From sequence record NC_052661.1: a stretch of DNA of 64,000 nucleotides. One strand, given 5' to 3'. Below the pieces are notes generated by a model. That model made no database searches, had not been told where the DNA came from, and saw only the letters and a program-made list of their open reading frames with translations. Shown here piece by piece: positions 1-64,000 of the stretch. This DNA is from Escherichia phage ukendt. The position numbers and the translations under genes were made by a program. Within the stretch, counting starts at the first letter, position 1; each line of letters begins with the position of its first letter.

Positions 1-183
1 AGCATTTTCATTTTCTTTGTCAACCCATTCTTCATAATTAGGCCATACATGAATCTCTACTCTACTTACAATATCTTCCATTCGCACAGTCCCAATGAAA
101 TACTCTTTGAGACTGCGCATAATGAAAGCTTCTCTCTCACGCCAATAATTTTCTATGACTTGAGAGGCAAGCTCGTCGATCAT
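1..183 (-). CDS. hypothetical protein, partial (runs off window start)
   Basis: Open minus-strand frame from ATG at 183 (MIDELASQVIENYW...) with no stop before position 1. Confidence 0.35.
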   Translation of the reverse strand, partial: MIDELASQVIENYWREREAFIMRSLKEYFIGTVRMEDIVSRVEIHVWPNYEEWVDKENENA

Positions 184-974
184 TTTTTAGCACCTACTTT
201 AACAACCCACTCTCCGAACTCTTCAGATAAGAGTTTGTCATAAAGCTCTGAATCTGTCAAGTCTAAATCTTTAATGCCAATAAAACCAACATTATCATAA
301 GCATTTGCCAGTTCTTTCAGGAAGCCAAACTTCTCATTACCAACGCCAACCATGAACCAATAAATAGGTTTATTCTTATTCTCTTCGATAAGACGACGAA
401 CAGCACTAGGATCACCATTCTCACCATCAGTCTGGAAGAATACAACACCAGGGGTAACGTCAGCACCTGGTTCAGATACAGCTACAACTTTTTCACGCTC
501 TACAGACACTGTTTCAGTTTTACCAAGCAGACGATTAAAGAAGCCTTTCTTTGGAGCCTCCTCTTGTACCACTTGTTTAGTGGTAATATATTTAGTAACA
601 GTGCCGAAATACTCATCGTAGATATCCGCCATTACAGGGGCGTAATTTGTTCCACCTCCGATACGAACATTACGCATACATTTACCAACATAGTCATCGT
701 AAACATCTGCTGTTGCTGGAGTAAGCTCTTGGGAACTCGTATTGAAGGCCCACATATCAATTTGTTGATTATCGTCGAACAGCATACCAAAAGGAAGCAG
801 TTTACCTACAAAATCACTCACTACCCCACTAGAATATAGACCATGCATACTACCAGAAATATCTAGAGCACATGCTACACGAAGAACAATCTTACCTTCG
901 TTCAGGTTCTTATTCTTTTTCAGAGAGAAAGCAAGGTTTTCTTGACGTTTTTTCAGGCTGATTTTCTCGGACAT
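180..974 (-). CDS. vWA-domain protein (TerY-like)
   Basis: 264 aa; MIDAS-like DISGSM motif near N-terminus. Confidence 0.5.
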   Translation of the reverse strand: MSEKISLKKRQENLAFSLKKNKNLNEGKIVLRVACALDISGSMHGLYSSGVVSDFVGKLLPFGMLFDDNQQIDMWAFNTSSQELTPATADVYDDYVGKCMRNVRIGGGTNYAPVMADIYDEYFGTVTKYITTKQVVQEEAPKKGFFNRLLGKTETVSVEREKVVAVSEPGADVTPGVVFFQTDGENGDPSAVRRLIEENKNKPIYWFMVGVGNEKFGFLKELANAYDNVGFIGIKDLDLTDSELYDKLLSEEFGEWVVKVGAKK

Positions 975-975
975 A

Positions 976-1320
976 TTATTTCTCCTTCTTAAGTGTAATA
1001 TTGGTAACTTCTAAATCTACTTCCACCATATTTGTATCTGGTGGGATGCAATGAGTATAGCCTCGTTGTGCTAGTGATCCATTAATACAGATCGCACTGT
1101 TTGTGGAATTTTTAATGAACACCAAGTTACGGTAGGTATCCAACCCTGCGTCTTCATAGGCATCATAATACATGAATGTGGCCCCTACGTCAAGATCTTC
1201 GAAAGCAATAGGTAAATCCTGACTTTTTTCTTCTTGAATATTGAATCTAAACACGCATACCTCCTCTACCAATTTTGAAGCCCAAATCGTAAGCTTCCTT
1301 AGTGATCTTTTGTAACTCAC
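976..1320 (-). CDS. hypothetical protein
   Basis: 114 aa ORF co-oriented in gene-dense minus block. Confidence 0.45.
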   Translation of the reverse strand: MSYKRSLRKLTIWASKLVEEVCVFRFNIQEEKSQDLPIAFEDLDVGATFMYYDAYEDAGLDTYRNLVFIKNSTNSAICINGSLAQRGYTHCIPPDTNMVEVDLEVTNITLKKEK

Positions 1321-1810
1321 TTATAGGAAGTGTTACAAGAGGATCATCTTCTTCAATTTCCATCTTGTCATCTTCTGTTTCAATGAGAGTATTATGCACT
1401 TTGTGATAAGGGTTGTCAACACGTTTAAACTTATTCTTTTCTGTGCTGAAAAAACAATCTGGATCTTCTTCACCATCACCCCAACCTTGATTAGGATCTC
1501 CGTCAGATTGTTCTGTAGGGATTTCACCTGTAAAGTACTCTTCCAGCACCATAGCAATACCGTCTCTTGGATTTGAGGAATGCATTAAATCACAAACCTT
1601 ACCCCAATCCGTAGCCCATTCGAACCGTTCACGAACGCCATTTTCACCCTCTTTTCCAGAGAAAACACAACCATAACTATCATAGTTGCCATACATCTCT
1701 TCAATAACAACACCGTCCTTCAAAAGAAAGAGGTAGCAAGGTGATCCGTCGAAAGAAGTAGAAAGGGCAGCTTTGCCCGATTCTTTGCACAAAAAGCTAA
1801 AACAACCCAT
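1247..1810 (-). CDS. hypothetical acidic protein
   Basis: 187 aa ORF, Asp/Glu-rich C-terminal half; overlaps next gene by 74 nt. Confidence 0.45.
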   Translation of the reverse strand: MGCFSFLCKESGKAALSTSFDGSPCYLFLLKDGVVIEEMYGNYDSYGCVFSGKEGENGVRERFEWATDWGKVCDLMHSSNPRDGIAMVLEEYFTGEIPTEQSDGDPNQGWGDGEEDPDCFFSTEKNKFKRVDNPYHKVHNTLIETEDDKMEIEEDDPLVTLPISELQKITKEAYDLGFKIGRGGMRV

Positions 1811-2013
1811 TACAAACCCTCCTTCAGATTATCAAGAGCTACAGTGGTTTCACAAGAGTCTCCATAAGTTTTATGATGTTCCAGAAAAGCTTCGGGTCCA
1901 CCCCAGTCATTATCTTGTGTATTCCAGCCATCAATAAAAGCATCTTCAATGATTGTGATCAGTTCTTGTCGGGTTAACTGGATAATATTAGGATCGTTAT
2001 CGTAGTTAAACAT
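1810..2013 (-). CDS. hypothetical protein
   Basis: 67 aa ORF, start overlaps upstream stop. Confidence 0.5.
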   Translation of the reverse strand: MFNYDNDPNIIQLTRQELITIIEDAFIDGWNTQDNDWGGPEAFLEHHKTYGDSCETTVALDNLKEGL

Positions 2014-2179
2014 CTTCTTCCTCCTCTAAAATATGGAACCCGTAATTACAATAATCCTGAAAGGTTTCGTGCGCAAGATCTTCTATATCCTCTTGAGACA
2101 TATCATCTTCAATTTCGATATCCACAACCTCATTGCATCCACACCAAGCAGTTTCAATATTCACTCGTAATATTTTCAT
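2006..2179 (-). CDS. hypothetical small protein
   Basis: 57 aa ORF not in track; ATG at 2179 overlaps stop of upstream gene (TAATG), acidic C-terminus. Confidence 0.3.
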   Translation of the reverse strand: MKILRVNIETAWCGCNEVVDIEIEDDMSQEDIEDLAHETFQDYCNYGFHILEEEEDV

Positions 2180-2379
2180 TACTCCTCCTCCTCCTCATTG
2201 AAGTCAATATCTGCAAGGAGTTCGAATTTACGGAAGTTACGACAACCTTCATAAATATAACAATCACGACAAACTGCTAGAACACTTGGGGGATATATAC
2301 CTCCCATCGGTGCGAATCGTTTTTCGTCATCATAACGGACACCAATGTCTTCATCAATTATATAGATACGGATTCTCAT
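2179..2379 (-). CDS. hypothetical protein
   Basis: 66 aa ORF ending in EEEEE. Confidence 0.45.
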   Translation of the reverse strand: MRIRIYIIDEDIGVRYDDEKRFAPMGGIYPPSVLAVCRDCYIYEGCRNFRKFELLADIDFNEEEEE

Positions 2380-3488
2380 TTACCAAGCCCTCGTTTCACA
2401 GCAGCTACCATCCCGTCTTCCAGAGATTGAACTTCATTAATATAATCAACACGAGCAGCACGGGCTTCCGTATTGATGCGGTTAGTTTCTTCCAACATCT
2501 TAACCAAGTTTTCCTGATCGTGACGCAGAGTTTCAATATCCAACACTTGACGGTTAGCCAGTGCTGCTGCTTCGATCTGATTCTGTGTGGCAAGATCGCT
2601 ACCCAGTTTAATTGCCAGGTTAAATTCATCAAGAACGTTATTCTGCGTCTCTGCTGCTTTCATTTGACGTAAGCTCTCGATATACATTGAGAAGTTAGCA
2701 GAGTAAGCAGGAATAACATTATTTACTATGTTACGCGCAGATCGCATTAAGCTTGCAGAAACTTTTTGCATACCTTGTACACGCGGTCCCATTTGGACAC
2801 ACAGTAGGCGCAATGCTTTTAAATCTGCAATACGAATCTCCAGAAGATCCAAAGTATCCCGGATCACTTGTCGCTGTTCTACTGCATCTTCTGGAAGAGC
2901 AGCCAAAGCTTGTTCTTCTTTTTCATAGGTTGCTGTTAGAAGCTGCATATCTCGGTTCAAACTTGCAGCATATTGTCCAATAGCTTGATGTAGCTTTTCA
3001 AGATATACCAAGGAATCTTCTTCTTTGCGAATATCCATTTGAAGGTTCTTTACCAACTCTTCAATACGGTTATTAACATTATCAAACTCCCCGAACAGGT
3101 CTTCTTTCATACCCATAACTTTTTTAATGAGTTTAGTAATACCTTTGCTTTGTTTAATAGAGTTTGGATCAAGTTGTTTTGCCTGTTTAATCAAAGCTGT
3201 GAGTCGTTCACTCATCTGATCGCCTTGATTACTACGTTGATGTTTTAATACCTCGGCATTCAAGGAACGCAAGGTTGTTCCTGCCTCTGCCCCAATCTCT
3301 TCGATCTCTTGTCGGGTCATAGAAGGCAAAACTGGAACTTCTTGCGGTGCTGCTGGTGCGTAAACAGGACTGGCATCTAACACGCTTGGAGCGAATACAG
3401 ATTTACTTGCATCTGTTGTTGCAGCAAATACGCTCATTTCAGGCTTCTTCTGACCACCAGTAGCTGCTTTTAAAAATGGACTTGTCAT
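2376..3488 (-). CDS. TelA-like (toxic anion resistance family) coiled-coil protein
   Basis: 370 aa, long heptad-rich helical regions, Ala/Pro-rich N-terminus; family call from overall resemblance only. Confidence 0.4.
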   Translation of the reverse strand: MTSPFLKAATGGQKKPEMSVFAATTDASKSVFAPSVLDASPVYAPAAPQEVPVLPSMTRQEIEEIGAEAGTTLRSLNAEVLKHQRSNQGDQMSERLTALIKQAKQLDPNSIKQSKGITKLIKKVMGMKEDLFGEFDNVNNRIEELVKNLQMDIRKEEDSLVYLEKLHQAIGQYAASLNRDMQLLTATYEKEEQALAALPEDAVEQRQVIRDTLDLLEIRIADLKALRLLCVQMGPRVQGMQKVSASLMRSARNIVNNVIPAYSANFSMYIESLRQMKAAETQNNVLDEFNLAIKLGSDLATQNQIEAAALANRQVLDIETLRHDQENLVKMLEETNRINTEARAARVDYINEVQSLEDGMVAAVKRGLGK

Positions 3489-4075
3489 TCTTCATTCTCC
3501 TCTTCTGCATCTCTTATATATGGTGAAACACCGTACTCTTTAGCTACTTTAACCCAATCGTCCCATTTATACAACCATAATTTTCCTTCGGTCCCTTCTT
3601 TATCTGATTTCAACCACATATTAGGTTGCTTACCTGGGTACATGCGATTAGGTTTACGATTATAACCTCTAACACATCTTGTCGCAAACCTATCTACCAG
3701 AACAAGAACATATTTATACTCGTGGTTCAACGGCTCTTTGGAAGTGGCTTTAGGATTAGCCCCTAATTCTGCTGCCAGTTTTTGCCAATGAGCACCGTGC
3801 CTACTAAACTTACCCATACAACCATCAATAGCATGAGCAATTTCGTGCTTCATTGTATCCACGATCATATCTCTTGTGGAGTTCTTATGCAAGTGCCAAT
3901 TTACAACAACAATTTTATCTCGGTAGTTGCACCAACCGAAAGAGTTATTCACTTTGTTTCTAACACAAGCTTTATATCCTGCTTCACGTAACATGTTGTA
4001 GTAAACAGGAAAATCTTCTTTTATTTCCTGCATCACTTCCCACCACAAGAGTTGCAAGTCTCTCTCGGTATGCAT
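3485..4075 (-). CDS. SprT-like zinc metallopeptidase
   Basis: 196 aa; HEIAH zinc-binding motif. Confidence 0.55.
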   Translation of the reverse strand: MHTERDLQLLWWEVMQEIKEDFPVYYNMLREAGYKACVRNKVNNSFGWCNYRDKIVVVNWHLHKNSTRDMIVDTMKHEIAHAIDGCMGKFSRHGAHWQKLAAELGANPKATSKEPLNHEYKYVLVLVDRFATRCVRGYNRKPNRMYPGKQPNMWLKSDKEGTEGKLWLYKWDDWVKVAKEYGVSPYIRDAEEENEE

Positions 4076-4078
4076 AAC

Positions 4079-4672
4079 TTACACCTTAAAAGCGAAATGC
4101 GTGGTCGTGGCTTCAAAATCAGGGCCAGATAAACTTGCACTGAAATCTGAAATATTTGTAATTAAAAAGCTTTTATACATACCTAACACAGCCACGCTTT
4201 CAATATCTTCTACTAACATTTCAATCATGTTAGAAACATGGCTGAACGTATAGTTTTGTTTTTTGATGGTGTAGAAAGAAAGACTCCCACCTGCTGTATA
4301 AGATACCTCTTCAAAATCTTTAATCGTATATTGTGTGCCATCAGTAAAGAAAATGGTAGCTTTATTAGTAGCACGTTTCTTGTTTTTTGGTCCTTTTTTA
4401 CGTTTACTGCGAGTAGGCAAACCGTTTGGAAATACTGTAGCTACAAATTCTTCAGGAGAAACCTCCTTACCGAAATCATAACCGTAAGAAACAGCGTCTA
4501 TAAACTCGTCGTCTTCATTTTTAAAATAATGAAAATAGGGCCAATTTGAGAGATTATCGAGCATCTTATGCTCATCCACAGCAGAGAACGTATCCCTCAA
4601 AGCACGTGTGATTTGCAAAGCATTAGGCAAACTTTTAACACCTGTAATGGAAGTACGAATAGAAATTGTCAT
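4079..4672 (-). CDS. hypothetical protein
   Basis: 197 aa ORF with basic patch RSKRKKGPKNKKR. Confidence 0.5.
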   Translation of the reverse strand: MTISIRTSITGVKSLPNALQITRALRDTFSAVDEHKMLDNLSNWPYFHYFKNEDDEFIDAVSYGYDFGKEVSPEEFVATVFPNGLPTRSKRKKGPKNKKRATNKATIFFTDGTQYTIKDFEEVSYTAGGSLSFYTIKKQNYTFSHVSNMIEMLVEDIESVAVLGMYKSFLITNISDFSASLSGPDFEATTTHFAFKV

Positions 4673-4686
4673 TGTTTTTCTCCTTA

Positions 4687-5124
4687 TTAACGTCGCTTGC
4701 TACGAGATGAACTCTTTTTACTTAAAGGGCTATTGTAAGATTTACGAGTTGTATAGCTACTATTTGTTTTAAAAGTTTGTCTCGGATTTTCATAAGTTTT
4801 TATCTCTTGTTTAGGCTTACCATAAAAATTAGTTTTCGGTTTAGGTGTATTATAATGCTTATTAATAATCGTTCTGTTATCGTTATAATCCCCACTGTTA
4901 CGATTACTACCACCACTCATCATATGCCCTAACAACATACCTGTAGCAAACTCACCAACACCGCTACTACTAGAACCGCCACCATTGTTGATAATAGTTG
5001 TATCTCCGTCAGATCCTTGTTGAGCGTATTGTTGAGGAGGTTGTTGGTATTGTGCAGGATTTGTTTCATCCTCGCAAGCTGTTAAAAAGATACAACCAAT
5101 TAAAATCAGGGCTAGTTTTTTCAT
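4687..5124 (-). CDS. lipoprotein, Gly/Ser-rich
   Basis: Start placed at internal Met giving signal peptide MKKLALILIGCIFLTAC with lipobox; RBS GAGGAA upstream. Confidence 0.55.
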   Translation of the reverse strand: MKKLALILIGCIFLTACEDETNPAQYQQPPQQYAQQGSDGDTTIINNGGGSSSSGVGEFATGMLLGHMMSGGSNRNSGDYNDNRTIINKHYNTPKPKTNFYGKPKQEIKTYENPRQTFKTNSSYTTRKSYNSPLSKKSSSRSKRR

Positions 5125-5311
5125 ATTTGCTTTCCTCATTTTGACTATTAATACATCTGTGTTTGAAATCTCCAGAGAAGCAATAAAGTTGCTCTCCATC
5201 TCGGTATAAACTCACTTTACTGCCGTTGATTACGCTTGTCAATACAAAAATTACAACAAACAACCCTATTGCAAAACAAATATTTTCAAACACAATCAAC
5301 AAGTATTTCAT
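5066..5311 (-). CDS. hypothetical membrane protein
   Basis: 81 aa ORF with hydrophobic N-terminus; start overlaps upstream stop. Confidence 0.35.
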   Translation of the reverse strand: MKYLLIVFENICFAIGLFVVIFVLTSVINGSKVSLYRDGEQLYCFSGDFKHRCINSQNEESKYEKTSPDFNWLYLFNSLRG

Positions 5312-5658
5312 TTTAAAAATACCTCATCATCAGTTTCATTATCCCAGAAGAACAAATCCCAACCATTCGGATCATTCCATTTGGCTGCTGGAGAAGTCCA
5401 TATTTGTTCGATATCAATATTCAAAACTTCACCGTTTCGTTTTGAAACAGCTTTAGTTAATTCCCAACGAGATACAGGCTCTACTTCCCCTGAACCACTC
5501 CCACAACAAGCTACCACGTTAGGAGGCAAATTAATTGGATCTTTGGTCACGATCATAACGCTTACCCCAGGGTAAACTTTTGAAAGATAATCTAAAACGT
5601 AATCCACATCACCAGATAAATCCCAAACAAGTTCTTGAATTTCATCAAAATTATTCAT
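5308..5658 (-). CDS. hypothetical protein
   Basis: 116 aa ORF, RBS AGGAGA upstream. Confidence 0.5.
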   Translation of the reverse strand: MNNFDEIQELVWDLSGDVDYVLDYLSKVYPGVSVMIVTKDPINLPPNVVACCGSGSGEVEPVSRWELTKAVSKRNGEVLNIDIEQIWTSPAAKWNDPNGWDLFFWDNETDDEVFLK

Positions 5659-5669
5659 AAGTCTCTCCT

Positions 5670-5696
5670 ATAAAATAGCCTCCCGAAGGAGGCTCA
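5670..5696 (-). terminator. rho-independent terminator after terC
   Basis: AGCCTCC-cgaa-GGAGGCT hairpin followed by a U-rich tract on the minus strand. Confidence 0.5.
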
Positions 5697-5700
5697 TCTA

Positions 5701-6675
5701 TTAAACAGCAGCTTCTTCTTTTTCAGGGAAGATAAAGCTTGCAATAACACCAAGAGCTAATGTGCCTAGAACAATCATCAGACTTACGTTAGGGGAAATA
5801 TCATGCGGGAGGAATGACCACTTGGCATGAAGTGTTTCACCGAACGGGTGATACATAAGTTTAGCACCGACAAATACCAGAACCACAGCAACAGCTTTCT
5901 CTAAGTGAACCAGATATTTCACAGCTACACTTAACACAAAGAAAAGTGCACGTAAACCAAGAACAGCCATCAGCATTGCAGAATAAACTAGCAGAGGTTC
6001 TTGTGTCACACCAATAACAGCCGGAACTGAATCAAAAGAGAACACAATATCTGTAAGCTCAATAACAAACACACAAAGAAGAGCAGGAGTTGCATATTTA
6101 ATACCATTCTTAATGGTAATGAACTTTTCACCATCCAGTGCGTTGTGCACAGGCAGAACTTTACCTACTAAACGAACAGCCCAATGTTTAGAGTAATCAA
6201 TATCTTCTTCTTCGTCACCACCTTTGATAATAGCAACGGCAGACCAAGCTACAATCAGACCGAACAACACTTGGACCGACCAATGCAGGTTAAACAAAGC
6301 TGTCCCTGCTGCAACAAAAACACCTCGGAAGACAATGGCACCTGCAATACCCCAAAGTAAAATCTTATGTTGGAGATGTGTGCTCTTAATTCCAAAGCTT
6401 GCAAAAATTGCCATGAACACCATTAGGTTATCTACAGAAAGACTCTTTTCCAACACATATCCACTTAGGAAAAGTGCGGCAAACTCTTTACCATGCTCTA
6501 CCCAAATGAATGCGTAATATCCTAAAGCTAAAGCAATCCAAAAAACAGACCAAAGCAAAGCAGATTTAATTCCAATTTCTTTATTCTCTTTATGACCAAA
6601 GAAATCGATACCAATAGACAATGCCAAAATACCAACTAAAACAACTACATCAATAATTGGGAAACCGAGTTGCAT
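5701..6675 (-). CDS. terC: TerC-family integral membrane protein
   Basis: 324 aa multi-pass membrane protein with EKSLSVDN and ELTDIVFSFDSVPAV motifs typical of TerC. Confidence 0.7.
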   Translation of the reverse strand: MQLGFPIIDVVVLVGILALSIGIDFFGHKENKEIGIKSALLWSVFWIALALGYYAFIWVEHGKEFAALFLSGYVLEKSLSVDNLMVFMAIFASFGIKSTHLQHKILLWGIAGAIVFRGVFVAAGTALFNLHWSVQVLFGLIVAWSAVAIIKGGDEEEDIDYSKHWAVRLVGKVLPVHNALDGEKFITIKNGIKYATPALLCVFVIELTDIVFSFDSVPAVIGVTQEPLLVYSAMLMAVLGLRALFFVLSVAVKYLVHLEKAVAVVLVFVGAKLMYHPFGETLHAKWSFLPHDISPNVSLMIVLGTLALGVIASFIFPEKEEAAV

Positions 6676-6692
6676 TCTTTTCTCCTCTCTTT

Positions 6693-6751
6693 GCGGGGAA
6701 CTATTCCCCGCTTCATGTGATATATCTTACTCTTTTTAAGAACTATGTCAA
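6693..6751 (-). promoter_or_regulatory. cassette-type promoter + 5' hairpin driving terC
   Basis: On the minus strand: TTGACA, 16 nt, TAAGAT, then ACATGAAGCGGGGAATAGTTCCCCGC hairpin, RBS, ATG at 6675. Confidence 0.55.
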
Positions 6752-6754
6752 CAC

Positions 6755-6976
6755 TTATTTTGTTGAATGAGAGGAAAAGATTCCTCGTAATACCGCCAGA
6801 ATAAACGAAACACAAACCACGGTCCAGAAGGTTACTGGGACAGTGATATCTGCATGACCCATAACTTCAGCAACATAGTTGTAAGCCAGCAACAGTAACC
6901 AAGCTGGAATCAAACTAAGCATAAAAGCAATAACAAAAAAGCTTACCACTGCAACAATACCTGCAAAAACACCCAT
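6755..6976 (-). CDS. small membrane protein
   Basis: 73 aa, two hydrophobic segments. Confidence 0.5.
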   Translation of the reverse strand: MGVFAGIVAVVSFFVIAFMLSLIPAWLLLLAYNYVAEVMGHADITVPVTFWTVVCVSFILAVLRGIFSSHSTK

Positions 6977-6988
6977 ACTAATCTCCTC

Positions 6989-7462
6989 TTAAAGTTTATA
7001 AATAGTCACATCGTGACCTGTTTTTACTAAAGTTTCTTCAATCATCACTTGGATGATAGCCCAATTACCTCCAGCATATCCAGCGCCAATCATAGGTAAG
7101 CCGATCTTACATTTTTGGTCACGGAGAAGCAAATCATTAGCCATAGCTATTAGTGCATCGTAAAGTGCATCATAGTCCAACTGACGACCTTTAGCATTGT
7201 ATCCGTAACGGTATTGTCCGTATAGATTATATACCAAAGGGTCTGATTGTTCGTCTGGCAACCCTAAACTAAAAGAACCTAACTTACTTTGATCACCAGC
7301 CATTGTGTCTAAATCTGCCGCATATGCATAAGGGAATGCTCGTTTAATTTGCGGAGCAATTCCTGCTCCCATATTACACATACAATTGCAACAATGAGCA
7401 ATAACAGTTACTTCTCCTGCTTTAGCGGCATCAATAAGATTACCTGTTTTCATTTTAAGCAT
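6989..7462 (-). CDS. macro-domain protein (ADP-ribose binding/hydrolase)
   Basis: 157 aa; VIAHCCNCMCNMGAGIA and IGLPMIGAGYAGG match the two macro-domain Gly-rich loops. Confidence 0.6.
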   Translation of the reverse strand: MLKMKTGNLIDAAKAGEVTVIAHCCNCMCNMGAGIAPQIKRAFPYAYAADLDTMAGDQSKLGSFSLGLPDEQSDPLVYNLYGQYRYGYNAKGRQLDYDALYDALIAMANDLLLRDQKCKIGLPMIGAGYAGGNWAIIQVMIEETLVKTGHDVTIYKL

Positions 7463-7476
7463 TTTTTAGCTCCTTA

Positions 7477-8304
7477 TTACAGAATATGTTGTTTTGTGTA
7501 ACGATCCAAGAATTCAAAGTTTTCAGCATACTTTGAAATTCGGTTGTAACCTTCTCCCAAACATCCAAAGAAAAGTTGCTCTACATAGTAGTGTGGCAAT
7601 TGGCTAAGAATGATTTTGAAGTCTTCGTGATTTTGGCCCATAAGATACTTAATAGGACGAACAAGGCACTGTGCATCACGTTCTTCATTAATCATTTTAA
7701 CAAACGCTTCTGGTGTATTGATGTAGTTAAAATTCAGTTTAGCTTCAGTATCTGCTTGATTACCTTCATATTTTGCAAAATACAAGAAGTAAACATCATT
7801 TTTAACTTGATTTTCATCAAGAATCTCAATCAGTTTGTCTTCATGAGTTCCGGTGATATTTACATCATCAATGAACACAAGCTTCTTATCACCCCAGAAT
7901 TCTTTGTTGCAGTAGAATGTATCCCCATCAATAAGTTTCTTACGACTAGCTTTATCCAAGAAACCATAATCGTTGATATAGCTAACTTTACGATGAATAA
8001 TATCCAGTTCTGCTGAACGACCTTGATCATATTGTGCTTGCAACATATTAAAGTAATTAATAAAATGATCTGTCATCATTGTTGCAGCATTATGCACATG
8101 GTTATAAGGAGAAGGGATGATAACAAATTGTTCCCCAATATGTTTCATTGCCACTTGAGCAAAAAACTGAAGTGCCAATTCTTTACCCATACGACGCGCA
8201 GCCTGGTTACTACCAAATTTCAATTTTGAATAGTCTTTGATATCAAAAGTAGCAGTTTCCAGGTCATCAAATTTATTTGCAAAAATTTGAGTTTGATTAC
8301 GCAT
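7477..8304 (-). CDS. type I phosphoribosyltransferase-fold protein
   Basis: 275 aa; PRPP-binding loop KLVFIDDVNITGT. Confidence 0.5.
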   Translation of the reverse strand: MRNQTQIFANKFDDLETATFDIKDYSKLKFGSNQAARRMGKELALQFFAQVAMKHIGEQFVIIPSPYNHVHNAATMMTDHFINYFNMLQAQYDQGRSAELDIIHRKVSYINDYGFLDKASRKKLIDGDTFYCNKEFWGDKKLVFIDDVNITGTHEDKLIEILDENQVKNDVYFLYFAKYEGNQADTEAKLNFNYINTPEAFVKMINEERDAQCLVRPIKYLMGQNHEDFKIILSQLPHYYVEQLFFGCLGEGYNRISKYAENFEFLDRYTKQHIL

Positions 8305-8953
8305 TTACAATTTCTCCTCTTTTAAGTTTCTCTAGTAAGTCGTTAGGGTTCTTAATATGACAGAAGTTAAATCCTAAGTCAACACATTTTCCATCATATT
8401 CTTCACTATCGCCTACGTGCAATACTTCGTGCCCTAACAGAGGGACCGGAGAATACGTGAGCGTGCGAGCAAAGAATCGCGGATCTGGTTTACAAAGTAA
8501 AGCTTCATCCGAGAAATGGGTGAACTCAAAACAATTCCAACTATCAAACTTACAAGCACGACGCAGGATATCCCCTGATATGAAGTTGGTATTGCTCTTA
8601 ATACTCAAATCATAACGCCCCGAAAGATACAGCAAGTACATCGGCAGATCCACGGCTACGTGTGGTGGAAACTTAAGGAACCACTGTTCACACTCGAAAC
8701 GAAGCTTTGCAGACTTCCAAGGCGTTATCCCAAGTTCAGAACCAAGTCTTTCCCAAGCGTATGCTGCACACTCGGCTTTGCCTTGAAGTGCTGCATTATC
8801 CAGTTCCTTTTTGATCTTCTTATAAGCTGCTCTTGCTTCCACTTCCGTAATATCTCCATATTTTGCGATAGTCCAGGCTCGCATGTCTGCGTAATTGGAG
8901 TTTGCTGTGATCAGTGTGTTCCATACATCAAAAGAGATATGTTTAATAGTCAT
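8297..8953 (-). CDS. HAD-superfamily hydrolase
   Basis: 218 aa; N-terminal FDVWNTL (DxD-type) and C-terminal HVGDS motifs. Confidence 0.5.
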   Translation of the reverse strand: MTIKHISFDVWNTLITANSNYADMRAWTIAKYGDITEVEARAAYKKIKKELDNAALQGKAECAAYAWERLGSELGITPWKSAKLRFECEQWFLKFPPHVAVDLPMYLLYLSGRYDLSIKSNTNFISGDILRRACKFDSWNCFEFTHFSDEALLCKPDPRFFARTLTYSPVPLLGHEVLHVGDSEEYDGKCVDLGFNFCHIKNPNDLLEKLKRGEIVNA

Positions 8954-8954
8954 A

Positions 8955-9560
8955 TTAAGCCCACCATGCGTCTAAGTTAAGATTACTGTCTACCACAACT
9001 TGTTCTATGTGGTAGCCTTTTATCTGTATCCCACTGTTCAAGAGCATATCATATGCTTCATTGAAACGCAACTTGTCTTCTGCGGAATATAAGCGAGCAT
9101 TATAAAATCGGTAATCAATTTCTTCAGCATTAGAAGAAATACGGAAGAAGTTTGTTTCTACTTCGGGATCACTTGCTGAAGTCTTAATGTGAACTTCTCC
9201 ATAATTTTCTTTGCTTAGATCCATGAAAAGAACACAGGCAACATGTTTAAACATTCGTTCCAGTTTGTAACGAACAACATTGAAACCTGCATTCTCAAGT
9301 TTTTCTACACACTGCAACATTAAAGTAGTGTCGAGATCGCTTTGATACTTTGTTAACATACGATCACGTTGAGACTTTGTATCCCGATGTAAATCAATTG
9401 TTGTGCATTTGGCACCAATAATCTTAGCTGCTTTCATCAACTCTTCAGAACTAACGTTAGATAAAGTAAGATGAAAATGGGCTTTCCACACTTTTTTAGC
9501 AGGGACACCAAAAGATTTATCCCCACTATTCGGCATGTTGACTACTACACTATGTTGCAT
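8955..9560 (-). CDS. hypothetical protein
   Basis: 201 aa ORF. Confidence 0.5.
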   Translation of the reverse strand: MQHSVVVNMPNSGDKSFGVPAKKVWKAHFHLTLSNVSSEELMKAAKIIGAKCTTIDLHRDTKSQRDRMLTKYQSDLDTTLMLQCVEKLENAGFNVVRYKLERMFKHVACVLFMDLSKENYGEVHIKTSASDPEVETNFFRISSNAEEIDYRFYNARLYSAEDKLRFNEAYDMLLNSGIQIKGYHIEQVVVDSNLNLDAWWA

Positions 9561-9575
9561 TACTTATCTCCTCAC

Positions 9576-9800
9576 TTAAAATGGAAGTCTTTGAAGTTCA
9601 TCTCCTCCGATATCAAGTAATTTAGCAACATCTCGATCAGAAAGCAACTCTTTTCTTTGTAAAATATCCACAAGGGTTGCAAGAATGTCCTTAACGTCCC
9701 GATCACTGTTCTTCAAAAGTTCTCCTGCCGTCCCTACCCTATCTCCTACAGCAAAATATGTAACCATAAAACCTCCTACGCTAATCTGATTGCCAACCAC
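9576..9800 (-). CDS. hypothetical protein
   Basis: 74 aa ORF overlapping nrdG 3' end by 20 nt. Confidence 0.3.
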   Translation of the reverse strand: MVGNQISVGGFMVTYFAVGDRVGTAGELLKNSDRDVKDILATLVDILQRKELLSDRDVAKLLDIGGDELQRLPF

Positions 9801-10251
9801 TCGCCGTTTTTGTCCATAATCTTTGATTATCTGACCCTCTGAAAGGTTTTGTGGTTGGATTGTTTATTTCATACTTTCCGTCTACAATAATGTCAACAAG
9901 ATTTTTAATATACAAAGGCACTTCCTCAAAAGTATATCCTGTATACACCATTATATCTTTGCTTGACCCATAAACGTCTCTAACCTTTTCTATAAGGTTT
10001 TTAACATTGTAAATATTCTGCGGATCTAATGGTTCTCCTCCTAAAATTGTTAAACCTTTTACAAACGGTCTTGACAAATCTTTTAAAACTTGCTCTACAT
10101 TTTCGTTAGTGAACGGTTTCCCATAAGAATAAGACCAGGCTTTCTGGTTAAAACAGCCACGACAACCGTGGCTACAACCACTAACCCAGAGGGAGCACCT
10201 AACTCCCTCACCATTAATAAGATCTACAGGTTCATATCCTGCAAAATTCAA
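9781..10251 (-). CDS. nrdG: anaerobic ribonucleotide reductase activating protein (radical SAM)
   Basis: 156 aa; CSHGCRGC cysteine cluster; immediately downstream of nrdD with overlapping stop/start. Confidence 0.75.
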   Translation of the reverse strand: MNFAGYEPVDLINGEGVRCSLWVSGCSHGCRGCFNQKAWSYSYGKPFTNENVEQVLKDLSRPFVKGLTILGGEPLDPQNIYNVKNLIEKVRDVYGSSKDIMVYTGYTFEEVPLYIKNLVDIIVDGKYEINNPTTKPFRGSDNQRLWTKTASGWQSD

Positions 10252-12062
10252 AGATGTTTCTCCCTTTGCAAAACTTCCTGCATTTTACCTTTGTTATAAG
10301 GCCGTGAATTAGGGGCAGAAAGATACCCTGATACACGTCTAACTACAGAAATAGTTTCTTCTTCATGGTTGCCACAATTAGGACACTCAAACCCTTTAGC
10401 CGTTGCCTTAAATTCTCCATGAAAACCACACTTAAAGCATTGATCCACGGGCTGATTAATACCAAAATAGTGAATATGTTCATAAGCGTAGTCTACTAAA
10501 GTCTCCAAAGCTTCTAAGTTATTCTTTAAGTTTGGTGTTTCGACATAACTTATGTTACCACCATTGCTAATCTGTGCAAAACCTGCTTCATAATCCCATT
10601 TTTCAAAAGGATTTGTTACCAACCATACAGGTTGATGAAAAGAATTAGTAAGATAATCTCTTTCTACCAGACCTGGATATTTTTCATTTAAAGCTGTTGC
10701 AAATTTATAGCACAAGGATTCTGCTGGAGTTCCATAAAGACTAAATGCCAACTTAGATCGTTCTTTAAACACAGCACACACATCTTTCATATGTTGCAGA
10801 ATGTTTTTACCTAGTGCCTTTTTATCTTTTTCCTCTGGATAAAGGATTTCCAAAGCTTCGGCAAGACCTACATAACCAATACTAATAGAAGCATAACCAC
10901 CTTCAAACAAAGCACCAATTTCATCGTTGGCATTTAAACGCGCTAAAGCCCCTTCCATGAAAAGAATAGGGTTTTCAGATGCTTTGGTATGTCTGATACG
11001 GTTTACACGTAGCATGTGAGCATCGTAGGCTATCTCCATATGTTTATTAAGAAGATCGGTGAAAGATTCTCCTTTACTTCTCGCTTCCGCAGCAATCAGA
11101 GGCAAGTTGATAGAAACTACTCCAAGGTTGAATCGTCCATCATATTTTTCTCCTTGTTCGGTGGCATAGTACGACAAAAAGGAACGACAACCCATACTCG
11201 TAACAGTACCATCTGCTGATCCCGTAACTTCTTTGTTCAAAGGAACAGAAATAAAGTCTGGATAAATACGATCAGCACAACATGCCAAAGCTTGTTGCTT
11301 AAGGTCATAGTTAGGATCACTAGGTTTCATGTTAACGCCTTCTTGTAAAAAGAAAATAACTTTAGGGAATACAGGCGTTACATGATCTTTGCCTAGACCA
11401 TTACTATGCACTTTAAGATAGTTAGCTGTGATCATTCTGCCAAAAACAGAGGTATCCAGACCCATACTGATTGTAATAAAAGGAGATTGTCCATTTACAC
11501 TCATTAAAGTATTAACCTGATACAAGAGAGTTTGCATAGCATCATATACATCTTGTTCGGTCATTTCCAGGGCTTCTTTCCTTGCATAACAGCCGTAGCG
11601 ACGTTTGGTTATCTCCATGTTTTTAAGGAAACTAGCTTCAACATAAGGACTAAGACCTTTATCAATGTGCGCACACGTTTGACCTCCATACTGACTGGAG
11701 GCAACAGCTTGAATGATTTGAGTTAGCACTGTAGTAGCTACCCCAATAGATTTTGGTTTTTCTATCTGTGCGGCTCCGATCTTAAAACCATTCTCTAACA
11801 TATCTTGATAATTAACAAGACAACAGTTTGTAAGAGGAGAGAGCAGATAATCCAAGTCGTGAATATGCCCAAAACCTTCTGTATGCCATTCTGACAAGTT
11901 TTTTGGCAGTATCTGTGTCATTGCCATATGTTTGCTTAAAATCCCCGCCAAGAGATCCCTATGCGTGTTAACGAGGTGGGAAGGTTTATTTGCATTCTCT
12001 CTAGTGTATGTTTCTGAAGTGCGATCTAAAAAAGAAAAAACATCTTGGTACAAATCTTTCAT
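10248..12062 (-). CDS. nrdD: anaerobic ribonucleoside-triphosphate reductase (class III)
   Basis: 604 aa; C-terminal glycine-radical motif RRVSGYL preceded by CxxC..CxxC zinc ribbon. Confidence 0.85.
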   Translation of the reverse strand: MKDLYQDVFSFLDRTSETYTRENANKPSHLVNTHRDLLAGILSKHMAMTQILPKNLSEWHTEGFGHIHDLDYLLSPLTNCCLVNYQDMLENGFKIGAAQIEKPKSIGVATTVLTQIIQAVASSQYGGQTCAHIDKGLSPYVEASFLKNMEITKRRYGCYARKEALEMTEQDVYDAMQTLLYQVNTLMSVNGQSPFITISMGLDTSVFGRMITANYLKVHSNGLGKDHVTPVFPKVIFFLQEGVNMKPSDPNYDLKQQALACCADRIYPDFISVPLNKEVTGSADGTVTSMGCRSFLSYYATEQGEKYDGRFNLGVVSINLPLIAAEARSKGESFTDLLNKHMEIAYDAHMLRVNRIRHTKASENPILFMEGALARLNANDEIGALFEGGYASISIGYVGLAEALEILYPEEKDKKALGKNILQHMKDVCAVFKERSKLAFSLYGTPAESLCYKFATALNEKYPGLVERDYLTNSFHQPVWLVTNPFEKWDYEAGFAQISNGGNISYVETPNLKNNLEALETLVDYAYEHIHYFGINQPVDQCFKCGFHGEFKATAKGFECPNCGNHEEETISVVRRVSGYLSAPNSRPYNKGKMQEVLQREKHL

Positions 12063-12133
12063 TATTAATCCTTATTTTGTGAGTAGAACTATTATTCTAC
12101 CTCTTCCAACCGAAAAAAGCTTTGAGGAAAATC

Positions 12134-12160
12134 AAAAAAGGCGCAAACTGCGCCTTTAAG
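12134..12160 (-). terminator. rho-independent terminator
   Basis: AAAGGCGC-5 nt-GCGCCTTT hairpin followed by TTTTGATTTT on the minus strand, just past the stop at 12163. Confidence 0.6.
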
Positions 12161-12162
12161 TT

Positions 12163-13524
12163 TTATTGTTTGGAGAGGAATTGTCTTCCCATGATCTTAC
12201 CGTTCTTTACAGCGGTCCCATCATGTCCATTATAATCCCAAGTTCCATCGATATTACGCAAGAAGCTATCACGAACAGTGTAGGCTTTACCGTTCTCTAC
12301 TTTACTTTCTTCAACAATGATTGCCATAACAAGCTTATTTTCAATTTCGGTAGTAACTGATTCTTTAATACCCTTTGTAACTTCACGATCATATTGGATA
12401 TAAACTCGCTCCTCGGTCACTTGCACGTCTACCACATTTTTAAATGTGTATGTCTGCTGTGTAGTGTAAAGGACACGAACGACACTCTTCTTACCTACTG
12501 GCGGCTTCTGACGACGCTTGCGGTAACGTGGTTTAGGGTTGTTAGTTGGAAGCCAACCAACAATATCCCGATCCTGTTCATGATGACCCCAAGTGAAATG
12601 CGTAGCCGATCCACTATCCGTAGTTCCGTCACGGAAGAGAACTTCTACGTGACCACCACAAGGGCGGTGTCCACCATTATGATAGTTGTATTTTGCCGTG
12701 CGCGGGAGAATGAAGTATTCTTTAATCGCCCATTCTTCCAGATCGTGATTATTGTCAACACTCCAGTTGAATACTGTCCCCTTAGCAACCTCTGTTTTAC
12801 CGTTGTTGAAGCGAACCTGCACGAAATCTTCTGAAGGCATAACACCTGTATTAGGAATATAGGTAGGCTCTGTGTCTTCTGGTTCAAAAGTCTCTTTTTG
12901 TTGTTCCACATCTTCCACTTTTCTTACATGTTTAGTATAAAACATATCTTTAAACTCCTGTGCTTCAACCTCAACTGCAAATTCATGTTCTCTGACAGCC
13001 GGAGGCACAAGGCTTCCACACTCAAGATGTAGAGCATCCAGACCTGCCATTTTATCGTAAAAGATAACTTTTCGATACTTCTTACCGTCTTCTGGAATAG
13101 CAGGGTCTACTCGTTTAAGACGGGAAGCATCGCTTTTAGTCCAAAAACTCTTCCCTGTTGTATTATTGAAAGTAGTAATCATTTCTCCAATTTCTTCTTC
13201 AGAAAGGTTACTAGTGTCTGTGTAAACATCTTCAATTTTTAGCATTTTAGTTTTCTTAAAAATTAAATCTAGCATTGCATCTCCTGTAAAACGTAGTTCA
13301 TTATCTCCTACTGTCGGCTCTCCAGAAAATTCATCGGTCCCGACTGTGTGACAGATGTATGGAAAATTTGTGCAACCGTGTAAAAGAGCATATTGTCCTG
13401 TAAGTTTAGGATCTGTCTCTTTAGTCCAACCATATGCAATCTCAATAGCTTTGCAAAGCCTATCGAACAAGCCCCGATTGTTTGCCGCTGTTACCAAATC
13501 TTGCTTATGTGCATATACATTCAT
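12163..13524 (-). CDS. hypothetical protein (weak RNase III-like signature)
   Basis: 453 aa; ELRFTGDAM resembles the RNase III ERLEFLGDA signature, no other support. Confidence 0.5.
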   Translation of the reverse strand: MNVYAHKQDLVTAANNRGLFDRLCKAIEIAYGWTKETDPKLTGQYALLHGCTNFPYICHTVGTDEFSGEPTVGDNELRFTGDAMLDLIFKKTKMLKIEDVYTDTSNLSEEEIGEMITTFNNTTGKSFWTKSDASRLKRVDPAIPEDGKKYRKVIFYDKMAGLDALHLECGSLVPPAVREHEFAVEVEAQEFKDMFYTKHVRKVEDVEQQKETFEPEDTEPTYIPNTGVMPSEDFVQVRFNNGKTEVAKGTVFNWSVDNNHDLEEWAIKEYFILPRTAKYNYHNGGHRPCGGHVEVLFRDGTTDSGSATHFTWGHHEQDRDIVGWLPTNNPKPRYRKRRQKPPVGKKSVVRVLYTTQQTYTFKNVVDVQVTEERVYIQYDREVTKGIKESVTTEIENKLVMAIIVEESKVENGKAYTVRDSFLRNIDGTWDYNGHDGTAVKNGKIMGRQFLSKQ

Positions 13525-14075
13525 AATAACCCTCCTCGTTTTATTGCAATAGATGCCCTAGGCTCTGCGATACCAGTGGCGTATAAATATGGATGACCTT
13601 GTGGAGAAGTTCTCATCCCAAACGAACCTAATTCTAACCCATACATATCTTCCACGTCAAGACCAATATCTGTCTCTATGATTTGAGTTTGAACTTTGTA
13701 ATACGTCCAAAAGAAATAGCGCATAGTTTCGGCATATTCTTTGACGGACGCTCCTGGATAAAACTCAATAATTTCCAACTTTAAGAAAATGTTAAAATGA
13801 GCATCATCCAACTCTTCTTCTGTTCGGTAGCAAGGTGTTAGAGCCATATAAGGATGATCTGTTGAAAATTCAAACCCATCTTTCTCCATCTGGAGGAAAG
13901 ACTGCTCTGCACTGGCTACGTAGAACTTACCATTAGGATGCCCCAAGGGGCGATCCTCTTTACCTTCTGGTAATGTATATGCAAGGATATCCGCATCTAC
14001 AAGATAAGGGACTTCCAACATCTCCGCAAATCGCCCGTAGTAATCAATAGCTTGAGCAATAACAGCTACGTTCAT
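13521..14075 (-). CDS. hypothetical protein
   Basis: 184 aa ORF, stop/start coupled to neighbours. Confidence 0.5.
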   Translation of the reverse strand: MNVAVIAQAIDYYGRFAEMLEVPYLVDADILAYTLPEGKEDRPLGHPNGKFYVASAEQSFLQMEKDGFEFSTDHPYMALTPCYRTEEELDDAHFNIFLKLEIIEFYPGASVKEYAETMRYFFWTYYKVQTQIIETDIGLDVEDMYGLELGSFGMRTSPQGHPYLYATGIAEPRASIAIKRGGLL

Positions 14076-14323
14076 GATCTTCCTCCTGTGCGGAAAGCGC
14101 GTTTAGTAATGCCGGACATAATGATTAAATCTTGTAAAGTCATATCTGGGAACTGTTGTTCTAAAACTCCTTCAACAGCCCCTATAATATCTGATAATTC
14201 AACAAGTTGCATTATTTTGCAATCCTGTTCAACAGCATCAAAAAGTTCTTCTACTTCCTCTTTAATCTTTTCTATGCTGCCATAAGGTTGTTTCTTAATG
14301 TCTGTTATGTGATACCCTGCCAT
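14072..14323 (-). CDS. small all-alpha protein, possibly MazG/HisE-like NTP pyrophosphohydrolase
   Basis: 83 aa; EExxE-rich helical pattern. Confidence 0.35.
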   Translation of the reverse strand: MAGYHITDIKKQPYGSIEKIKEEVEELFDAVEQDCKIMQLVELSDIIGAVEGVLEQQFPDMTLQDLIIMSGITKRAFRTGGRS

Positions 14324-15916
14324 TTAACGATCCTCTCTGATTTGATTAATCTTACGAGCAAGGGCAGCTATAAGTTTATCTTCTTCGGATATAGGAGCCG
14401 TGCTCTTACCTAAACGATGCATGTCTAGAATCTCTTGAACAGTCCGGTTCCATTGTAGACATTTAATACAACGTGTATGTGCAACATACAGAAGATTTCG
14501 TTCTGATTCTTCAAGACCTACCCACTCACCCTTCTTATCATAATTAGAAGGAAAGTCATTTGCAACAATAACCTGATCCCACTCCAAACCTTTTGATTTA
14601 TGGGCCGTAGTTAAAGTAACTTTAGCCGTTGGAGAGTTACGGTGCATACGTAAAGTGTATGCAATATTATTAGCTTTACCAGAAACAACAATGTTTAAAA
14701 GTCGTTTTGCATCAGGATCTGATTCTGCACACTCTACAAATTCTTCCCAAGAAGTGTAAGGTAGAACTGTCTCATGCTTAACTTTGTCCAAATCACCTCT
14801 ACGTAAAGCATTAACACTATCAACCATAGAAATGAAATCTTTGGTATCTACGTTAATAATAATCTCTTCTCCGTTAGCGATTCGATCCATAGCTTCGAGC
14901 AACAGGGTCAAATTCTTACGGAAAATAATGGTGTAAGGTTTACTATAATCTACCACATCAGAATGAAAACTTCCAGTGACAGTATCATAACCTTTCCCTA
15001 CCAGCGGATGCTTCAGAGGTGAGCGATCAGAAAGGATCGCATTAGCAATGTCCGCAACTTTAGGACCAAAGCGAAAACAAGCTGTCAGAGGCAACTCAAC
15101 CCCATATGTAGCCGTTTGCTTCATCATGTTCTGGCTTCCACGGAACTGATAAATACTCTGAAATTCATCACCCACAACAACAATACGTTTAGCCGATTTA
15201 GCATTGCGAAGGATAGACAGGAATGCAGGGTTAACATCCTGGAATTCATCTCCAAAAATAATATCGTATCCTAAATCTTCTTTACTCAATTCAAAGAGTT
15301 TCACATAGGTGTCATGAGTCATAATGGTTTCTGATTTAGGATCAATACGCTCACGCCAAAGTTGCTTCGCATATTTAACAACTTCGTTAATAAGTTTTTG
15401 TTCGTTGATGTTCTTACGTTTAAGATCTGACATATGCACTTTAGGAAAATGTTTATGTCCAATATGTTCATCGTCAGAAAACTCATATTTAGCTAAAGTT
15501 TGTTTTACCATTAACCCGATCATTGCACGAGTCAGTAGCACTTTACCATTCTTATCAATCAAGTTCTGAATCTTGAATTTTTTGGCAATCTCACTACCAG
15601 TTCCAGCTACGTTAACATATTGGCCTTCTGGACGAGACAATTTGTGTCGAAGGTTTTGTGGAAGACGCTGGTAACAGATTGAATGTAGCGTTCGGCACAT
15701 AACATTAGGCGGCATTTTACGTCGAGCTTCCTCTGCCATACTTTTGTTAAACGCCAAGTATAGAATACTATCATTTGTGCCATTAGCCAACATATACAGT
15801 GTTGACGTTTTACCTGATCCAGATTTAGCTTGAATTGTAACGAAACGATTTTCTTGATACCCACTTTCAATAGCGTATTGTTCATCGGTAGGTGTAAAAC
15901 TCAATTGTGTAGACAC
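14324..15916 (-). CDS. SF1 DNA helicase (UvrD/Dda-like)
   Basis: 530 aa; Walker A AKSGSGKTS near N-terminus, DEFQ-type Walker B. Confidence 0.6.
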   Translation of the reverse strand: MSTQLSFTPTDEQYAIESGYQENRFVTIQAKSGSGKTSTLYMLANGTNDSILYLAFNKSMAEEARRKMPPNVMCRTLHSICYQRLPQNLRHKLSRPEGQYVNVAGTGSEIAKKFKIQNLIDKNGKVLLTRAMIGLMVKQTLAKYEFSDDEHIGHKHFPKVHMSDLKRKNINEQKLINEVVKYAKQLWRERIDPKSETIMTHDTYVKLFELSKEDLGYDIIFGDEFQDVNPAFLSILRNAKSAKRIVVVGDEFQSIYQFRGSQNMMKQTATYGVELPLTACFRFGPKVADIANAILSDRSPLKHPLVGKGYDTVTGSFHSDVVDYSKPYTIIFRKNLTLLLEAMDRIANGEEIIINVDTKDFISMVDSVNALRRGDLDKVKHETVLPYTSWEEFVECAESDPDAKRLLNIVVSGKANNIAYTLRMHRNSPTAKVTLTTAHKSKGLEWDQVIVANDFPSNYDKKGEWVGLEESERNLLYVAHTRCIKCLQWNRTVQEILDMHRLGKSTAPISEEDKLIAALARKINQIREDR

Positions 15917-15930
15917 GTATTTCTCCTCTC

Positions 15931-16446
15931 TTAATAAAAACTCTTGACAATCCTCATCATTTCCTTAGCTCTGCTGGCGTAAGGTTCTTTTAGATTAGGT
16001 GGCAAATGTGCATTAATGTATCCCATTTGTTTTTCCCATGTCCACTTATCTTTAAATCTTGGCATGGTGTCTCCTGCTAAACTGTTTTCTTTTCGTGTTT
16101 GAATAATCCAATTACATGGAAAATGCACACCACCTTTACGGAAGGGAATATAATGTCCCAATGTGAATGCCTTATTGTTCTTTAAACGTCCAGCTAAATT
16201 AAGATTAACAATAAGACTACGAAACACGTAGTATTGATAAAGATTGTCAACAGTATATACAGAGTAGTATGCTCTAAGTGCATTATCTCGACTAAGATTA
16301 CCAACATCCAAACTGCACCAGTTTAAATTACTTGGATCGTAGTTGTGATTATCAATCCATTCTTCTCTTTCCTCAAATTCTGCATTAACAGCAGACTGCC
16401 CTGTTGTAGATACAAAAAGAGAATTTGCATCAAAGAACATACTCAC
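15931..16446 (-). CDS. hypothetical protein
   Basis: 171 aa ORF. Confidence 0.5.
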   Translation of the reverse strand: MSMFFDANSLFVSTTGQSAVNAEFEEREEWIDNHNYDPSNLNWCSLDVGNLSRDNALRAYYSVYTVDNLYQYYVFRSLIVNLNLAGRLKNNKAFTLGHYIPFRKGGVHFPCNWIIQTRKENSLAGDTMPRFKDKWTWEKQMGYINAHLPPNLKEPYASRAKEMMRIVKSFY

Positions 16447-16454
16447 TCCCCCCT

Positions 16455-16808
16455 CTAGTTTACATCGTTTAGAGCATTACCAATCTTTAAGATAATAACA
16501 TCATTAAGAGCTTCTTCTCCATTAAGGCCAGAGAAAGCAGGAGTAACGAAAGTTACCATATAATAATGGTCTTCTTGTAGAATTGCGATAACGCCGTCTA
16601 GTTTAACATCTCCTGTGAAACGAAAAACTTTCAACTTTTGTTCTAAAGGAAGATCTCCTTCAACATTTAAAACCATATCTCCGACACCAAACTTTTCTGC
16701 CCCGATGTAGATGTAAGCTTGGTCCTCTTTTTTATGATAATACAATGTTGCTTGTTTGTCTTGTAGTGTTGTGATACCAAACACATCTACATCAATAATA
16801 TTTTTCAA
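16455..16808 (-). CDS. hypothetical protein
   Basis: 117 aa ORF. Confidence 0.5.
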   Translation of the reverse strand: MKNIIDVDVFGITTLQDKQATLYYHKKEDQAYIYIGAEKFGVGDMVLNVEGDLPLEQKLKVFRFTGDVKLDGVIAILQEDHYYMVTFVTPAFSGLNGEEALNDVIILKIGNALNDVN

Positions 16809-16820
16809 AAAATTCTCCTC

Positions 16821-17364
16821 TTATTTTGTGTTGACCTTATTTCGCATTAACCTGTGGGATACAGAGTTGCGAGATCTGTTTAGAACCTTACCAATCCCTG
16901 CATGACTATACCCTTCACTATTTAACTTTTCAAGAATCTGGTCTTCTTCCTCTGTCCAGTAGCGGCGTTTAGCTTGTCTATCATCCACACCATACATGAT
17001 AGGTTGCTTTACATCCATCACTTTTAGCAATCTGACAGCCTCTTCCGCTTTCTCTTTTTTTGAAACGGAGATAAGGGATTAAATTCTCAAGCAATCTTAT
17101 CACACTTTCTCTGCTGCTAACATTGATATTATACATCAAATTATCATATTTTTCAGCCCAAGCTACGCGCGATGTGAAAGAGACAGTATATCCATAACTT
17201 TCCAACTCTTTAGCCAAATCGGTCATTTCTTCTGCCGATCTCTCGTGTTGTGTAAGGTTTACTGTGTAGGAGTCTGAAGTCTCCCTGTTTCTGCTTATAA
17301 TAGACCCATCACAATCTATGCAACCTGCGTAGTAAGCATAAAACAGTTGTTCTTTTATGTCCAC
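16821..17364 (-). pseudogene. LAGLIDADG homing endonuclease, split by a frameshift at an A7 run
   Basis: Upstream ORF carries YYAGCIDCDGSI (LAGLIDADG-like); the downstream frame opens at the A7 run 17055-17061 and encodes an HTH-like tail. Confidence 0.45.
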
Positions 17365-17368
17365 AATA

Positions 17369-17731
17369 TTAACCTAAACACATACGTGCGATCAGACCCT
17401 GGATGAGTTTATCTGCTTCTTCACGATCATAGTCGGTATCTTCTATACCACCATCTTCGTCACGATAAACTTTACCTTCCAGGTACCCAGCATCGATCAA
17501 ACCAATAATCAAATCAAACTGCCAGCAAGAGTTACCGAAAGGGCGTTTTCCACTGAAACTGTCTTCTTCTTCCCAAAGTGTAGAGAGCAGTCGTCTGAAA
17601 TATTCACGCACAGTAACAGTTCCAAGATCATCGTCTTCAAAAACAACATCTAAAGCGTCTGGTTCAGCTTTCTCTACAACAGGCACATAACGTTGACCAT
17701 TAATAACAACATCTACAATCGTTTCTCTCAT
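17369..17731 (-). CDS. hypothetical protein
   Basis: 120 aa ORF. Confidence 0.5.
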   Translation of the reverse strand: MRETIVDVVINGQRYVPVVEKAEPDALDVVFEDDDLGTVTVREYFRRLLSTLWEEEDSFSGKRPFGNSCWQFDLIIGLIDAGYLEGKVYRDEDGGIEDTDYDREEADKLIQGLIARMCLG

Positions 17732-18090
17732 TTTTCCTCCTTCTTGTATTCTAAGAACATGTCAACTTCATAAGCTGTCCGTTCATTAAATTTACTAGGA
17801 TCTACTAAAATAAAAAGTTGTTTATTTATATCTTGAAACTCTTTTACTACAATGTAAAGGTGTTTCTTACAAGAGAAGCCTGTTGCTTGATAAGCATCGC
17901 CCCAATCATCCACACCTTTTAATGTTTCTACATACTTACATTTTATTTTATCTTTACCGTCTTGGTAAAGTGCTTCACCTCCGAACCATGTGAAGAATTT
18001 AGTGCGATCTGCCCCAACCTTAAAGCCGTCACGAGCAAAAACACCAGCAGAGGCTAATAACAGCAAGGCAAACAGCACTTTTCTCATCAC
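17728..18090 (-). CDS. secreted protein
   Basis: 120 aa; signal peptide MMRKVLFALLLLASAGVFA. Confidence 0.5.
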   Translation of the reverse strand: MMRKVLFALLLLASAGVFARDGFKVGADRTKFFTWFGGEALYQDGKDKIKCKYVETLKGVDDWGDAYQATGFSCKKHLYIVVKEFQDINKQLFILVDPSKFNERTAYEVDMFLEYKKEEK

Positions 18091-18395
18091 ATCTCCTCGT
18101 CGGACTTCAAGGCTTTAGAGAATACTACATTAAACATTTCACCGCAACCATTATTAACATAATACATGATGTAATTATCATCTTCGTCTACAGGCGCACG
18201 ATACTCCAATTCATAACTATACAGATTAGAATTACTTGTGCAACCTTGTGGATACCAAAAGTAAAGTTCACCACAAGATTCTACCCATTTAAGACCAGTC
18301 CGATCTTCAAACACCAATGTAGAAGGGTTTTCTGAATCTTTCACAGCTTCTTCATACTGTTGATGTACCATAACTGCTAATGATAATGTACTCAT
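18087..18395 (-). CDS. hypothetical protein
   Basis: ORF 18087..18398 in track; ATG at 18395 with GGAGG RBS preferred. Confidence 0.5.
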   Translation of the reverse strand: MSTLSLAVMVHQQYEEAVKDSENPSTLVFEDRTGLKWVESCGELYFWYPQGCTSNSNLYSYELEYRAPVDEDDNYIMYYVNNGCGEMFNVVFSKALKSDEEM

Positions 18396-18568
18396 CACGC
18401 CTCCAAATAGTGTTTACAAATGACAAAACGCCATGTTTGTTTATAATAGTCTCTTTTTTCAAGAGCCTCTTTGTAAGAGGGTATACGTTGCGACAGAAGC
18501 ATCCATTCACAATCTGCACCCATTCTTCCATAAAGCGCGTAACGGATGTTACTTTGTTTATCTCCCAT
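18395..18568 (-). CDS. hypothetical small protein
   Basis: 57 aa ORF not in track; RBS AAGGAGG; stop overlaps next start (ATGA). Confidence 0.3.
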   Translation of the reverse strand: MGDKQSNIRYALYGRMGADCEWMLLSQRIPSYKEALEKRDYYKQTWRFVICKHYLEA

Positions 18569-18611
18569 AAATGCCTCCTTAATCTTGTTTACAAGTATAC
18601 CCTCTAATTAG

Positions 18612-18809
18612 TTACACTTTTTCCCAAGTACCAAAAGCACAGGAAGGGTAGATTCCAACTTGAGGGTTTCCGTTATCATCTTTGAAAGTAAAACTGTTGT
18701 TGTCTTTATCAAGAACTGTAGAATAAATCTTACCAACAGTAACGCAGTTGGAAGCTTGACCCAGTTCAGTGAGAGTAAGACATTTCATTTTCTGTTTCTT
18801 TGTAGCCAT
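18612..18809 (-). CDS. hypothetical protein
   Basis: 65 aa ORF with sigma70-like promoter upstream. Confidence 0.5.
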   Translation of the reverse strand: MATKKQKMKCLTLTELGQASNCVTVGKIYSTVLDKDNNSFTFKDDNGNPQVGIYPSCAFGTWEKV

Positions 18810-18839
18810 TTATAAAATCTCCTTAGTAAGTGAATCTTT

Positions 18840-18869
18840 ATTCTACACAAAGAGCTTTGCACATGTCAA
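18840..18869 (-). promoter_or_regulatory. sigma70-like promoter
   Basis: On the minus strand: TTGACA, 18 nt, TAGAAT, upstream of the gene starting at 18809. Confidence 0.45.
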
Positions 18870-18891
18870 GTAACTCTTTGTCAGATTAGTC

Positions 18892-19161
18892 TTAATGATT
18901 AGTGATGTTGATGACAATCTTAGTTTCAACCTTAGCCCAACAGTAGTCTGCTTCATTAAAACGACTAGTCACAATGTATTCTCCTGCACGAGAACCTGTT
19001 AAGCACACTGCACCTGTATCTGTAGCTAAGTAGTAGTCCCGTTCTTGTTCACTTACTTCTGAATCGTAGTAGTAGAAAACAGACATAGGTTCAATTTCAT
19101 CTAAACGATATAATTTTGGAACAGGGGATTTCTCGATAAACTCGATAGAAGTCTTACTCAT
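18892..19161 (-). CDS. hypothetical protein
   Basis: 89 aa ORF. Confidence 0.5.
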   Translation of the reverse strand: MSKTSIEFIEKSPVPKLYRLDEIEPMSVFYYYDSEVSEQERDYYLATDTGAVCLTGSRAGEYIVTSRFNEADYCWAKVETKIVINITNH

Positions 19162-19394
19162 TTGTTTTCTCCTAGATCTAAACTAATTAAGAAGTCACGA
19201 AGGATGATCATTTGTTCTGTAGATAATGATAATACACCTTCTCCATAAATATCACCAGACCATTCAGCAGTTAGATCTAGTGTACCAGTACCAGGAAACC
19301 AATCAATAGTGATCTGATTACCATTAGAGTCAGGTAGTATTTCACTAACTAACATAACACACTCTCCTATTATTGTTCTTGATCTTACGATCAT
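19158..19394 (-). CDS. hypothetical protein
   Basis: 78 aa ORF. Confidence 0.5.
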   Translation of the reverse strand: MIVRSRTIIGECVMLVSEILPDSNGNQITIDWFPGTGTLDLTAEWSGDIYGEGVLSLSTEQMIILRDFLISLDLGENK

Positions 19395-19464
19395 CTACCG
19401 ATAAGAACAAGTACTTAAATCTCTGTTCTTCGAACATCTAACGATAGAGATTAATCTATTACAT

Positions 19465-19528
19465 AATCTATACTCGCTATCGCTCGACCCTTCGGGGTTA
19501 GGGTAGCATATTTTTTGAAAAAAGTCAA
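19465..19528. repeat. conserved 65-bp intergenic element, copy 1
   Basis: AATCTATACTCGCTATCGCTCG, hairpin ACCCTTCGGGGT, then TTAGGGTAGCATATTTTTTGAAAAAAGTCAA. Confidence 0.55.
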
Positions 19529-19881
19529 CACTTATTTTTGGTAAGTAGAGAAATCAATTGTTCACCTGCTTCTGGTGCATATAGTGCTTTAGTATCGAAG
19601 TCAAAGAAGTGAGTGACCCCTGTTACTTTGGATGCCTGAATAGATAATCGTGCAAGCTTAAGCAGATTATCCATTTCCGCAATCTTTGCACGAAACACTG
19701 CACGTGTAGCGTCAAAAGCTGTATGTGGCATGTATTTACGATTTAGACTACTACGTTTAAATTTACGATAATCTGCAATGATTCTGTTACGTTCTTTGTT
19801 CAAGTGTTTTACCAGTGCAGTGTATACATGTGGTTCTTTGTTAGCCATTGTTAATCTCCTCTTCATATGTTGGTAGTGCAT
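19525..19881 (-). CDS. hypothetical protein
   Basis: 118 aa ORF. Confidence 0.5.
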   Translation of the reverse strand: MHYQHMKRRLTMANKEPHVYTALVKHLNKERNRIIADYRKFKRSSLNRKYMPHTAFDATRAVFRAKIAEMDNLLKLARLSIQASKVTGVTHFFDFDTKALYAPEAGEQLISLLTKNKC

Positions 19882-20053
19882 GGTATGCGATCACAGGTGC
19901 CAAGTCAAAATAAAAATGACCATTGATAACAGCTATCGTGCCATTGCGTGTTTTGTTAACTTCACAGAATCCCTTCTTGCCGTTTGCCATGATTACAAGC
20001 CACTCTCCGATAGGAACATCCTCGGTACCAGATACTTTAATCCATCCACTCAC
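19841..20053 (-). CDS. hypothetical protein
   Basis: 70 aa ORF. Confidence 0.45.
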   Translation of the reverse strand: MSGWIKVSGTEDVPIGEWLVIMANGKKGFCEVNKTRNGTIAVINGHFYFDLAPVIAYHALPTYEEEINNG

Positions 20054-20307
20054 TTTACTCCCCCTTTGTAATCGGACACTATACCAGGTCTTACTTTTGC
20101 CTTAAGATGTTTCAACTCTACCATAGGAGTTGCCACTTGTATAGGGCTAACTTCAACCTTGTAGATAGTATATTCATAAGTCGCATATTTACCGATGGAA
20201 TGCAAATACTTAATTGCGTGTTCAGGGGAATCTGCTTCAACATACCCTAAATCTTTCGTAGTACGACCTTCGGTATCGCCTTCAGTGGTTACGTGATAAA
20301 GTGTCAT
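20050..20307 (-). CDS. hypothetical protein
   Basis: 85 aa ORF. Confidence 0.5.
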   Translation of the reverse strand: MTLYHVTTEGDTEGRTTKDLGYVEADSPEHAIKYLHSIGKYATYEYTIYKVEVSPIQVATPMVELKHLKAKVRPGIVSDYKGGVK

Positions 20308-20627
20308 AAAACCTCCTTCTGGTTGGCTGCTTCAATCATAACGTTAAGAGTCTCCATACCGCTTTCAACTGCTTGAGCAATCTCTTGGAACACTGTTTTC
20401 TTAAAGATGTATAAAGATCCTGCCTGTAAGCGTTGCACACAGCATAAGAGGGTTTGGTGATCCATAACAAAGTCTCCATAAGCACAATCAATTTTCCCTG
20501 TGATTGGGTTGTCTCGTGAGCGAGGATCGTATTCTAATGTGATATGCGTTACACCAGGTAAAGTAACAAACTGACAACGGATGTTGACACGTGGTGCAAT
20601 TGACACGCTAAACAAACTGTTTGACAT
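20304..20627 (-). CDS. hypothetical protein
   Basis: 107 aa ORF, RBS GAGGAGG. Confidence 0.5.
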   Translation of the reverse strand: MSNSLFSVSIAPRVNIRCQFVTLPGVTHITLEYDPRSRDNPITGKIDCAYGDFVMDHQTLLCCVQRLQAGSLYIFKKTVFQEIAQAVESGMETLNVMIEAANQKEVL

Positions 20628-20774
20628 TTAAACCTCCTCGTAGTAAGGCAAAGCTTTGATCAGCTGTTCTGAAGTGCCATTCTCTGTCCATGTAACCCCG
20701 TTGTCAAGAGAAACATACCCTTTCTTATCGATAAATTTACGGAGACAACCAGTGAACTTGTTTTTGTAGATCAT
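20628..20774 (-). CDS. hypothetical small protein
   Basis: 48 aa ORF not in track; start overlaps upstream stop (ATGA). Confidence 0.3.
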   Translation of the reverse strand: MIYKNKFTGCLRKFIDKKGYVSLDNGVTWTENGTSEQLIKALPYYEEV

Positions 20775-21214
20775 TTCTTCTTTCCTTTCTTTAATTTGTT
20801 GTGACCTTTACCCTTATAAAGCTTGTGATTACGAGCAGATGGGTTATTTTGGTTCTCCAGTCGGCTAACAGGTGTATTCCAAAGATTTCCTGCTACAAAA
20901 GATGCTGCCACAAGTTCTTCCAGGTATACAAAATCCAAAGCAGGTATCTTTGTTTCCCTCATCTTGCGTTCTACATTAGACAACACGCCTTCTTCCTTAC
21001 TGTCTTCTTTTTCAATTACAGACCAACCCTCTTCCTGCCAAGCTTCCCCTCTGAACCAAGTTTCCATGTTATAACCTTGTTCGTCGAGAATAACACCATC
21101 TCGCATCTCAAACCATTCGCCACCACAAAAATGGCGGTGCTCAACACGTCTACCTTCCTTCATTGCTTCTTTAGCTTCGGGCCAAGTCAGTTTGATGTTT
21201 TGGATGTTTTGCAT
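20771..21214 (-). CDS. hypothetical protein
   Basis: 147 aa ORF, first gene of minus block. Confidence 0.5.
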   Translation of the reverse strand: MQNIQNIKLTWPEAKEAMKEGRRVEHRHFCGGEWFEMRDGVILDEQGYNMETWFRGEAWQEEGWSVIEKEDSKEEGVLSNVERKMRETKIPALDFVYLEELVAASFVAGNLWNTPVSRLENQNNPSARNHKLYKGKGHNKLKKGKKK

Positions 21215-21328
21215 TTGTTTTCTCCTTTTGTTTGGTAGGAGTTGATCTTAACAAGATTAAAAAGTATGTCAATACTTGATCTGAAATTATTTTCAGGTAT
21301 CATGTATGAACATTAACAAGAGAGGTAG

Positions 21329-21622
21329 ATGATGAACATTACTTTAGCAACTAAGAATATTTCTGAAACAATTAACGGTTTTGGTGTGATTGTAGCCTTG
21401 CACGGTAACAATGAGAAATGGTTGGCTTCTTTTGAAGAGGATCGCCAACACAACATTATTTTAGATGCCCCTATAAAAGTTATGCATATCGTTGGTGAAA
21501 GCAAAGTGCTCACTTCCTCCCGTTCAAAAGAACAAATTACAAATGAATTAGTAAAACTGCTTGACAATGTTCTTAACATGTTTGATAATGCACCCATCGA
21601 TACAAAACGTGTCTTAATGTGA
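21329..21622 (+). CDS. hypothetical protein
   Basis: 97 aa, first gene of plus block, RBS AGAGAGG. Confidence 0.5.
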   Translation: MMNITLATKNISETINGFGVIVALHGNNEKWLASFEEDRQHNIILDAPIKVMHIVGESKVLTSSRSKEQITNELVKLLDNVLNMFDNAPIDTKRVLM

Positions 21623-21634
21623 GAGGAGAACAAA

Positions 21635-21922
21635 ATGTACTATTCACAAGACGAAGCAGCAAACATTAAACTGGCAGTGGGCGATCTTATTGTGTCACCT
21701 AACTACCATTGGGATAACACAGACTTGGTTGAAGTAGTAACCCATGTTGGAGTTGAAGGTATTGTGCTCTACACACTAGGTGGAGGTGTTGTTGGGGAAA
21801 TGGAACGTTATACAACGACCAAGAAACTGGTAAGCTCTTATCGCATGTTTTTACACCAAGGTTCTGAAGAGTATACAGCTTTCTTGTCGAAATTAGATGC
21901 AGATCGGGAGAATGCACGATGA
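21635..21922 (+). CDS. hypothetical protein
   Basis: 95 aa ORF, RBS GAGGAGA. Confidence 0.5.
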   Translation: MYYSQDEAANIKLAVGDLIVSPNYHWDNTDLVEVVTHVGVEGIVLYTLGGGVVGEMERYTTTKKLVSSYRMFLHQGSEEYTAFLSKLDADRENAR

Positions 21923-22275
21923 AAATTGTACACGATGAAATTCAAATAGAAGAAAGTGACCTGATGGATTTGGATGCAGCTTTGGGGAAGGTAATCTATG
22001 CAGGAATTAAAGCCTTCCGTGAGAAGGCAAACAATAGCACGTTTGTCATGATCCCCACTAAACTGATGCGTGTTTTGTATCCAAATAGAAGTGCGCCGTA
22101 TACAGATGAAGAAGAGGAGACAGGTAGAAGAGAGTGGTTAAATATTTTAGAAAAGATGGAGAATGCTTTTATTGATAGTGGTAATCCAGAAATCGTGTAT
22201 GCTGAAGATCAAAGGAAGGCACGGTTAGAGGGCCGTCTTTTATTCGCTAGTTATTTTGATAATCTTTGGAGCTAA
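21919..22275 (+). CDS. hypothetical protein
   Basis: 118 aa ORF. Confidence 0.5.
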   Translation: MKIVHDEIQIEESDLMDLDAALGKVIYAGIKAFREKANNSTFVMIPTKLMRVLYPNRSAPYTDEEEETGRREWLNILEKMENAFIDSGNPEIVYAEDQRKARLEGRLLFASYFDNLWS

Positions 22276-22277
22276 AT

Positions 22278-22454
22278 ATGTCTGAATTCTTCACAATGGC
22301 TTTCTTAGGGATCTATCTGATTATTAGTGCTGTTGGCTTAATCATGTCTCTAATAGAGGAAATGGGAATTAAGTGGAATTGTGCATTCGGTATAGCTCTT
22401 ATGCTCACTCCAGTTTGGATTTACATTTGCAAATCGGTTGAACTAATTGGTTAA
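22278..22454 (+). CDS. small membrane protein
   Basis: Start refined to ATG at 22278; two hydrophobic segments. Confidence 0.45.
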   Translation: MSEFFTMAFLGIYLIISAVGLIMSLIEEMGIKWNCAFGIALMLTPVWIYICKSVELIG

Positions 22455-22464
22455 TGGAGGTAAT

Positions 22465-22803
22465 ATGTTTAGTAAAGAAATGAGAGAGGTGATCGCTACT
22501 CTGGTAGTTGATCATGGTGTTGAAGTTGAGCGTCACGTTTGGAAAGATGAGCCTCCTTTCTTTGATTTGGCATCACGGGCTAAAAGTCACATGTATCTCC
22601 TTGAAGATGATAAGGATTTTATTCTGCGTATGCGTTATGATCGAGAGTTTAGAATTCCTCTTGACACAGATCCTGATGATGTAGTATTGTGGTTGGCAGA
22701 GCATTTCGCATTTAACGCTCTACATGGAAGAAGTTTTGGTAATGAACGTTGGGATACCATTTGTCGTAAACATAATATTGAACCAGAATACGGGAGTATG
22801 TAA
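22465..22803 (+). CDS. hypothetical protein
   Basis: Start refined to ATG 22465 after GGAGG. Confidence 0.5.
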   Translation: MFSKEMREVIATLVVDHGVEVERHVWKDEPPFFDLASRAKSHMYLLEDDKDFILRMRYDREFRIPLDTDPDDVVLWLAEHFAFNALHGRSFGNERWDTICRKHNIEPEYGSM

Positions 22804-23054
22804 TGTTAAGCGTTAAGCCTAAGATGATCAGTGAAGACCAGAAAGATTTCATTTACAAGTGTGGACGAATCTGGAGAGAGTATACCAAGGGTAACGAGGT
22901 CGTGGTGGTTACTGAACACCAGATTGAAATCTCTGATCTTTTCGGTGATTATTTGCAAGTGATCAAATTAGGCATTGACAGAGGTTTGGTGCAGGTGTTA
23001 ACATTATCCCAAGTTGAAGCAGAACACTTAGACAAAATCATTGTCGAGTTCTAA
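22803..23054 (+). CDS. hypothetical protein
   Basis: 83 aa ORF. Confidence 0.5.
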   Translation: MLSVKPKMISEDQKDFIYKCGRIWREYTKGNEVVVVTEHQIEISDLFGDYLQVIKLGIDRGLVQVLTLSQVEAEHLDKIIVEF

Positions 23055-23067
23055 GAGGAGAAAGAAT

Positions 23068-23232
23068 ATGATCTCTTTAGAATCAATAGCTTTTAAGAAA
23101 GGGTATACCGCAGGGTTCAAGTTTGGTATGTTTAATAAAGTAAATCCATATTGTCCAATGACACACAAAAAGGAATTCGAAGAATGGGAAGATGGATTTT
23201 CTAAAGGCTATCAGGCAAAGGGTTGGTTGTAA
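23068..23232 (+). CDS. hypothetical protein
   Basis: Start refined to ATG 23068 after AAGAGGAG. Confidence 0.45.
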   Translation: MISLESIAFKKGYTAGFKFGMFNKVNPYCPMTHKKEFEEWEDGFSKGYQAKGWL

Positions 23233-23241
23233 GGAGAGAAT

Positions 23242-23406
23242 ATGATTTTAAACTTCATCATCAACTTGTGTTTGACATTGGGACTACTTTGTGCAATAGT
23301 ATCCCCTTTGGTTGGTGAATATTGTTCTGAATTGGCGATGTTTATAGTTCTTGGTGCGGCTATTGCTAATATGTTTGTCGCTGCGATTTGTATGTTGTGG
23401 GAATAG
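23242..23406 (+). CDS. small hydrophobic membrane peptide
   Basis: 54 aa ORF not in track; RBS AAGGAGAG. Confidence 0.35.
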   Translation: MILNFIINLCLTLGLLCAIVSPLVGEYCSELAMFIVLGAAIANMFVAAICMLWE

Positions 23407-23417
23407 GAGGGAAGTTT

Positions 23418-23774
23418 ATGAAAAAATTAATCTTAGCCACATTGCTGGCTACCGTAAGCTTCACCACTTACGCTCAAAAATTTGTAGCAGTTAAAACGGA
23501 TATTGGTAAAGATGTTGTGATCACAGGCAACAAGTTTTACTATACACCTGGGAATGGTGTTCTAGAAGAGTGCAAAGATGTTGAGGCATATACAGGAAAA
23601 GAAGATAACACGGAACGTCCTTTTTATTCGATTATAGCTACTTGCAAAAATGAAATAGTAGCTATTAAACAATACAAAGATGCCCCTGGAGGAGAATACT
23701 TATTAATCAAGAATATTAAGAGTGAAAAAACTGCAAAGTTTACAGTAATTATTTTAAAAGGAGAAACGTTCTAA
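23418..23774 (+). CDS. secreted protein
   Basis: Start at ATG 23418 gives signal peptide MKKLILATLLATVSFTTYA. Confidence 0.5.
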   Translation: MKKLILATLLATVSFTTYAQKFVAVKTDIGKDVVITGNKFYYTPGNGVLEECKDVEAYTGKEDNTERPFYSIIATCKNEIVAIKQYKDAPGGEYLLIKNIKSEKTAKFTVIILKGETF

Positions 23775-24913
23775 TGAAATACACTATTTTTGGAGATGTG
23801 GCTGTTGTAAATAAGGAATATGGTGTTGAAGCTAATAAACTTCCTGCTGGAGTTTGGGTTGTCAACTGCGATCCGCACGGTAACTACTCTTTAGTGCGTG
23901 GCGAAAGTTTCTCTCTTCCGAACACTCTTTATGGGGAAACTAAAGACCGCGCCGCACATGTTATTAAAACATTTGCTCGTCGTAGTAAAGAAGGTAAAAA
24001 TACTGGGGTGTTACTGACAGGGACAAAGGGCAGTGGTAAGACGATGTTAGCTAAACTGATTAGCATGTCCCTAATGTCCACAGAAGGTTTAGGTATTCCA
24101 ACCATTTTGGTGACACAGCCTTACACAGATGCTGGATTCTTAGAATTTATGAGTAAAATTACAGATCGCGCTGTTGTTTTATTTGACGAGTTTGATAAAG
24201 TGTACGCTAAGAAAGAAGATCAGGAAGCACTGTTGACCTTGTTAGATGGAACAGGAAGTGGAAATAAACTTTACATCCTCACTAAAAATAGTGGCTATAT
24301 CTCGGAATATTTTGTAAACCGTCCTAGTCGTATCTATTACAGTTTCAATTACGATAAACTGTCTAGTGAAACTATGTTAGATTACTTGGATAAGAACTTG
24401 GTAAATAAAAAACACGTAGATAACTTCCAACGTTTATGGGATGTTAGCACAGAGTTGTCTTTCGATGTTATTCAAGGCATTGTAGAAGAATTGAATTTCT
24501 ATCCAAAAATGACTTTTAAAGAATGTCTTGAAATGATGGGTATTTCTTTAGGGAACGATGCTAAATGGAATGTGGCTTCTATCGTAGCTAATGGCAAAAC
24601 CTTGAAGGTGAATTGGATCAATAACTGGCACGACTTCACCCCTACTAAGTTTTTGTCGGGTGCTTGTTCCCTGAACATCTATCTACAAAGTTTGAAAGAT
24701 GGTGAAGTGGAAGCAATGGAAACCAACAGTTATGTTATCCTGGATGAAGATGGTGATCCACATATTGATCTATGTGCAACGGCTGATGGTCTAACTTGTG
24801 ATCTGATTGAAGGTGGTAAGATTCTGGTTATGAGCACTACACCAGGAAACACTCTGCGAGTGGTGCTGGAGCCTGTAACACAACGTTCCACCACACTGGG
24901 TAGCGTGTTCTAA
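23774..24913 (+). CDS. AAA-family ATPase
   Basis: 379 aa; Walker A GTKGSGKT and Walker B VVLFDEFD. Confidence 0.55.
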   Translation: MKYTIFGDVAVVNKEYGVEANKLPAGVWVVNCDPHGNYSLVRGESFSLPNTLYGETKDRAAHVIKTFARRSKEGKNTGVLLTGTKGSGKTMLAKLISMSLMSTEGLGIPTILVTQPYTDAGFLEFMSKITDRAVVLFDEFDKVYAKKEDQEALLTLLDGTGSGNKLYILTKNSGYISEYFVNRPSRIYYSFNYDKLSSETMLDYLDKNLVNKKHVDNFQRLWDVSTELSFDVIQGIVEELNFYPKMTFKECLEMMGISLGNDAKWNVASIVANGKTLKVNWINNWHDFTPTKFLSGACSLNIYLQSLKDGEVEAMETNSYVILDEDGDPHIDLCATADGLTCDLIEGGKILVMSTTPGNTLRVVLEPVTQRSTTLGSVF

Positions 24914-24918
24914 TAAAG

Positions 24919-24940
24919 ATGCCCCGCAAGGGGCATTTCT
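24919..24940 (+). terminator. rho-independent terminator
   Basis: ATGCCCC-GCAA-GGGGCAT hairpin then TTCTT, after the AAA ATPase gene. Confidence 0.5.
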
Positions 24941-24954
24941 TATAGGATGAAATC

Positions 24955-26163
24955 ATGAGTAAAGCTAAAAGTTGGGAAGAATATAAAGCAGAATGCGAGA
25001 TCATAGCTCTCTCTAAAGGATATAAAATTTTAGGCCATAAAGAATGGAAAGGGTGTGAGACTAAACTCCTGATAGAATGTCCTGTGCACGGTGTATGGGA
25101 TACTTGTAAAATATCTAACTTTAAAAGTGGGAAGTCTTGCCCTTCTTGTGGTGAATTAACAAAAAGGGAGAAGAGAACGAAGAGCAGAGAGGACCAAGAG
25201 AAAGAGTGTGAAGAAGAAGCGTTAAAAAGAGGTTGGCGCTTCTTGGGTATCTACGGAGAATGGCTGAAAGCTAAAAAGACACGAGTAATCTTACGTTGTG
25301 ATAGGGGTCACGAGTTTAACACATCTACCATAGACAACTTTAAGAATAATAAACAAGGTTGTCCAGTTTGTCGTTTAGAGGATATAGGTAAACACAATAA
25401 GCTTTCAGACGATCAGCACATACAAGATTTCATGAGTACGGGTGTGTTTCCCGAAGGCACTACCTTCACTAATACAGGGGAAAAAGCTGGGAGGAGCGAA
25501 ATACTTTGGAGTGTATTTTGCCCTATCTGTGCTATAGACGAGTTTTCCAAAGCTGGGGTAGGAACGGGATATTTTATCGGTAGAGGTAGTTCATTAAAAC
25601 AGGGTATGCGCCCTTGTCGTTGTTCTGCCAGTTACAAATATTCTGAAGAAGAGATGACATTTAGAGCAAAAAGTGACGTAGAACGTAGAGGGTACGTGTG
25701 GTTGGGGTGGATCGGGAAAGCTTCTATACTTGGGGATTTTGAATATGGTTGCAAGGATCATGGGAAACATGTGTGTAGTGCTAACAATTGGTTAAATAAG
25801 GGGTGTGGTTGCCCTGGTTGTGCAGGTATGAATCAACAACAAGCCTACATTAATTATATTTACGATGAGCAAGATATTATCTGTGCACTGAAGTTTGGTA
25901 TTGCTAATAATAGTAATCGCCGTATCAAAGAACAAAATAGTCGTAATGTGTTTACTATGAAACAGAGCCAAGTGTGGCACTTCCCTACTGTGAAGCAATG
26001 CAAAGATGCAGAAAAGCGTTGTAAGCGTGTCCTTCACACGGAAGCAGTGAGCAAATATTCTATGCCAGATGGCTACACAGAGACAGTGGAGTTATCTTGC
26101 ATGGCATCAATACAAAATATTTATAAACTTTATGGTGGAACATTACAGGAGGAAACATGTTAG
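24955..26163 (+). CDS. Cys-rich repeat protein with four zinc-ribbon-like modules
   Basis: 402 aa; four repeats of G(Y/W)xxLG...CxxGHxF...GCPxC pattern. Confidence 0.5.
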   Translation: MSKAKSWEEYKAECEIIALSKGYKILGHKEWKGCETKLLIECPVHGVWDTCKISNFKSGKSCPSCGELTKREKRTKSREDQEKECEEEALKRGWRFLGIYGEWLKAKKTRVILRCDRGHEFNTSTIDNFKNNKQGCPVCRLEDIGKHNKLSDDQHIQDFMSTGVFPEGTTFTNTGEKAGRSEILWSVFCPICAIDEFSKAGVGTGYFIGRGSSLKQGMRPCRCSASYKYSEEEMTFRAKSDVERRGYVWLGWIGKASILGDFEYGCKDHGKHVCSANNWLNKGCGCPGCAGMNQQQAYINYIYDEQDIICALKFGIANNSNRRIKEQNSRNVFTMKQSQVWHFPTVKQCKDAEKRCKRVLHTEAVSKYSMPDGYTETVELSCMASIQNIYKLYGGTLQEETC

Positions 26164-26522
26164 TTGACGTTCAAATTATGCGCAACGAAAGAATGGACTT
26201 CTTTGAAGCAGTAGAGAAACATCTGATCCGATGGGACTATGAATTTGTTCCTGCTGGATGTGGACCAGTAGAGCATTTAGCGGAAGACGACGATGTATAC
26301 ATGATCATTCGTCAAGTGTACCAGACAGACCAGTGTGAAGAAACTCCCGAACTGATTTTGTTTGAGTGTAAAGATCTTGCAAAATATTTTGACTATGGCG
26401 GAAAAGAGGGTCATAATCTCTCCAGATACAATAAACGTCTACTTATCTTAGACTACATGCGGAACAACAAACACAAACTCATCGACGCAGAAGCAGTTTA
26501 TGGCTACTGGTGGATGGACTAA
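26157..26522 (+). CDS. hypothetical protein
   Basis: 121 aa ORF. Confidence 0.5.
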   Translation: MLVDVQIMRNERMDFFEAVEKHLIRWDYEFVPAGCGPVEHLAEDDDVYMIIRQVYQTDQCEETPELILFECKDLAKYFDYGGKEGHNLSRYNKRLLILDYMRNNKHKLIDAEAVYGYWWMD

Positions 26523-26535
26523 CAAAGGAGAAACT

Positions 26536-26715
26536 ATGGCACGTTTAGCAGATCATGAAATCTTTAAACCTATTCTGAACCACTATGATGAACTTAAAGC
26601 AGTGTTGGATTGTTATAGAGAGGATGAAGAACGTTTGGAAGTCAATCTTAAGATAGTTCTGATGAAAGCTTTTCAAGACGGGCAAGCTAAAGTTTTAGAA
26701 GGCATGAAAAAATGA
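26536..26715 (+). CDS. hypothetical protein
   Basis: Start refined to ATG 26536 after AAAGGAG. Confidence 0.45.
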   Translation: MARLADHEIFKPILNHYDELKAVLDCYREDEERLEVNLKIVLMKAFQDGQAKVLEGMKK

Positions 26716-27254
26716 GAATAACTGATGAATATGTATTCTTCTTTTCACATAAAGATGTGTTTAGTAATTGGTATATTGCACCCTTTACAGAAACTGAACC
26801 AGGTTACAATGAGACTTTCTGTTGTGTTGAGCAATATATGATGTGGCGTAAGGCTTTGCTGTTCAAGGATCATGCGATTGCAGCAGCTATCCTTGATCAC
26901 TCAACTATACGTGACAACGAGAGGAAACAAGCATACTACAAACGTATGGGTCGAGCGGTATCTGGTTTTAATAATGATATGTGGGAAGAGAACCGTGAGC
27001 GTATTGTTATGCGAGGCTTATGCTTGAAATATGTACAGAATCCAGATTTGTATGCAGACTTACACCTTTACCAATACAAAACGTTTGTTGAAGCAAGCCC
27101 CTACGATAAGGTTTACGGAATTGGAATGGGGATGTATGAACCAGGGGTGCTAAACCCTGCTACCTGGAAAGGGCAGAATCTTTTAGGCAAATATCATAAT
27201 AAACTGATCGAAATACTCTTCCAAGACAAAATACCGCAAAGACGATATTTGTGA
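26712..27254 (+). CDS. NADAR (YbiA-like) domain protein
   Basis: 180 aa; FFFSHKDVFSNWY...CCVEQYMMWRKA matches the NADAR signature. Confidence 0.6.
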   Translation: MRITDEYVFFFSHKDVFSNWYIAPFTETEPGYNETFCCVEQYMMWRKALLFKDHAIAAAILDHSTIRDNERKQAYYKRMGRAVSGFNNDMWEENRERIVMRGLCLKYVQNPDLYADLHLYQYKTFVEASPYDKVYGIGMGMYEPGVLNPATWKGQNLLGKYHNKLIEILFQDKIPQRRYL

Positions 27255-27310
27255 TATTTTAACTTTTTTCATTTTTAGAACAAAGGTGTCACTTTGTAGC
27301 ACAGAAATAA

Positions 27311-27345
27311 GGCTCCTACAGCACCGTAGAGAGCCTGTTATTTTA
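27311..27345 (+). terminator. rho-independent terminator after the NADAR gene
   Basis: GGCTCCTAC...GTAGAGAGCC hairpin followed by TGTTATTTTA. Confidence 0.45.
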
Positions 27346-27496
27346 TCCTATACAAACCCTTGTCTTTTTCAGTTTGCATCACTAGGATTCGATCTGAGTG
27401 GGTTCCTGAAGGTCTGCCAATAAGATTAAAGGTTATCTCAAATTCCCACTACCTATTATCTCAAAAATCCCTCAAATTATTTAAACTTTTTAAGAA

Positions 27497-27536
27497 TTTA
27501 CAAAAGTGAAAGTTGAAAACCAAAATTTAAAGTTTA
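27497..27536. repeat. direct repeat, copy 1 (TTTAAAGTTTA-containing unit)
   Basis: TTTACAAAAGTGAAAGTTGAAAACCAAAATTTAAAGTTTAG, imperfectly repeated at 27636. Confidence 0.5.
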
Positions 27537-27635
27537 GGAAAATTATCTTAAAATGTTAGATACAAAACAAAACTCAAAAGTCAAGGAAAATTTTAAAAAT
27601 TTTGCGCGCCCACAGTATTTAAAGTTTTTTTGCTT

Positions 27636-27675
27636 TTACAAAAATGAAAGTACAAAAGCAAAATTTAAAGTTTAC
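27636..27675. repeat. direct repeat, copy 2
   Basis: TTTACAAAAATGAAAGTACAAAAGCAAAATTTAAAGTTTAC. Confidence 0.5.
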
Positions 27676-27722
27676 AAAAATTTTTATGCAGGTGAAAATG
27701 AGAAGAGTTCTCATATGGAAAT

Positions 27723-27745
27723 GCAAATGATAATGATTCGCATTT
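27723..27745. promoter_or_regulatory. Fur-box-like operator (site A)
   Basis: GCAAATGATAATGATTCGCATTT, about 14 of 19 to the Fur consensus, 60 bp upstream of site B. Confidence 0.4.
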
Positions 27746-27761
27746 AAGTTTATAAATGAGA

Positions 27762-27803
27762 TTGATTCTTATTTAATAAGGTAAATGATAATCATTCTCA
27801 TTT
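27762..27803 (+). promoter_or_regulatory. promoter with Fur-box-like operator across the -10 (site B)
   Basis: TTGATT, 18 nt, TGATAAT; palindrome AAATGATAATCATTCTCATTT matches the Fur consensus GATAATGATAATCATTATC at 16 of 19 positions. Confidence 0.5.
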
Positions 27804-28021
27804 AGAGAATGACGCGCAGGGGCGGTGTTTGTCTCGCGCTCCCGTGTCCCCTCGCCATGTAATAAGAATAACAGATCCAGCCAGGAAAGCAAGAGATTAT
27901 TTTATCTTTACATTTCTTTACAAATATATAGCGCCCAGCCTACCGGCGATCAACCTTCCAACCAGTGCCTCTGGTATGTTAGCCCCGCCTTTACGCCGTG
28001 GGGTGGCGCTTCCTCTTCTGT

Positions 28022-28056
28022 ATGTAAAACAGTATAAGCCCGATCCCTGGGCTTGT
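28022..28056 (-). promoter_or_regulatory. sigma70-like promoter reading leftward into non-coding DNA
   Basis: On the minus strand: TTGACA, 17 nt (AGCCCAGGGATCGGGCT, itself a hairpin), TATACT. Confidence 0.4.
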
Positions 28057-28061
28057 CAAGA

Positions 28062-28328
28062 TTATTTTTTGTTTTCTTGCCAGGATAGGACACCTAACCA
28101 AAAATACATATCGCCCCGCGCCCCTGGTGGTATCTTGCTTTCCCCGCCGCCACTGCAAGCCCATAGATAACCATTTGCGAACGTATCAAAATGATCTATC
28201 TCTTCCACCTTATGATCGCCCAGGTTGAGAACGGTTTCAACCTTTAAGCCCGTTGCGCTTGCTACCTGGTGCACCGTGCCGCCTTGCCAGCCCAATGAGT
28301 GCATAAGGTGTAATGTAGTATTTGTCAT
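28062..28328 (-). CDS. hypothetical protein (divergent gene at left edge of cassette array)
   Basis: 88 aa ORF in GC-richer DNA; GC hairpin about 30 nt upstream of its ATG. Confidence 0.4.
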   Translation of the reverse strand: MTNTTLHLMHSLGWQGGTVHQVASATGLKVETVLNLGDHKVEEIDHFDTFANGYLWACSGGGESKIPPGARGDMYFWLGVLSWQENKK

Positions 28329-28437
28329 GGTATCGCCCTTTCTTTGATGTGCGCCCTGGTTGGCGCGGTAGAAAGATGATAGCCCTTTCTTTTATATATA
28401 GCAAGCAAAAAGAAAATAAAAAAGATTGAAAAAGTGA

Positions 28438-28496
28438 TTGACGTTCGCCAGGTGGCGGCATAATATTTACCACGTAGGGCGGCAATGGTGCCGCTC
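28438..28496 (+). promoter_or_regulatory. cassette promoter + 5' hairpin module
   Basis: TTGACG, 17 nt, TAATAT, then ACGTAGGGCGGCAATGGTGCCGCTCA hairpin. Confidence 0.55.
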
Positions 28497-28515
28497 ATTA
28501 TTTGGAGTTAAAATC

Positions 28516-28713
28516 ATGGCAACATTGCACATTGTGGCGAAAGCTGGACAAATAAACGTGGTAGTAAACGGTTTTACTGAGTTCAGTCATCCCCAGGATG
28601 ATCATGAAACGGTTTTATCTTTCATTGATTCACTGTTAGAAATGGGAGTAATTACAGAAGACCAGCACGCTACAAAATGCAAACGCGTTAATCAGATTGC
28701 AGGAATAGAATAA
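28516..28713 (+). CDS. cassette small protein
   Basis: 65 aa; own promoter-hairpin module; GGAG RBS. Confidence 0.5.
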   Translation: MATLHIVAKAGQINVVVNGFTEFSHPQDDHETVLSFIDSLLEMGVITEDQHATKCKRVNQIAGIE

Positions 28714-28720
28714 AAAGTAT

Positions 28721-28783
28721 TGACAACAACCAACAACCTGATAAGATGTATCACATAGGGCGGCGGAATGGTCCAGCCGCTCA
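28721..28783 (+). promoter_or_regulatory. cassette promoter + 5' hairpin module
   Basis: TTGACA, 16 nt, TAAGAT, then ACATAGGGCGGCGGAATGGTCCAGCCGC hairpin. Confidence 0.55.
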
Positions 28784-28805
28784 CAACAGAAGAGAGATTA
28801 TAATC

Positions 28806-29078
28806 ATGGCATCATATAGCGCAACAATGATCGTAGCTGGCACCACTGGTAAACCTATGAGCGGTGGCGGATCTTTCGCAAATATCAACATTGACGGGCG
28901 TTTATCCCTGGACGCAGCGATCACCGTGGCGCGGGAAACATTTAAGAAAGAATGTAAATTCAATAAACAAGATTATCTCGGTTTTGCTATTGAAAAAACC
29001 GCGCGTTTTGTTGATTATAAAAGCCCAAAAATGGTTGATACTACACTAAAAGCGCAAGATGTAGCGTTTTTGCTTTAA
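28806..29078 (+). CDS. cassette small protein
   Basis: 90 aa; promoter-hairpin module; start refined to 28806. Confidence 0.5.
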   Translation: MASYSATMIVAGTTGKPMSGGGSFANINIDGRLSLDAAITVARETFKKECKFNKQDYLGFAIEKTARFVDYKSPKMVDTTLKAQDVAFLL

Positions 29079-29082
29079 GGTT

Positions 29083-29136
29083 TGACATTAACGAATAATT
29101 TGTTAATATGTTACATAAAGCGGGAATAGTTCCCGC
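29083..29136 (+). promoter_or_regulatory. cassette promoter + 5' hairpin module
   Basis: TTGACA, 16 nt, TAATAT, then GCGGGAATAGTTCCCGC hairpin. Confidence 0.55.
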
Positions 29137-29154
29137 TATTTGTAAGGTGGTAGA

Positions 29155-29412
29155 ATGTTTTACATCAAATTAAAAGGTCACGTGATCGCGTTCAAGGATA
29201 ACGCTTTTTACAGATTAGCAAAGTATGCGTTAATACATCCCCATTATGTTTATATAAGGGGGCGTGATGAAATAAATATTTTTGATCAAACAACATGCGA
29301 GAACATCGAGATCCGCAAGGTTGGCGTACGTGACTATCGTACATCTTTCTACCCTTGCAAGGATTCAGCAAGTCTTTTTAAAGTATGCCGATTGTTGAAA
29401 AAAGGTGGTTAA
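29155..29412 (+). CDS. cassette small protein
   Basis: 85 aa; promoter-hairpin module. Confidence 0.5.
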   Translation: MFYIKLKGHVIAFKDNAFYRLAKYALIHPHYVYIRGRDEINIFDQTTCENIEIRKVGVRDYRTSFYPCKDSASLFKVCRLLKKGG

Positions 29413-29413
29413 T

Positions 29414-29971
29414 ATGGGCCGCGAATATGTGATCCAGTCTTGGGTAAAACATGAAGCAGATGATCCGCGCATCATTCCTGATTATCTTGTCGATGAATCC
29501 ACGGGCTATAGCGGGGAGCAAATAGGTAACAGATTAGCACGTAGTAACGGCAACGTAAAAGCGCGTTATGTGCGCCCTGGTTGGCTGGCAAATGGTAACG
29601 CTGATTTATCCAGTGCGGAAGATGCGAGCGACGGCGCGAAAGATAATCCCTTGTACAAAGTTGATCCGGCTTTTCGTGTCCTGGATGAATACCCCAACAA
29701 GATAGCGGCGCTTGATGAAGCACTAGAAAGTAAGCGCATCACCTGGACCGCTTACAACATGGCAAAAAACGTACTTGATGGTAAACTGATTCAAGCGGAG
29801 AGAAAATTAGCCAAAATTGCAGCCATAGCCCAGGAGGAAGACGAGGAGACAACGGAAGAGGAAGAGTACGAAGAGATCCCGCCGTTGTTGTGTGTTGATG
29901 CTTTTCCTGATTATCAGCCGACAGAGGAAGAAAAAAGGATCGCCCTAGAAAACTTTGAAAATAGTCTTTGA
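29414..29971 (+). CDS. cassette protein with highly acidic C-terminus
   Basis: 186 aa; EEDEETTEEEEYEE tail; co-transcribed with preceding gene. Confidence 0.5.
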   Translation: MGREYVIQSWVKHEADDPRIIPDYLVDESTGYSGEQIGNRLARSNGNVKARYVRPGWLANGNADLSSAEDASDGAKDNPLYKVDPAFRVLDEYPNKIAALDEALESKRITWTAYNMAKNVLDGKLIQAERKLAKIAAIAQEEDEETTEEEEYEEIPPLLCVDAFPDYQPTEEEKRIALENFENSL

Positions 29972-30026
29972 CATATCGCCGCCACTAGCATAATATTTAC
30001 CACGTAGGGCGGCAATGGTGCCGCTC
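29968..30026 (+). promoter_or_regulatory. cassette promoter + 5' hairpin module
   Basis: TTGACA, 17 nt, TAATAT, then GCGGCAATGGTGCCGC hairpin. Confidence 0.55.
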
Positions 30027-30053
30027 ATAGTGAAATTATACAAGAGGCTTACA

Positions 30054-30149
30054 ATGATTAATAAAGAAAATAGCTTGACGGTTGGAACGATTAACGGTAT
30101 CATTCTAGCCGTTCCATTTTGGATTGTAGTAGCGGTTATTATTTTCTAA
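30054..30149 (+). CDS. cassette hydrophobic peptide
   Basis: 31 aa; own promoter-hairpin module. Confidence 0.35.
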   Translation: MINKENSLTVGTINGIILAVPFWIVVAVIIF

Positions 30150-30157
30150 AAATATTC

Positions 30158-30218
30158 TTGACAACGTTTTTTAATCTGATAAGATGTATCACATAGGGCG
30201 GCGGAATACTTCCCCGCC
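30158..30218 (+). promoter_or_regulatory. cassette promoter + 5' hairpin module
   Basis: TTGACA, 16 nt, TAAGAT, then GGGCGGCGGAATACTTCCCCGCC hairpin. Confidence 0.55.
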
Positions 30219-30239
30219 AAAACAAAAAAGGGTAACACA

Positions 30240-30602
30240 ATGAGCAAGCAAATCAATACTATCATGTTTAATCTGGTATCTTTCCGCGATGATATGAAAA
30301 ATTTACCACGTGAAACGGTTGATATTCATGTTTCAGCTTATCGCGCCCTTATTGACATGTTACCGCTAAAACGTGATCAACATGCCGCTAATATGATGCT
30401 TAATGCTATGCTTAAAAAGATGATTCAAACGGATCTTACTCTGGCATATGAGTATCAAGGGCGCTTATATGCAACTTACAACAAGGCGGTACCTGGTCTG
30501 GGAAGTACCGAAGAGTTGCACGGCTTAAACCTGGATCAAAACACTTGGGATAGTATGCGCCGCGTTATGGTATGGGCCGAAAGCGGTAAAATTTACGAAT
30601 AA
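30240..30602 (+). CDS. cassette small protein
   Basis: 120 aa; promoter-hairpin module. Confidence 0.5.
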   Translation: MSKQINTIMFNLVSFRDDMKNLPRETVDIHVSAYRALIDMLPLKRDQHAANMMLNAMLKKMIQTDLTLAYEYQGRLYATYNKAVPGLGSTEELHGLNLDQNTWDSMRRVMVWAESGKIYE

Positions 30603-30608
30603 AAACGG

Positions 30609-30668
30609 TTGACACTGTTTAAACTTCTGGTATAGTTTACCACATAGGGCGGGAAGTGGTTTCCCGCC
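30609..30668 (+). promoter_or_regulatory. cassette promoter + 5' hairpin module
   Basis: TTGACA, about 17 nt, TATAGT, then GGCGGGAAGTGGTTTCCCGCC hairpin. Confidence 0.55.
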
Positions 30669-30690
30669 AACAATTAAAAAGGTTATCATC

Positions 30691-31056
30691 ATGGCTATTA
30701 ATATTAATGTTTCCTCTTATGCTACCCTGGCTGACACGGCTAAAATTGAATTATCCAGCATTGAGGCGGTGCATATTAGCGCCCGTCGCTGGTTTCAACA
30801 GTCCTACGGTAACACATATTTTTCTTTAATGGTTGACGTTGAGATCGGCGGTAAACTGATCGAGGTGGTTAACGTTCCGTTTCAATATGGTTATGGTGAT
30901 CATTTTGATACCGTCGCCCTGGAAGAATTTAGCAAGGTCGTTAATATGGAAGGTAAAGAGTTTTCACGCGGCGCGTATCTTTCCCGTTTTTGCCGTGACA
31001 ATGGGATCACTGTATACAGTCATGCAAGCGATGTTAAACGTAAAAAAGATCTATAA
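30691..31056 (+). CDS. cassette small protein
   Basis: 121 aa; promoter-hairpin module. Confidence 0.5.
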   Translation: MAININVSSYATLADTAKIELSSIEAVHISARRWFQQSYGNTYFSLMVDVEIGGKLIEVVNVPFQYGYGDHFDTVALEEFSKVVNMEGKEFSRGAYLSRFCRDNGITVYSHASDVKRKKDL

Positions 31057-31063
31057 AAAGCAT

Positions 31064-31121
31064 TGACAGCACGAATAAAAAGAGTAAACTGTATTACATA
31101 GAGAGCGGGAACACTTCCCGC
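31064..31121 (+). promoter_or_regulatory. cassette promoter + 5' hairpin module
   Basis: TTGACA, 16 nt, TAAACT, then GCGGGAACACTTCCCGC hairpin. Confidence 0.55.
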
Positions 31122-31145
31122 CTCACTGAAAAAGAGAGAAAAATC

Positions 31146-31385
31146 ATGGCTAAATCTAAAATGTACAACGGTCACAAAAACAAAACTCATTGGAATGTAA
31201 GCCTTTGGATTAATAACGATGAATCATTGTATCGGTTTGCATTGGGATTGATCAATGAGTGCGGTAATAAAGATCAGGCGGCTGATTTAATGTGCTACCG
31301 TTTGAAACAGGATGGAATCACTACAACGCCAGACGGCTTTAAGTATAGTAAAACTGCAATCCGCGCCGCTATGGTTGGAATGTAA
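31146..31385 (+). CDS. cassette small protein
   Basis: 79 aa; promoter-hairpin module. Confidence 0.5.
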   Translation: MAKSKMYNGHKNKTHWNVSLWINNDESLYRFALGLINECGNKDQAADLMCYRLKQDGITTTPDGFKYSKTAIRAAMVGM

Positions 31386-31394
31386 TAAAAACAG

Positions 31395-31454
31395 TTGACA
31401 ACGTTTAAAATTAGTGTAAGATGTATCACATAGGGCGGGAAGTGGTTTCCCGCC
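31395..31454 (+). promoter_or_regulatory. cassette promoter + 5' hairpin module
   Basis: TTGACA, 16 nt, TAAGAT, then GGCGGGAAGTGGTTTCCCGCC hairpin. Confidence 0.55.
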
Positions 31455-31476
31455 AACAACAGAGAGATTAAAGATT

Positions 31477-31704
31477 ATGGCTATCAATATTGTTCGTGTA
31501 TCCGGCACCGTTGGCAGTTCCCAGGTTGTAGCAGTTATCACAGAGAAGAAAGGGGATGATCTTCACTCTTCCTTGAATAGCTGGGCGGTCGCTAACTTCG
31601 GGCAATGGTCGAGCGTTGAGTACATCGAATCCTACCAGGTGCCGACGATTAGCCTAACCGATCTCAACGTTGATCGCTTGTTGTGCCTGGATGAATTAAT
31701 CTGA
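31477..31704 (+). CDS. cassette small protein
   Basis: 75 aa; promoter-hairpin module. Confidence 0.5.
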   Translation: MAINIVRVSGTVGSSQVVAVITEKKGDDLHSSLNSWAVANFGQWSSVEYIESYQVPTISLTDLNVDRLLCLDELI

Positions 31705-31714
31705 AAAAAGATTG

Positions 31715-31772
31715 TTGACACCGGAAAGAAAAAGAGTAGAATATATTACATAGGGCGGCAATGGTGCCGCTC
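31715..31772 (+). promoter_or_regulatory. cassette promoter + 5' hairpin module
   Basis: TTGACA, 16 nt, TAGAAT, then GCGGCAATGGTGCCGC hairpin. Confidence 0.55.
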
Positions 31773-31795
31773 ACAACAGAAGAGAGATTATCACG

Positions 31796-32011
31796 ATGGC
31801 TAATATCCGCACTTTACTGAAAAATGCAAGTCAAGTTTTATTTTCAGATGACGAGTATTTCAATAAAGACATTACAGGCGTGAAAAATTTAAAAGACGTG
31901 AAGGATGTTATCGGTATTCGTGGATCTTTACGTAAAGGTGATTACTATGGTAACAAGGTGCAATATAAACTGTCAAAGGATTACAATTTTACTTTGACAA
32001 TTATTTCATAA
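31796..32011 (+). CDS. cassette small protein
   Basis: 71 aa; promoter-hairpin module. Confidence 0.5.
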   Translation: MANIRTLLKNASQVLFSDDEYFNKDITGVKNLKDVKDVIGIRGSLRKGDYYGNKVQYKLSKDYNFTLTIIS

Positions 32012-32017
32012 AACCGC

Positions 32018-32077
32018 TTGCAATACTGCAAAAATAAAGTAAACTATATTCATCAAGGCGGGGAATGGTCCGCCGCC
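32018..32077 (+). promoter_or_regulatory. cassette promoter + 5' hairpin module
   Basis: TTGCAA, 16 nt, TAAACT, then GGCGGGGAATGGTCCGCCGCC hairpin. Confidence 0.5.
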
Positions 32078-32101
32078 TAACAAAGAGAAGAGGAAAACAT
32101 C

Positions 32102-32275
32102 ATGATCACTTTCGCTACCCGTGAAGCCGCTCGCAACGTTGCACGTAAAGTTAACGCCGCCAACCTGGGCGCTACACTTAAAGCCCCGGTGAAAGATGAA
32201 TCAGGCAAATGGATCTTCCCTGGTCTGCGTCATGCTGACAAGTTAGGTACTTTAAGCCTTAAAAATAATCGTTGA
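32102..32275 (+). CDS. cassette small protein
   Basis: 57 aa ORF not in track; promoter-hairpin module. Confidence 0.4.
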   Translation: MITFATREAARNVARKVNAANLGATLKAPVKDESGKWIFPGLRHADKLGTLSLKNNR

Positions 32276-32309
32276 CTTTTCGTTATAGCGCCTTACAATG
32301 GGCGCTATA
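32272..32309 (+). promoter_or_regulatory. variant cassette promoter with palindrome across the -10
   Basis: TTGACT, 16 nt, TACAAT, embedded in TATAGCGCC...GGCGCTATA inverted repeat. Confidence 0.45.
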
Positions 32310-32342
32310 GAGAAGAGAAACCACTATTAACAAGGAAACATC

Positions 32343-32564
32343 ATGATTACTTTTGCTATTGTCGCCGTTGTTGCTGGTCAGGTTTACGTAAATGATACAT
32401 TCACCACAGAAGACAAGGCAGCAGGAGACATCACCGCCGCTTATAATGAGTGCAAGGCAGTAGAAAGGATGTTAGCGCCTTGTATGCTAATGAGTGAACG
32501 CCAGGACGGAATAACAGTATTTACTAACATTGAAACAGGGTACCAAATGGTAGTAACAAAATAA
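32343..32564 (+). CDS. cassette small protein
   Basis: 73 aa; variant promoter with palindrome. Confidence 0.5.
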   Translation: MITFAIVAVVAGQVYVNDTFTTEDKAAGDITAAYNECKAVERMLAPCMLMSERQDGITVFTNIETGYQMVVTK

Positions 32565-32567
32565 AGC

Positions 32568-32624
32568 TTGACACCGATTTAATTTTTAGTAAACTGTTAC
32601 ACGTAGGGCGGGAATAGTTCCCGC
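32568..32624 (+). promoter_or_regulatory. cassette promoter + 5' hairpin module
   Basis: TTGACA, 16 nt, TAAACT, then GCGGGAATAGTTCCCGC hairpin. Confidence 0.55.
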
Positions 32625-32643
32625 TCAAAAAGAGAGAAAGACC

Positions 32644-32997
32644 ATGAAAGCACAAAATGCAATTAAAGAGTACATCCTTGCCGCTATCGATTTTAATGAT
32701 TACGGTATTACAACCGAAAAAGAGAAGATCGCGGAATTGATGCGCCGTTTTAATTCCGAGTACTGGTACCCTGATAACCAATCACGTTTTAATTATAGTA
32801 TTGTTAAAGCACTTGCATCATGGTTACAAGGCTTGCCATCAGATATCAATATCGCTTTCGAATATTGGGAAATTGATCGCCTGTTAACATCCTGGGGATA
32901 CATTAAAGAGAATAGCAGCGATGATAAAATCCAACGAGAAAGGGAAAATTATTGGCTTTATATTGCAGGCGTGATCCTTGCTTGCTCTTATGAATGA
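32644..32997 (+). CDS. cassette small protein
   Basis: 117 aa; promoter-hairpin module. Confidence 0.5.
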   Translation: MKAQNAIKEYILAAIDFNDYGITTEKEKIAELMRRFNSEYWYPDNQSRFNYSIVKALASWLQGLPSDINIAFEYWEIDRLLTSWGYIKENSSDDKIQRERENYWLYIAGVILACSYE

Positions 32998-33003
32998 TAA
33001 ACC

Positions 33004-33058
33004 TTGACAATTTTACAAAACAGTTTAAATTAACAATATAGCGGCAATGGTGCCGCTC
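33004..33058 (+). promoter_or_regulatory. cassette promoter + 5' hairpin module
   Basis: TTGACA, A/T-rich -10 region, then GCGGCAATGGTGCCGC hairpin. Confidence 0.5.
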
Positions 33059-33076
33059 ATATGAAGAGGAAACAAA

Positions 33077-33223
33077 ATGAATACATCTAATCGCGCAGAA
33101 AAAATTCAATCTTCCAAGATCCGCAAGGCCTGGAACGAGGAAGTGATCCGCAAAGGCGACAAGCGCAATAAAACAAAGCGCGGGAAGAGTGACAAATATA
33201 ATTGGATGGATTTAGAGGATTAA
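33077..33223 (+). CDS. cassette small basic protein
   Basis: 48 aa Lys/Arg-rich; promoter-hairpin module; followed by terminator. Confidence 0.4.
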   Translation: MNTSNRAEKIQSSKIRKAWNEEVIRKGDKRNKTKRGKSDKYNWMDLED

Positions 33224-33230
33224 CATAACA

Positions 33231-33257
33231 AGGGCGCATCAAGCGCCCTTTCTTTTT
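33231..33257 (+). terminator. rho-independent terminator inside the cassette array
   Basis: AGGGCGC-ATCAA-GCGCCCT followed by TTCTTTTT. Confidence 0.6.
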
Positions 33258-33278
33258 ACATGTAGAGGATAAACAAAA

Positions 33279-33464
33279 ATGATTTTAAACGAGCTTAAAA
33301 CAGCCTACAACGCAACATTAAAAATAGCCGTGCGTTACCGTGATGCGTACGGTTTTATCGCGCAGGGCGTGATCCTGGGCTTTTCTGACGATGGTTTGAT
33401 CTATGTTGATGCACATCACAACAAGGTTAAACCGGAAAACGTTATCAATATAAAATATCTTTAA
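33279..33464 (+). CDS. cassette small protein
   Basis: 61 aa; RBS GAGGA. Confidence 0.45.
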   Translation: MILNELKTAYNATLKIAVRYRDAYGFIAQGVILGFSDDGLIYVDAHHNKVKPENVINIKYL

Positions 33465-33470
33465 AAGTGG

Positions 33471-33527
33471 TTGACACCATAACCGGACCTGTTAAACTGT
33501 ATTACATCAGGCGGGGAATAGTTCCCC
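33471..33527 (+). promoter_or_regulatory. cassette promoter + 5' hairpin module
   Basis: TTGACA, 16 nt, TAAACT, then GGGGAATAGTTCCCC hairpin. Confidence 0.55.
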
Positions 33528-33550
33528 CACCATACAAAAAGGTAAATATT

Positions 33551-33757
33551 ATGATCACCGCAAAACAAGAAAAAATCATTATCGACGTTGCAGCCGTTGC
33601 CGCTATTGCTATTATTGGATCTTATTATGATACCCGTTTCCCGTCGGCTATGCATGAGATCGCCGCCGTTGCATCAGTCGGCGTGCTGTTTTACGTTGGT
33701 AAACGCTATTTATCACCAATGATTAACAAGCTGACACCGTGGAAAAATAAAGGTTGA
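33551..33757 (+). CDS. cassette small membrane protein
   Basis: 68 aa; promoter-hairpin module; start refined to 33551. Confidence 0.5.
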   Translation: MITAKQEKIIIDVAAVAAIAIIGSYYDTRFPSAMHEIAAVASVGVLFYVGKRYLSPMINKLTPWKNKG

Positions 33758-33810
33758 TCCTGTTTTATATTGTGTTATAGTTATCGTGTAGGGCGGCAAT
33801 GGTGCCGCGC
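33754..33810 (+). promoter_or_regulatory. cassette promoter + 5' hairpin module
   Basis: TTGATC, 16 nt, TATAGT, then GCGGCAATGGTGCCGC hairpin. Confidence 0.5.
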
Positions 33811-33829
33811 CCCCTTTGAGGATGAAATC

Positions 33830-34114
33830 ATGAGTAAAGCTAACACCGTGCTAATGTTTTCCCTGATTAATGATCCCGCTTACTTGTCCAACATGACGCA
33901 GGAGGGTAACACATTAACGGCAACATTCACCAATAAGCTTGACCGAGTGATCATCATCTCACTGAAAACAGTTAGTAAAGGCTTTTACTCGTTAGCTTAT
34001 CATTGGATCACCGATACCGATGAGACAAGCCAGGACTATAGCGCCCCTTTCCCTGAATCAATGGCACGGGAGATCATCGCCGCCGTTGTAAATGATGGTT
34101 TGTTTACTGCATAA
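33830..34114 (+). CDS. cassette small protein
   Basis: 94 aa; shares 25-nt initiation region with gene at 24955. Confidence 0.5.
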   Translation: MSKANTVLMFSLINDPAYLSNMTQEGNTLTATFTNKLDRVIIISLKTVSKGFYSLAYHWITDTDETSQDYSAPFPESMAREIIAAVVNDGLFTA

Positions 34115-34131
34115 ATAATTTAGAAAAAGGC

Positions 34132-34188
34132 TTGCAATCATTTTGAGATAGTGTATATTTAATTCATAGGGCGGCGGGAATAGTTCCC
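34132..34188 (+). promoter_or_regulatory. cassette promoter + 5' hairpin module
   Basis: TTGCAA, 16 nt, TATATT, then GGGAATAGTTCCC hairpin. Confidence 0.5.
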
Positions 34189-34211
34189 AAAGCAAACGAG
34201 AGGATTACACG

Positions 34212-34330
34212 ATGAGCAAGTACACAGTAGAATACACGGTAGAAAATCCGGCAGTATCCGAAGGTAAAAAGATGACATTTGCCATCAGTATAATCGCTTT
34301 CGTTGTCACTATCTTATCAATCATCTTATA
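34212..34330 (+). CDS. cassette hydrophobic peptide
   Basis: 39 aa with C-terminal TM segment; promoter-hairpin module. Confidence 0.35.
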
Positions 34331-34341
34331 AGGTGCACACC

Positions 34342-34503
34342 ATGAAAACAACAGATATTATCAAAGAGATCGCCCTTGCCGCTGGCGTTGAGATCGAGGA
34401 AGTGATCGCGCTCAATCTTACAGAAAACGATCTGCGCAACTATGAAGCGGAAAGCGTGAAAGCAAGCGGTGCGATCCTGGCATATAATCCGGCTAACAAG
34501 TAA
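34342..34503 (+). CDS. cassette small protein
   Basis: 53 aa ORF. Confidence 0.35.
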   Translation: MKTTDIIKEIALAAGVEIEEVIALNLTENDLRNYEAESVKASGAILAYNPANK

Positions 34504-34512
34504 GGGGATAAC

Positions 34513-34623
34513 ATGAATCCGAAAGATATGCAAGCATGGAAAGGGTACGACGATCTGAGCGCCTTGCGTAATAAGTCCAGCCGTAACCTTAGACGATTGC
34601 AAGCAAAGAAAAAGAAAAAATAG
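34513..34623 (+). CDS. cassette small basic protein
   Basis: 36 aa ending KKKKK. Confidence 0.3.
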   Translation: MNPKDMQAWKGYDDLSALRNKSSRNLRRLQAKKKKK

Positions 34624-34624
34624 T

Positions 34625-34682
34625 TTGACAAGTCCGCTTAATCTGATAATATGTATCTTGTAGGGCGGCAATGGTGCCGCTC
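34625..34682 (+). promoter_or_regulatory. cassette promoter + 5' hairpin module
   Basis: TTGACA, 16 nt, TAATAT, then GCGGCAATGGTGCCGC hairpin. Confidence 0.55.
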
Positions 34683-34701
34683 ACAAGAAGAGAGAAAAAT
34701 C

Positions 34702-34986
34702 ATGAAAATCACAAAAAGCCTAACTAATTATGCAGCACGTCGCGGATTATGTTTAACCGTTGAAAACTTAGGGAAAGAAGACTTTTTGTGTTTTTGGGAG
34801 CTTGAAAACGATTGCGAGTGGATGTTTTCCTATTCTATCTGCGAAGATCAAAACGGTTGTTTGTTAACCTGGCGCGGTAATATTTATTTACCGGAAGAAA
34901 TTAAAGAGGAATTACCAGGTACGATCATGACAGAGAGACAGCTTAAGGAAATGATTAATTTTGTAGGGCAAAACATTAAAAAATAA
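34702..34986 (+). CDS. cassette small protein
   Basis: 94 aa; promoter-hairpin module. Confidence 0.5.
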   Translation: MKITKSLTNYAARRGLCLTVENLGKEDFLCFWELENDCEWMFSYSICEDQNGCLLTWRGNIYLPEEIKEELPGTIMTERQLKEMINFVGQNIKK

Positions 34987-34987
34987 T

Positions 34988-35050
34988 TTGACAGCACGCA
35001 AACAACGTAGTAAAGTTTACCACATAGGGCGGCGGAATGGTCCACCGCTC
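34988..35050 (+). promoter_or_regulatory. cassette promoter + 5' hairpin module
   Basis: TTGACA, 17 nt, TAAAGT, then GGGCGGCGGAATGGTCCACCGC hairpin. Confidence 0.55.
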
Positions 35051-35071
35051 ACAACAGAAGAGAAACAAATC

Positions 35072-35242
35072 ATGATCCCGACTATGTTTTATGTATCGCG
35101 CAAAGGTCACAATATTTTTTGGTCTGAAGATTTAAATGAAGCCATGACGTTTGCCCGTGATCGTGTTGCTATCGGTGGCGTTAACATCACCGTAACCGAT
35201 GAAAATGGCATTGAATACTATAACGGCGACGATGAAGAGTAA
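35072..35242 (+). CDS. cassette small protein
   Basis: 56 aa; promoter-hairpin module. Confidence 0.45.
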   Translation: MIPTMFYVSRKGHNIFWSEDLNEAMTFARDRVAIGGVNITVTDENGIEYYNGDDEE

Positions 35243-35249
35243 TTAATGA

Positions 35250-35267
35250 GGCGGGGAGTACCCCGCC
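35250..35267 (+). promoter_or_regulatory. cassette-type GC hairpin without recognisable -35/-10
   Basis: GGCGGGGAGTACCCCGCC, 20 nt upstream of the ATG at 35287. Confidence 0.4.
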
Positions 35268-35286
35268 GTCAATAAAGAGGTAAATC

Positions 35287-35556
35287 ATGAAAATATCATT
35301 GGACGTTGCAATCAAGGCCATCGAATCCGGTTACATCCTGGTAAAAGATGATAAGGCTAAAATAGTGCATCATGTTAACAAGGAAACAGGCGAGAGCATG
35401 ATCACATATAAAGCCGCCTACTTTCTCCAATCAGTAGCAGATCCGCGCGTACAACGCCAGGTTACAGCGGCTATTGCTAAAAAATTATGTGCTTTACAGG
35501 GTGCAAGTTTTAACGAGATTGCCCCGTGTTTTGAGTGGTCAAGCTTGAAAAAATAA
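35287..35556 (+). CDS. cassette small protein
   Basis: 89 aa; preceded by GC hairpin only. Confidence 0.5.
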   Translation: MKISLDVAIKAIESGYILVKDDKAKIVHHVNKETGESMITYKAAYFLQSVADPRVQRQVTAAIAKKLCALQGASFNEIAPCFEWSSLKK

Positions 35557-35557
35557 T

Positions 35558-35619
35558 TTGACAACAATTATAAATCGGGTAGAATGTATTTCGTAGGGCG
35601 GGGCAATAAGGCAACGCCC
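35558..35619 (+). promoter_or_regulatory. cassette promoter + 5' hairpin module
   Basis: TTGACA, 16 nt, TAGAAT, then GGGCG...CGCCC hairpin. Confidence 0.5.
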
Positions 35620-35634
35620 ATTAATGAGGGTAGA

Positions 35635-35742
35635 ATGATGTTAGAGAAAATTTTCACGGTTGTAATAGTGGGCCTGGCGTTATCGGTTGGAGTGGTTGCA
35701 ACTATGGCTAACATGATCCTATCTTCCCACGGTATCGGCTAA
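35635..35742 (+). CDS. cassette hydrophobic peptide
   Basis: 35 aa single TM; promoter-hairpin module. Confidence 0.35.
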   Translation: MMLEKIFTVVIVGLALSVGVVATMANMILSSHGIG

Positions 35743-35752
35743 GGTGAAACAA

Positions 35753-35968
35753 ATGATCACGAATAAGACAGGTAAAACGGAATTTTTACGCGGCTTGCAA
35801 GTTGGTAAACCTGAGATCTGGCATTGTACTAAATCCGCGCATAATGAAATGAAAGATTTTACCGCTACTTTACAACGTGTTAAAATATCTATCACACAGA
35901 AAAAAGCCTTGTTAGTAGTAGAAAACGAGATCCCGCAAACTATTATTATTGTCGAGCGTACAGCATGA
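35753..35968 (+). CDS. cassette small protein
   Basis: Start refined to ATG 35753. Confidence 0.45.
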   Translation: MITNKTGKTEFLRGLQVGKPEIWHCTKSAHNEMKDFTATLQRVKISITQKKALLVVENEIPQTIIIVERTA

Positions 35969-36351
35969 AAACAGAAATCATTATTGAAATCATCAACGGT
36001 TATAAAGAAGCCTTTATTTTTGCTGAATCAGCAAGGGATCATGAAGGTAATTTTATTGAAAACTTAGACGATTATGATTTTTCTCCTAGCGCGGACGAAC
36101 GGATCGCCCAGGATGTAACAGCCTTTATTAATGCTAATCTTGCCGCTATCTCTGAGGCAATGAGCGACGGCGCAACAGCCAACCAGATCGGGAATGATTT
36201 ACATTTTACCCGTAACGGTCACGGCGTAGGCTTTTGGGATCGCCCTGAAATATACACCACTAACACGGCGAACCGCCTAACCAATGCAGCTAAGTTTATG
36301 CCGAACGTGTCGGCTTACATTGGTGAAGATAATTTGATTTATATTGAATAA
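35965..36351 (+). CDS. cassette small protein
   Basis: 128 aa; translationally coupled. Confidence 0.5.
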   Translation: MKTEIIIEIINGYKEAFIFAESARDHEGNFIENLDDYDFSPSADERIAQDVTAFINANLAAISEAMSDGATANQIGNDLHFTRNGHGVGFWDRPEIYTTNTANRLTNAAKFMPNVSAYIGEDNLIYIE

Positions 36352-36357
36352 AAAGTA

Positions 36358-36415
36358 TTGACACAGATCGCCAGTGTGCTAATATTTACCACGTAGGGCG
36401 GCAATGGTGCCGCCG
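36358..36415 (+). promoter_or_regulatory. cassette promoter + 5' hairpin module
   Basis: TTGACA, 16 nt, TAATAT, then GGCGGCAATGGTGCCGCC hairpin. Confidence 0.55.
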
Positions 36416-36432
36416 ATAATGAGGAAAGTAAA

Positions 36433-36732
36433 ATGGAAACTATCGCTATTGTTACCGTAGAAAAACTGGTTGTTGGTGATGTATTCGCGTTAATGGTGCC
36501 TAACAGCAGCAAGCTGGGCGCTTATGAAGTAATGGATCATAAAAATGAATCATTTGGCGACGGTTGCACAATGGCGGTAAAATCTTTAAAGGATGGAATT
36601 ATCCGCCAGGCTAACTGGCACAAAGGGAATCAAGTCGGTTTAATATCAGCTAATTTCTTGCCAGAAGAGCAAACGTTAGACCAACTATCAGGCGGTAAGA
36701 CGTTAGCCGAACTACTGGAAACAGCGATCTAA
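36433..36732 (+). CDS. cassette small protein
   Basis: 99 aa; promoter-hairpin module. Confidence 0.5.
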   Translation: METIAIVTVEKLVVGDVFALMVPNSSKLGAYEVMDHKNESFGDGCTMAVKSLKDGIIRQANWHKGNQVGLISANFLPEEQTLDQLSGGKTLAELLETAI

Positions 36733-36739
36733 TCGACAA

Positions 36740-36755
36740 GGGGCGGCAACGCCCC
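36740..36755 (+). promoter_or_regulatory. cassette-type GC hairpin without recognisable promoter
   Basis: GGGGCGGCAACGCCCC between stop at 36732 and ATG at 36786. Confidence 0.35.
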
Positions 36756-36785
36756 CATTAAACGCAATAGGAAGAGGATAGACAC

Positions 36786-37076
36786 ATGAAAAAGATGATC
36801 GCAGTAGTTGCCCTGGTTGTTGGTATTAACGCGCCTGTAATGGCGAAAGAGTTGCCAGAATCCATCACGTTAACCGATATCAACGCAATAAACCGGATCG
36901 GCGTTAATTATCGCCTATGCCTTGCCGCTAAAACTTTCCAGGACGGCACAACAGAGTACTACGGATTCGAGGGTACCCGCTGCGGTGAGCTTGCACGCGA
37001 CCTTAAGGAAGATCCAGACCTTGAGGCCATACCGATGACCGTAAACGGTAAAGCTTACGTAAACCGCCAACAATGA
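36786..37076 (+). CDS. cassette secreted protein
   Basis: 96 aa; signal peptide MKKMIAVVALVVGINAPVMA. Confidence 0.5.
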   Translation: MKKMIAVVALVVGINAPVMAKELPESITLTDINAINRIGVNYRLCLAAKTFQDGTTEYYGFEGTRCGELARDLKEDPDLEAIPMTVNGKAYVNRQQ

Positions 37077-37207
37077 GAAAGGTAATCATCACAATGGGGA
37101 TCGTAGTAGCAACGCTGGCGCTTATCCCCTTCATGGTTGAACATGTGCTGATCAGTGTTGTCCTTGTAGTCAGTGACCTATTGGAAACGGTTGGCACCTG
37201 GTTTTAA
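37073..37207 (+). CDS. cassette hydrophobic peptide
   Basis: 44 aa ORF overlapping upstream stop (ATGA). Confidence 0.35.
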   Translation: MRKVIITMGIVVATLALIPFMVEHVLISVVLVVSDLLETVGTWF

Positions 37208-37381
37208 GATAATAAATAGGGCTTGCAATAGTCCTATTTTTTGTTATACTTATTGAACGGGCGGCACCTGGGAGCAGGGGAAGATAATCACCGGAAGACC
37301 CCGCTATATATTGATAACTAACGCCTATCAAACAACAAAACATCAAAGGAACAAACTATCAAATCTTTACAATTCTACCTA

Positions 37382-37410
37382 TTGACACCGGATCACGCTT
37401 ACATTATTAT
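37382..37410 (+). promoter_or_regulatory. sigma70-like promoter with degenerate hairpin
   Basis: TTGACA, 17 nt, TATTAT, then ACGTAGGGC without the complementary arm. Confidence 0.45.
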
Positions 37411-37456
37411 TTATCACGTAGGGCAAATCATTTTAAACGGTAAACGAGGAATCACC

Positions 37457-37840
37457 ATGAGCAATATCATCAACCTGGCAGCGACTGTAAACGGTAAAGA
37501 CTTTAACGGCGCTGTAGACCGTGATCCTATGTGGTGCTTGTCAGTGTTTAAAGGTGACTTGGTTGAAGTTAGAACAACCGAAGGGTATAGCGATGATTAT
37601 AAATGCGAGATCCATTTACATAACTGGTACACGGGTAAAACTTATGCGCTGAATCATGCGTTTATCGGCAAGGTTGAATATAGAGAAATGATCGACGATG
37701 AAACGGGGCAGGATTTTAGCGAAAACGTTTATATTCGTTCCGAGACATTAGCCGAACGTTTGATCGAGAAAATGAAAGCAAAAAATAAAATTAATTTATC
37801 TCATTGGATTGATATAACAAACGATCCAGCTTATCAGTAA
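37457..37840 (+). CDS. cassette protein
   Basis: 127 aa; promoter without hairpin; followed by terminator. Confidence 0.5.
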   Translation: MSNIINLAATVNGKDFNGAVDRDPMWCLSVFKGDLVEVRTTEGYSDDYKCEIHLHNWYTGKTYALNHAFIGKVEYREMIDDETGQDFSENVYIRSETLAERLIEKMKAKNKINLSHWIDITNDPAYQ

Positions 37841-37855
37841 ATAACATTTCATACC

Positions 37856-37882
37856 AGGGCGCACAAAGCGCCCTTTCTTTTT
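37856..37882 (+). terminator. rho-independent terminator at the right end of the cassette array
   Basis: AGGGCGC-ACAAA-GCGCCCT followed by TTCTTTTT; near-identical to the terminator at 33231. Confidence 0.6.
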
Positions 37883-38019
37883 GCCCGAACAATGTTGATA
37901 GCTTTCGCCTATGAAAAACCGACACAGAACAAAACTGAATAAATCACGGTATCAAGCTAATCGACCATTAAACGAATAACCATACATCCCAGGGCAACAG
38001 GCTGTTAGAGAGCTATTTA

Positions 38020-38360
38020 GAGCGGTTAAAATCGATCAACAACCAACAACAAACCATCAAAAACACCCTTTTACCTCCTTTCTAGTGCAATGATAACCAT
38101 TATCATCTACCCATGATTATCTATGCAATATAAGCGCATAATTATAATGTTGATAATAGTTCGCAACAACTAACCAACAAACAACATAAAACAATAAGCA
38201 AACTAATCATAATCAAAGGAATAATAGCAAGATGATTGATAACGACAAACAATCAAACCATGATGAATACTAAGCAAAACAACGATAACACGACAAAACA
38301 ACCAACTAACGAACAATAACAAACGAAACCATTAAAATAACAACTATTAGCAAAATAGTG
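38020..38360. repeat. A+C-rich low-complexity tract with AAC/CAA repeats
   Basis: Long runs such as CAACAACCAACAACAAACCATCAAAAACACCC with almost no G on the plus strand and no ORF. Confidence 0.55.
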
Positions 38361-38489
38361 CCTAAATGAAATCATTACAAAACGAATCATTCACAGGATC
38401 ATCATTAGCACGCTATGCCGGACACATAGCGAGCTAATAATAAGCCAACTACACCCCAACAATCATAACCATCGGTGACGGTTATTTCT

Positions 38490-38520
38490 TGTTACTGCGT
38501 AGCTTGCAATAATTGCAAGC
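38490..38520. repeat. perfect palindrome CTTGCAATAATTGCAAG
   Basis: 17-bp inverted repeat within the non-coding region. Confidence 0.45.
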
Positions 38521-38843
38521 GTAATGACGCTTACACTTATTGCGCTGGCTTATTATTAGCATTATATGTAATTACCAAGATCATAACATTAGCGCAATAA
38601 CAATAATCATTGTGGTAATTACAAGATGAAATCATTAGCAAGATGAATAATTGCACGTAGCAACATGAGCGAATAGCGACAGGTTGCATAGTGTGCACAT
38701 AGTGTATAAACATACAAGAAAATAAAGGCTAATCTTTTGGGGGCGAATACTATCGCGTAGCGATATGTTGAGCACCTTCTCTTAAACGTAAATAAAATCA
38801 GAAAATTCTTGATTTATTTTAGTTTTTATGTTAATAAACGTTT

Positions 38844-38864
38844 AAATAATAATCATTCTCATAT
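38844..38864. promoter_or_regulatory. Fur-box-like operator (site C)
   Basis: AAATAATAATCATTCTCATAT shares the core AATCATTCTCAT with sites B and D. Confidence 0.4.
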
Positions 38865-39002
38865 AAATAATAGTCTGCTTGTCATGAGCGGGATTAGTTG
38901 ACAATGTTCCGTCATATGATGAAGTTGCCAAACCATTGATAAATAAGTGTTTGTGTGATTTATAATCAAGTGGCCCACCTTGTCGCTATGTTGGCATGAG
39001 CC

Positions 39003-39044
39003 TTGCATAAGTCATTGAATACGAATGATAATTATTCTCATTCG
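39003..39044 (+). promoter_or_regulatory. promoter with Fur-box-like operator across the -10 (site D)
   Basis: TTGCAT, 17 nt, TGATAAT; palindrome CGAATGATAATTATTCTCATTCG. Confidence 0.5.
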
Positions 39045-39374
39045 CATGATATTTGGGAATTGTCGCTGCGTGGACCTGACGGCCCGAAAATTCGCGTTAA
39101 GCACTTCTTACGTATGCGCCATGATTTTTGCCATATGATATTGATTCTATTAGATATTCTTGCCATGAAACAAGGTGTGTCGAAATAATCTCTCCCCGTA
39201 GATATTTTGGGTTACTTTTTATACAAGAGTGGGGTGTCAAAAATAATCGGTATATATGGGATAATTGATAGGAATCCCCTATGGTAATTCGATTGTAATT
39301 CCTTAAGATTGATCGTATGATGTTGGTGATTGATGATTGCCATGAAAGATGGCTAACGATGAGAGGAGATTGTC

Positions 39375-39749
39375 ATGCAAGAGAGTAAAAATATTCCGTT
39401 GAGTAGTGCAACATTGCTTCGCTTCTATAAAGCATGGATTGCCAACTATCCTGCAATGAATCGCACAACGAGTGGCTTATGTGGTTGTCTGGTAGATTAT
39501 GTAGATGATTTTGTTGGTGAGACAACTAGAGAAGAAGATAGAAGATGGCGTGATCATTTGTTGGACCGTTTGAAATATGAAATGAGGAAACAATTTACAT
39601 GTGCAGGGCTGGACTACAATCTTCCGTTCAATGCAGATTGCATGGATTACCTTTCAGAGTGTATAAACTTGGCGTGTCATACCAACACGTTACGTCTTCA
39701 ATGGGTGAAAGATCGGATTGAAGATGCAAATAATGCTTGCATTGAATAA
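39375..39749 (+). CDS. family A paralog (WVKDR motif)
   Basis: 124 aa; GLCxxL...LPF...RLQWVKDRI shared with four other ORFs. Confidence 0.55.
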   Translation: MQESKNIPLSSATLLRFYKAWIANYPAMNRTTSGLCGCLVDYVDDFVGETTREEDRRWRDHLLDRLKYEMRKQFTCAGLDYNLPFNADCMDYLSECINLACHTNTLRLQWVKDRIEDANNACIE

Positions 39750-39798
39750 AGATGTTTGTATAATGGATGACATAACAGATAGCCAATGAGGAGATGAA

Positions 39799-40008
39799 AT
39801 GAAGAATTTGAAAACTGTCACAATGTTCTTGACTGATCCTACACGTGTGCAAGCACTGGCTAAAGCCAGCCGTGTAGCTGTAGAATTCCAAAACTTTAAG
39901 CCGTCCGTTGTGACAGGCAGTGAAACGTGTGTTATCGATTTCATTAACGAATACTTCCGAGGGAATCCGGTTGGTCGTTACTTTATTAAGGGTCTGAAGG
40001 ATGCATAA
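39799..40008 (+). CDS. hypothetical protein
   Basis: 69 aa; RBS GAGGAG. Confidence 0.5.
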   Translation: MKNLKTVTMFLTDPTRVQALAKASRVAVEFQNFKPSVVTGSETCVIDFINEYFRGNPVGRYFIKGLKDA

Positions 40009-40231
40009 CATGAAACGCATGAAAATTCGTATTGAGAATGGTGGTGGTTATAAAGGATTGGCACATGCAAAATTTCCACTTGTGTTGGAAGCTACAGTGG
40101 AATACAGTGGGCTTGCTCATGTGCGATTCTCGAAGATGATGGAAGTGCAGGAATGGTTTTGGGACGAGATAGATGCACGAGAAGGAGAAGATTATGTTTT
40201 CTTTCCTCACGAATATAACATTGTCTATTAA
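40001..40231 (+). CDS. family B paralog (EGxDYVFF motif)
   Basis: 76 aa; WFWDE...EGEDYVFF shared with 44336..44557. Confidence 0.5.
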   Translation: MHNMKRMKIRIENGGGYKGLAHAKFPLVLEATVEYSGLAHVRFSKMMEVQEWFWDEIDAREGEDYVFFPHEYNIVY

Positions 40232-40243
40232 AGGTTGTGTGCA

Positions 40244-40483
40244 ATGATCACACCACAACAGAATGAAGCAGCAATGGATCTTCTTGATAGTTTGTATTTC
40301 GATAATTGGTACTCTGAATGTGAATGGATGAATGTGCAAACTCTGAAAGAGAAGACAGAAGCGTTGATTACCGTAGATCAATTTCTTGCAGAGACGGAAA
40401 GAATGAATTATGATATGGCATCTCGCGCACGACGCGTTTCCATTTTCAATAAAATGTTAGCATTATGGGGAGGTAGAAAATGA
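40244..40483 (+). CDS. hypothetical protein
   Basis: Start refined to ATG 40244. Confidence 0.45.
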   Translation: MITPQQNEAAMDLLDSLYFDNWYSECEWMNVQTLKEKTEALITVDQFLAETERMNYDMASRARRVSIFNKMLALWGGRK

Positions 40484-40941
40484 GACAATTCACTATACTG
40501 GCAGCTTATGTGCAATGTGTTCACGACTATGTTAGTGCTCATACAGGTGTGCTGGAAGTTACCAGTAAAATTGAAGGTAATATGGGTACTGTCTGTGTGC
40601 AACATACTTTATCCAATGTGCCGTTTAAAGTGTTCACTGTTGTAGCTGCCGATTACAATCGTGTAGATGTGCGTTTCTTGGATCATAATTTTCGTAACGC
40701 ACTAGATAATATCGAAGATTATCTTCCCGTGAAACCTTTGTCATTTCCACCGAGTCGTGCAAATAATGTAGTGACAAACCTTAATGAAAGGAATGTGGCT
40801 ATGCACAAAAAAGTTCGTCAATTGAAAATGCTGATGGAAATGCAAGAAGAGATTGAAAAAGAACTGAAAGAAGATTTCGGTATGCTTCCAAAAGACGCTT
40901 TGAAATGGTATGATGAACTAGGAGGAGAAAGTTATGAATAA
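40480..40941 (+). CDS. hypothetical protein
   Basis: 153 aa ORF. Confidence 0.5.
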   Translation: MRQFTILAAYVQCVHDYVSAHTGVLEVTSKIEGNMGTVCVQHTLSNVPFKVFTVVAADYNRVDVRFLDHNFRNALDNIEDYLPVKPLSFPPSRANNVVTNLNERNVAMHKKVRQLKMLMEMQEEIEKELKEDFGMLPKDALKWYDELGGESYE

Positions 40942-41128
40942 AGGAACTACTGTATATTTAGTGACTAAGAACACCCCAGGTTGGAATCAGTGCACAACAA
41001 CTCCATATAAAGTCTGTGCAACACTGGAATTAGCACAACGTGCAGAAGCAGAAGTTGATGCTATGCAATACAGCTACGGTGAAATCATTCCTTTTACTCT
41101 TGAACAAGAAGGAGCACATCATGTTTAA
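40934..41128 (+). CDS. hypothetical protein
   Basis: 64 aa ORF. Confidence 0.45.
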   Translation: MNKGTTVYLVTKNTPGWNQCTTTPYKVCATLELAQRAEAEVDAMQYSYGEIIPFTLEQEGAHHV

Positions 41129-41906
41129 AGTAGGTTTTGTTTATAATTTCAAATCGGAAGATACCAAAAAGAATTTTGGTAAAGCCAGTATTCGTAACGC
41201 TTTCTTTGTAGGTTGCATTCAAGATAGTAAGTTTAAAGTTTTAGATGTTGATTTTCTAGGTTCTGTGTCAAAGGTGAAGGTATTAGACACAAATAAGATC
41301 ATCGAAGGTAGTTCTGGGCTTTTTCCTGAAGGCTATAAGCTTGTAAGTTGTATAGATTATAGTCGTTTTGAAGAACATCCTCCTGAAGATTATGAGGATT
41401 CTCCTACAGGAGGTTGTGTCTTTGTAGAAGGTGGTGTCTATAAGTTTGCAAGTGAACAAGATCGTAAGCTTTTCGCCAATTATATTGACGGCGGACAAAC
41501 GACAAACAATGTAAACCGAAAAATTTCCGATCTTATTGGCGATGATCCTTTCGTGATCACAAAGATGGTTGGACAAGATGTAACAGCAATCCGTAGGCTT
41601 GTATGTAATACAAATCATGTAGCAGGTGAAGGTTGGTTCAAGGAAGCTTGTGCGCTGCTAATCAAAAGTGATAACCCTTATTTTAAAAATATTAAAGATG
41701 TTGTTGAGCCTAAACAAGAGGAACCCGCAGCGAATTTTAAACACTATGCTATTGTTAAAGGTATGAATGTCCAACTGGTGTCACATTCTTACGAAGAGAT
41801 CGCCACAGAAGCAAAAAAGATGAAGGAAGAATACCCAATTTCTACTGTTGAGATCTATGAGCGTATTGGTGTTGTTAGTATTGAGCCTACTGCGGTAATA
41901 AAATAA
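41121..41906 (+). CDS. hypothetical protein (MFKV family)
   Basis: Start refined to ATG 41121; N-terminus MFKVGFVYNFKS paralogous to 41916..42353. Confidence 0.5.
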   Translation: MFKVGFVYNFKSEDTKKNFGKASIRNAFFVGCIQDSKFKVLDVDFLGSVSKVKVLDTNKIIEGSSGLFPEGYKLVSCIDYSRFEEHPPEDYEDSPTGGCVFVEGGVYKFASEQDRKLFANYIDGGQTTNNVNRKISDLIGDDPFVITKMVGQDVTAIRRLVCNTNHVAGEGWFKEACALLIKSDNPYFKNIKDVVEPKQEEPAANFKHYAIVKGMNVQLVSHSYEEIATEAKKMKEEYPISTVEIYERIGVVSIEPTAVIK

Positions 41907-41915
41907 GGAGCTATT

Positions 41916-42353
41916 ATGTTCAAAGTTAATGCTGTTTACTGTTTCAAAAGCAAAGCTGCATGTGAAGCTTTCTCTATGATCTCTGATGAAAATTTCAAAA
42001 TGGCAGCTTTGATTGAAGGGTCTTGTTTCCGCGTCGAAGATGTTAGTGAATCAGGGTCTGTTTGCTCATTGACTTTATTGGACAGCGGAGATATTATTGA
42101 AGCTGGACAGTATCCGTTCAGAAGTTGGGAGATATTGTTAGCTCGCGGAGAGCGTAACTTTTTTATGTGCGTGTCTGCGGGGGAAGTTGTGAAAGAAACT
42201 AAGGATGTTTCTGTTTACAATTCTGAATTTATAAGTTATAGTGAGTATCAACATCTGGAAGGCATTGTTGGTCACTTGTTATCTCTGATTGACATTGAAT
42301 GTGACTTGCCTGAATCATTGAAAGAAGAGTTGAAAGCATTAGATCTGCTGTAA
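41916..42353 (+). CDS. hypothetical protein (MFKV family)
   Basis: 145 aa; N-terminus MFKVNAVYCFKS. Confidence 0.5.
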   Translation: MFKVNAVYCFKSKAACEAFSMISDENFKMAALIEGSCFRVEDVSESGSVCSLTLLDSGDIIEAGQYPFRSWEILLARGERNFFMCVSAGEVVKETKDVSVYNSEFISYSEYQHLEGIVGHLLSLIDIECDLPESLKEELKALDLL

Positions 42354-42380
42354 TGTTCCGCACAACGAAAGGAGAATAAA

Positions 42381-42680
42381 ATGAATCTGACCGAACAGTT
42401 ACGCCGTATTGCAAAAGAAGCTTCCTTCAACTTCCCTGTTGAAGAAGTGATCGAGACATGTTTTGCTGAAGCACGAGCGGGAAACTCTTCAAGAAATTTC
42501 ACGCCATCTGATTTTGGTCTGGATAATTCCCCTACCCACCCAGGGGAGATCTACAATCAGGTGAAGTGGATGGATGAAGCAGTAGCAATTCTTCGTGAGC
42601 GTGGGCTTATTGTTTATAAAGAAATGGATCTGAACGGGGCATACGAGTGGATCACTATTGATTGGTCGGAGGTGAAATAA
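42381..42680 (+). CDS. hypothetical protein
   Basis: 99 aa; RBS AAAGGAG. Confidence 0.5.
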   Translation: MNLTEQLRRIAKEASFNFPVEEVIETCFAEARAGNSSRNFTPSDFGLDNSPTHPGEIYNQVKWMDEAVAILRERGLIVYKEMDLNGAYEWITIDWSEVK

Positions 42681-42889
42681 TGGTTACTATCACATTGACA
42701 GTTACACAAGAGCAAGCAGAAGAATTACGTGATGCAGTGGCATACATGGGACGCTCTTATTATATGCCTTATAAATCACAAGATGTTTTTGCTACAGCCA
42801 TTGAGAAAGCTTTAAACAAATATCGAGAAACTCATGCCGTTCCTAAAGTATCAGCAGAAGAGTTTGGCACTTGGCACGAAGTTAACTAA
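42680..42889 (+). CDS. hypothetical protein
   Basis: Start refined to ATG 42680. Confidence 0.45.
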   Translation: MVTITLTVTQEQAEELRDAVAYMGRSYYMPYKSQDVFATAIEKALNKYRETHAVPKVSAEEFGTWHEVN

Positions 42890-42899
42890 GGAGGTATCG

Positions 42900-43133
42900 A
42901 TGAAAGGTAACAAGATGAAAGTTAATCAGGTACCGAGTGCATACACTTTGTGGCTTGCGCGAGCGTTACACCAGACGATCAAAAATCCTAAGAAGCCAAT
43001 GAAGAGTGGGAAGAAGTTTATGTCTAAGGGCAAAACAACCTTTGGCTTCACTCGTATGTCTGTTAAGATGGAAAGGCTGGGGTACAAGCCAAACTACGCT
43101 CGTTACCCTTCCGAATACAACTGGTTTGACTAA
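42900..43133 (+). CDS. hypothetical basic protein
   Basis: Start refined to ATG 42900 after AAGGAGG. Confidence 0.45.
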   Translation: MKGNKMKVNQVPSAYTLWLARALHQTIKNPKKPMKSGKKFMSKGKTTFGFTRMSVKMERLGYKPNYARYPSEYNWFD

Positions 43134-43148
43134 AGAGGAGAACAAAAC

Positions 43149-43433
43149 ATGAAAACATCTATTCGCGTGAAACATGATCCGAACAGCAGTTACCCATACG
43201 TGTATGTTGAACGTCATGAAGGGGACTATTACACCATAAAACGTAAAGTCCCAACTGACACAGGGTTTAACTTCGATGTTATCGCACTGGATGATCAAGG
43301 TGTTGATAATCTGGTGAATGCATTACTCGCATTGAAGGAAGTACGACATGAAAATCAGACTAAAGGTAAAGTGGCTTTCGATTCTTGTGATCGTTTAGCC
43401 GAAGAGATTGCCGAATGGCGTGATACTCACTAA
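43149..43433 (+). CDS. hypothetical protein
   Basis: 94 aa; RBS AGAGGAG. Confidence 0.5.
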   Translation: MKTSIRVKHDPNSSYPYVYVERHEGDYYTIKRKVPTDTGFNFDVIALDDQGVDNLVNALLALKEVRHENQTKGKVAFDSCDRLAEEIAEWRDTH

Positions 43434-43448
43434 AACAGGAGAAAGATT

Positions 43449-43625
43449 ATGGCTACTTTTCAACAACTCAAAGATGTTTCACGTTTAGTAAGAAAAATCC
43501 GAGAAGCAGACGCTGCTGTGCGGAATGCATTAACGCCAGCAGAGCGTGAAGATCTTGAAGAGGAGGTGAAAACAGCCGAGAATGCTTTTGCTGCGTATCT
43601 TTCAACACTGTACACAGGAGGTTAA
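43449..43625 (+). CDS. hypothetical small protein
   Basis: 58 aa ORF not in track; RBS CAGGAGA. Confidence 0.35.
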   Translation: MATFQQLKDVSRLVRKIREADAAVRNALTPAEREDLEEEVKTAENAFAAYLSTLYTGG

Positions 43626-43940
43626 ATGTCAGAAGAACTTAAAGAATTTTATCAGGCATATCATAACTGGCTGTTAGCTGGTGCTCCAGATAATAATCCT
43701 TTCTGGCACGATAAAGGGTTATGTAGTTGCCTCTACCTTTGGACTGGTGGTTACGATGATCTAAATTATGAAATGCAAATGCAATTTCGAGAAGCAGGGT
43801 TGTCTGAAGAATACCCGTTTGATGACGGGGACAGGTTTAAATATGATTTTGCACAAAGAAACGGGCTGCTACATTTGAATGCTGCCCGTATAAAATGGGT
43901 AAAAGATCATGCTACACAGGAGGATGTGCAATGCCTATAG
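43626..43940 (+). CDS. family A paralog (WVKDR motif)
   Basis: 104 aa; WLLAGAPDNNPF...GLCSCL...RIKWVKDH. Confidence 0.55.
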   Translation: MSEELKEFYQAYHNWLLAGAPDNNPFWHDKGLCSCLYLWTGGYDDLNYEMQMQFREAGLSEEYPFDDGDRFKYDFAQRNGLLHLNAARIKWVKDHATQEDVQCL

Positions 43941-44131
43941 TGTTTGTTTTCTTGGCGATTGTTATTGTAGTTCTTTTCGCTGCATGGCTTTGGGATTTTG
44001 ACCCAGGAGCCGCGCAGCAAAGAGCTACAGACTTGAAAGAACAATGTATTGTGCTCAAACATGAACGAAATGCGGAGAAATTTCTTGACCTGGAGTGTGA
44101 TCGCCTTGTAAGATACAAGCAAGATAAATAA
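43931..44131 (+). CDS. small membrane protein
   Basis: Start refined to ATG 43931 (MPIVFVFLAIVIVVLF). Confidence 0.45.
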   Translation: MPIVFVFLAIVIVVLFAAWLWDFDPGAAQQRATDLKEQCIVLKHERNAEKFLDLECDRLVRYKQDK

Positions 44132-44145
44132 CCTTGAGGTGCAAA

Positions 44146-44334
44146 ATGGTAATTGAGATTAAACTTGAATATGCTGGGGCTGTTGCCTTGATCGCACAAA
44201 TGCTTGGAGCAAAGATTGAAGAAGTGTATATCAATGCCTGGAGCGTAGAGATTGATGTTCCTATGGATAACATTGCTAATCGCTTGCTGGTAGCAGAGTG
44301 TGAACGCACCAACATAATCTACAAAGGAGCATAA
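44146..44334 (+). CDS. hypothetical protein
   Basis: Start refined to ATG 44146. Confidence 0.45.
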   Translation: MVIEIKLEYAGAVALIAQMLGAKIEEVYINAWSVEIDVPMDNIANRLLVAECERTNIIYKGA

Positions 44335-44335
44335 T

Positions 44336-44557
44336 ATGAAAATTAGAGTTTGTGATGTATTGGGTTATGTTGGTTTTGAGAATGTTCAGATTCCTTTTGT
44401 TGTTGAAGCACATCTTGTTAGCGATGATATGACAACATTCTTTGTTACGATAGAAGAAATGTCTAAAGTTGAGGGATGGGAGTGGTTTGAAGAAGATGTT
44501 TGGGAAGGTTGTGATTACGTATTTTTCTCTGACGAAGTGAATGTTCTTTCGGAGTAG
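44336..44557 (+). CDS. family B paralog (EGxDYVFF motif)
   Basis: 73 aa; WEWFEEDVWEGCDYVFF. Confidence 0.5.
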   Translation: MKIRVCDVLGYVGFENVQIPFVVEAHLVSDDMTTFFVTIEEMSKVEGWEWFEEDVWEGCDYVFFSDEVNVLSE

Positions 44558-44559
44558 GT

Positions 44560-44766
44560 ATGTCTTGTTTTACAAAAGCAGTGTCCATATGTAAGAAACA
44601 GTATGAAAGTGATTACGGAATATTTAATCTTCCAGTGGATCATACGGAGTATTGTTCATGTGGTGGCAGGATGAAGAAAACAGTGATTTATGCGGATAAT
44701 GGAGATGAACTTGTTCCGGTTATGGTTTGCAAAGCTTGTCATTCTGTTAAAACATTAAAAGCGTAA
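44560..44766 (+). CDS. zinc-ribbon small protein
   Basis: 68 aa; CSCGG...CKAC. Confidence 0.45.
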   Translation: MSCFTKAVSICKKQYESDYGIFNLPVDHTEYCSCGGRMKKTVIYADNGDELVPVMVCKACHSVKTLKA

Positions 44767-44861
44767 GGAGTCGGGACACCCGACGATTGGAGCTAAAAAT
44801 TTTGCGTACAACCCTTTCCGCCCAACAGGGGCGCGTCGGGTAAATAAAGAGGAGAGTTTAT

Positions 44862-45260
44862 ATGAAAAAGATCATCGTAGGTTTCTTGTTACTCATTGCA
44901 TCACTTGGAACAGCAAGTGCGTCTCAAGTTTATGAGTGTGTGTCAGATGTGGTTGTTAAAAATCTGAAAGGTGAAGTGATTTCTGGTCCTAAGAAAATGG
45001 CTTCTGTTATCATTAATAAAGATAACTCCTTTATCCTTAAAAATTCGGGTGGTGCTTTGATGAGTGGCATTCTGCAATACACAGGAGAAAAAAGTAAAGA
45101 TGGTAGTGCTATGTACGGTTCACAACAGTTTATTGGCACTACTGAAGTTGTGATGATGCGCACAGAGTATCGAGACACTTTGGCTTGGTTTGCATTTCTA
45201 AAAAATGATAAAACAATAACGAATGTTCTTACTCTAGAAGCTGATTGCACGCAACGATAA
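44862..45260 (+). CDS. secreted protein
   Basis: 132 aa; signal peptide MKKIIVGFLLLIASLGTASA. Confidence 0.5.
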   Translation: MKKIIVGFLLLIASLGTASASQVYECVSDVVVKNLKGEVISGPKKMASVIINKDNSFILKNSGGALMSGILQYTGEKSKDGSAMYGSQQFIGTTEVVMMRTEYRDTLAWFAFLKNDKTITNVLTLEADCTQR

Positions 45261-45269
45261 GGGGTATTT

Positions 45270-45716
45270 ATGACTAAAATGAGACATTATGCTGTAAACT
45301 GTAACGATGTTTGGCGTTTGTGTCCTGATGATCCGACAGAAGGCACATTTGTAAGATATGAGGATTATAAAGAGTTATCAGATGCTGTGATCGCATTGTT
45401 AACTGATATCCGTTCACGTTATCCAGGACAAGATTTCACTTGCCCTCACATCAAACTTCTTGCTTGTCTGGTAGAAGGTGAGAAAGAAGTGGAAGATGGC
45501 TTCAAGCGTGTAGAGTATCAAGGTGAAACTTTAGAGGTTCCTGAATTTGTTAATTATATTGCAACAGATTCGAGTGGCGAGCGTTATGGCTACAGCCATA
45601 AGCCAGAGATTCCTGATTGGATTCCCGCTTGGAGATATTCCGTTAGTACCGGAGACTATATCTTCCTTGGTGTAGGTAGTAGTAAGGATTGGCGTTTCTC
45701 TTTGACAGAGGTTTAA
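45270..45716 (+). CDS. hypothetical protein
   Basis: 148 aa ORF. Confidence 0.5.
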   Translation: MTKMRHYAVNCNDVWRLCPDDPTEGTFVRYEDYKELSDAVIALLTDIRSRYPGQDFTCPHIKLLACLVEGEKEVEDGFKRVEYQGETLEVPEFVNYIATDSSGERYGYSHKPEIPDWIPAWRYSVSTGDYIFLGVGSSKDWRFSLTEV

Positions 45717-45720
45717 TAAT

Positions 45721-45984
45721 ATGAAAGAGACATTGCCAGCAGCATACCGTTTGAATGATGAACGTATTTGGGAGTGGACCGACGTTTCTTGTTTTTACCC
45801 TGAAATAGTTCAATATTGGCGAGCGAAAGGGTGTGTTGTAGTTATCAACCCTTGTGGACCAGTAGATGAAGATTGCTTGTATCTCGATGGAAAGTGGCAC
45901 AGTTATTGTCGCTGGCCTTTTGAGTGGATGTGTAAAGAAGATCTCCCAGAGGGTTGGGAGTATCCAAAAGCAAATAGGAGATAA
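45721..45984 (+). CDS. hypothetical protein
   Basis: 87 aa ORF. Confidence 0.5.
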   Translation: MKETLPAAYRLNDERIWEWTDVSCFYPEIVQYWRAKGCVVVINPCGPVDEDCLYLDGKWHSYCRWPFEWMCKEDLPEGWEYPKANRR

Positions 45985-45985
45985 T

Positions 45986-46348
45986 ATGTCTAAAGATTTT
46001 GTTGAAGTGTTTGTCAAAGACGAAGAAACTGGTTTAGGCACAGGTTTCATTTGTGAAGAAACCTTTAAGCGTGAACAAGAAAAAGCTATTCTTATGCGAA
46101 ACTATGATCACGCATTAGAACAATGGAAAAATGCAGAACAAAAATGCAAAAACCTTTATGCAGAAAATAGAAAACTACAAGATCAAATGGAGTTGTTAGC
46201 TATCAGTTTACGATCTCTCATTTTGGCTGTAGAAGATGGTTTTAAAAATCCAGATGGTTTTCCTGTGAGCGATATTGAACATGATTTGTATCTTGCTCGT
46301 GGTGCTTACTTTTATGTTAAACAGAAGTCTGTAGAAGGAGAGAAGTGA
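45986..46348 (+). CDS. hypothetical coiled-coil protein
   Basis: Start refined to ATG 45986 after AGGAGA. Confidence 0.45.
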   Translation: MSKDFVEVFVKDEETGLGTGFICEETFKREQEKAILMRNYDHALEQWKNAEQKCKNLYAENRKLQDQMELLAISLRSLILAVEDGFKNPDGFPVSDIEHDLYLARGAYFYVKQKSVEGEK

Positions 46349-46545
46349 TGGAAGAAAAACTGGAACGTATTATCGAGTTAGCCATGTCTATTGGCTACGA
46401 CGATTGTTTTATCCAAACTATTGGAGAAACACAGAACGATTACGACTCTTGGGTGAAAGAGTTGGAAGAACTCAAAACTTCCTTGATTGCTGACTTTGCT
46501 GAAGCAGAGGATAAAGCAGATCGTTACAACTATCTGTGTCGATAA
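46345..46545 (+). CDS. hypothetical protein
   Basis: 66 aa ORF. Confidence 0.45.
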   Translation: MMEEKLERIIELAMSIGYDDCFIQTIGETQNDYDSWVKELEELKTSLIADFAEAEDKADRYNYLCR

Positions 46546-46607
46546 ACCTTGACATTTATTTTATGTATGGTATACATACATTATCAACGTGAGCAAGGTG
46601 GTGTAAT

Positions 46608-46880
46608 ATGAATAAAGATCGGTTTCTTTCTTTAGTCGCGGAAGCGCCTTTTGATGTTCTTGGGGTGAGATTATGGAAAGACAGAAACTATGGGTTAGAT
46701 GTTCAAACATATTCTCTTTGGTTGGTTGGGGAGCACAGCTTAGATGAAAGCTTGTGCATGGGTAGGGATTCTCGTTCCCTTTGTTTAAAGTTCAGAAGCT
46801 TAGAACGCGCAAACAAAGAGCAAGAAAAACTAACGAGGTGGCTAAATGAAAACAAGCACAGGGTTGATGGAGTTTTATAA
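46608..46880 (+). CDS. hypothetical protein
   Basis: 90 aa ORF. Confidence 0.5.
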   Translation: MNKDRFLSLVAEAPFDVLGVRLWKDRNYGLDVQTYSLWLVGEHSLDESLCMGRDSRSLCLKFRSLERANKEQEKLTRWLNENKHRVDGVL

Positions 46881-47172
46881 AATTTATCTAGCATGGATTG
46901 ATGTTGGTGCTCCTGATGGTAAACCTTTTCGGCGGGATTGTGGTTTGTGTGCCAACTTGTTCGATTATGTGCACAGAGGTAATTACAACCCCATTATAAC
47001 AACCTTGTCAGATGAAATGCACGCACAGTTTTACCATAAAGGGTTGAATCAAGGACTCCCTTTCAATGAGAACTACGATGCATATGTCTTAGAGTCAGAT
47101 GCAGATGCCTGTCACCTGAACGTGGACAGAATTAATTGGGTAAGAGATCGTATTGCAGAGGAGGATGAATAA
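46846..47172 (+). CDS. family A paralog (WVKDR motif)
   Basis: 108 aa; WIDVGAPDGKPF...GLCANL...RINWVRDRI. Confidence 0.55.
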   Translation: MKTSTGLMEFYKIYLAWIDVGAPDGKPFRRDCGLCANLFDYVHRGNYNPIITTLSDEMHAQFYHKGLNQGLPFNENYDAYVLESDADACHLNVDRINWVRDRIAEEDE

Positions 47173-47399
47173 TGTCGGATTATAACTGGTATGAACTTGA
47201 AGCTGTTTGTCAGTTTTATGATTCAATAGTTCTACGTGATCCAATCTGTCAAGAATTGAGTCGCCGTGCAAGTGCATTGGCAATCCGTGTTAAAATAAAT
47301 GGTTGGAACCCAGACTTGGAAAAAGAGTTGGAATTTCTCTTAGAAACAACACGTGTCTTCCACAAAGTGTTCCCTGAATGGTTCGAGATGGAAGAATGA
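47172..47399 (+). CDS. hypothetical protein
   Basis: 75 aa ORF. Confidence 0.5.
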   Translation: MSDYNWYELEAVCQFYDSIVLRDPICQELSRRASALAIRVKINGWNPDLEKELEFLLETTRVFHKVFPEWFEMEE

Positions 47400-47401
47400 T
47401 C

Positions 47402-47617
47402 ATGTGGATTGTACGTCTTAAATATGATGGCCCTGATCCTTGGGTGCATAACGTTTGCGGTTGTGATTCCGAAGAAGCAGCACATAAAGCAGGAAGAGCA
47501 GTAAGTGCCTTCTATAATGACAAACCTTTTTGTTTAGAAATGGCAGGTGTGGTTTGTATGAGCATGTTCGAATACTACTCTTATGAAATCAAAGAACACC
47601 AAGGGGAATGGAAATAA
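47402..47617 (+). CDS. hypothetical protein
   Basis: Start refined to ATG 47402. Confidence 0.45.
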   Translation: MWIVRLKYDGPDPWVHNVCGCDSEEAAHKAGRAVSAFYNDKPFCLEMAGVVCMSMFEYYSYEIKEHQGEWK

Positions 47618-47679
47618 ATCGTTGACAGAAGGATCTGTCTTTGTCATAATCATCTCATCGAAACAAAGAGGAGAAAATC

Positions 47680-48093
47680 ATGAAAAAGTTTATTTGCACC
47701 CGTTCCACTAACAGTGATATCCTTGTAGGTAAGGTTATCAAAGGAGAACTCTTCCATGCAAATGGTAAGAAATATATTCTGCTGAAAGATTCTTTCAACG
47801 GGGAATATCCGCGCTGCACTTTCTTCAATTACAACACTCCATTTGCTTTAGAAGGAGATGCTTGGGAATGGGCTGAACTCAATCCTTGTTATGAGGAAGA
47901 AGAATCTATGTTCTTAGGTTTAAACGTTTACCGTGTAGATTACACCATGTGCGGAGCGGAACATTCTGTTCGCGTAGAAGCCGAATCCAAACTACAAGCA
48001 CCTTTCAAGGCAGGATTGACTTTGGGTCATTGTTTGGCAAACATTGAAGATGTTGTGATCCAAAGAGTTGTTTTAGAGAAAGAGGCTATTTGA
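47680..48093 (+). CDS. hypothetical protein
   Basis: 137 aa; RBS GAGGAG. Confidence 0.5.
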   Translation: MKKFICTRSTNSDILVGKVIKGELFHANGKKYILLKDSFNGEYPRCTFFNYNTPFALEGDAWEWAELNPCYEEEESMFLGLNVYRVDYTMCGAEHSVRVEAESKLQAPFKAGLTLGHCLANIEDVVIQRVVLEKEAI

Positions 48094-48147
48094 CAGAAGA
48101 CGGTACAATATTTAAAATATAAAGATTAACCACAAAAGGAGAGAAAC

Positions 48148-48447
48148 ATGCAAGTTGAAGACCTGATCAAGATTCTGAATAAAGCCAAAGAGAAGGGTGC
48201 TATCAAAGACTGGAAACGTGAAACAAGTGAAGATTTATCTCATTGTTGTCGAGAATTTTACATTGAAGGTATTGCTAACGATCATTATACTATTGAATGG
48301 TATATTAACTTAATGACTCTTAAACACGGTTCATTTGAGGTTTGGTTTGATGACATTGATGTAAATGGTTTTCATCCTGGCTATAAAATCGCTATGCAGT
48401 TATCTTATCGTAGAGAAGTTGTAGCACATTTGGGTTTACATAACTAA
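48148..48447 (+). CDS. hypothetical protein
   Basis: 99 aa; RBS AAGGAGAG. Confidence 0.5.
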   Translation: MQVEDLIKILNKAKEKGAIKDWKRETSEDLSHCCREFYIEGIANDHYTIEWYINLMTLKHGSFEVWFDDIDVNGFHPGYKIAMQLSYRREVVAHLGLHN

Positions 48448-48457
48448 GGAGAAAAGA

Positions 48458-48781
48458 ATGCAAGCAGTTGTTAACGAAGCTATTATGAACTTATCCTTCT
48501 TGTTAGCTGGTTTAGGAGGTGTTCTCATAGGTTTGGCTCTTATCTGGTGTATTCGTCGATTAATCGGGTACCGACAAAAAGGTGTTTCATGTTTTGTATC
48601 TTACAATTTTACAACTGCTTACAGCAATGAGGTTGGATCTGGTAATGCTCAAGCATTTTTACCAACATATCCTCCTACGGTGGAAGATATTCGAAACTTG
48701 GAAGTAGAACTTATGGGACTAAGTGATAACTATACATCTCTCGTTATTCAAAATATTTTTCGACTAAAACAGGAGGCGTGA
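48458..48781 (+). CDS. membrane protein
   Basis: 107 aa; N-terminal TM segment. Confidence 0.5.
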   Translation: MQAVVNEAIMNLSFLLAGLGGVLIGLALIWCIRRLIGYRQKGVSCFVSYNFTTAYSNEVGSGNAQAFLPTYPPTVEDIRNLEVELMGLSDNYTSLVIQNIFRLKQEA

Positions 48782-48994
48782 ATGAAGGCACATTACCCTC
48801 ATCCCTTTGATCCTAAAAACAAAGCCGTAATTCTTCGTCAGTGGCAACGGGTTTGTCGTACTAAATGTCCAATTAATAGCCAACACAATGTGGACAAGGA
48901 TTATCTTGGGACATTTGTTGAATACACTTACATAGACAAAAACAAGCGTAAACAACATGTCGAGGAATACTGCTTAAAAGTAGAATGGCTGTAA
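48782..48994 (+). CDS. hypothetical protein
   Basis: 70 aa ORF. Confidence 0.45.
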   Translation: MKAHYPHPFDPKNKAVILRQWQRVCRTKCPINSQHNVDKDYLGTFVEYTYIDKNKRKQHVEEYCLKVEWL

Positions 48995-49064
48995 ATAATA
49001 AATACCTTGACAAGTGTTTATTCGTTTTGTAAAGTGAGAATACAGCAATGGTTTAGGAGTGGTT

Positions 49065-49736
49065 ATGAAAAAGTTTGTTGTTTACAGTCGTCTTTCTAAA
49101 CAGAAAAAAGGTGAGGCACAATATGGTATGGAGAGCCAAGAGAACGATATCCGTTACTTCTTAGACTCTGTGCCTGACGCTGAAGTTATTGGTCAATTTT
49201 CTGAATACTATTCGGGTAAGGGCGATTGGAAGCAACGTAAGGAACTGGTTAAAGCGGTTGAAATGTGTAAAGCTACCGGAGCAACTTTATTGGTAGCTAA
49301 AGTTGACCGCTTGGGTCGTAACAACGCCTCCGTAGCAACTCTCCTAGAAATGATCGATGTTAAGATAGCCATCATGCCAGACGCAGATAAAATGGTTATA
49401 CAGCTTCTGTCTGTTTTGGCTGAACAAGAAGTTAGAGGTATTGCTGATCGTATTAAAAAGGGTCTTGCTGTAGCAAAAAGCAAAGGTGTTTTATTAGGCA
49501 GTGCTAATCCTAAAACTGCCGCTGCACGTAGAAAAGGAAAAATGGAATACAACTCTGTTAAAGCAGACGCTTTTGCAGAGACATTCCGTGAACGCTTGGA
49601 GATCCTTAGAGATTTAAATACACCTTACAAAACTATTGCTGAAAAATTTAATAGTAAGAAAATAGCAACAGCACGTGGTGGTAAATGGGATGCTAAGACT
49701 GTTTCTCGTTTGTGTGCCAGACTGAACATTAAATAG
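49065..49736 (+). CDS. serine recombinase (resolvase/invertase family)
   Basis: Catalytic-region motifs VVYSRLS and VAKVDRLGRN; C-terminal HTH-like segment; start refined to ATG 49065. Confidence 0.6.
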   Translation: MKKFVVYSRLSKQKKGEAQYGMESQENDIRYFLDSVPDAEVIGQFSEYYSGKGDWKQRKELVKAVEMCKATGATLLVAKVDRLGRNNASVATLLEMIDVKIAIMPDADKMVIQLLSVLAEQEVRGIADRIKKGLAVAKSKGVLLGSANPKTAAARRKGKMEYNSVKADAFAETFRERLEILRDLNTPYKTIAEKFNSKKIATARGGKWDAKTVSRLCARLNIK

Positions 49737-49744
49737 GAGAGGAT

Positions 49745-50167
49745 ATGAAACAAGAAAATGAATCTGTAGATCACTTAATCATGCTGTCAGCCCTTTTTGC
49801 AGGATGGGACGTATTTTTTGAAAATTTGTTCAATTCTGCTACAGATGGTTCCGATTTTATGCGCCAGTTTAAACGACGAACTGTTGAGGACTATGCTTTC
49901 TATTCAGGTCGGATTGAAAAAGGTTACGAAGATACAAATACAACACTCACCATTAAAGTTTTAGATGTGATGTTTAGTGTTATAGATGCTATCGACGAAA
50001 GTCTTCCGATCCTAGACAATTGTAATACGAAAGCCTATGTTTACAAAATAGCTCGTGCTTATGTGTCTGCAAACAGTTGCCTTCTTTCCACCCAGATTGC
50101 CGTGAACAATCTTGCCAACTTGTTCGATGAAGGAGAAACTTTTTATGACAATCGATTTGAAGTGTAA
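49745..50167 (+). CDS. hypothetical protein
   Basis: 140 aa ORF. Confidence 0.5.
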   Translation: MKQENESVDHLIMLSALFAGWDVFFENLFNSATDGSDFMRQFKRRTVEDYAFYSGRIEKGYEDTNTTLTIKVLDVMFSVIDAIDESLPILDNCNTKAYVYKIARAYVSANSCLLSTQIAVNNLANLFDEGETFYDNRFEV

Positions 50168-50510
50168 GAGGATTCTTTTAGATTTCTATAATAATTGGTT
50201 AGAACACCTCCGTCTCTTTCCAAGAGAAAGTGGTTACGCTGATGTTGGCTTATGCCGAGGTCTACGTATGTATATAAGTGATGAATTTCGGGCCGAGCAT
50301 TCTTTAGCATATTCTGTTTATGGTATGCAATTAGCCAGTTTTGAAAACGCTGGCTTAGATACAACTTTCCCATTTAACACAGCAAAATCTTTTGAGCAAG
50401 AGTGTAAGGAAAAACGTTGCATGTTTAATGAAAAACGTGTACAGTGGGTTAAGGATCGAGTTAAACAACTGGAACAAGAGTTGGATTTCTTCTATGATGA
50501 GGCAGAATAA
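50145..50510 (+). CDS. family A paralog (WVKDR motif)
   Basis: Start refined to ATG 50145; GLCRGL...FPF...RVQWVKDRV. Confidence 0.5.
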   Translation: MTIDLKCKRILLDFYNNWLEHLRLFPRESGYADVGLCRGLRMYISDEFRAEHSLAYSVYGMQLASFENAGLDTTFPFNTAKSFEQECKEKRCMFNEKRVQWVKDRVKQLEQELDFFYDEAE

Positions 50511-50782
50511 TGGATAGACAAACCTTAAAAACAATGGCAGATGCCACTAATTCCCCGTACTTTGAAAAAGTAAGTAAATTGGTAGCTCAAGCCGCAGAGG
50601 AAGGATATTATAACATAAACATCCACAACCCAAGTCTTATACTAGAAATGCCAAGTGATAAGAAGATACAAGAGAGTATCTGTGAAGGTATTGTTAGTTA
50701 CTGGCGCGAGCGTGGGTGTGGTGCAAACATGGCTTTAGACAGTGCAAACATTGTAAGATATATAAATATTTCTTGGGGGTGA
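50510..50782 (+). CDS. hypothetical protein
   Basis: 90 aa ORF. Confidence 0.5.
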   Translation: MDRQTLKTMADATNSPYFEKVSKLVAQAAEEGYYNINIHNPSLILEMPSDKKIQESICEGIVSYWRERGCGANMALDSANIVRYINISWG

Positions 50783-50786
50783 TTTT

Positions 50787-51398
50787 ATGATTCAATGCAC
50801 TCATATCCAAATTACTTGGAGAGATGAACTTTACCATTTGGGACAATTTACTGTAGGGGAAACATACCCTATCATTAAACATAATCCTAACATCGCAAAC
50901 TTTGACAGGATGGTTCTTGTTGAGGACGATCTAGGTCAAACTTATTCTTTAGATCTAAAATATCCGTTTTCTTACGGCTACGATTGGATCGTTACTTTTG
51001 AAGACGTGGAGGAAAATAAAACAATGAACGAAAAAAATTCTTGGTATTATCGTTGTGAACTGCCACCAGTAGGTGAAAAGGTTATCTTTGTCCCTGATTT
51101 GGAAAGATATTCTTGGGACAGTTCTTATTCTGTTCCTAAAGAAGGCACCGAAGTTGAAGTTATTGCACATCGCACAACTTCGCATGGTAACGATGTAGCA
51201 GTTGTTTTCTGGGATGATGAAGGCGCTGCTTGTGCAGGTGGCTTTGTTGCAGGTAATTTTGAACCCCTGCCAGATCCTTTGAAGGAGGCAATTTTAGGCG
51301 TAGCTTCTTTTGGACTCTCTTACACATCTGCACAAGAGATCGTAGAAGGTATTTTAAACGGTACCGTTCCAAACGAAATTTTTAAACAGATTAAATAA
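50787..51398 (+). CDS. hypothetical protein
   Basis: 203 aa; followed by terminator. Confidence 0.5.
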   Translation: MIQCTHIQITWRDELYHLGQFTVGETYPIIKHNPNIANFDRMVLVEDDLGQTYSLDLKYPFSYGYDWIVTFEDVEENKTMNEKNSWYYRCELPPVGEKVIFVPDLERYSWDSSYSVPKEGTEVEVIAHRTTSHGNDVAVVFWDDEGAACAGGFVAGNFEPLPDPLKEAILGVASFGLSYTSAQEIVEGILNGTVPNEIFKQIK

Positions 51399-51404
51399 TA
51401 GTTG

Positions 51405-51430
51405 CACCCCGTTCTGCGGGGTGTTATTGT
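51405..51430 (+). terminator. rho-independent terminator
   Basis: CACCCCG-TTCTG-CGGGGTG followed by a T-rich tract. Confidence 0.5.
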
Positions 51431-51449
51431 ATATGTAAAGGAGGCGCTA

Positions 51450-51788
51450 ATGTATTACACTGAAGACTACATATTGTATAACTTTTTTAAAGGTTGGTTG
51501 AAATGGGCGGAACAAGCTCCTGTCGGAGATTGTGTTTTTCCTTGGGATTCTCGTCAAGGCTTGTGTCGTTGTTTGGAAGATTGGCTTATAACCACAAACT
51601 ACAATTCAGAAACTAAGAAATCTACATCAAACAGATTAAAAATGTTATTTGAAGAAGATGGTTTAGATCCAATTTATCCTTTCGGTGCTGAAAGCTTCCA
51701 CAATAGTCTTTTTCTTGGCACTCAACATTATGACAAAGATCGCGTAGATTGGGTAAAAGAAAAGGTAGCACAGTATGAATGGGGCTAA
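51450..51788 (+). CDS. family A paralog (WVKDR-like motif)
   Basis: Start refined to ATG 51450 after AAAGGAGG; GLCRCL...YPF...RVDWVKEKV. Confidence 0.5.
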   Translation: MYYTEDYILYNFFKGWLKWAEQAPVGDCVFPWDSRQGLCRCLEDWLITTNYNSETKKSTSNRLKMLFEEDGLDPIYPFGAESFHNSLFLGTQHYDKDRVDWVKEKVAQYEWG

Positions 51789-51978
51789 GACTTATCATCG
51801 TTGGTTAGAAAGTTATATTAAGAAATGTGAACTTGGTGTTCCAGGTTATACTTACGACACGGACGAGATTCTTGATGAGATGGAAGTTTGGTTTAAAGAG
51901 CCTCGTGAACTATTGTCAAATATTCTAATGGCTTGGGATGGTACAGCACAAAGCATCGGAGGAGGTAGAAATGAGTAA
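51775..51978 (+). CDS. hypothetical protein
   Basis: 67 aa ORF. Confidence 0.45.
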   Translation: MNGAKTYHRWLESYIKKCELGVPGYTYDTDEILDEMEVWFKEPRELLSNILMAWDGTAQSIGGGRNE

Positions 51979-52105
51979 GAAATTGTTTAATATTCGTGAG
52001 AACCGTGATGGATCGTTCTCTGTAGTTAATGAGTTTAACGTTTCGGTTGGGACTTTTATTACTAAACGTCAAGCAGAACAAGTAAGAGATACTTTAAACA
52101 AGTAA
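51971..52105 (+). CDS. hypothetical small protein
   Basis: 44 aa ORF not in track; RBS GGAGGAGG. Confidence 0.3.
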   Translation: MSKKLFNIRENRDGSFSVVNEFNVSVGTFITKRQAEQVRDTLNK

Positions 52106-52122
52106 GTTTTTAAGGGGGACTT

Positions 52123-52542
52123 ATGTTAGGTAAGATCAAAGCTTTTTTCAAACGTATTATTGAAGGAAGTCCAACAGAAGGTGCATTAGGAAGATCTCTA
52201 ACAGGAGAACCACTTTCCATAATTTCTATCAGTCGGTATGGTGGATATTCAATTCGACAAACACCTTTAGGTATAGAAGGTAGTATGCTTTCTTGGACAA
52301 TATCTCAAGTTGGTGATAACAGACTTGCAGCTATAGCGTTACTTCGTGGGGAGTATGACTACTGTTTATCAGCATCTTGTAAAAAGCACCTCATAGAGCA
52401 CATTAGAGACAGAGTAGAAAGAGAAGGCGGATACTTCTTCGAAACTAAGAGAAACGAACAAGGAACTCTTGACTTCACTAAGGTTTACTGGGACAATCAT
52501 ACTCGTCAAACTGTTGAACAACTTCTGGAGGAAAGATGTTAA
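52123..52542 (+). CDS. hypothetical protein
   Basis: 139 aa ORF. Confidence 0.5.
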   Translation: MLGKIKAFFKRIIEGSPTEGALGRSLTGEPLSIISISRYGGYSIRQTPLGIEGSMLSWTISQVGDNRLAAIALLRGEYDYCLSASCKKHLIEHIRDRVEREGGYFFETKRNEQGTLDFTKVYWDNHTRQTVEQLLEERC

Positions 52543-52745
52543 AAGCTTTTGCTATATACTCTACTGTAGGATTCTTTTATTGGATTATAGTTATTGTTGG
52601 ATGTTGGTTAGGTTCTTCTGTTGTGATGGGAGAATGGTTAACATACAATGTATTTGAATGGGATGTATTTTGTAGATCATTACTTGTTATATGGACTGTT
52701 ATTGTTTGTTGGATAACTGTTAGTCTAACATTAGATCTATACTGA
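52536..52745 (+). CDS. small membrane protein
   Basis: 69 aa; two TM segments. Confidence 0.45.
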   Translation: MLKAFAIYSTVGFFYWIIVIVGCWLGSSVVMGEWLTYNVFEWDVFCRSLLVIWTVIVCWITVSLTLDLY

Positions 52746-52839
52746 TTAATAGATGGTAGATAGATGATTATAGTTTATCTACCTTCACTTACGTTTCATA
52801 CCTCACTATCGTGAGTAACATGAAACATTATTATATAGA

Positions 52840-52904
52840 AATCTACTACTCGCTATCGCTCGTAAACATATGTTTAGGGTACCATATTTTTTTGAAAAAG
52901 TCAA
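52840..52904. repeat. conserved 65-bp intergenic element, copy 2
   Basis: AATCTACTACTCGCTATCGCTCG, hairpin AAACATATGTTT, then TTAGGGTACCATATTTTTTTGAAAAAGTCAA. Confidence 0.55.
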
Positions 52905-53105
52905 TGCTGGTTCACCTATCAATTATGTGTTTAAGATAAGTCTTACCTATCAATCCAATTCTTACTTTATATTACACCCATAGTAAGACTATTCTTATGG
53001 TTATTAATCACCTTCTTCTGTAGAATGTAATTAGATCCTTGACAAACTCACAAAGCTTGTGTTACATTATGTCTCACAGGTGAATAATACCGAACAGGAG
53101 GAAGA

Positions 53106-53321
53106 ATGAGTTCCAATTTTCTATACAAAGCAAAAGATTCACGAGATGGAGAGAACCATTGGTGGTTGATCACAGAAGATGGTGTTATCATCCTACCGTG
53201 GGACGGAGAGACGAAAGTTCAAATACTAGAGAAAGTAAAAGGCGTTAGTTTTAATGTTAGTCATGACATAACAACTTTCAAAGCTTTTGCTATGAATCCT
53301 AGTCTTATTGCTGAATGGTAA
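53106..53321 (+). CDS. hypothetical protein (C-terminal LIAEW)
   Basis: 71 aa; RBS CAGGAGG. Confidence 0.5.
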   Translation: MSSNFLYKAKDSRDGENHWWLITEDGVIILPWDGETKVQILEKVKGVSFNVSHDITTFKAFAMNPSLIAEW

Positions 53322-53334
53322 TCCAGGAGAAAAT

Positions 53335-53553
53335 ATGACTAAAATGTATGCAGCCGTTGATAAGCTGGATGGGTCTGATTCTGTTTTTATTTTGAATAAA
53401 ATGGGTGTCTTAGTTTATGCCCGAACTTCTCAAAACATAGAGCACCAAGTGGAAGCAGCACAAATTTTAGAGCAAATAACCCCTCCATACCTATACTCAA
53501 ATGTTGAGCGTTTTAACGATGCACTTGGTTTGACGTTAATAGCGGAATGGTAA
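53335..53553 (+). CDS. hypothetical protein (C-terminal LIAEW)
   Basis: Start refined to ATG 53335. Confidence 0.5.
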   Translation: MTKMYAAVDKLDGSDSVFILNKMGVLVYARTSQNIEHQVEAAQILEQITPPYLYSNVERFNDALGLTLIAEW

Positions 53554-53555
53554 TA

Positions 53556-53753
53556 ATGGCGAAAATGTTGGAAATTGATAATGTCGTAACAATCACTACG
53601 TCCATACCTTGTCCTCCTATACCTTGCCCCTATTGTGGTGGTGCAGGATATGTTATGGCAGATGTAGGTCAAATTTACGAGTGTAACCCGTGCAAAACCA
53701 CAGGCTATATCGAAATAGAATCAGAGGAGAAACACTATGAGCCAAAACGCTAA
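53556..53753 (+). CDS. DnaJ-type CxxCxGxG zinc-finger small protein
   Basis: CPYCGGAGY and CNPCKTTGY repeats. Confidence 0.45.
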   Translation: MAKMLEIDNVVTITTSIPCPPIPCPYCGGAGYVMADVGQIYECNPCKTTGYIEIESEEKHYEPKR

Positions 53754-54186
53754 AGAAAAAGAAGTAATCACGGCAATCCGTCAGATGGAAGGTGCCGAAA
53801 ACAATGCTTTTGTTACTAAGATTCTTCTTAATATCTTTGAAGATATTATTTTAAACAATCCTGGTCATAAAGATTATCAGTATGATGTTATGATGGGTGC
53901 TTTGCTTGAGATTAACAAAAACACTTTTGCTGAATATGAGCAACACATGCTTTTACCAGAGGAAGATCAGGATTATTTGTTATCTGGTGCTTTAAGTGCA
54001 CAAGAAAATTTCTACCACGTTCTTAATATGGCTTATGCAGATGAACTGGCTGTATCCCTTGAAGAGCGGATTCAAATGGTCCGTGATGTAATGAATGAAC
54101 AGATCCAAGAAGTTGAAGATTTGGTAGCAGAACCTTTAGCAGAAGTTCGTGCAGCTATTGAAAAACAAAAAGGAACTCAATCATGA
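53737..54186 (+). CDS. hypothetical protein
   Basis: 149 aa ORF. Confidence 0.5.
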   Translation: MSQNAKEKEVITAIRQMEGAENNAFVTKILLNIFEDIILNNPGHKDYQYDVMMGALLEINKNTFAEYEQHMLLPEEDQDYLLSGALSAQENFYHVLNMAYADELAVSLEERIQMVRDVMNEQIQEVEDLVAEPLAEVRAAIEKQKGTQS

Positions 54187-54350
54187 TGCAAGTAGGTGAT
54201 GTGGTTTGTCTTAAAGGTGCAAACAAACAAATGACAGTAATAGAAAGTTATGGCGAATCTTGTAAAGTAACGTGGTTCGATGAAAACGGAGAGTTGCAAC
54301 ACGCTATATTCGATCAAAAAGCTTTGCGGAAGGTTGAAGAAAAAGAATGA
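54183..54350 (+). CDS. hypothetical small protein
   Basis: 55 aa ORF not in track. Confidence 0.3.
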   Translation: MMQVGDVVCLKGANKQMTVIESYGESCKVTWFDENGELQHAIFDQKALRKVEEKE

Positions 54351-54610
54351 GCTATCCGTCAATATTCTTCTGTTTTGTAGATCTTGAAAACGAATCTTTA
54401 ATCGTTGATAGTGATGGTTACTTCACTTATTGGGAATCCGAGCACGAAACTATAAGTGTAGTGAAAGAAATTATGCAAACTAATCCAAACCTACCAGCAC
54501 ATAAGTACGGTATTGCAAAAGTGTTTGTTACTAAAACAGAGTACACAAAAGAGCGAAGCACTTTGTATCATAATATTGAAGTGATTCACTATTTCAAAGA
54601 TGTTATTTAG
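54347..54610 (+). CDS. hypothetical protein
   Basis: 87 aa ORF. Confidence 0.5.
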   Translation: MSYPSIFFCFVDLENESLIVDSDGYFTYWESEHETISVVKEIMQTNPNLPAHKYGIAKVFVTKTEYTKERSTLYHNIEVIHYFKDVI

Positions 54611-54618
54611 GAGGTTAT

Positions 54619-55227
54619 ATGGAAGAGAAGATTTGGGATGGTAAAGATCCTTTAGAAGTGGGACATGTAGCACGTGTCAAAAAATCTACTACAGGCCCTG
54701 GTTTTTCTGGTTTGTATCATATACCAGAAGAGGGTCAGCACGTTACAATTTTGGCTCGTGACAAACAAAACGGATCAACACCTGTGTGGATTGTTCGTTG
54801 GTATGACAAAGATCTTAACATTTGCTTGTCACCTATTATGGCTCATTTGCTGGAAGCCCCTTGCTCTGAAGAAGCTCTCATTTTTGTTTCGGCTTTTCAG
54901 AAAGCCACAGGTTTAACATTAGATGCAAAAGATGTGCAAAAAGCATTTGACATTATTCAGGAAGACAACGATACTACATCTAACGACGAACTGGTTGAAG
55001 TTACAATCTTATCTTCAGCAGATATTCGAGAGATTGATAATTGTGATTTTCCAATCACATTTAAAATGTCACAGAAAGACGTGCAGTCATCTGGAAGTTG
55101 TTTTGGTATACCTCGTTGGTTTTTTGATTCTATCAAAAATTCTACTACAGAGGGATCAGATTATGATCAAGATGACATGCTTTGGTTCTTAAAAAACCGA
55201 GAGATTGTTCTCTCACCACTTAAGTAA
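54619..55227 (+). CDS. hypothetical protein
   Basis: 202 aa; RBS AGGAGG. Confidence 0.5.
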   Translation: MEEKIWDGKDPLEVGHVARVKKSTTGPGFSGLYHIPEEGQHVTILARDKQNGSTPVWIVRWYDKDLNICLSPIMAHLLEAPCSEEALIFVSAFQKATGLTLDAKDVQKAFDIIQEDNDTTSNDELVEVTILSSADIREIDNCDFPITFKMSQKDVQSSGSCFGIPRWFFDSIKNSTTEGSDYDQDDMLWFLKNREIVLSPLK

Positions 55228-55236
55228 GGAGAAATA

Positions 55237-55338
55237 ATGGTTTCATTTATCGTAGGTGTAGTTGTAGGCTATCTTATTAACAAATATCAAGACGTTATCA
55301 CGGCAAAAGTAAAAGACATTTTAGACTCATCTAAATAA
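55237..55338 (+). CDS. small hydrophobic peptide
   Basis: 33 aa ORF not in track; RBS AAGGAGA. Confidence 0.3.
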   Translation: MVSFIVGVVVGYLINKYQDVITAKVKDILDSSK

Positions 55339-55390
55339 TCTATCAAAGCTGCATCTTCAATAGGTGCAGCCTTTTAAAAGGAGATACGGC

Positions 55391-55564
55391 ATGACTAAAC
55401 GCACTGATTTTAAATGTATGCATTGTGGGAAATCTTTTGGGGATCATCAAGCTCGCACATTCAATTGTCCACGTAAAGGTCGCGGAAATTTTAAAGGTTT
55501 TAATCCCGCACATGTTTATTCTCCAGATTACGATAAACCAGAAGAAGAAAAATTTGTTATTTAA
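55391..55564 (+). CDS. zinc-finger small protein
   Basis: Start refined to ATG 55391; CMHCG...NCPRKG. Confidence 0.45.
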   Translation: MTKRTDFKCMHCGKSFGDHQARTFNCPRKGRGNFKGFNPAHVYSPDYDKPEEEKFVI

Positions 55565-55576
55565 TAAGGAGGTAAT

Positions 55577-55858
55577 ATGGAACTCGTTCAAGAACTGTAT
55601 AATGCTTTAGGAGCAAAAGGAAAAGATTGGCCCGAACATGCGCTTATTGCTATAAGAGACTCCGATGGTGAGATTAAGTTTTCAAGCGTAAGTAAAGAGC
55701 ACATTGTACAAACAAAACTGGGTATTTATATGCGTGGAACTTATTGCTTATTCAACACCAGAATGGTAGAAGCCCCTGTTATCGAGGATGGAACAAAAGG
55801 TTGCCCCACAATCGTAACAAAAGCTGAATATGAGAAGTTTTTCTACGCTAAGGCTTGA
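55577..55858 (+). CDS. hypothetical protein
   Basis: 93 aa; followed by terminator. Confidence 0.5.
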   Translation: MELVQELYNALGAKGKDWPEHALIAIRDSDGEIKFSSVSKEHIVQTKLGIYMRGTYCLFNTRMVEAPVIEDGTKGCPTIVTKAEYEKFFYAKA

Positions 55859-55902
55859 CACAGAAACAATACTATAGGATAGTGATTCTATCGTAGCAAT
55901 AG

Positions 55903-55925
55903 AACCCGCTTCGGCGGGTTTTTTC
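55903..55925 (+). terminator. rho-independent terminator
   Basis: AACCCGC-TTCG-GCGGGTT followed by TTTTC. Confidence 0.6.
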
Positions 55926-55949
55926 ATATCTGTAGCAATAGGAGGTCGT

Positions 55950-56180
55950 GTGTTAAATAAAATCGAAGAAGGTTGTATGGCATTTTTGGTAGATAACCCG
56001 TTTCCGTTTATGGTTAAGATCCATGTAGGAGAGTATTTAGGTAATGACGAATGGGATTGTAGTATCAATAGCGAAATGCACTACTACCAACCAACAATAC
56101 TTAAGACGGATCAAATGGCGCGTATTACAGTAGAGGATGAATTGATCATTGAGTTATACGAGAGAGCACTGCACAAATAA
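55950..56180 (+). CDS. hypothetical protein
   Basis: 76 aa; last gene of plus block. Confidence 0.45.
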   Translation: MLNKIEEGCMAFLVDNPFPFMVKIHVGEYLGNDEWDCSINSEMHYYQPTILKTDQMARITVEDELIIELYERALHK

Positions 56181-56221
56181 GCTAGAACCCACCTAAATCG
56201 AACAGAGACGCTCTAAAATAG

Positions 56222-56250
56222 AAAAGGCACCCACTTGGGTGCCTTTGTTT
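56222..56250. terminator. bidirectional rho-independent terminator at the convergent junction
   Basis: AGGCACCCA...TGGGTGCCT hairpin flanked by an A-run upstream and a T-run downstream. Confidence 0.6.
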
Positions 56251-56522
56251 TATTCTTCGTTAGATTGCGTTTCAGATGCGTTAAATTCGGTTTCAGTACA
56301 ACTTGCTAGGTAACTTATATTTTGCATCACTACAACTACAGGTGTTTGAAGTTTATCTTCTAGCCCCGCAGCTACTTGAGCCAAGGCATTATCAATATTT
56401 GATTTCCTAACACCTGTTCCATGTCCTGTTGCCAAGTAAAGATTACCTTCCCCTTTTTGTGTAGCATTAGCAAAGTAGTAAACGTAATGTGCAAGGTAGT
56501 AATCACGGATTTCTTCAGTCAT
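56250..56522 (-). CDS. hypothetical protein
   Basis: 90 aa ORF between two terminators. Confidence 0.45.
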   Translation of the reverse strand: MTEEIRDYYLAHYVYYFANATQKGEGNLYLATGHGTGVRKSNIDNALAQVAAGLEDKLQTPVVVVMQNISYLASCTETEFNASETQSNEE

Positions 56523-56539
56523 TTTATTCTCCTAATAAG

Positions 56540-56562
56540 AAAGGGGCCGAAGCCCCTTGAGT
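56540..56562 (-). terminator. rho-independent terminator after the Sir2 gene
   Basis: AAGGGGC-CGAA-GCCCCTT hairpin. Confidence 0.45.
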
Positions 56563-56565
56563 GGT

Positions 56566-57366
56566 TTATTTGTTTAAATGGTCTTCAACCATTTTGATAA
56601 AGCCTTCATCACTGAAGACTGTTCCTGCTTTCTCTCGGTAGACAAGCACTCCACGTTCTTCGTAGAGAGTTTGTTCTACAAAATTCAAACCTGGGTTAAC
56701 TACAACCATCTTAACCCCAATATTCAGGGCAGGGAAGAGTTCCCAGTTGAAGTTGATTACTTGGTTAGAGCAGCCTACAACGATAACCATATCTTGTGAT
56801 GTTAGTTGATCCAGTTTGTGATACATGTCTGTGTAGAGCGGTGCATTCTCACCAAAAAACACCACATTAGGCTTCACATATTTGTAATCGTCTACATCAA
56901 TAGCTGCGTAACCCACATCTTTGATAATTTTGTTATCAACAACAACTTCTGGCAAGAAACCATGAACGTGCAATATTTCTTCTCTATCGATTCCAGCGCG
57001 TTCTAATAGATCGTCAACGTTAGTAGTGATGTTAATAATCCTTTCTGCACCGTATTTTTCGAACCATTCTCCAATCTGAAGATGTGCTGGATTCGGGTCA
57101 ACTTTCTCTAATTCCACGCGACGTTTATTGTAGAAGTCGTGAGTTTTACGGTAGAGGTTATATCCTTCCACATCTAAGCCACCCATAGCATCAGGAATAC
57201 CCTGTTCTTGCTGATAACCGTCACGGAAGTTGAAAATGTCACAGACTTCTGTCAAATCGTATTCATCCCATAATGCCTTTCCAGAATCTGTTTCTGTGCG
57301 AAATGTTTGGATTCCGCTGTCAGCACTTAGTCCCGCACCACTAATAAAATATACACGTCTTGGCAT
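56566..57366 (-). CDS. Sir2-family (sirtuin-like) NAD-dependent protein
   Basis: 266 aa; FISGAGLSADSGIQTFR, HG, NVVFFGEN and VVGCSN motifs; no obvious zinc-ribbon Cys4. Confidence 0.6.
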   Translation of the reverse strand: MPRRVYFISGAGLSADSGIQTFRTETDSGKALWDEYDLTEVCDIFNFRDGYQQEQGIPDAMGGLDVEGYNLYRKTHDFYNKRRVELEKVDPNPAHLQIGEWFEKYGAERIINITTNVDDLLERAGIDREEILHVHGFLPEVVVDNKIIKDVGYAAIDVDDYKYVKPNVVFFGENAPLYTDMYHKLDQLTSQDMVIVVGCSNQVINFNWELFPALNIGVKMVVVNPGLNFVEQTLYEERGVLVYREKAGTVFSDEGFIKMVEDHLNK

Positions 57367-57839
57367 TATTCGTCCTCCTCAAATGGATCATAAGAATCAT
57401 ATTCGTAAGTATCATCTTCTGAAAATTCTACTTCAAAATAAATATCAAACTCTGCAAATAGACAGAGGATGTTAGACATGCTATAATAATTATCGTAGGC
57501 AGATTCAGCTTCATAATAAACATAAAGCAAATGGTTAGCCTTATCATCTTCCAAATATTTCCCGTCTGCATAAGCATAATCCGCATATGCTTTACCTGCA
57601 TCTTCTACAAAGGAACGATCAAGCAGAGTAGGAAAGGGTTTCTCTTTTTCTTTTAGTTTGCTCACCAACCAATGTGCAATCTCACTCCAGTCTGCATCCA
57701 TTCCACTGAAACAACTGGCACCTTCACCAAATTCTGCTTCTCCTAAGTCCCCTTTAATAGTAACTACAGTAGAGCTATTGTAACCGCAATCTTCACAGTC
57801 TGAATAACTATTGTGGACATTAATTTCTACTTGAAACAT
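57366..57839 (-). CDS. highly acidic protein
   Basis: 157 aa Asp/Glu/Tyr-rich; stop overlaps Sir2 start. Confidence 0.5.
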   Translation of the reverse strand: MFQVEINVHNSYSDCEDCGYNSSTVVTIKGDLGEAEFGEGASCFSGMDADWSEIAHWLVSKLKEKEKPFPTLLDRSFVEDAGKAYADYAYADGKYLEDDKANHLLYVYYEAESAYDNYYSMSNILCLFAEFDIYFEVEFSEDDTYEYDSYDPFEEDE

Positions 57840-57854
57840 ATTCCCTCCTATAAA

Positions 57855-57880
57855 GAAAAGCCCCCTGAAACAGGAGGCTT
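57855..57880 (-). terminator. rho-independent terminator
   Basis: AGCCTCCTG-ttt-CAGGGGGCT hairpin with one mismatch, then TTTTCTTTAT on the minus strand. Confidence 0.45.
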
Positions 57881-57896
57881 TGTTCAGATGTTGGCA

Positions 57897-58550
57897 CTAT
57901 ACCAGACTTTGTAGGTATTTGTCAAGGGCTTCTTGATCACCTTGGCAAACATAGCAACGGAAGTCTTGAGACGAAGGTTGTTTATTTTCATCCCAATCCC
58001 AATAAACATTACCTTTATAACGTGAGCCAGGAAACTCAAAAGAGGCTGTATGTGTAATGTATCCTGGGCCACCAGTGAAATCACAGAATGAGAATTGAGG
58101 GTATGCCGCCTTTACTGCCTCAATAAACCAAGCTTTACGATCTAATGCTTCATTGATGCTATATGCATGTCTCTCCATTTCTTCCCAAGTTTTCCAGACA
58201 CTTCTCTCATCAGGAGAAAAGACAAGCCATTCTGGAAGGTAGAGAGTGTCATAGTAATCATCATATTCGATCTCGGAGGCGCACGAAGCTGACTCCTCCA
58301 GTTTTGAGTAATCAAAAGCCGAATATACCCACCAACCATCTTCCAGTAAGGCTTTGATAGGGACGAAGCCTTTATCAACATATTGATCGAATTGTTTGAC
58401 ACGGTGGCTTGTGCAGTCTTCAAACTCACATTCTAAACGATAGGCACCTTTTCGACGAGCCTCAAGACCGTGTGTACTGAAAATAACAACACTTCCTTCA
58501 CCATCGTTACGATCTACTTGATAAGCAACTACTGGTTTTGAATTTGACAT
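57897..58550 (-). CDS. hypothetical protein
   Basis: 217 aa ORF. Confidence 0.5.
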   Translation of the reverse strand: MSNSKPVVAYQVDRNDGEGSVVIFSTHGLEARRKGAYRLECEFEDCTSHRVKQFDQYVDKGFVPIKALLEDGWWVYSAFDYSKLEESASCASEIEYDDYYDTLYLPEWLVFSPDERSVWKTWEEMERHAYSINEALDRKAWFIEAVKAAYPQFSFCDFTGGPGYITHTASFEFPGSRYKGNVYWDWDENKQPSSQDFRCYVCQGDQEALDKYLQSLV

Positions 58551-59275
58551 TATTTCTCCTTATCTAGAAGATTGTTAGACAAAAACACGGCACGAGCAAA
58601 ACCACGTGCGGTTAGGGATCTAAGTTGTTTTGTTTTTGCACTAGCTCCACCTAAGCTTTTCCAACCCCAGAAGCAGCCTATATGATCTACTGGTTTCTTC
58701 ACTGGTTGAACAAAACCATTGCCGTGCCAAATACAAGTTTTCTTTGTATACCCATCACGGGTAGGCATTTTAGGATGAAAGCTCCCTTCCTCTTCAAACA
58801 AATACCCACCATACTCATAAGGATCAAAGTAAAAATCGGGTTTACGCCATAAGGTTGAAAGTTTACCTACTGGGTTCTCAATCATCCAAGGAACATTATA
58901 TTTGTTACCCAAAGCTTCCACTACACGAATATTAGCTAAAGCTTCATCCAATTCCTCTGTGCTACGTTCGTGTTTGCTACCACTACCTGCTAACATAGTG
59001 CAAGGTGGAAATCCAAAAATAATATCGGGTTTAGGTATCCCATGATCTTCAGGGTTGAATGTAGAATCTATCCAAGCATTCACATAGGTTATGTTTGGGT
59101 GCTCCATCCTAACCTCGTATTTACCGTGATCCCCTTCATCAGCGTTTACACAAAAACACTTGTGACCTGCTTCGGCATAACGTAACACCATGATCCCAGA
59201 TCCGTCAAACATAGACAAAACTGTTTTACTCATTACCCCTCCATTCAAGACAAGCCATAACTTTACGCCAATCAC
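58550..59275 (-). CDS. C5-cytosine methyltransferase-like protein
   Basis: LSMFDGSGI (motif I-like), FGFPPCT (PC motif-like), IENPVG (ENV-like); short, no clear target-recognition domain. Confidence 0.4.
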   Translation of the reverse strand: MIGVKLWLVLNGGVMSKTVLSMFDGSGIMVLRYAEAGHKCFCVNADEGDHGKYEVRMEHPNITYVNAWIDSTFNPEDHGIPKPDIIFGFPPCTMLAGSGSKHERSTEELDEALANIRVVEALGNKYNVPWMIENPVGKLSTLWRKPDFYFDPYEYGGYLFEEEGSFHPKMPTRDGYTKKTCIWHGNGFVQPVKKPVDHIGCFWGWKSLGGASAKTKQLRSLTARGFARAVFLSNNLLDKEK

Positions 59276-59639
59276 TTTCTGTAAGAAAAATCTCGTTTGC
59301 TTTCTTCCACAAATCTAAATCGTGAAGGGTTGGAATACGATATGTTAGTTCACAGAATCTATGCTCTTCTTCTGTAATATAACCAAAATGCAGAGCCACA
59401 TCGTGAAACCAACACCAACCATGCATCTCTCGAACAACATGGTCATGCTGAGACATTGTTTTATGCCGTAAACCTAACCAACAAGGAACAGATACTTTAG
59501 TAGTCTTTAATCTGTGATCAACAATATTAGAGTATTCAATAATAGCTGTCAGTTTCAATCGTGCTTTTTCTAAATCCTCGTGGGTCACTTTGAAATAACT
59601 TTCTGAAAGATATCCACACATATTAATAACCTCCTTCAA
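59226..59639 (-). CDS. hypothetical protein
   Basis: 137 aa ORF. Confidence 0.45.
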   Translation of the reverse strand: MKEVINMCGYLSESYFKVTHEDLEKARLKLTAIIEYSNIVDHRLKTTKVSVPCWLGLRHKTMSQHDHVVREMHGWCWFHDVALHFGYITEEEHRFCELTYRIPTLHDLDLWKKANEIFLTESDWRKVMACLEWRGNE

Positions 59640-60564
59640 AAGGCTTAACTACATGTTGATTAGCTTTAAAACGTTCAACATAGTCGTTTTCACCCATGTT
59701 TTCATATAGCTTAGTAACAACATAAAAGTTTTCCCAAGCATATTCCCTAAACCAACCACTAGTGATGGATGTGCAGACTTTAGATAAAGCCATTATAAAA
59801 CTTTGCTTAGGGGTTGGACCTCCGATCTCTCCACCGAAAGGAATTTGTGAACGTTCCAAAGCCAAAACACACGCTTCTTCATAAACACCTAACAGGCGCA
59901 CATGTTTTGGTTGAGCAAAAAACTTTTCTTTGCTGGTCATAACTTCACTTCCATCCTTCATATAAGATTTATATGCTGGAGCATCCATTACTGCGATTGC
60001 TTCATGAATAGAGTCATGATCATAAACATACGGAACCTCATCACCTTTAAAGAAGTCTTTACTTCTCACGTTTAAGTTTGGATGAGAGTAAGTGTATGTT
60101 TCTTTCTCACGCAACTCATAAATACTCTTAAGATTTTCTGGGATCTTTGCGCCTAGTGATCGCATGAAATGAATATCTTTCATAGTTTTAAAGAAGTGAG
60201 GACTATCCTTTTTAAAACGATGACTCATTTTAAGAAGGTAGAGCACATCTAAAGGAGCAACAACGTGTCCAGCGTAAGTTCGACGAATATCATCAGAGTC
60301 TTCACAATAACTAATCAAAGCTTCTGTGCTATCTCCTTGAGAAGCAATATCGTATTCCAAGTGTGCACCAGCTATCATTTTGACATGGCCCTTGTTCCCT
60401 TTACGCTCTACAAGTTCAACAAACTCATCTTGAGAGAACATTTTTGATAATTCTTCCCACTCTTGTTCTGTACAGAGATAATCTAAATCTACACAAGGGC
60501 GATACAAGTCTTTTCCCATGTCCATAGCATGAATTTGTAATGCACGGCTACCAATTAACACCAT
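59623..60564 (-). CDS. hypothetical protein (possible nucleotidyltransferase fold)
   Basis: 313 aa; N-terminal GS...DLD pattern; sigma70-like promoter upstream. Confidence 0.45.
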   Translation of the reverse strand: MVLIGSRALQIHAMDMGKDLYRPCVDLDYLCTEQEWEELSKMFSQDEFVELVERKGNKGHVKMIAGAHLEYDIASQGDSTEALISYCEDSDDIRRTYAGHVVAPLDVLYLLKMSHRFKKDSPHFFKTMKDIHFMRSLGAKIPENLKSIYELREKETYTYSHPNLNVRSKDFFKGDEVPYVYDHDSIHEAIAVMDAPAYKSYMKDGSEVMTSKEKFFAQPKHVRLLGVYEEACVLALERSQIPFGGEIGGPTPKQSFIMALSKVCTSITSGWFREYAWENFYVVTKLYENMGENDYVERFKANQHVVKPFEGGY

Positions 60565-60589
60565 AATATTTCTCCTCTATTGGTTGATA

Positions 60590-60618
60590 GGTTAAGTTTA
60601 TCAAGCTTCCAGATTTCT
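60590..60618 (-). promoter_or_regulatory. sigma70-like promoter
   Basis: On the minus strand: TTGACA, 17 nt, TAAACT, upstream of the gene starting at 60564. Confidence 0.45.
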
Positions 60619-60622
60619 GTCA

Positions 60623-60650
60623 ATAAAAAACCCGCCGAAGCGGGTTATTA
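60623..60650 (-). terminator. rho-independent terminator
   Basis: AACCCGC-TTCG-GCGGGTT followed by TTTTTTATTG on the minus strand. Confidence 0.6.
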
Positions 60651-60654
60651 TTTA

Positions 60655-60927
60655 CTAACACATTGAGGAAGAAGAGATCCAAACACCTCTTGTGGTTAAA
60701 CCATTTTCATCCAACTCTACACCATAATCTTCACAAATGAAATCAATATAGTGATCTGCGGCTGGCGTTCCTGTAGGGTAATAAGTTTCTCCGTTACCGT
60801 AGTCACCTATCCAAGCTTGTTCCTGAAACTGTTCACAAAGTTCTTCAATCTCCTTACGAAACTTTCTTTGTGCTTGTTCCATCTCTTTAACTTTCTTTTT
60901 TATCAGCAGTTCGCCTTCAGACTCCAC
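60655..60927 (-). CDS. small protein, C-terminal W-x-SSS-C family
   Basis: 90 aa; ends GVWISSSSMC. Confidence 0.5.
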   Translation of the reverse strand: MESEGELLIKKKVKEMEQAQRKFRKEIEELCEQFQEQAWIGDYGNGETYYPTGTPAADHYIDFICEDYGVELDENGLTTRGVWISSSSMC

Positions 60928-60936
60928 AATCTCTCC

Positions 60937-61197
60937 TTAACAGCTACTACTGTGCCAAACGCCTTGAGAATTAACGACGAAACCATCATCACCTTCACCA
61001 TAACAAGAAGAGGATTGCCAATCTTCAAAACAGATTGCGTCATTTTCTAAACTAAGACCAAAACCAGCATCTTCAGCTTCTTTTGTAAGTTCGTCCACTA
61101 AAGCCATAATAGCTTGGGCTTTTTCAGTTAATTCTTCAACATTACGATCACTCATTAGTATTTCTCCTCTGGTTGGAAAACTGAACGACAAGCCCAC
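60937..61197 (-). CDS. small protein, C-terminal W-x-SSS-C family
   Basis: 86 aa; ends GVWHSSSC. Confidence 0.5.
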   Translation of the reverse strand: MGLSFSFPTRGEILMSDRNVEELTEKAQAIMALVDELTKEAEDAGFGLSLENDAICFEDWQSSSCYGEGDDGFVVNSQGVWHSSSC

Positions 61198-61469
61198 ATA
61201 CTAGCTTCTTTTAAATGTTTAATAGCACAACGGATTTGATCAATACGTTCGTATGCAAGATCTAATTCTTTTTCTGTGCCGTCAAAAGACCCATGATATG
61301 CTTCACAATACTCTTCCTCTAAAGCTTTGAAGATTAAACCTAAACGCTCTTCTGCATCTTTAATAGCGTTAACCTTGCCAATCTTATCGTCAGTATGCGC
61401 CTTATAACCTTTGATATCTTCGATTCCCACTTTACCTCCTATTAACAACTTAAAGAAGATGGGTGCCAA
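61155..61469 (-). CDS. hypothetical protein
   Basis: 104 aa ORF. Confidence 0.45.
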   Translation of the reverse strand: MAPIFFKLLIGGKVGIEDIKGYKAHTDDKIGKVNAIKDAEERLGLIFKALEEEYCEAYHGSFDGTEKELDLAYERIDQIRCAIKHLKEASMWACRSVFQPEEKY

Positions 61470-61639
61470 TTTGTTCCAGTATTCTCATTTTCATCTTCTG
61501 GATCATAATAGCCACCCATCCCATATTCAGGGGAGAAACGGAAACCTTTACCAGTCTCATCTGCTAACTGCTCTGCTTCCGCTAAAGCCTCATAAGCTGC
61601 TTTTACGGCTTCTTCTACTGTTTTAAACTTGGTCGTCAT
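61442..61639 (-). CDS. small protein, C-terminal W-x-SS-x-SC family
   Basis: 65 aa; ends NWHPSSLSC. Confidence 0.45.
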   Translation of the reverse strand: MTTKFKTVEEAVKAAYEALAEAEQLADETGKGFRFSPEYGMGGYYDPEDENENTGTNWHPSSLSC

Positions 61640-61913
61640 AAAATTTCTCCTCTCCTAAAGACATGTTGACATGAAATGCACGATATGTAAATTCGTTGTC
61701 CGTTGTGTTTGAATAAAACTCAAATTGAACAACACCGTCTTGAGAAGACAGATACATGCCAATTTGAACTGTTCCTTCTGGTACCAGGTAAGCATACTCT
61801 GGACGTAGTGTTACATTGTAAAAATAAAGTTCCCCAACACCCATTTCATCCCAAGCTTCCCAAGCGGTAACGAAGTTACTTTCAAAACTTGTTACTGATC
61901 TGAACTCTGCCAT
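61623..61913 (-). CDS. hypothetical protein
   Basis: 96 aa ORF. Confidence 0.5.
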   Translation of the reverse strand: MAEFRSVTSFESNFVTAWEAWDEMGVGELYFYNVTLRPEYAYLVPEGTVQIGMYLSSQDGVVQFEFYSNTTDNEFTYRAFHVNMSLGEEKFYDDQV

Positions 61914-62404
61914 AAAACCTCCTCAATCTTGTAGTTTGACTCCATCTCCAACACATTTCCACGAACGTCTCTCCGAAGAAAGGCATAAGCTTTATTAGGT
62001 ATTGTAGACTCATATTTAACCATATCTGGCACAGCAAAAGATACTACTACTCCTGCTGGGCTTCTGTCAAGAGCCTTATTAATATTTCTAAGGATATCGT
62101 TAGCCAAGATTTCTGCCAATTCTCCAAGAACGGTTTCGGTTATATCTTTATATCCCATTAAGTATTTGTTGATATCTTTCATCTCTGTATTGTTCAGAGT
62201 ATAATCCAAAGGATAGAAATTCAAAGCGGAGTCACTTTTATGTGTCCACATGAAATGCACCCGATCCGAGCAGAATCGTAACCCTCTTTGAAGAATATCT
62301 TCTACAACAGGCAGAATTTCTTTTGTCACATCATTAACCATGTTGTAATCTAAGATTTCTGCCAAGTTTGTTCTTTGTTCACCACGTTTACGTTTAGGAA
62401 TCAC
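61892..62404 (-). CDS. hypothetical protein
   Basis: 170 aa ORF. Confidence 0.5.
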   Translation of the reverse strand: MIPKRKRGEQRTNLAEILDYNMVNDVTKEILPVVEDILQRGLRFCSDRVHFMWTHKSDSALNFYPLDYTLNNTEMKDINKYLMGYKDITETVLGELAEILANDILRNINKALDRSPAGVVVSFAVPDMVKYESTIPNKAYAFLRRDVRGNVLEMESNYKIEEVLWQSSDQ

Positions 62405-62999
62405 TTGTTATTGCCCTCATTACCAAAGGTCGTAGAAAATCGTAAATCTCTTGTTTTGTTTTCCCACGAATGTTTAAACAAGGAACATTATTGGCTTTAG
62501 CTATCTTCCAAGCCGTAGCTGTTCCGCCTTTTGCATCCCCATGTTTATCAGTATTAGCACAAGCCAACAAGAAACACGATGGAGCAGGATTCTCCAAATC
62601 TCTGCCTAACACCTGATGCACATTACGTTGGTGCAATTTTCTAGCACCCTGCTTAAGCTTTTCATAAGCTGGGTGAACATCTTTGATCCATTGCACAGAG
62701 ATAGCATAGTTCATTGTATCTGGTTTTGCAAGAACAATAACATCACCTGGAATCTGATTACCTTTGAAATTTTCCCAAGGAACATAAATCTCCTTGTTAG
62801 TAGGATTTTCAGACTCTTGGACACCTGTTTCAAAAGCAGAATCACTACCCTCTGCCTTCCCAGACCTTAATTTAAACCCAAGGTTTGAAAGCCATTTCCC
62901 TATGCCTACCATCAAAGCCCACTCTTCTTCAGATATATCTCTACTTCCAACTCCCGTATAGAACAGTTCTGCCATAATCACCTCAACAAGTAATTTCAA
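62394..62999 (-). CDS. DprA/Smf-like Rossmann (SLOG superfamily) protein
   Basis: 201 aa; GVGSRDIS, LRSGKAEGSDSAFETG and GGTATAWKIAKANNVP resemble DprA nucleotide-binding loops. Confidence 0.4.
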   Translation of the reverse strand: MKLLVEVIMAELFYTGVGSRDISEEEWALMVGIGKWLSNLGFKLRSGKAEGSDSAFETGVQESENPTNKEIYVPWENFKGNQIPGDVIVLAKPDTMNYAISVQWIKDVHPAYEKLKQGARKLHQRNVHQVLGRDLENPAPSCFLLACANTDKHGDAKGGTATAWKIAKANNVPCLNIRGKTKQEIYDFLRPLVMRAITSDS

Positions 63000-63291
63000 A
63001 AGGTGTATAGGGTTCCGTATTTCTCATGATCCAAGGACTGCTAGGATTGCTCGGATCATAAGGACCAAAAGGTTTTATGGTAGGTTGTGTTTCTTTCTTC
63101 TGAATCTCTTCAAAAATACGACGAAGTTCAGAATATTCTTGATCCACCATAAGATTCGGTGCATCCGATTCTACAGTTTGCAGGTTATCTTCCTTAAAAA
63201 CAATCTCACGAACAAGATTAACATCTTCTGTTTCTAAGATAACTTCTTTACGGATATTACCTACACTTTGAATAATTGTAATCTTATACAT
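62983..63291 (-). CDS. hypothetical protein
   Basis: 102 aa ORF. Confidence 0.5.
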   Translation of the reverse strand: MYKITIIQSVGNIRKEVILETEDVNLVREIVFKEDNLQTVESDAPNLMVDQEYSELRRIFEEIQKKETQPTIKPFGPYDPSNPSSPWIMRNTEPYTPFEITC

Positions 63292-64000
63292 TAATCCTCC
63301 TCAAGAGTTGAATAAAATTGAAGACCACCGTCCATATCGAAATAAGCAAATGTTAAGTTATTATTGAACACAGATCCAGTATCCATATAAACACGATTCG
63401 CATTGATAATAGGTGTTTTTACATAAGAGTGTCCATGGAACACATAGTCCACACCCATCACAACAGGAAGTTTCATTCCCTCTTTAGCACAGTCCACCAT
63501 ATCTCTGTCCCACATAAGTGCTTCAGCAAAACGGTTTTCCTGTGTTTTTGTCATCTTCAAAGTGTATTCTGGAATATCTGTTACAGGGAGATATTCCAAA
63601 GAAGATGGATACCCACCATGAATAAACGCAAGTTTCATGCCTCTGTAGTTAACAATGAGAACAACAGGTAAATCTTCTGTCATCATTGCTAAGGCTGTAG
63701 CTCCTTCTTCACCACATTCTTCAAGGACTGTATATCCTCCATTTTGATACCAACACTCGAAGTAGCTACGATCTCCTTCCAGCATACCTTTAATCATCAT
63801 GTCTTCATGATTTCCACGAATAGCGTAGCGATTGTGTTTACGAGTAAATTCTAAAACACAACGAAAGTTTTGCTTTCCACGGTCAGTAAGATCTCCTAAA
63901 GATACAACTACATCTGTATCTCGGATACCTAACTTTGCCTTTCCTTTTTCATACAAATTATAACAACCGTGTAGATCTCCAATTATAAAAAGATCTTGAT
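63291..64000 (-). CDS. Ser/Thr protein phosphatase (calcineurin-like metallophosphoesterase), partial
   Basis: GDLTDRG and GNHE motifs; frame stays open past 63956 and encodes GDLHG near the window end, so the true start lies beyond 64000. Confidence 0.6.
   Translation of the reverse strand, partial: QDLFIIGDLHGCYNLYEKGKAKLGIRDTDVVVSLGDLTDRGKQNFRCVLEFTRKHNRYAIRGNHEDMMIKGMLEGDRSYFECWYQNGGYTVLEECGEEGATALAMMTEDLPVVLIVNYRGMKLAFIHGGYPSSLEYLPVTDIPEYTLKMTKTQENRFAEALMWDRDMVDCAKEGMKLPVVMGVDYVFHGHSYVKTPIINANRVYMDTGSVFNNNLTFAYFDMDGGLQFYSTLEED

Follow-up and report, generated by a model that had tools for sequence, protein, structure and literature searches.

Five small protein-coding genes, here termed paralogues A to E, are carried on the plus strand of the window, which is the complete 64-kb stretch of DNA analyzed and derives from a Phapecoctavirus, a phAPEC8-like Escherichia coli myovirus. 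They comprise A (39375–39749, 124 aa, with the ribosome-binding site (RBS) GAGGAG), B (43626–43940, 104 aa, RBS AGGAGG), C (46846–47172, 108 aa), D (50145–50510, 121 aa, RBS present), and E (51450–51788, 112 aa, RBS AAGGAGG), in agreement with the five open reading frames (ORFs) described in an earlier model-made reading of the same DNA (hereafter, the sequence-only reading). A Shine–Dalgarno sequence is present at each chosen start, and all starts are consistent with the annotation in related phages. The products have pI values of 4.6–5.3, show no evident transmembrane or signal sequences, and are predicted to be acidic, cytoplasmic five-helix bundles of about 100 aa. Paralogue C is nearest to the consensus and was selected for structural modeling, while E is the most divergent of the five.

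The genes lie within a 34-kb block of about 100 small ORFs on one strand, located downstream of 14 sigma70 promoter cassettes that end at 36.4 kb. No repeated early-promoter cassette was found inside 39–52 kb; near-consensus sigma70-like promoter matches are located at 47622, 48090, and 49007. A terminator-like hairpin (51404–51424), also annotated in phage Schickermooser, lies just upstream of E. Rfam families were absent from the window, and a search for flanking repeats that might mark a mobile cassette recovered only the WVKD-coding stretch, recurring at B–E.

Paralogues A–E are true homologues, as leave-one-out hidden Markov model (HMM) searches, profile matches, and pairwise BLASTP comparisons agree. 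Pairwise identities range from 24 to 39% (E-values of 5e-18 to 2e-3), and each left-out copy was recovered by the profile of the other four at E-values between 4e-14, the value for E, and 1e-23, compared with 0.2 or higher for the top-scoring unrelated ORF in any of the window's six frames. The homology implied by the shared motifs is thus statistically significant. Scanning all six frames of the 64 kb with HMMs revealed no sixth copy. Alignment confirmed that the GLCxxL and (L/Y/F)PF motifs proposed in the sequence-only reading occur in all five copies, whereas two others required revision. At the C-terminus, R-x-x-W-V is shared by all five, but A reads RLQWV rather than R(I/V), and E reads WVKEK rather than WVKD(R/H/K); the strict W(L/I)xxGAP form is found in B and C and not in A, D, or E.

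All five proteins are members of a large uncharacterized phage protein family, PHROG 2510 / N4 gp3. In hmmscan searches they match phrog_2510 at E-values of about 1e-25 to 8e-32 (2e-25 for A, 4e-29 for B, 8e-32 for C, 2e-26 for D, and 1e-26 for E), with weaker matches to phrog_6418, phrog_27059, and phrog_2176. Each aligns over its whole length to the N-terminal half of the phrog_2510 profile, which extends to 219 positions because some members have two tandem domains. The phrog_2510 annotation gives no function, and the entry records neither the multi-copy state nor the conserved Cys/Arg signature described below. An all-against-profile search (E ≤ 1e-3) identified 1,507 clusters at 50% identity, distributed among N4-like, T7-like, T1-like, rV5/phi92-like, and jumbo BcepSaruman phages, as well as one P1-like plasmid; the family is widespread in proteobacterial phages. 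No model in Pfam or NCBIfam matches any of A–E; among 124 family members scanned, no Pfam family was matched by more than one, and a protein search with a broad profile detected no fusions to known domains. The label "goF mRNA metabolism modulator" found in related phages sits on other genes (41121–42353) and not on family members.

The homologue in coliphage N4 is gp3 (ABK54374; EF056009, 1214–1528), which shares 32% identity with C over 93% of its length (tblastn E 3e-7, reciprocal E 2e-8) and is matched at E 5e-17 by an HMM built from the window copies and their relatives. N4 gp3 equals the window copies in length and carries the same GLC, PFN, and NxxRxxW signature, but N4 encodes one copy whereas the source phage encodes five. 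Our literature searches found no reported function for N4 gp3, and nothing relevant on PHROG 2510, the motif, or Phapecoctavirus paralogues or transcriptomes.

In podoviruses, the family gene is located in the first 1–6 kb of the genome, as in N4 (position 1214), N4-like phages of Achromobacter, Erwinia, Klebsiella, and Delftia, and the T7-like Ralstonia phage RSB1. In N4, gp3 occupies the left-end region between gp1/gp2 and gp15/gp16, all of which are early genes (PMC4496689). By analogy, A–E may belong to the early expression class, an assignment that concerns timing and conveys no mechanism. Across the loci examined, no conserved neighbor gene accompanies the family; the neighbors are all small hypothetical phage genes.

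Structure prediction, one of the checks suggested in the sequence-only reading, yielded a confident five-helix bundle for C (AF2; pLDDT 91, pTM 0.85). A Foldseek search with this model showed that the fold is shared only with uncharacterized phage proteins, and neither profile sequence searches (5- and 124-sequence profiles) nor the fold search produced a match among solved structures in the PDB. A natural two-domain protein of Citrobacter phage Tr1, modeled to probe whether single-domain members function as obligate dimers, gave confident individual domains (pLDDT 89) with a pTM of only 0.60.

Using the residue numbering of C, the family-wide signature can be written as (G)LC ... PF(N) ... 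N-x-x-R-x-x-WV. All 203 aligned domains have C35, and 203 of 205 have R95; P72 and F73 are invariant, and N92, Q61, and E57 are 81–91% conserved where mean column identity is only 22%. Position 90 is occupied by His in 70% of domains and by Tyr, Trp, or Phe in the rest. The conserved positions lie mainly in the helix cores and this polar set, while the loops formed by residues 20–32, 43–56, and 75–89 are hypervariable and rich in indels. Within the window, C35, PF, and R95 are found in all five copies, and N92 in A–D, with Asp in E. Paralogue D retains C35, PF, N92, and R95 and has lost E57, Q61, and H90; E retains C35, PF, and R95 and has lost E57, Q61, N74, and E83. A zinc site composed of C35, C37, C89, and H90 was ruled out by counting ligand patterns, as only C35 is invariant and 25 domains hold a single Cys in total.

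The repertoire of family genes varies among related phages. Close relatives within the genus carry five, six, or seven copies, the additional ones being designated A0, F, and G; the eight genes of Citrobacter phage Tr1 encode nine domains, and at least nine genes (10 domains) are found in a metagenomic relative, six of these genes forming one contiguous array. Overall, Stephanstirmvirinae genomes encode 5–10 domains each, and fused two- and three-domain proteins occur in the family. Gene A itself records such a change. It is a hybrid whose 5′ untranslated region and first six codons derive from A0, its tandem paralogue in related phages, and whose remainder derives from A, the two parts being joined at a shared IPLSS-coding stretch. 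Nucleotide alignment with phAPEC8_ev052 showed a clean deletion of A0 in the source phage, and gene A is therefore the product of recombinational deletion between two tandem paralogues.

Phylogenetic analysis recovered A–E as a clade in 0 of 200 bootstrap replicates, revealing five old subfamilies. In 162 of 200 replicates, paralogue B joined a T1-like siphovirus protein rather than the other four copies of the same genome; its nearest non-orthologue is P0086 of a T1-like phage (48.5% identity). Neighboring array members share only 37–43% identity. The proposal of repeated duplication and diversification thus holds insofar as this is a multigene family with changing copy number, but not as a recent or ongoing burst in place, since the copies are never monophyletic.

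Each of the five genes is present in six of six relatives examined. Within the genus, dN/dS values of A–E orthologues range from 0.03 to 0.36 with a median of 0.07, compared with 0.10 for 36 neighboring genes (Mann–Whitney p = 0.46). The dN/dS comparison put forward in the sequence-only reading thus revealed purifying selection instead of rapid divergence, and close orthologues showed no sign of positive selection. Conservation in all six relatives at low dN/dS implies that the five genes have non-redundant, selected functions. In summary, the family gains, loses, fuses, and recombines copies, while the five members in the window are old, distinct subfamilies under purifying selection.

We tentatively favor the explanation, though it falls somewhat short of being probable, that A–E act in the infected cell as host-takeover or counter-defense proteins built on one conserved scaffold with specificities set by the loops. 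The scaffold, together with one shared polar site consisting of the invariant Cys35 and Arg95, usually accompanied by Glu57, Gln61, and Asn92, would carry a common activity or contact, and the three hypervariable loops would make each paralogue specific for a different partner. Such specificity would explain both the retention of several non-redundant copies and the turnover of repertoires between phage genera. Several observations count against this reading. No member is tied by experiment or by an annotated homologue to a host target or defense system, a PADLOC scan of A–E returned only PifA at chance level (E 0.02, 11 bits), there is no fold similarity to any solved anti-defense protein, and none of the repeated early-promoter cassettes falls within 39–52 kb. 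Likewise, the lack of positive selection among close orthologues counts against an active arms race, which might leave such a sign. As for the suggestion in the sequence-only reading that such proteins might target variable host factors, the very strong family-wide conservation of the Cys/Arg-containing polar site argues that function is at least partly shared rather than variable. A bolder formulation, in which the N4 gp3-like domain would be an unrecognized fold with its own Cys/Arg-centered activity and Stephanstirmvirinae would deploy 5–10 specialized effectors against host immunity or physiology, seems to us rather doubtful.

The conservation of the Cys (100%) and the Arg (99%) can be explained by an enzyme or cofactor site no less readily than by a binding scaffold. 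The proteins might accordingly be small enzymes or ligand- or cofactor-binding modules, in which the Cys at the N-terminal end of helix 2, together with Arg95, Asn92, Glu57, and Gln61, would act on a single conserved substrate, for instance a signal derived from a nucleotide, a modified nucleic acid, or a side chain of a host protein. Paralogues D and E, whose sites are degenerate, would then function as partner or regulatory subunits. The strong conservation of the five residues agrees with this possibility, as does the fact that no domain of the fused proteins has lost C, PF, N, or R. Nucleophilic cysteines are often located at helix N-termini, the position occupied by C35 in the model. Moreover, the conserved polar residues appear to share helical faces with core residues and would thus point inward when conservation is read against the AF2 helices. 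However, an all-helical protein of about 100 aa is unlike any known enzyme fold, position 90 holds His in only 70% of domains, neither E57 nor Q61 is kept in D, E, or many of the N-terminal domains of fused proteins, and no zinc-site pattern emerges, as 35 of 205 domains have C35 alone, with no further candidate ligand at position 37, 89, or 90. Several of the apparent invariants may also be purely structural, given that N92 and G33 lie at helix N-caps and P72–F73 in a loop. On balance, we consider an enzymatic or ligand-binding role unlikely.

The proteins could instead serve the phage's own program, for example by assisting transcription, replication, or DNA entry as accessory factors, or by acting as chaperones for other early proteins. 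The family spans phages of very different lifestyles and transcription strategies, and the presence of all five copies under purifying selection in every close relative would suit such a role. Against it, one would not normally expect a core function to range from one to 10 copies and to have its repertoire replaced completely from one genus to another within a subfamily; in addition, most phages lack the gene, and no neighbor gene is conserved with it. We therefore regard this role as quite improbable.

The strongest version of the sequence-only reading, namely recent and repeated duplication within the genome followed by fast, positively selected divergence in an arms race, is largely refuted, and we assign it very little probability. 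Copy number does differ among close relatives through A0, F, and G. The pairs A/A0 (47% identity, grouped in 158 of 200 bootstraps) and C/F (53%, 131 of 200) resemble lineage-local duplicates, and among A–E dN/dS is highest for C (0.36). Nevertheless, A–E are too divergent and too dispersed in the tree, with B joining a T1-like protein, for recent duplication, and no two copies seen within any one genome exceed 53% identity, tandem arrays included. The dN/dS values of A–E also do not rise above those of neighboring genes. Chance resemblance among unrelated small ORFs can be dismissed, as it is already refuted by the leave-one-out searches, the independent phrog_2510 match of all five copies, and the fact that the sole DNA repeat family recurring at gene copies (four, B–E) encodes the WVKD stretch.

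The family is large and of wider relevance. Although one member is encoded by the model phage N4, the family has no Pfam model, solved structure, or detectable structural neighbor, and its invariant Cys/Arg signature and expansion to 5–10 copies in one subfamily make it a well-defined, tractable target. If members prove to be counter-defense proteins, they would constitute a widespread new class, with about 1,500 sequence clusters in proteobacterial phages; if they are enzymes, a new small fold would be added. As Phapecoctaviruses are used in therapeutic cocktails, knowing the role of a sixth of a 12-kb accessory block would also have practical value.

Among known systems, Ocr, ArdA, Acb2, Tad1/Tad2, and anti-CRISPRs resemble the family in size, acidity, early-entering or accessory position, patchy distribution, and frequent gain and loss. 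Specific assignments to these groups were not supported: neither an Ocr- or ArdA-like fold nor a strongly negative DNA-like surface, as expected of DNA-mimic anti-restriction proteins, was found, and immune-signal sponges of the Acb2, Tad1, or Tad2 type gave no PDB match by profile sequence or fold search. Bas11 Gp54, the Drexlerviridae CapRel trigger, was ruled out as a family member, being a 66-aa beta-barrel. Arrays of SUKH/Imm immunity proteins share with the family tandem diverged paralogues, multi-copy fusions, and repertoire turnover between related genomes; identity as polymorphic-toxin immunity proteins was not supported, with no Pfam Imm/SUKH match in 124 members and no adjacent toxin gene at the loci examined. 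Multigene families of large eukaryotic DNA viruses likewise display tandem diverged paralogues, copy fusions, and repertoire turnover. The likeness to both immunity arrays and these viral families is an analogy of genome behavior only. If the bolder formulation above were correct, the family would be the equivalent, among phages, of these eukaryotic viral gene families.

The five small proteins designated paralogues A (39375-39749), B (43626-43940), C (46846-47172), D (50145-50510) and E (51450-51788) are encoded by plus-strand ORFs, measure 104-124 aa, and constitute the largest paralogous family of the window. Coordinates and lengths were as the sequence-only reading had claimed, and its start codons each follow a good Shine-Dalgarno sequence and agree with the annotation of close relatives. 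Pairwise identities among A-E range from 24 to 39% (BLASTP, E-values 5e-18 to 2e-3), and 16 columns of their alignment are invariant, G-L-C, P-F, R and W-V among them. Statistical support for the shared motifs came from a leave-one-out test, in which a four-copy profile was searched against all 1,065 six-frame ORFs of the window: the omitted copy was recovered at E-values of 4e-14 to 1e-23, versus at least 0.2 for the top unrelated ORF. A profile of all five detected no sixth copy in the window. The family observation is confirmed, with some motifs narrower than described: W(L/I)xxGAP holds strictly in B and C but not in A, D or E, the C-terminal R(I/V) fails in A, which reads RLQWV, and WVKD(R/H/K) fails in E, which ends in WVKEK.

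Each of A-E matches PHROG 2510 (function unknown) at E-values of 1e-25 to 8e-32, and no family match was found in Pfam, NCBIfam or PADLOC. A family profile searched against 1.84 billion cluster representatives matched 1,507 clusters at E ≤ 1e-3 and 523 at E ≤ 1e-10, mostly of 100-125 aa; among the matches listed were 18 tandem fusions of two domains and, in the jumbo phage BcepSaruman, one protein with three. Using tblastn against 50,697 phage records, the family was located at 629 places in 255 records, including N4 gp3 (EF056009 1214-1528), many N4-like phages of Achromobacter, Erwinia, Klebsiella, Delftia and Rhizobium, T7-like Ralstonia phages, T1-like phages and phi92/rV5-like myoviruses. 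A member also resides on a P1-like E. coli plasmid, and the hosts of family-bearing phages are all Proteobacteria. Reciprocally, N4 gp3 as query recovers the Phapecoctavirus copies, and membership of A-E in PHROG 2510 and the N4 gp3 family is established. The podovirus gene lies within the first 1-6 kb of the genome; that of N4 gp3 is positioned between gp1/gp2 and gp15/gp16, which are early genes (PMC4496689). No function was attached to any homologue in the records or source names examined, and literature searches on the family returned nothing.

The AlphaFold2 model of paralogue C, based on a 23-sequence alignment, was confident (pLDDT 91, pTM 0.85) and predicts five helices, at residues 5-19, 34-42, 50-64, 77-85 and 93-107. 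For a natural two-domain protein, the domains were modeled confidently, with uncertain mutual packing (pTM 0.60). Across 124-205 diverse domains with a mean column identity of 22%, C35, P72, F73 and R95 (paralogue C numbering) are invariant, L7, F10, Y11, G33, L34, Q61, F62, L67, N92, W98 and V99 are at least 90% conserved, and E57, N74, Y80, E83 and H90 reach 70-82%. Segments 20-32, 43-56 and 75-89 are hypervariable and indel-rich. Since the conserved polar residues share helical faces with core residues, they probably point inward; the conservation of N92 and G33, which occupy helix N-cap positions, could be purely structural. D and E retain C35, the PF pair and R95 and lack E57 and Q61. A zinc site was not supported, C35 being the sole possible ligand in 35 of 205 domains. 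All five proteins are acidic (pI 4.6-5.3).

Copy number varies within the genus Phapecoctavirus. The window phage and vB_Ec-G1 carry five copies; phAPEC8_ev052 and Schickermooser carry six, the extra one, A0, lying directly upstream of A and overlapping it; and Mt1B1_P17, ECO340P1 and ESCO13 carry seven, with A0 plus one copy, of type F or G, between C and D. A0, kept in the six- and seven-copy genomes, has been cleanly lost as a whole from the window, where gene A is a recombinant comprising the A0 5' UTR and first six codons followed by the A body. The join falls at an IPLSS-coding stretch common to A0 and A, and the hybrid (39375-39404, compared with positions 1385-1745 of record L002) was formed by homologous recombination between these tandem paralogues. 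Copies are much more numerous in more distant relatives: Citrobacter phage Tr1 has eight genes with nine domains in about 12 kb, and a metagenomic relative has at least nine genes (10 domains) in 12.6 kb, six of which are contiguous, with a two-domain fusion among these six.

The proposal of repeated duplication and diversification stands in part: the family is multigene and dynamic, yet made up of old, conserved members, with no recent burst. The copies are not recent duplicates. Adjacent array members are just 37-43% identical, the Tr1 and Phapecoctavirus repertoires show no one-to-one orthology, and A-E were monophyletic in 0 of 200 neighbour-joining bootstraps. In 162 of 200, B grouped with P0086, a T1-like siphovirus protein (OL539467.1), and apart from A, C, D and E; the A/A0 and C/F pairings, recovered in 158 and 131 of 200 respectively, are the only ones that look like within-lineage duplications. 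Each of A-E is present in all six within-genus relatives examined and is under purifying selection within the genus (dN/dS 0.11, 0.03, 0.36, 0.04 and 0.07 for A to E), with a median of 0.07 versus 0.10 for 36 neighbouring genes (Mann-Whitney p = 0.46). No flanking repeats hinting at a mobile cassette were detected.

Escherichia phages of Phapecoctavirus, a genus of phAPEC8-like myoviruses of ~150 kb within Stephanstirmvirinae, share 97-98% identity with the region, and the A-E orthologues are labelled 'hypothetical protein' in all records examined. The window comprises a minus-strand nucleotide-metabolism block at 1-21 kb (NrdD, RNR, helicase), a plus-strand block of ~100 small ORFs at 22-56 kb, and a minus-strand block with a Sir2-like gene beyond 56 kb. 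The latter gene, a homologue of NAD-dependent deacetylases (56566-57366, minus strand; phrog_2162, E 2e-97), flanks the small-gene block, as does that of a 'tellurite resistance'-type protein (2376-3488, minus strand; phrog_5890, E 3e-139). The sequence TAGGGCGG occurs in 14 copies at 28450-36422 (plus strand; 0.43 expected by chance), in cassettes that run from an A-rich tract through TTGACA, a 17-nt spacer, TAnnAT and a conserved GC-rich hairpin (GGGCGGC...GCCGC) to a ribosome-binding site and a small ORF. The cassettes resemble an array of strong sigma70 early promoters whose transcripts would carry a conserved 5' stem-loop; none of the 14 falls within 39-52 kb, and no Rfam family matched them. 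Just upstream, two 72-nt AT-rich direct repeats (27473-27682, plus strand; 138 nt apart, 82% identical) adjoin the cassette region. Near-consensus sigma70-like matches lie at 47622, 48090 and 49007, all in intergenic gaps, and a terminator-like GC-rich hairpin with a T-rich tail (51404-51424, plus strand) separates gene 50787-51398 from E, ending only 25 nt before the E start codon; this site carries a terminator annotation in phage Schickermooser.

Several other genes and records were noted. A second paralogous pair (40010-40231 and 44336-44557, plus strand; 73 aa each, 37.5% identity, E 7e-12) shares the C-terminal motif (E)W(E/F)W(F)..(E)D..(E)G.DYVFF..E.N. The adjacent plus-strand genes 41121-41906 and 41916-42353 have a common N-terminal domain (41% identity over 70 aa), both products beginning MFKV..Y.FKS; some GenBank relatives name them 'goF mRNA metabolism modulator', a name matched only weakly and partially in PHROG (E 4e-7 and 4e-6). 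Amid the small-gene block, 49065-49736 (plus strand) encodes a serine recombinase or DNA invertase (phrog_125, E 3e-32), whose orthologue is apparently truncated in Schickermooser and is named 'methionine ABC transporter ATP-binding protein' in several GenBank records, which looks like a mis-annotation. Genomes deposited as Campylobacter phages (five records in all, including B15) and Acinetobacter phage vB_AbaM_ABPW7 match 39000-52000 at 92-98% nucleotide identity, and a record named Pseudomonas phage PsgM04F has a paralogue C homologue 81.5% identical; the host assignments of these records look doubtful.

Functionally, we tentatively regard A-E as putative host-takeover or counter-defence proteins that share one scaffold, in which variable loops on a fixed framework would confer differing specificities. 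This reading is favoured by the early-entering position in podoviruses, the homologue among N4 early genes, the location of A-E within a block of small accessory genes and the small, acidic, soluble nature of the proteins, as well as by the gain, loss and fusion of copies and the fact that one genome retains several old subfamilies, each conserved in its own right. That one Cys and one Arg are absolutely invariant, alongside a conserved polar set that is putatively inward-facing, argues for a small Cys-dependent enzyme or ligand-binding module; however, the tiny all-helical fold has no enzymatic relatives and E57 and Q61 are missing in many domains, and we consider such a module unlikely. It is compatible with counter-defence, as a shared Cys/Arg site could supply activity and the loops targeting. 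Action in the phage's own programme seems distinctly improbable, as it fits poorly with 1-10 copies and a repertoire that turns over.

The genes themselves are not new: databases already list them as hypothetical proteins and assign them to a PHROG. The novelty lies in recognising a very large N4 gp3-like family, uncharacterised and marked by a distinctive Cys/Arg signature, in the lack of any structural neighbour, and in the expansion to 5-10 copies specific to this lineage. The family's likeness to known anti-defence proteins, polymorphic-toxin immunity arrays and eukaryotic-virus multigene families is confined to genome behaviour; the membership tests by sequence or fold all failed.

Follow-up and report, generated by a model that had tools for sequence, protein, structure and literature searches.

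Kim et al. (2025, PMC12152347) reported that the N-terminal domain of GoF (ComC-α), an early protein of phage T4, is an LSm-like β-barrel. Its D25Y mutant stabilises the gene 41 mRNA and raises RNA half-life, and goF mutations suppress rho-mutant restriction (PMC12152347). Only the mutant stabilises RNA, however; wild-type T4 GoF is without demonstrated activity, exerts only a slight effect on a reporter and no strong post-transcriptional effect, and an oligomeric ring is not predicted even for this protein (PMC12152347). T4 also encodes two remote GoF paralogues, MotB.1 and Frd.2, which are dispersed in the genome and too diverged to be recognized by BLAST. In phage phi92 (Justusliebigvirus), a relative of the phage studied here, the counterparts of pairs 2 and 3 described below are single: gp003 is a GoF-like unit, preceded by gp001 and gp002, and gp024 is followed by gp025. 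Large lytic phages often have paralogues among their small early genes, and a duplication is in itself unsurprising and its biology ordinary; the link to GoF and the variation in copy number described here are modest additions. Nothing specific was found in the literature on paralogues or goF in Phapecoctavirus.

The DNA that we analysed, referred to as the window, is a stretch of 64,000 nucleotides from Escherichia phage ukendt (NC_052661.1). It belongs to a Phapecoctavirus, a phAPEC8-like E. coli myophage, and is 97% identical to both ESCO13 and phAPEC8_ev052. Paralogue families account for 11 of the approximately 51 plus-strand genes in the interval from 39.4 to 56.2 kb, namely three pairs and a five-membered family A (E = 1e-7 to 1e-18); counting the weak pair 50787/54619 as well brings the total to 13. 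This supports the original prediction, made from the letters of the sequence, of pervasive duplication in the region, and its term “local” is a fair one, as the copies stand in tandem in pairs 2 and 3 and only 4.3 kb from each other in pair 1. Family HMMs found no further members of the three pair families among the 359 open reading frames (ORFs) of the window. Word-indexed homologue searches returned only near-identical or within-subfamily proteins, and an exhaustive representative search gave seven matches, among them a repetitive, unrelated protein (P0007). A DNA repeat scan returned only matches of 19–34 nt, and the copies retain no extended DNA similarity; the duplications are therefore old. 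The block of small plus-strand genes adjoins the presumed genome end, which is only suggestive of early expression; from gene content and the early class of T4 goF these genes would likewise be early. A scan for sigma-70 promoters showed no enrichment over shuffled sequences (62 found versus 55.5 expected).

All genes described here lie on the plus strand. The GoF-like array is directly preceded by a 64-residue ORF (40934..41128; phrog_24303), the orthologue of phi92 gp002, with which it shares 90% amino acid identity, and the gene order gp001-gp002-GoF-like is conserved between the two phages. Gene B (41121..41906, 261 residues) consists of an N-terminal domain 1 (41121..41378, residues 1–86), an acidic linker, a second N-terminal domain (41415..41696, residues 99–192), which is an internal duplicate of the first, and a C-terminal domain (41736..41903, residues 206–261) that is matched by the C-terminal-domain HMM. 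Gene C (41916..42353, 145 residues) combines one N-terminal domain of the same GoF type (residues 1–86) with a different C-terminal tail. The two proteins begin with MFKVGFVYNFKS and MFKVNAVYCFKS, respectively, as had been predicted; that N-terminal likeness stands, and the affiliation with GoF and the third, internal domain copy were absent from the prediction. In a direct BLASTP comparison the two proteins (pair 2) share 41% identity over their N-terminal 69 residues (E = 3e-10; E = 8e-8 in an all-versus-all search of the 359 ORFs; shuffle p = 7e-9), and the similarity is confined to the N-terminal domain of about 85 residues.

On the basis of its N-terminal domain homology, we assign pair 2 to the T4 GoF family. 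BLASTP with T4 GoF recovers the 261-residue protein at E = 2e-8 and the 145-residue protein at E = 2e-4, and the goF families 13003, 2980 and 8944 of PHROGs are matched, covering both halves of the longer protein (phrog_2980 at residues 107–188, E = 3.6e-6). An HMM built without window sequences, but including T4 GoF, matched exactly three domains among the 359 ORFs, the two of gene B (E = 1e-15 and 9e-12) and the one of gene C (E = 3e-18). To see the internal repeat of gene B, one needs profiles or third sequences, such as a 152-residue GoF-like protein of ev052 that aligns with residues 100–254; direct BLASTP of domain 1 against domain 2 gave no match, and the shuffle test yielded p = 0.016. 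GenBank labels agree with the assignment, with “goF” used in relatives and gene C annotated in phAPEC8_ev052 as “RNA metabolism moderator of RB51”. In alignments and domain HMMs, the GoF-like unit is made up of an N-terminal domain that a Glu/Pro-rich linker joins to a C-terminal domain. Gene B, unlike gene C, has this C-terminal domain in common with the single-unit GoF-like proteins of relatives.

Compared with T4 GoF, the window proteins have a homologous N-terminal domain of about 85 residues, with the motifs MFxxGxxYxF, FxV, AG and YFxEV in common, and the same order of N-terminal domain, acidic linker and C-terminal domain. The differences are that the window phage is a member of the Stephanstirmvirinae and T4 of the Tevenvirinae, that the window genes form a tandem array of variable size in which a single polypeptide, that of gene B, combines two N-terminal domains, and that T4 GoF is not matched by the C-terminal-domain HMM. 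An Asp at the column of T4 D25 is absent from the window domains (alignment A2). Several diverged copies of the GoF-type domain, a putative barrel in the window, among the early genes of one phage are also seen in T4 with MotB.1 and Frd.2, although the window copies, in contrast to these, are adjacent, recognizable by BLAST and variable in number between strains. The N-terminal-domain profile aligned with MotB.1 in hhalign at E = 8e-4 (probability 24%), and phi92 gp003 matched Pfam FRD2 at a sub-threshold E = 0.015. With Hfq and other Sm/LSm proteins the likeness is one of fold only, as reported in the literature for the GoF N-terminal domain: Pfam, with its Hfq and LSM models, gave no match at E ≤ 1 to either pair 2 protein, and a PDB sequence search with T4 GoF and the N-terminal-domain profile returned no match. 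The AlphaFold2 model of the 261-residue protein, calculated from a shallow alignment, has a mean pLDDT of 48.3; domain 1 appears as five consecutive strands with pLDDT below 50, and only the C-terminal domain (residues 206–261) reaches 65–78.

The array changes among relatives by whole-gene and whole-domain steps. GoF-like genes and domains number four and five in ESCO37, three and four in ev052, two and three in the window, two and two in both phAPEC8 and phiWec186, and one and one in phi92 and alia; the divergent contig L014 retains a double-domain gene of 258 residues followed by a gene of 142 residues. The window lacks two array genes that are present in ESCO37, with the junction at the 3' end of the 40934..41128 ORF, where genes G0 and B have an identical 14-nt start (ATGTTTAAAGTAGG). 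In phAPEC8, the hybrid gene phAPEC8_0024 joins the N-terminal domain of gene A to the C-terminal domain of gene B, and breakpoints in the presumed early region fall at gene starts. Copies would be gained and lost through recombination at the 5' ends and linkers in which the paralogues resemble one another.

Pair 1 consists of two dispersed genes whose proteins carry the predicted motifs ..EWFWDE..EGEDYVFF and ..GWEWFEE..EGCDYVFF. Copy a (40010..40231, about 73 residues) is indeed a paralogue of copy b, but its start had been placed at 40001, where the ORF opens; position 40010 is the most likely start, a site 1 nt past the stop of the previous gene and with GAAGGA 8 nt upstream. Copy b (44336..44557, 73 residues) is preceded by AGGAG at 7 nt. 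The proteins are 38% identical over 71 residues (single-comparison BLASTP, E = 1e-14; all-versus-all, E = 6e-12), their score was reached by none of 5000 shuffles (Gumbel p = 1e-10), and both match phrog_15322 over its full length, positions 1–73 of 73 (E = 5e-41 and 2.5e-44). Justusliebigvirus alia has a single copy, whose positional orthologue in the window is copy a; this is the ancestral positional copy, held in common with Justusliebigvirus. Copy b was found, among the loci examined, only in Phapecoctavirus-type genomes, every tested one of which holds both copies; phi92, unlike the related alia, has no pair 1 homologue. The dN/dS ratio is 0.17 for copy a (versus phiWec186) and 0.18 for copy b. 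The AlphaFold2 model has a pLDDT of 46.9, the alignment being too shallow. Relationship of pair 1 to the GoF-type barrel was rejected (hhalign probability 0.04%), and a likeness by eye to the C-terminus of a 202-residue protein (54619–55227) was not significant (phmmer E = 0.17–0.19). Segmental duplication of a block made up of a family A gene, an intervening gene and a pair 1 gene was likewise unsupported, since the intervening genes have no similarity and, in alia, the homologue is preceded by a gene that does not belong to family A.

The pair 3 genes are tandem duplicates of a gene that is single-copy in phi92. Copy a (53106..53321, 71 residues, phrog_16110) is directly preceded by an intergenic gap of 360 bp, which contains a sigma-70-like promoter match, from a scan that as a whole was not enriched over shuffles. 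Copy b (53335..53553, 72 residues, phrog_24460) follows it and is itself followed by a gene for a zinc-finger protein (53556..53753), the orthologue of phi92 gp025. Both ORFs end in LIAEW, as claimed. Their direct similarity is weak: 25% identity over the full length with E = 6e-5 in a single BLASTP comparison, E = 0.007 with phmmer among 51 genes, and a score reached in 1 of 5000 shuffles (p = 1.5e-4). Homology is secured by profiles and by an intermediate sequence, phi92 gp024, to which the two copies are each clearly similar (E = 6e-12 and 1e-7). HMMs from which the target copy had been left out recover that copy at E = 8e-6 and 1e-5 against the 359 ORFs, and the copy b protein, besides matching phrog_24460 (E = 6e-54), cross-matches phrog_16110 over the full length at E = 5e-4, a family matched by the copy a protein at E = 2e-41. 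Among the matches of the repeat scan was a 28-nt DNA remnant (D3) common to the 3' ends of both copies. Every Phapecoctavirus-type genome whose fetched locus spans the site has both.

The six ORFs are real protein-coding genes in three families of old, diverged duplicates. They could be doubted on the grounds that the ORFs are short (70–76 residues), that the motifs spotted by eye comprise just 5–12 residues and that pair 3 stays below detection at E < 0.01 in the all-versus-all BLAST of 359 ORFs, so that the similarities might be chance or compositional matches, some of them involving ORFs that are not genes. Such an explanation is extremely improbable. For pairs 1 and 2 it is already refuted by the statistics, the shuffle tests giving p = 1e-10, 7e-9 and 1.5e-4 for pairs 1, 2 and 3; the aligned proteins have equal lengths and match collinearly from end to end, and pair 3 is confirmed by the intermediate sequence and the leave-out HMMs. 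The dN/dS values of 0.0–0.3 between orthologues of the six ORFs and the Shine-Dalgarno sites of AGGAG type that precede every one of them identify the ORFs as real genes, and the examined records of related phages list them as CDS. Pairwise alignments with statistical scoring, joined for pair 3 by the intermediate sequence and the profiles, uphold the original prediction for all three pairs. Where the second copies came from is a separate question. Some members, namely copy b of pairs 1 and 3 and part of the GoF-like genes, might be xenologues, acquired by recombination with other, partly unsampled Stephanstirmvirinae instead of having arisen by duplication in this lineage. For pairs 1 and 3, identity between copies a and b (24–39%) is lower than that between copy a and its Justusliebigvirus orthologue (39–51%), so that duplication in situ requires either loss in Justusliebigvirus or accelerated divergence. 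The presumed early region is moreover a mosaic with cassette-like indels at gene boundaries, and the contrast between the 90% identity of the gp002-like ORF to its phi92 counterpart and the only 56% of its neighbour suggests exchange between genera. We nevertheless consider xenology rather improbable as a general account, given that pairs 2 and 3 are strictly tandem, that the DNA remnant persists at both pair 3 3' ends, that both copies of pair 1 occur in every Phapecoctavirus-type genome tested, and those of pair 3 likewise where the locus is covered, and that no member of the families was found in genomes other than Stephanstirmvirinae-like ones. As the origin of the second copies of pairs 1 and 3, a duplication that predates the split of the genera, with later loss in Justusliebigvirus, is indistinguishable from acquisition from a relative. 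Homology, duplication and GoF membership, taken jointly, are held with great confidence, and old duplicates including a GoF-type array are with good confidence the best explanation overall.

The function of the GoF-like proteins can be approached by analogy with T4. They would bind RNA or the RNA-processing or termination machinery and thereby adjust the stability of phage transcripts, and an RNA-related function of this kind is possible, albeit doubtful. A further reading, which is unlikely as a whole, is that the array consists of fast-evolving barrel modules directed at RNA or its machinery, whose copy number (one to five domains) and domain fusions are reshuffled by recombination at paralogue starts and linkers, so that transcript stability or interference with Rho or the degradosome is tuned to one E. 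coli host or another; with its two barrels, the product of gene B would then act as a covalent pseudo-dimer of LSm-like domains. The domains might instead be protein–protein modules of the SH3/FeoA type that act on a host protein and have no RNA-binding role, the array diversifying against variable host targets or defences. The slight reporter effect of wild-type GoF fits this tentative alternative, as does the difference in copy number between closely related phages isolated on different hosts, but the longer RNA half-life with GoF(D25Y) and the suppression of rho-mutant restriction speak against it, and no match to anti-defence or defence models was obtained. If the RNA-directed reading of the array is true, the T4 LSm-like family extends to an unrelated myophage subfamily, and the array offers natural copy-number variants for testing wild-type GoF function. 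In diverging, the duplicates would have come to act on different targets.

For pairs 1 and 3, searches of Pfam, NCBIfam, PADLOC and the PDB by sequence and profile gave no match, and we regard both, from their sequence relationships, as orphan families confined to the Stephanstirmvirinae. The proteins of both pairs would be small, accessory and early, with binding targets in the host or the phage. Both families are conserved and under purifying selection, and screens for host takeover or anti-defence could include them as candidates. The Stephanstirmvirinae themselves provide, for experimental comparison, natural variants whose GoF-type domains number from one to five, a conserved protein with two domains among them, and the array junctions display the mode of change, in which recombination at near-identical paralogue starts and linkers would remove or fuse whole units.

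Between ~39.4 and 56.2 kb, the plus strand of the window carries about 51 small, tightly packed ORFs with positive GC skew, and the block is closed by a bidirectional terminator-like hairpin at 56223-56246. Almost all of these ORFs are annotated as hypothetical proteins in related phages. The stretch 40001-44557 is 96-98% identical to ESCO13, ESCO25, phAPEC8_ev052 and about 100 more Phapecoctavirus (Stephanstirmvirinae) records. On the basis of short shared motifs, all of which we found in the sequence at the coordinates given here, the original prediction proposed three pairs of paralogues: 40001..40231 and 44336..44557 (pair 1), 41121..41906 and 41916..42353 (pair 2), and 53106..53321 and 53335..53553 (pair 3), the members being termed copy a and copy b. 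The observation was confirmed for all three. In single BLASTP comparisons, pair 1 aligns with 38% identity over 71 residues (E = 1e-14) and pair 2 with 41% identity over 69 residues (E = 3e-10); in an all-versus-all BLASTP search of the 359 window ORFs, the corresponding values are 6e-12 and 8e-8. The pair 1 score was reached in none of 5000 shuffles (Gumbel p = 1e-10), and the shuffle test for pair 2 yielded p = 7e-9. Both pair 1 proteins are also taken by the same PHROGs family, phrog_15322.

Pair 3 aligns over its full length with 25% identity (BLASTP E = 6e-5). It gave no match at E < 0.01 in the all-versus-all search of the 359 ORFs, one of 5000 shuffles attained its score, and phmmer returned E = 0.007 among 51 genes. 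Since this direct similarity is weak, three independent checks were made. The sole phi92 homologue, gp024, matches copy a (E = 6e-12) as well as copy b (E = 1e-7), and it is followed by a zinc-finger gene, as is pair 3 in the window. An alignment of five sequences contains 11 invariant columns, among them the terminal LI.EW. HMMs built without the target copy retrieved that copy from the 359 ORFs at E = 8e-6 and 1e-5 and matched nothing else. PHROGs provide a further link, since phrog_16110, to which the 53106 protein belongs, is also matched by the 53335 protein. The homology of pair 3 is thus backed by gp024 and by the leave-out HMMs.

All six ORFs are preceded by AGGAG-type ribosome-binding sites 6-8 nt upstream, the position of which points to 40010 rather than 40001 as the likely start of pair 1 copy a. 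Compared with their orthologues in phAPEC8_ev052 and in phiWec186 and phiWec190, two divergent members of Phapecoctavirus, the pair ORFs of the window show dN/dS values of 0.0 to 0.3.

The wider claim, that local duplication is pervasive in the presumed early region, is supported, with 11 of the ~51 block genes being paralogues when family A is counted with the three pairs. Family A comprises five genes (39375-39749, 43626-43940, 46846-47172, 50145-50510 and 51450-51788) with pairwise E-values of 1e-7 to 1e-18; its best PHROG match is phrog_2510, of unknown function, and it has no match in Pfam. The C-terminal motif W(V/I)KDR of this family is still seen in the DNA as repeat D1. Two further pairs are borderline. 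One links residues 111-175 of the 203-aa protein encoded by 50787-51398 to residues 30-93 of the 202-aa product of 54619-55227 (phmmer E = 0.002, BLASTP E = 0.001); in the other, the 43149-43433 protein is aligned to the N-terminal part of the 50787 protein (E = 0.01). Upstream of the block, 28438-28713, 33770-34114 and 34651-34986 form a weak three-member group through short N-terminal stretches (all-versus-all BLASTP E = 2e-5 to 1e-3). A repeat scan found no extended DNA repeats and yielded matches of 19-34 nt only, so the duplications are old. The reading of the block as a set of duplicated, presumably early genes is supported. Such duplication is nothing unusual in a large lytic phage; what the analysis adds is the placement of pair 2 in the GoF family, a hidden third domain, and an apparent change in copy number through recombination between paralogues.

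Sequence comparisons assign pair 2 to the GoF family and place a third copy of the domain inside the 261-aa protein (gene B, 41121..41906). The label 'goF mRNA metabolism modulator' is attached to the pair 2 genes in several related records, and T4 GoF matches the N-terminus of the 261-aa protein (BLASTP E = 2e-8) and the 145-aa protein of gene C (41916..42353; E = 2e-4). In the 261-aa protein, residues 1-62 are matched by phrog_5347, 5804 and 13003, and residues 101-208 by phrog_622, 3710 and 2980. Residues 100-254 align over the whole length of a 152-aa GoF-like protein from phAPEC8_ev052 (E = 3e-6), the N-terminus of which can also be aligned to residues 1-55. Eleven N-terminal domains share the motifs MFxxGxxYxF, FxV, AG and YFxEV, and an HMM made from non-window sequences, T4 GoF included, identifies exactly three domains in the window (E = 1e-15, 9e-12 and 3e-18). 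Domains 1 and 2 of the 261-aa protein show no match in a direct BLASTP comparison, so that the internal copy is detectable only through profiles. The N-terminal domain of T4 GoF is predicted to form a five-stranded LSm/SH3-like barrel, a fold also predicted for T4 MotB.1 and Frd.2; GoF(D25Y) stabilises gene 41 mRNA, and what wild-type GoF does is still not known (Kim et al. 2025, PMC12152347). That study describes conservation of the family in Tevenvirinae; phi92-like and phAPEC8-like phages do not appear in it. A structure prediction for the 261-aa protein did not verify the barrel fold, as its pLDDT was low (48.3).

Judged by domain-HMM scans of related loci, the GoF-like array is dynamic. 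ESCO37 has four genes with five N-terminal domains, namely G0 (151 aa), A (152 aa), B (261 aa) and C (145 aa); phAPEC8_ev052 has three genes with four domains, the window two (B and C) with three, phAPEC8 and phiWec186 two with two, and phi92 and Justusliebigvirus alia one with one. The first phAPEC8 gene (P0011) is a hybrid of the A N-terminal domain and the B C-terminal domain. In a divergent metagenomic relative, a 258-aa two-domain gene (27% identity) is followed by a 142-aa gene, so that the B-C arrangement is old. The full 261-aa gene occurs at ≥95% identity in only 15 records, and gene A at ≥90% in about 58. Homology between the window and phAPEC8_ev052 breaks exactly at gene starts, the context upstream of gene B in the window is that found upstream of G0 in ESCO37, and the first 14 nt of G0 and B are identical (ATGTTTAAAGTAGG). 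G0 and A may thus have been lost by recombination between the 5' ends of paralogues, and the ATGTTTAAAG starts and QEEP linkers would serve as the sites of deletion, duplication and fusion within the array.

A chimeric 141-aa metagenomic protein (P0004) joins window ~40001-40160 to ~41620-41906. Its N-terminal 50 residues are of the pair 1 copy a type and its C-terminal 95 residues correspond to the 261-aa protein, with the join at a shared EGWF, implying a natural deletion of ~1.4 kb between short similar stretches in unrelated genes. Adjacent to gene B, the 64-aa ORF 40934-41128 has lost its stop codon in the window and is six codons longer, overlapping the gene B start. Its protein is 90% identical to phi92 gp002 (1153-1329 of the phi92 locus), and identity in the aligned DNA is also about 90%, compared with 56% identity to phi92 for its upstream neighbour and ~30% for the GoF-like genes; the ORF would thus be under very strong constraint or have been exchanged recently between genera.

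Both copies of pair 1 are present in every tested Phapecoctavirus-type genome. Justusliebigvirus alia has a single copy, which lies at the copy a position and groups with copy a, and phi92 has no homologue. Pair 3 occurs as two tandem copies in the Phapecoctavirus genomes whose fetched locus spans the site and as one in phi92; a 28-nt DNA remnant persists at both 3' ends, 232 bp apart. Because copy a of either pair is closer to the other genus than to copy b, the duplication may predate the genus split and have been followed by loss, copy b may have evolved faster, or copy b may have come from a relative. Both families were detected in Stephanstirmvirinae-like genomes only, neither matched Pfam, NCBIfam, PADLOC or PDB sequences, and the pair 1 structure model (pLDDT 46.9) was unusable. 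Our working guess, by analogy, is that these are small early accessory proteins binding host or phage targets. Downstream of pair 3, 53556-53753 encodes a zinc-finger protein (CxxC...CxxC) that is the orthologue of phi92 gp025 and has sub-threshold matches to the Lar restriction-alleviation and anti-TRAP families (E ~0.002, well below cut-offs).

Just upstream of the block, ~37570-39375 has a lower GC content (0.37), and neither strand carries a convincing ORF. The ESCO13 record begins at the equivalent of ~37573, and the terminal repeats of phi92 immediately precede the orthologous genes; the physical genome end is probably located in this stretch. Relative to the window, phAPEC8_ev052 has ~310 bp extra around 39400 (39392-39407) and ~460 bp extra past the match point at 43374 (43363-43374), and in the presumed early region such mosaicism, with cassette-type indels, falls at gene boundaries. 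A serine recombinase (49065-49736; Pfam Resolvase N-terminal domain, E = 5e-18) lies mid-block among the small genes of this lytic phage; its label in phAPEC8_ev052, 'Methionine ABC transporter ATP-binding protein', looks mis-annotated. Among the records sharing more than 95% identity with this E. coli phage, several name it a phage of Campylobacter, Acinetobacter, Klebsiella or Pseudomonas; a wrong host label or contamination is the probable cause.

Follow-up and report, generated by a model that had tools for sequence, protein, structure and literature searches.

The stretch of DNA analysed here (the window) comprises 64,000 nucleotides of Escherichia phage ukendt (NC_052661.1) and encodes, on its plus strand, a serine recombinase of 223 amino acids (49065-49736, including the stop codon at 49734-49736). 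This coding sequence is supported by the list of open reading frames, by the sequence itself, and by matches to Pfam and PHROG families. The mechanically delimited open reading frame begins with a GTG at 49059 (49059-49736), and the ATG at 49065 is the likely start; a ribosome-binding site, AGGAG, can be read from the sequence 5 nt upstream of this ATG (49055-49059, plus strand). The gap in front of the gene, which measures 70 nt here and 10-37 nt in other lineages, holds a predicted sigma70-type promoter found in a consensus scan (TTGACA-17 nt-TAAAGT, 49007-49035, plus strand, 10/12 matches). Judging from its sequence, this element would function as the promoter of the recombinase gene. Downstream, 8 nt separate the stop codon from the start of the next gene, with no terminator between them. 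An antisense open reading frame at 49208-49552, wholly contained in the recombinase gene, is unsupported.

The recombinase gene belongs to a 35-kb plus-strand block of small genes, and its placement in the early gene block, as stated in the original prediction, is upheld by this block and by the gene's own predicted sigma70 promoter. Expression from such a host-type promoter would probably be early. The neighbouring genes are small phage genes, none with an assigned function, and they include no transposase or transposon ends and no TnpB-like gene. Rfam returns 0 matches over the window, PADLOC has no match for the recombinase gene, anti-defence annotation is also absent, and no NCBIfam family attains its cut-off with the protein. 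The window as a whole is 97-99% identical to the phAPEC8-like phages (Phapecoctavirus, Stephanstirmvirinae), virulent Escherichia coli myoviruses of ~150 kb, and is collinear with phage ESCO5 apart from cassette indels in the early region.

Catalytic domain and C-terminal module

The protein is a genuine small serine recombinase, and its membership of the family is far beyond chance. The Pfam profile Resolvase (PF00239) matches residues 5-142 with an E value of 5.2e-18 and 66 bits, for a gathering score of 23.3 bits, and PHROG 125, 'DNA invertase', matches with an E value of 2.6e-32. Searched as a single sequence against solved structures, the recombinase matches the Tn3 and gamma-delta resolvases; a 48-sequence profile finds Gin (2e-17), Tn3 and gamma-delta (~1e-15), and Sin (1e-14). 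The type of enzyme, resolvase or invertase, had originally been recognised from two N-terminal catalytic motifs, VVYSRLS and VAKVDRLGRN, which correspond to residues 5-11 and 77-86, and this assignment is borne out by PF00239, PHROG 125, the alignments and the profile.

The catalytic domain together with the long E-helix spans residues 1-146 (49065-49502, plus strand), as delimited by the alignments, the AlphaFold2 model and the profile. Alignment to gamma-delta resolvase, which extends along the E-helix, places the predicted nucleophile at Ser11, encoded by the TCT codon at 49095-49097 (plus strand) and equivalent to S10 of gamma-delta and Tn3. Six residues are crucial for catalysis by Tn3 resolvase, namely Y6, R8, S10, D36, R68 and R71 (PMC2794168). 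All six are present in the phage recombinase, where they correspond to Y7, R9, S11, E47, R82 and R85. In alignments of 20 and 48 sequences, with identities of at least ~32%, the residues Y7, R9, S11, Q25, R58, D81, R82 and R85 are invariant, and the position of E47 holds D or E in every sequence. The E-helix residues E120, E122 and R129 are at least 90% conserved in the family alignments. Checked for loss of catalytic residues, the alignment of 48 sequences shows the key ones kept; the active site is intact, and the recombinase is predicted to be catalytically competent.

The AlphaFold2 model, with a mean pLDDT of 89, presents a beta-alpha core, a long helix at residues 109-139, and C-terminal helices at residues 149-172, 175-183, 188-197 and 210-219. 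These last helices, together with a weak match to PF07508 'Recombinase' (residues 187-216, covering columns 19-48 of the 102 of the profile), define a C-terminal helical DNA-binding module at residues 147-223 (49503-49733, plus strand). The module carries the IA..LN..G..T.RGG.W...V motif of PF07508, and the Pfam profile HTH_7 is not found in the C-terminus. Foldseek relates the catalytic domain to Sin and TP901-1, and its full-length matches are large serine recombinases only (Bxb1, SPbeta-type and phiC31). Similarly, the only structures reaching into the C-terminal module in the profile search are Bxb1, SprA and, in part, Sin. The module's affinity is with the beginning of the 'recombinase domain' found in large serine recombinases, and not with a helix-turn-helix (HTH) of the Hin type. 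Of the C-terminal HTH that had been proposed for this protein, what stands is a helical DNA-binding module in the model; it is longer than the HTH of Hin or gamma-delta, and the proposal is broadly correct without being exact.

Distribution, relocation and module exchange

The recombinase is a vertically inherited, near-universal gene of the Stephanstirmvirinae and of related virulent myoviruses. Versions of the protein with at least 99% identity occur in 61 phage records. Approximately 70 Phapecoctavirus-type records carry the gene, compared with ~63 for a DprA-like core gene nearby (63 records at 95% identity or more), and by this comparison the recombinase is essentially universal in Phapecoctavirus. 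Its orthologs share ~74% identity in phiWec179 and phiWec190, 57% in Justusliebigvirus, 52-55% in Klebsiella Stephanstirmvirinae, 35-38% in Vibrio phage 1.063.O and Shewanella phage 1/40, and 30% in some isolates of ICP1, where the homolog is located in an isolate-specific accessory island. Comparison with ESCO5 and G1 reveals no amino-acid change (pN=0, pS=0.10-0.13), and the gene is under strong purifying selection. The suggestion that it could be the remnant of a mobile element does not agree with a gene that is intact, essentially universal in its genus and, by these measures, strongly selected.

That the protein belongs to the recombinase family was already known, and several GenBank records annotate it as such, the labels in use being 'hypothetical', 'DNA invertase', 'serine recombinase', 'resolvase' and 'methionine ABC transporter ATP-binding protein'. 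The literature on the phage enzyme holds nothing beyond two passing remarks: PMC10282059 guesses that the enzyme maintains 'concatemers as single molecules', and PMC10269720 states, incorrectly, that ESCO5 is devoid of a recombinase gene. What is new is the recognition of a conserved, predicted-early gene across a virulent phage subfamily, its relocation, the swap of its DNA-binding module, and the exclusion of an invertase or integrase.

The ancestral position of the gene can be recognised in a block shared by the phages alia, Klebsiella phi1_175008, Shewanella 1/40 and Vibrio 1.063.O. The order in this block is PhoH, an HslV-like peptidase, (a methyltransferase), two small genes, the recombinase, another small gene, (a HisRS-like gene), a phosphatase and a DprA-like gene, followed by rIIA/rIIB; this neighbourhood from PhoH through the DprA-like gene to rIIA/B is conserved around the recombinase in Justusliebigvirus, Klebsiella, Shewanella and Vibrio phages. 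In the window, tblastn with the neighbours from alia and Shewanella 1/40 locates the DprA-like gene (62421-62975, minus strand) and the Ser/Thr phosphatase gene (63294-63998, minus strand), and the ancestral slot lies just past the window end. The recombinase is absent from this slot in Phapecoctavirus Ro121c4YLVW (L008 10309-10353). The Phapecoctavirus slot, between the equivalents of gp213 and gp212, consists of 45 nt only, with a terminator hairpin. The present locus is ~13 kb away from the slot and on the opposite strand.

The recombinase has left its ancestral slot and has moved as a single-gene cassette during evolution. Across the subfamily as a whole, this is the only relocation observed. 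Homology to the phiWec179 type begins ~68 nt upstream of the recombinase ATG, which indicates that the promoter moved along with the gene, and analogous promoters precede the orthologs of alia, Klebsiella phi1_175008, Shewanella 1/40 and ICP1. The small gene located downstream in the ancestral block stayed behind and was not transferred together with the recombinase. The immediate neighbours of the recombinase differ between all lineages examined.

The two parts of the gene have evolved very differently. Comparison of the window type with the phiWec179 type gives 81% identity and a dN/dS of 0.03-0.04 over the first ~450 nt; nucleotide homology ends near codon 145-150, and the C-terminal part shows a pN of 0.45 and a dN/dS of ~0.78. 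The end of homology at the domain border shows that the DNA-binding module was exchanged by recombination between close relatives, which implies a different DNA specificity in phages that are otherwise closely related.

Outside phages, full-length homologs with 35-40% identity and a coverage of at least 95%, including the C-terminal module, are found on 115-124 plasmids, among them non-mobilizable ones of 5.8-6.5 kb from Klebsiella and Synechococcus. In pLM20P5 (Paracoccus yeei) and pMaD11 (Marinovum) the homolog is placed between parA and repA, and in small plasmids it is preceded by several hundred bp of non-coding DNA. Plasmid multimer-resolution genes are usually located between the par and rep genes. 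By analogy with this position the plasmid homologs may act as resolvases; no experimental paper on them was found in the literature. Two chromosomal homologs adjoin the edges of prophage- or satellite-like elements, and the element of one bacterial homolog combines primase/DUF3987, GP3_package and the recombinase. The distant phage matches carry integrase annotations, and a search of a 5.8-billion-protein collection with the C-terminal module alone as query found nothing.

Recombination sites and possible roles

A genome-wide search for crossover sites, carried out in the window and in the complete ESCO5 genome, returned no pair of sites. The inverted pairs in the window are not convincing, since the best of them, terminators aside, are 73-85% complementary, which is chance level. 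Across the complete ESCO5 genome, the recurrence of dyad-symmetric motifs stays at the level of Markov controls, again with the exception of terminators, and the only significant repeats are the direct promoter-stem-loop units of the early region, plus terminators. A perfect 22-bp inverted pair in this genome (7448 and 108498) lies within two genes and has no dyad symmetry. The earlier remark that no flanking inverted repeats were obvious is confirmed by the repeat searches, which found none on either side of the recombinase gene. Dyad symmetry within or 3' of the 3' half of the gene was not found with either DNA-binding allele, and no res site with two or three dimer-binding subsites was detected directly 5' of it.

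Several candidate sites were considered and rejected. At 48997-49022, a quasi-palindrome of 26 bp overlaps the -35 box and could have been an operator or a crossover site; however, orthologs do not preserve its right arm although they preserve the promoter, it is missing from the phages L016 and L017, which have the same DNA-binding type, and it is unique in the window. An array of Fur-box-like palindromes (27696-27804, with further copies at 38089, 38845 and 39024) is highly non-random, but as a res-like array it suffers from an odd-length centre. As a target, the Fur-box-like motif is moreover unchanged in phiWec179 despite the swapped DNA-binding module of its recombinase, and it also turns up in rV5 and in the left terminal repeat of the T5-like phage, two phages that do not carry this recombinase gene. 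The direct promoter-stem-loop repeats (28.4-36.4 kb) are unlikely recombination sites, their conserved parts being promoter hexamers and their stems varying with compensatory changes.

Products of rearrangement were sought as well. No inversion or deletion isoforms exist among the public genomes, ~60 of which are collinear across 25 kb around the recombinase. The scrambled WPEC1 record was discarded as an isoform: its junctions are unique and absent from its siblings, it contains many internal duplications, and it is regarded as a chimeric assembly. Megablast of the gene and its flanks gave 0 integrated or episomal forms among the chromosomes and plasmids of 5,426 complete E. coli genomes, and the ESCO5 annotation includes no repressor or lysogeny module.

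These results weigh directly on the readings in which the enzyme rearranges or integrates the phage genome. An invertible segment, as envisaged in the original prediction, would make the protein a DNA invertase that flips a piece of phage DNA, for instance as a host-range or expression switch like those of Gin, Cin and Hin. The 'DNA invertase' label of PHROG 125 and the best profile match to Gin point in this direction, although they reflect similarity of the catalytic domain only, and the C-terminal domain departs from the Hin type. Neither the window nor ESCO5 offers an inverted dyad-symmetric pair, the perfect pairs being a terminator hairpin and the non-symmetric 22-mer; the structural and tail-fibre genes of the complete ESCO5 genome all lie on the same strand; and the ~60 related genomes are collinear. 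The invertase is largely refuted, with barely any chance of being correct. A small serine integrase, allowing this 'virulent' phage to integrate or persist in some hosts, is highly improbable too. Small resolvase-like serine integrases do exist, the one of Ralstonia phage phiRSM providing a precedent, and the recombinase has bacterial relatives that border prophage- or satellite-like elements as well as distant phage matches annotated as integrases. Against this stand the absence of the gene and its flanks from the 5,426 E. coli genomes, the lack of an annotated repressor or lysogeny module, and the fact that the Phapecoctavirus-type isolates are all described as lytic (PMC10269720, PMC10282059). 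It is similarly improbable, if less markedly so, that the protein has been domesticated as a DNA-binding protein whose main work is the transcriptional regulation or architectural organisation of early genes, its chemistry being secondary or unused. Such a role would agree with its own predicted early promoter and with the failure to find recombination sites, and it has a precedent in the Tn3 and gamma-delta resolvases, which autoregulate by binding res. However, a pure DNA binder would be expected to lose the nucleophile and the residues needed for chemistry only, and these are kept over 48 sequences. The idea of a selfish single-gene cassette travelling with its promoter, or of a mobiliser of neighbouring early-gene cassettes, with no role in the lytic cycle, draws on the gene-precise absence from the ancestral slot and the presence elsewhere on the opposite strand, on the co-travelling promoter, on the mosaic neighbours of each lineage, on the direct promoter-stem-loop repeats and cassette indels relative to ESCO5 in the early region, and on the link between bacterial small serine recombinases and mobile defence cassettes (PMC13552941). 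Selfish genes are, however, usually patchy, and this one is essentially universal in its genus and under strong purifying selection. It has relocated only once across the subfamily, with no terminal repeats or target duplications flanking it; the mosaicism extends over the whole early region, beyond its surroundings; and the stem-loops vary with compensatory changes in the manner of RNA or DNA hairpins, unlike sequence-specific sites. This account is judged quite unlikely.

The main alternative places the target outside the phage genome. The predicted-early recombinase would then be a weapon acting in trans, recognising the att or res site of a resident satellite, plasmid, prophage or defence island, and excising, inverting, locking or breaking the element, or interfering with its serine recombinase. 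The module swap beside a near-identical catalytic domain (dN/dS of ~0.78 and 0.03-0.04, respectively) fits changing targets. The failure to find a cis site on the phage, the bacterial homologs bordering prophage- or satellite-like elements, and the presence of the ICP1 homolog within an accessory island that is isolate-specific also favour the weapon. Satellites are known to be attacked by ICP1 at their serine-recombinase att sites (PMC9638900), and the early regions of phages such as the one studied here carry anti-defence genes (bioRxiv 2024.08.21.608784). On the other hand, a protein at least 99% identical in 61 Phapecoctavirus records from many hosts does not suggest a fast arms race, the ancient conserved synteny suggests a housekeeping role, and support is missing from PADLOC, from anti-defence annotation and from the search with the C-terminal module. 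The weapon is a possibility on the unlikely side. In its most pointed form, that a predicted-early effector with an exchangeable DNA-binding module acts on host-resident mobile DNA and not on the phage, it is simply unlikely; if true, strictly virulent phages would be using site-specific recombination against mobile elements or defence systems.

The preferred reading, held tentatively, is a resolvase-type reaction on phage DNA, serving the cyclisation of injected DNA or the conversion of multimers into monomers. Host RNA polymerase would transcribe the recombinase from its own promoter immediately after infection, and dimers of the enzyme would bind one specific site on the phage DNA. Once two copies of this site were present as direct repeats on one molecule, a tetramer would cut both with a 2-nt stagger, forming phosphoserine links through Ser11, and rotation and rejoining would delete the DNA between the direct sites. 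Direct copies may arise in the terminal redundancy of an injected, headful-packaged genome or, alternatively, in circular dimers or multimers formed during early replication or recombination. Incoming DNA would then be cyclised quickly, or multimers would be converted into monomer circles, a role that would parallel Cre-loxP in P1 and the multimer-resolution recombinases of plasmids. The single site per genome, the substrate and the deletion between direct copies are postulated steps of this scheme.

The resolution role is preferred because the closest full-length relatives are recombinases from plasmid maintenance regions. The failure to find a pair of sites fits a resolvase, for which one site per genome copy suffices. 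For the sibling phage Ro121lw (149.8 kb), PhageTerm predicts P1-like headful (pac) packaging and terminally redundant DNA (PMC6454146), and many GenBank records begin ~10 kb upstream of the recombinase gene. The packaging prediction and the record starts lend the resolvase weak support, and the pac position combines a software prediction with a coincidence of record starts. Other observations count against a resolvase on phage DNA. No binding or crossover site was found in the window, in ESCO5 or around the gene, and a conserved linked res site is absent, given that the immediate neighbours differ in every lineage. The swap of the DNA-binding module sits uneasily with dependence on a fixed cis site, unless the site was transferred too, and phages that package concatemers have no obvious need for multimer resolution. 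Of the functions first considered, resolution of replication intermediates survives as the best guess, backed by the plasmid maintenance-region relatives; the searches for a site found none.

Whatever its substrate, the recombinase probably has a real, selected function in lytic growth, since the active site, the selection, the distribution, the synteny and the retention after relocation all argue that it is functional in the lytic cycle. This has practical consequences. Site-specific recombinases in phages are normally taken as signs of lysogeny and are an exclusion criterion for therapeutic phages, and Phapecoctavirus and Justusliebigvirus phages are popular candidates for therapy and biocontrol. 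In this case the safety flag is probably a false alarm, because the gene is conserved in a lytic subfamily, no integration or inversion system was detected with it, and it occurs in 0 of the 5,426 E. coli genomes. Should cyclisation or multimer resolution prove true, virulent phages would possess an equivalent of Cre that is a serine recombinase; should the target be host-resident mobile DNA, the enzyme would represent a new kind of phage counter-measure. A compact enzyme of 223 amino acids whose DNA-binding modules are exchanged in nature may be of interest to recombinase engineers as well.

Comparison with known systems

The resolvases of the Tn3/gamma-delta and Sin/beta types resemble the phage recombinase in the catalytic domain, the E-helix and the six catalytic residues, in their similar size, and in their arrangement, an N-terminal catalytic domain followed by a DNA binder. 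They delete DNA between direct sites, which is also the reaction proposed for the phage enzyme. In contrast to Tn3 and gamma-delta, the phage gene has no transposon or transposase context, its replicon is a virulent phage, and no multi-subsite res is detectable upstream. The C-termini differ as well: ~75 amino acids with 4-5 helices and a PF07508-like character in the phage protein, and a three-helix HTH of 40 amino acids in Tn3 and gamma-delta. The order of domains is the opposite of that in IS607-type serine transposases, where a MerR-like HTH precedes the catalytic domain and TnpB is often present, a type also rejected here for want of a TnpB-like neighbour.

Gin of Mu, Cin of P1, Hin and Pin are, like the present enzyme, phage-encoded small serine recombinases, and in the catalytic-domain profile Gin is the best match. 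Unlike them, the phage recombinase has no inverted gix- or hix-like sites and no invertible segment, possesses another C-terminal domain, and is found in a virulent phage, whereas their hosts are temperate phages or cryptic prophages. The segments flipped by these invertases are bounded by two inverted, dyad-symmetric sites of ~26 bp and normally adjoin the gene, and the enzymes combine a short HTH with a Fis-dependent enhancer. The large serine recombinases Bxb1, phiC31, A118 and SprA of SPbeta share with it the C-terminal alignment and the IA..LN..G..T..G..W...V motif of PF07508. They measure 450-600 amino acids compared with 223 (the size range tested was 400-700), and they have the rest of the recombinase domain, the zinc-ribbon and the coiled coil, all of which the phage recombinase lacks, its model ending after four short helices. 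Neither attP or attB nor integrated forms were found for the phage gene.

Closest over their full length are the plasmid 'recombinase family proteins', which are likewise encoded by a lone recombinase gene with no partner gene, and which differ in their placement in maintenance regions between par and rep. Cre-loxP of P1 is a functional analogue only: Cre is a tyrosine recombinase with unrelated chemistry, and P1 is a temperate phage whose plasmid prophage needs dimer resolution. Cre-loxP nonetheless acts on one site, and can both cyclise terminally redundant headful DNA and resolve dimers.

Genes around the recombinase and errors in public records

The recombinase gene (window 49065-49736) is flanked on both sides by genes for paralogous small early proteins belonging to PHROG 2510, a family of unknown function (43626-43940, 46846-47172, 50112-50510, and 51402-51788). 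These paralogs share the C-terminal ending ..V(D/N/Q)WV(K/R)(D/E)(R/K).., and further copies are found in phiWec179, a relative that encodes a recombinase of about 74% identity. A more distant homolog of the recombinase, with 30% identity, is present under its own promoter in ICP1 isolates from DRC 2017. In isolate 2017_DRC_48 (MW794144), this homolog is part of an accessory island (2745-7094) located between gp30 and gp41, whose genes are missing from the classical gp numbering. Its neighbors are of unknown function, except for one match to a PHROG 'virion structural protein'.

Wrong annotations of the recombinase and of the 70-aa DUF7202 gene upstream of it (48782-48994) have spread among public records. 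The DUF7202 gene is named 'putative ABC transporter ATP-binding protein' in records of the type of ESCO5, a close Phapecoctavirus relative, and in Mt1B1_P17 and AV125 the sole feature under the recombinase match is labeled 'methionine ABC transporter ATP-binding protein'. Among these errors we also count the statement of one paper that ESCO5 lacks a recombinase gene (PMC10269720).

Other records raise questions about assembly or host. WPEC1, 2, 4, and 6 (PV659873, PV691511, PV682947, and PV763039) are 'complete genome' records of 155-161 kb, each with 10-12 separate matches to the window. WPEC1, the one of the four inspected in detail, is built from ESCO5-like blocks whose order and orientation are scrambled. 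It has numerous tiny CDSs and internal duplications, its junctions do not recur in the sibling records, and it is probably a chimeric assembly. 'Campylobacter phage B15' (MG065650), 'Acinetobacter phage ABPW7' (OP562383), and 'Klebsiella phage ZCKP1' (MH252123) share 96-98% nucleotide identity with the window, and the matches of 'Campylobacter phage' C3 (MG065656) and D# (MG065647) group them with Justusliebigvirus and with rV5-like coliphages, respectively. The host labels of these records look doubtful, or suggest contamination.

Large non-coding regions and a Fur-box-like array

The non-coding region at 27255-28440 holds an unusually GC-rich stretch (27810-28330, in a genome of 39% GC), preceded by AT-rich 72-nt direct repeats at 27473 and 27611. 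This stretch overlaps a segment (~27719-28030) with 70-75% conservation in Vequintavirinae and in phages of Cronobacter, Salmonella, Klebsiella, and Pectobacterium. No Rfam family matched the GC-rich stretch, which may encode an ncRNA or serve as an origin or some other cis element.

The palindrome AAATGA(G/T)AAT-N-ATT(C/A)TCATTT, the core of which equals the 7-1-7 Fur-box motif, occurs at 27696-27804 in four tandem copies with a spacing of 29 bp, and recurs three times in the large non-coding region that follows (38089-38107, 38845-38863, and 39024-39042). Six sites were counted against 0.08 matches expected. The array is kept in phiWec179 and rV5-like phages, and in T5-like phages it lies within the annotated left terminal repeat; its appearance is that of a binding array for a host factor, shared among unrelated virulent coliphages.

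Besides these sites, the second region (37850-39370, 1.5 kb) contains A/C-rich 128-nt periodic repeats and the inverted repeats 38424-38447 and 38546-38569. Many independent GenBank records of Phapecoctavirus start within it: position 1 of ESCO5 corresponds to window 39024, and Ro121lw, Schickermooser, and others begin at ~38771. The region may mark the pac site or a physical end.

Repeated elements at gene and block boundaries

The perfect 22-nt inverted pair AACCCGCTTCGGCGGGTTTTTT (55903-55924 and 60625-60646) is not a recombination site, because both copies are terminator hairpins in their own right, each located at the boundary of a block.

Between 28400 and 36450, small gene cassettes are set apart by a 55-60-nt unit, directly repeated at least 13 times, with the layout AAAAA..TTGACA-17-TAAGAT-like..CACATAGGGCGGC(loop)GCCGC. 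Each copy consists of a predicted early promoter and, after it, a GC stem-loop, the stem of which differs among copies with compensatory changes. ESCO5 lacks ~3.7 kb of the cassettes present in the window (31793-35548), and carries one unit as a perfect tandem duplication of 55 bp. These units are reminiscent of the 'PeSL' shuffling cassettes known from T4-type phages.
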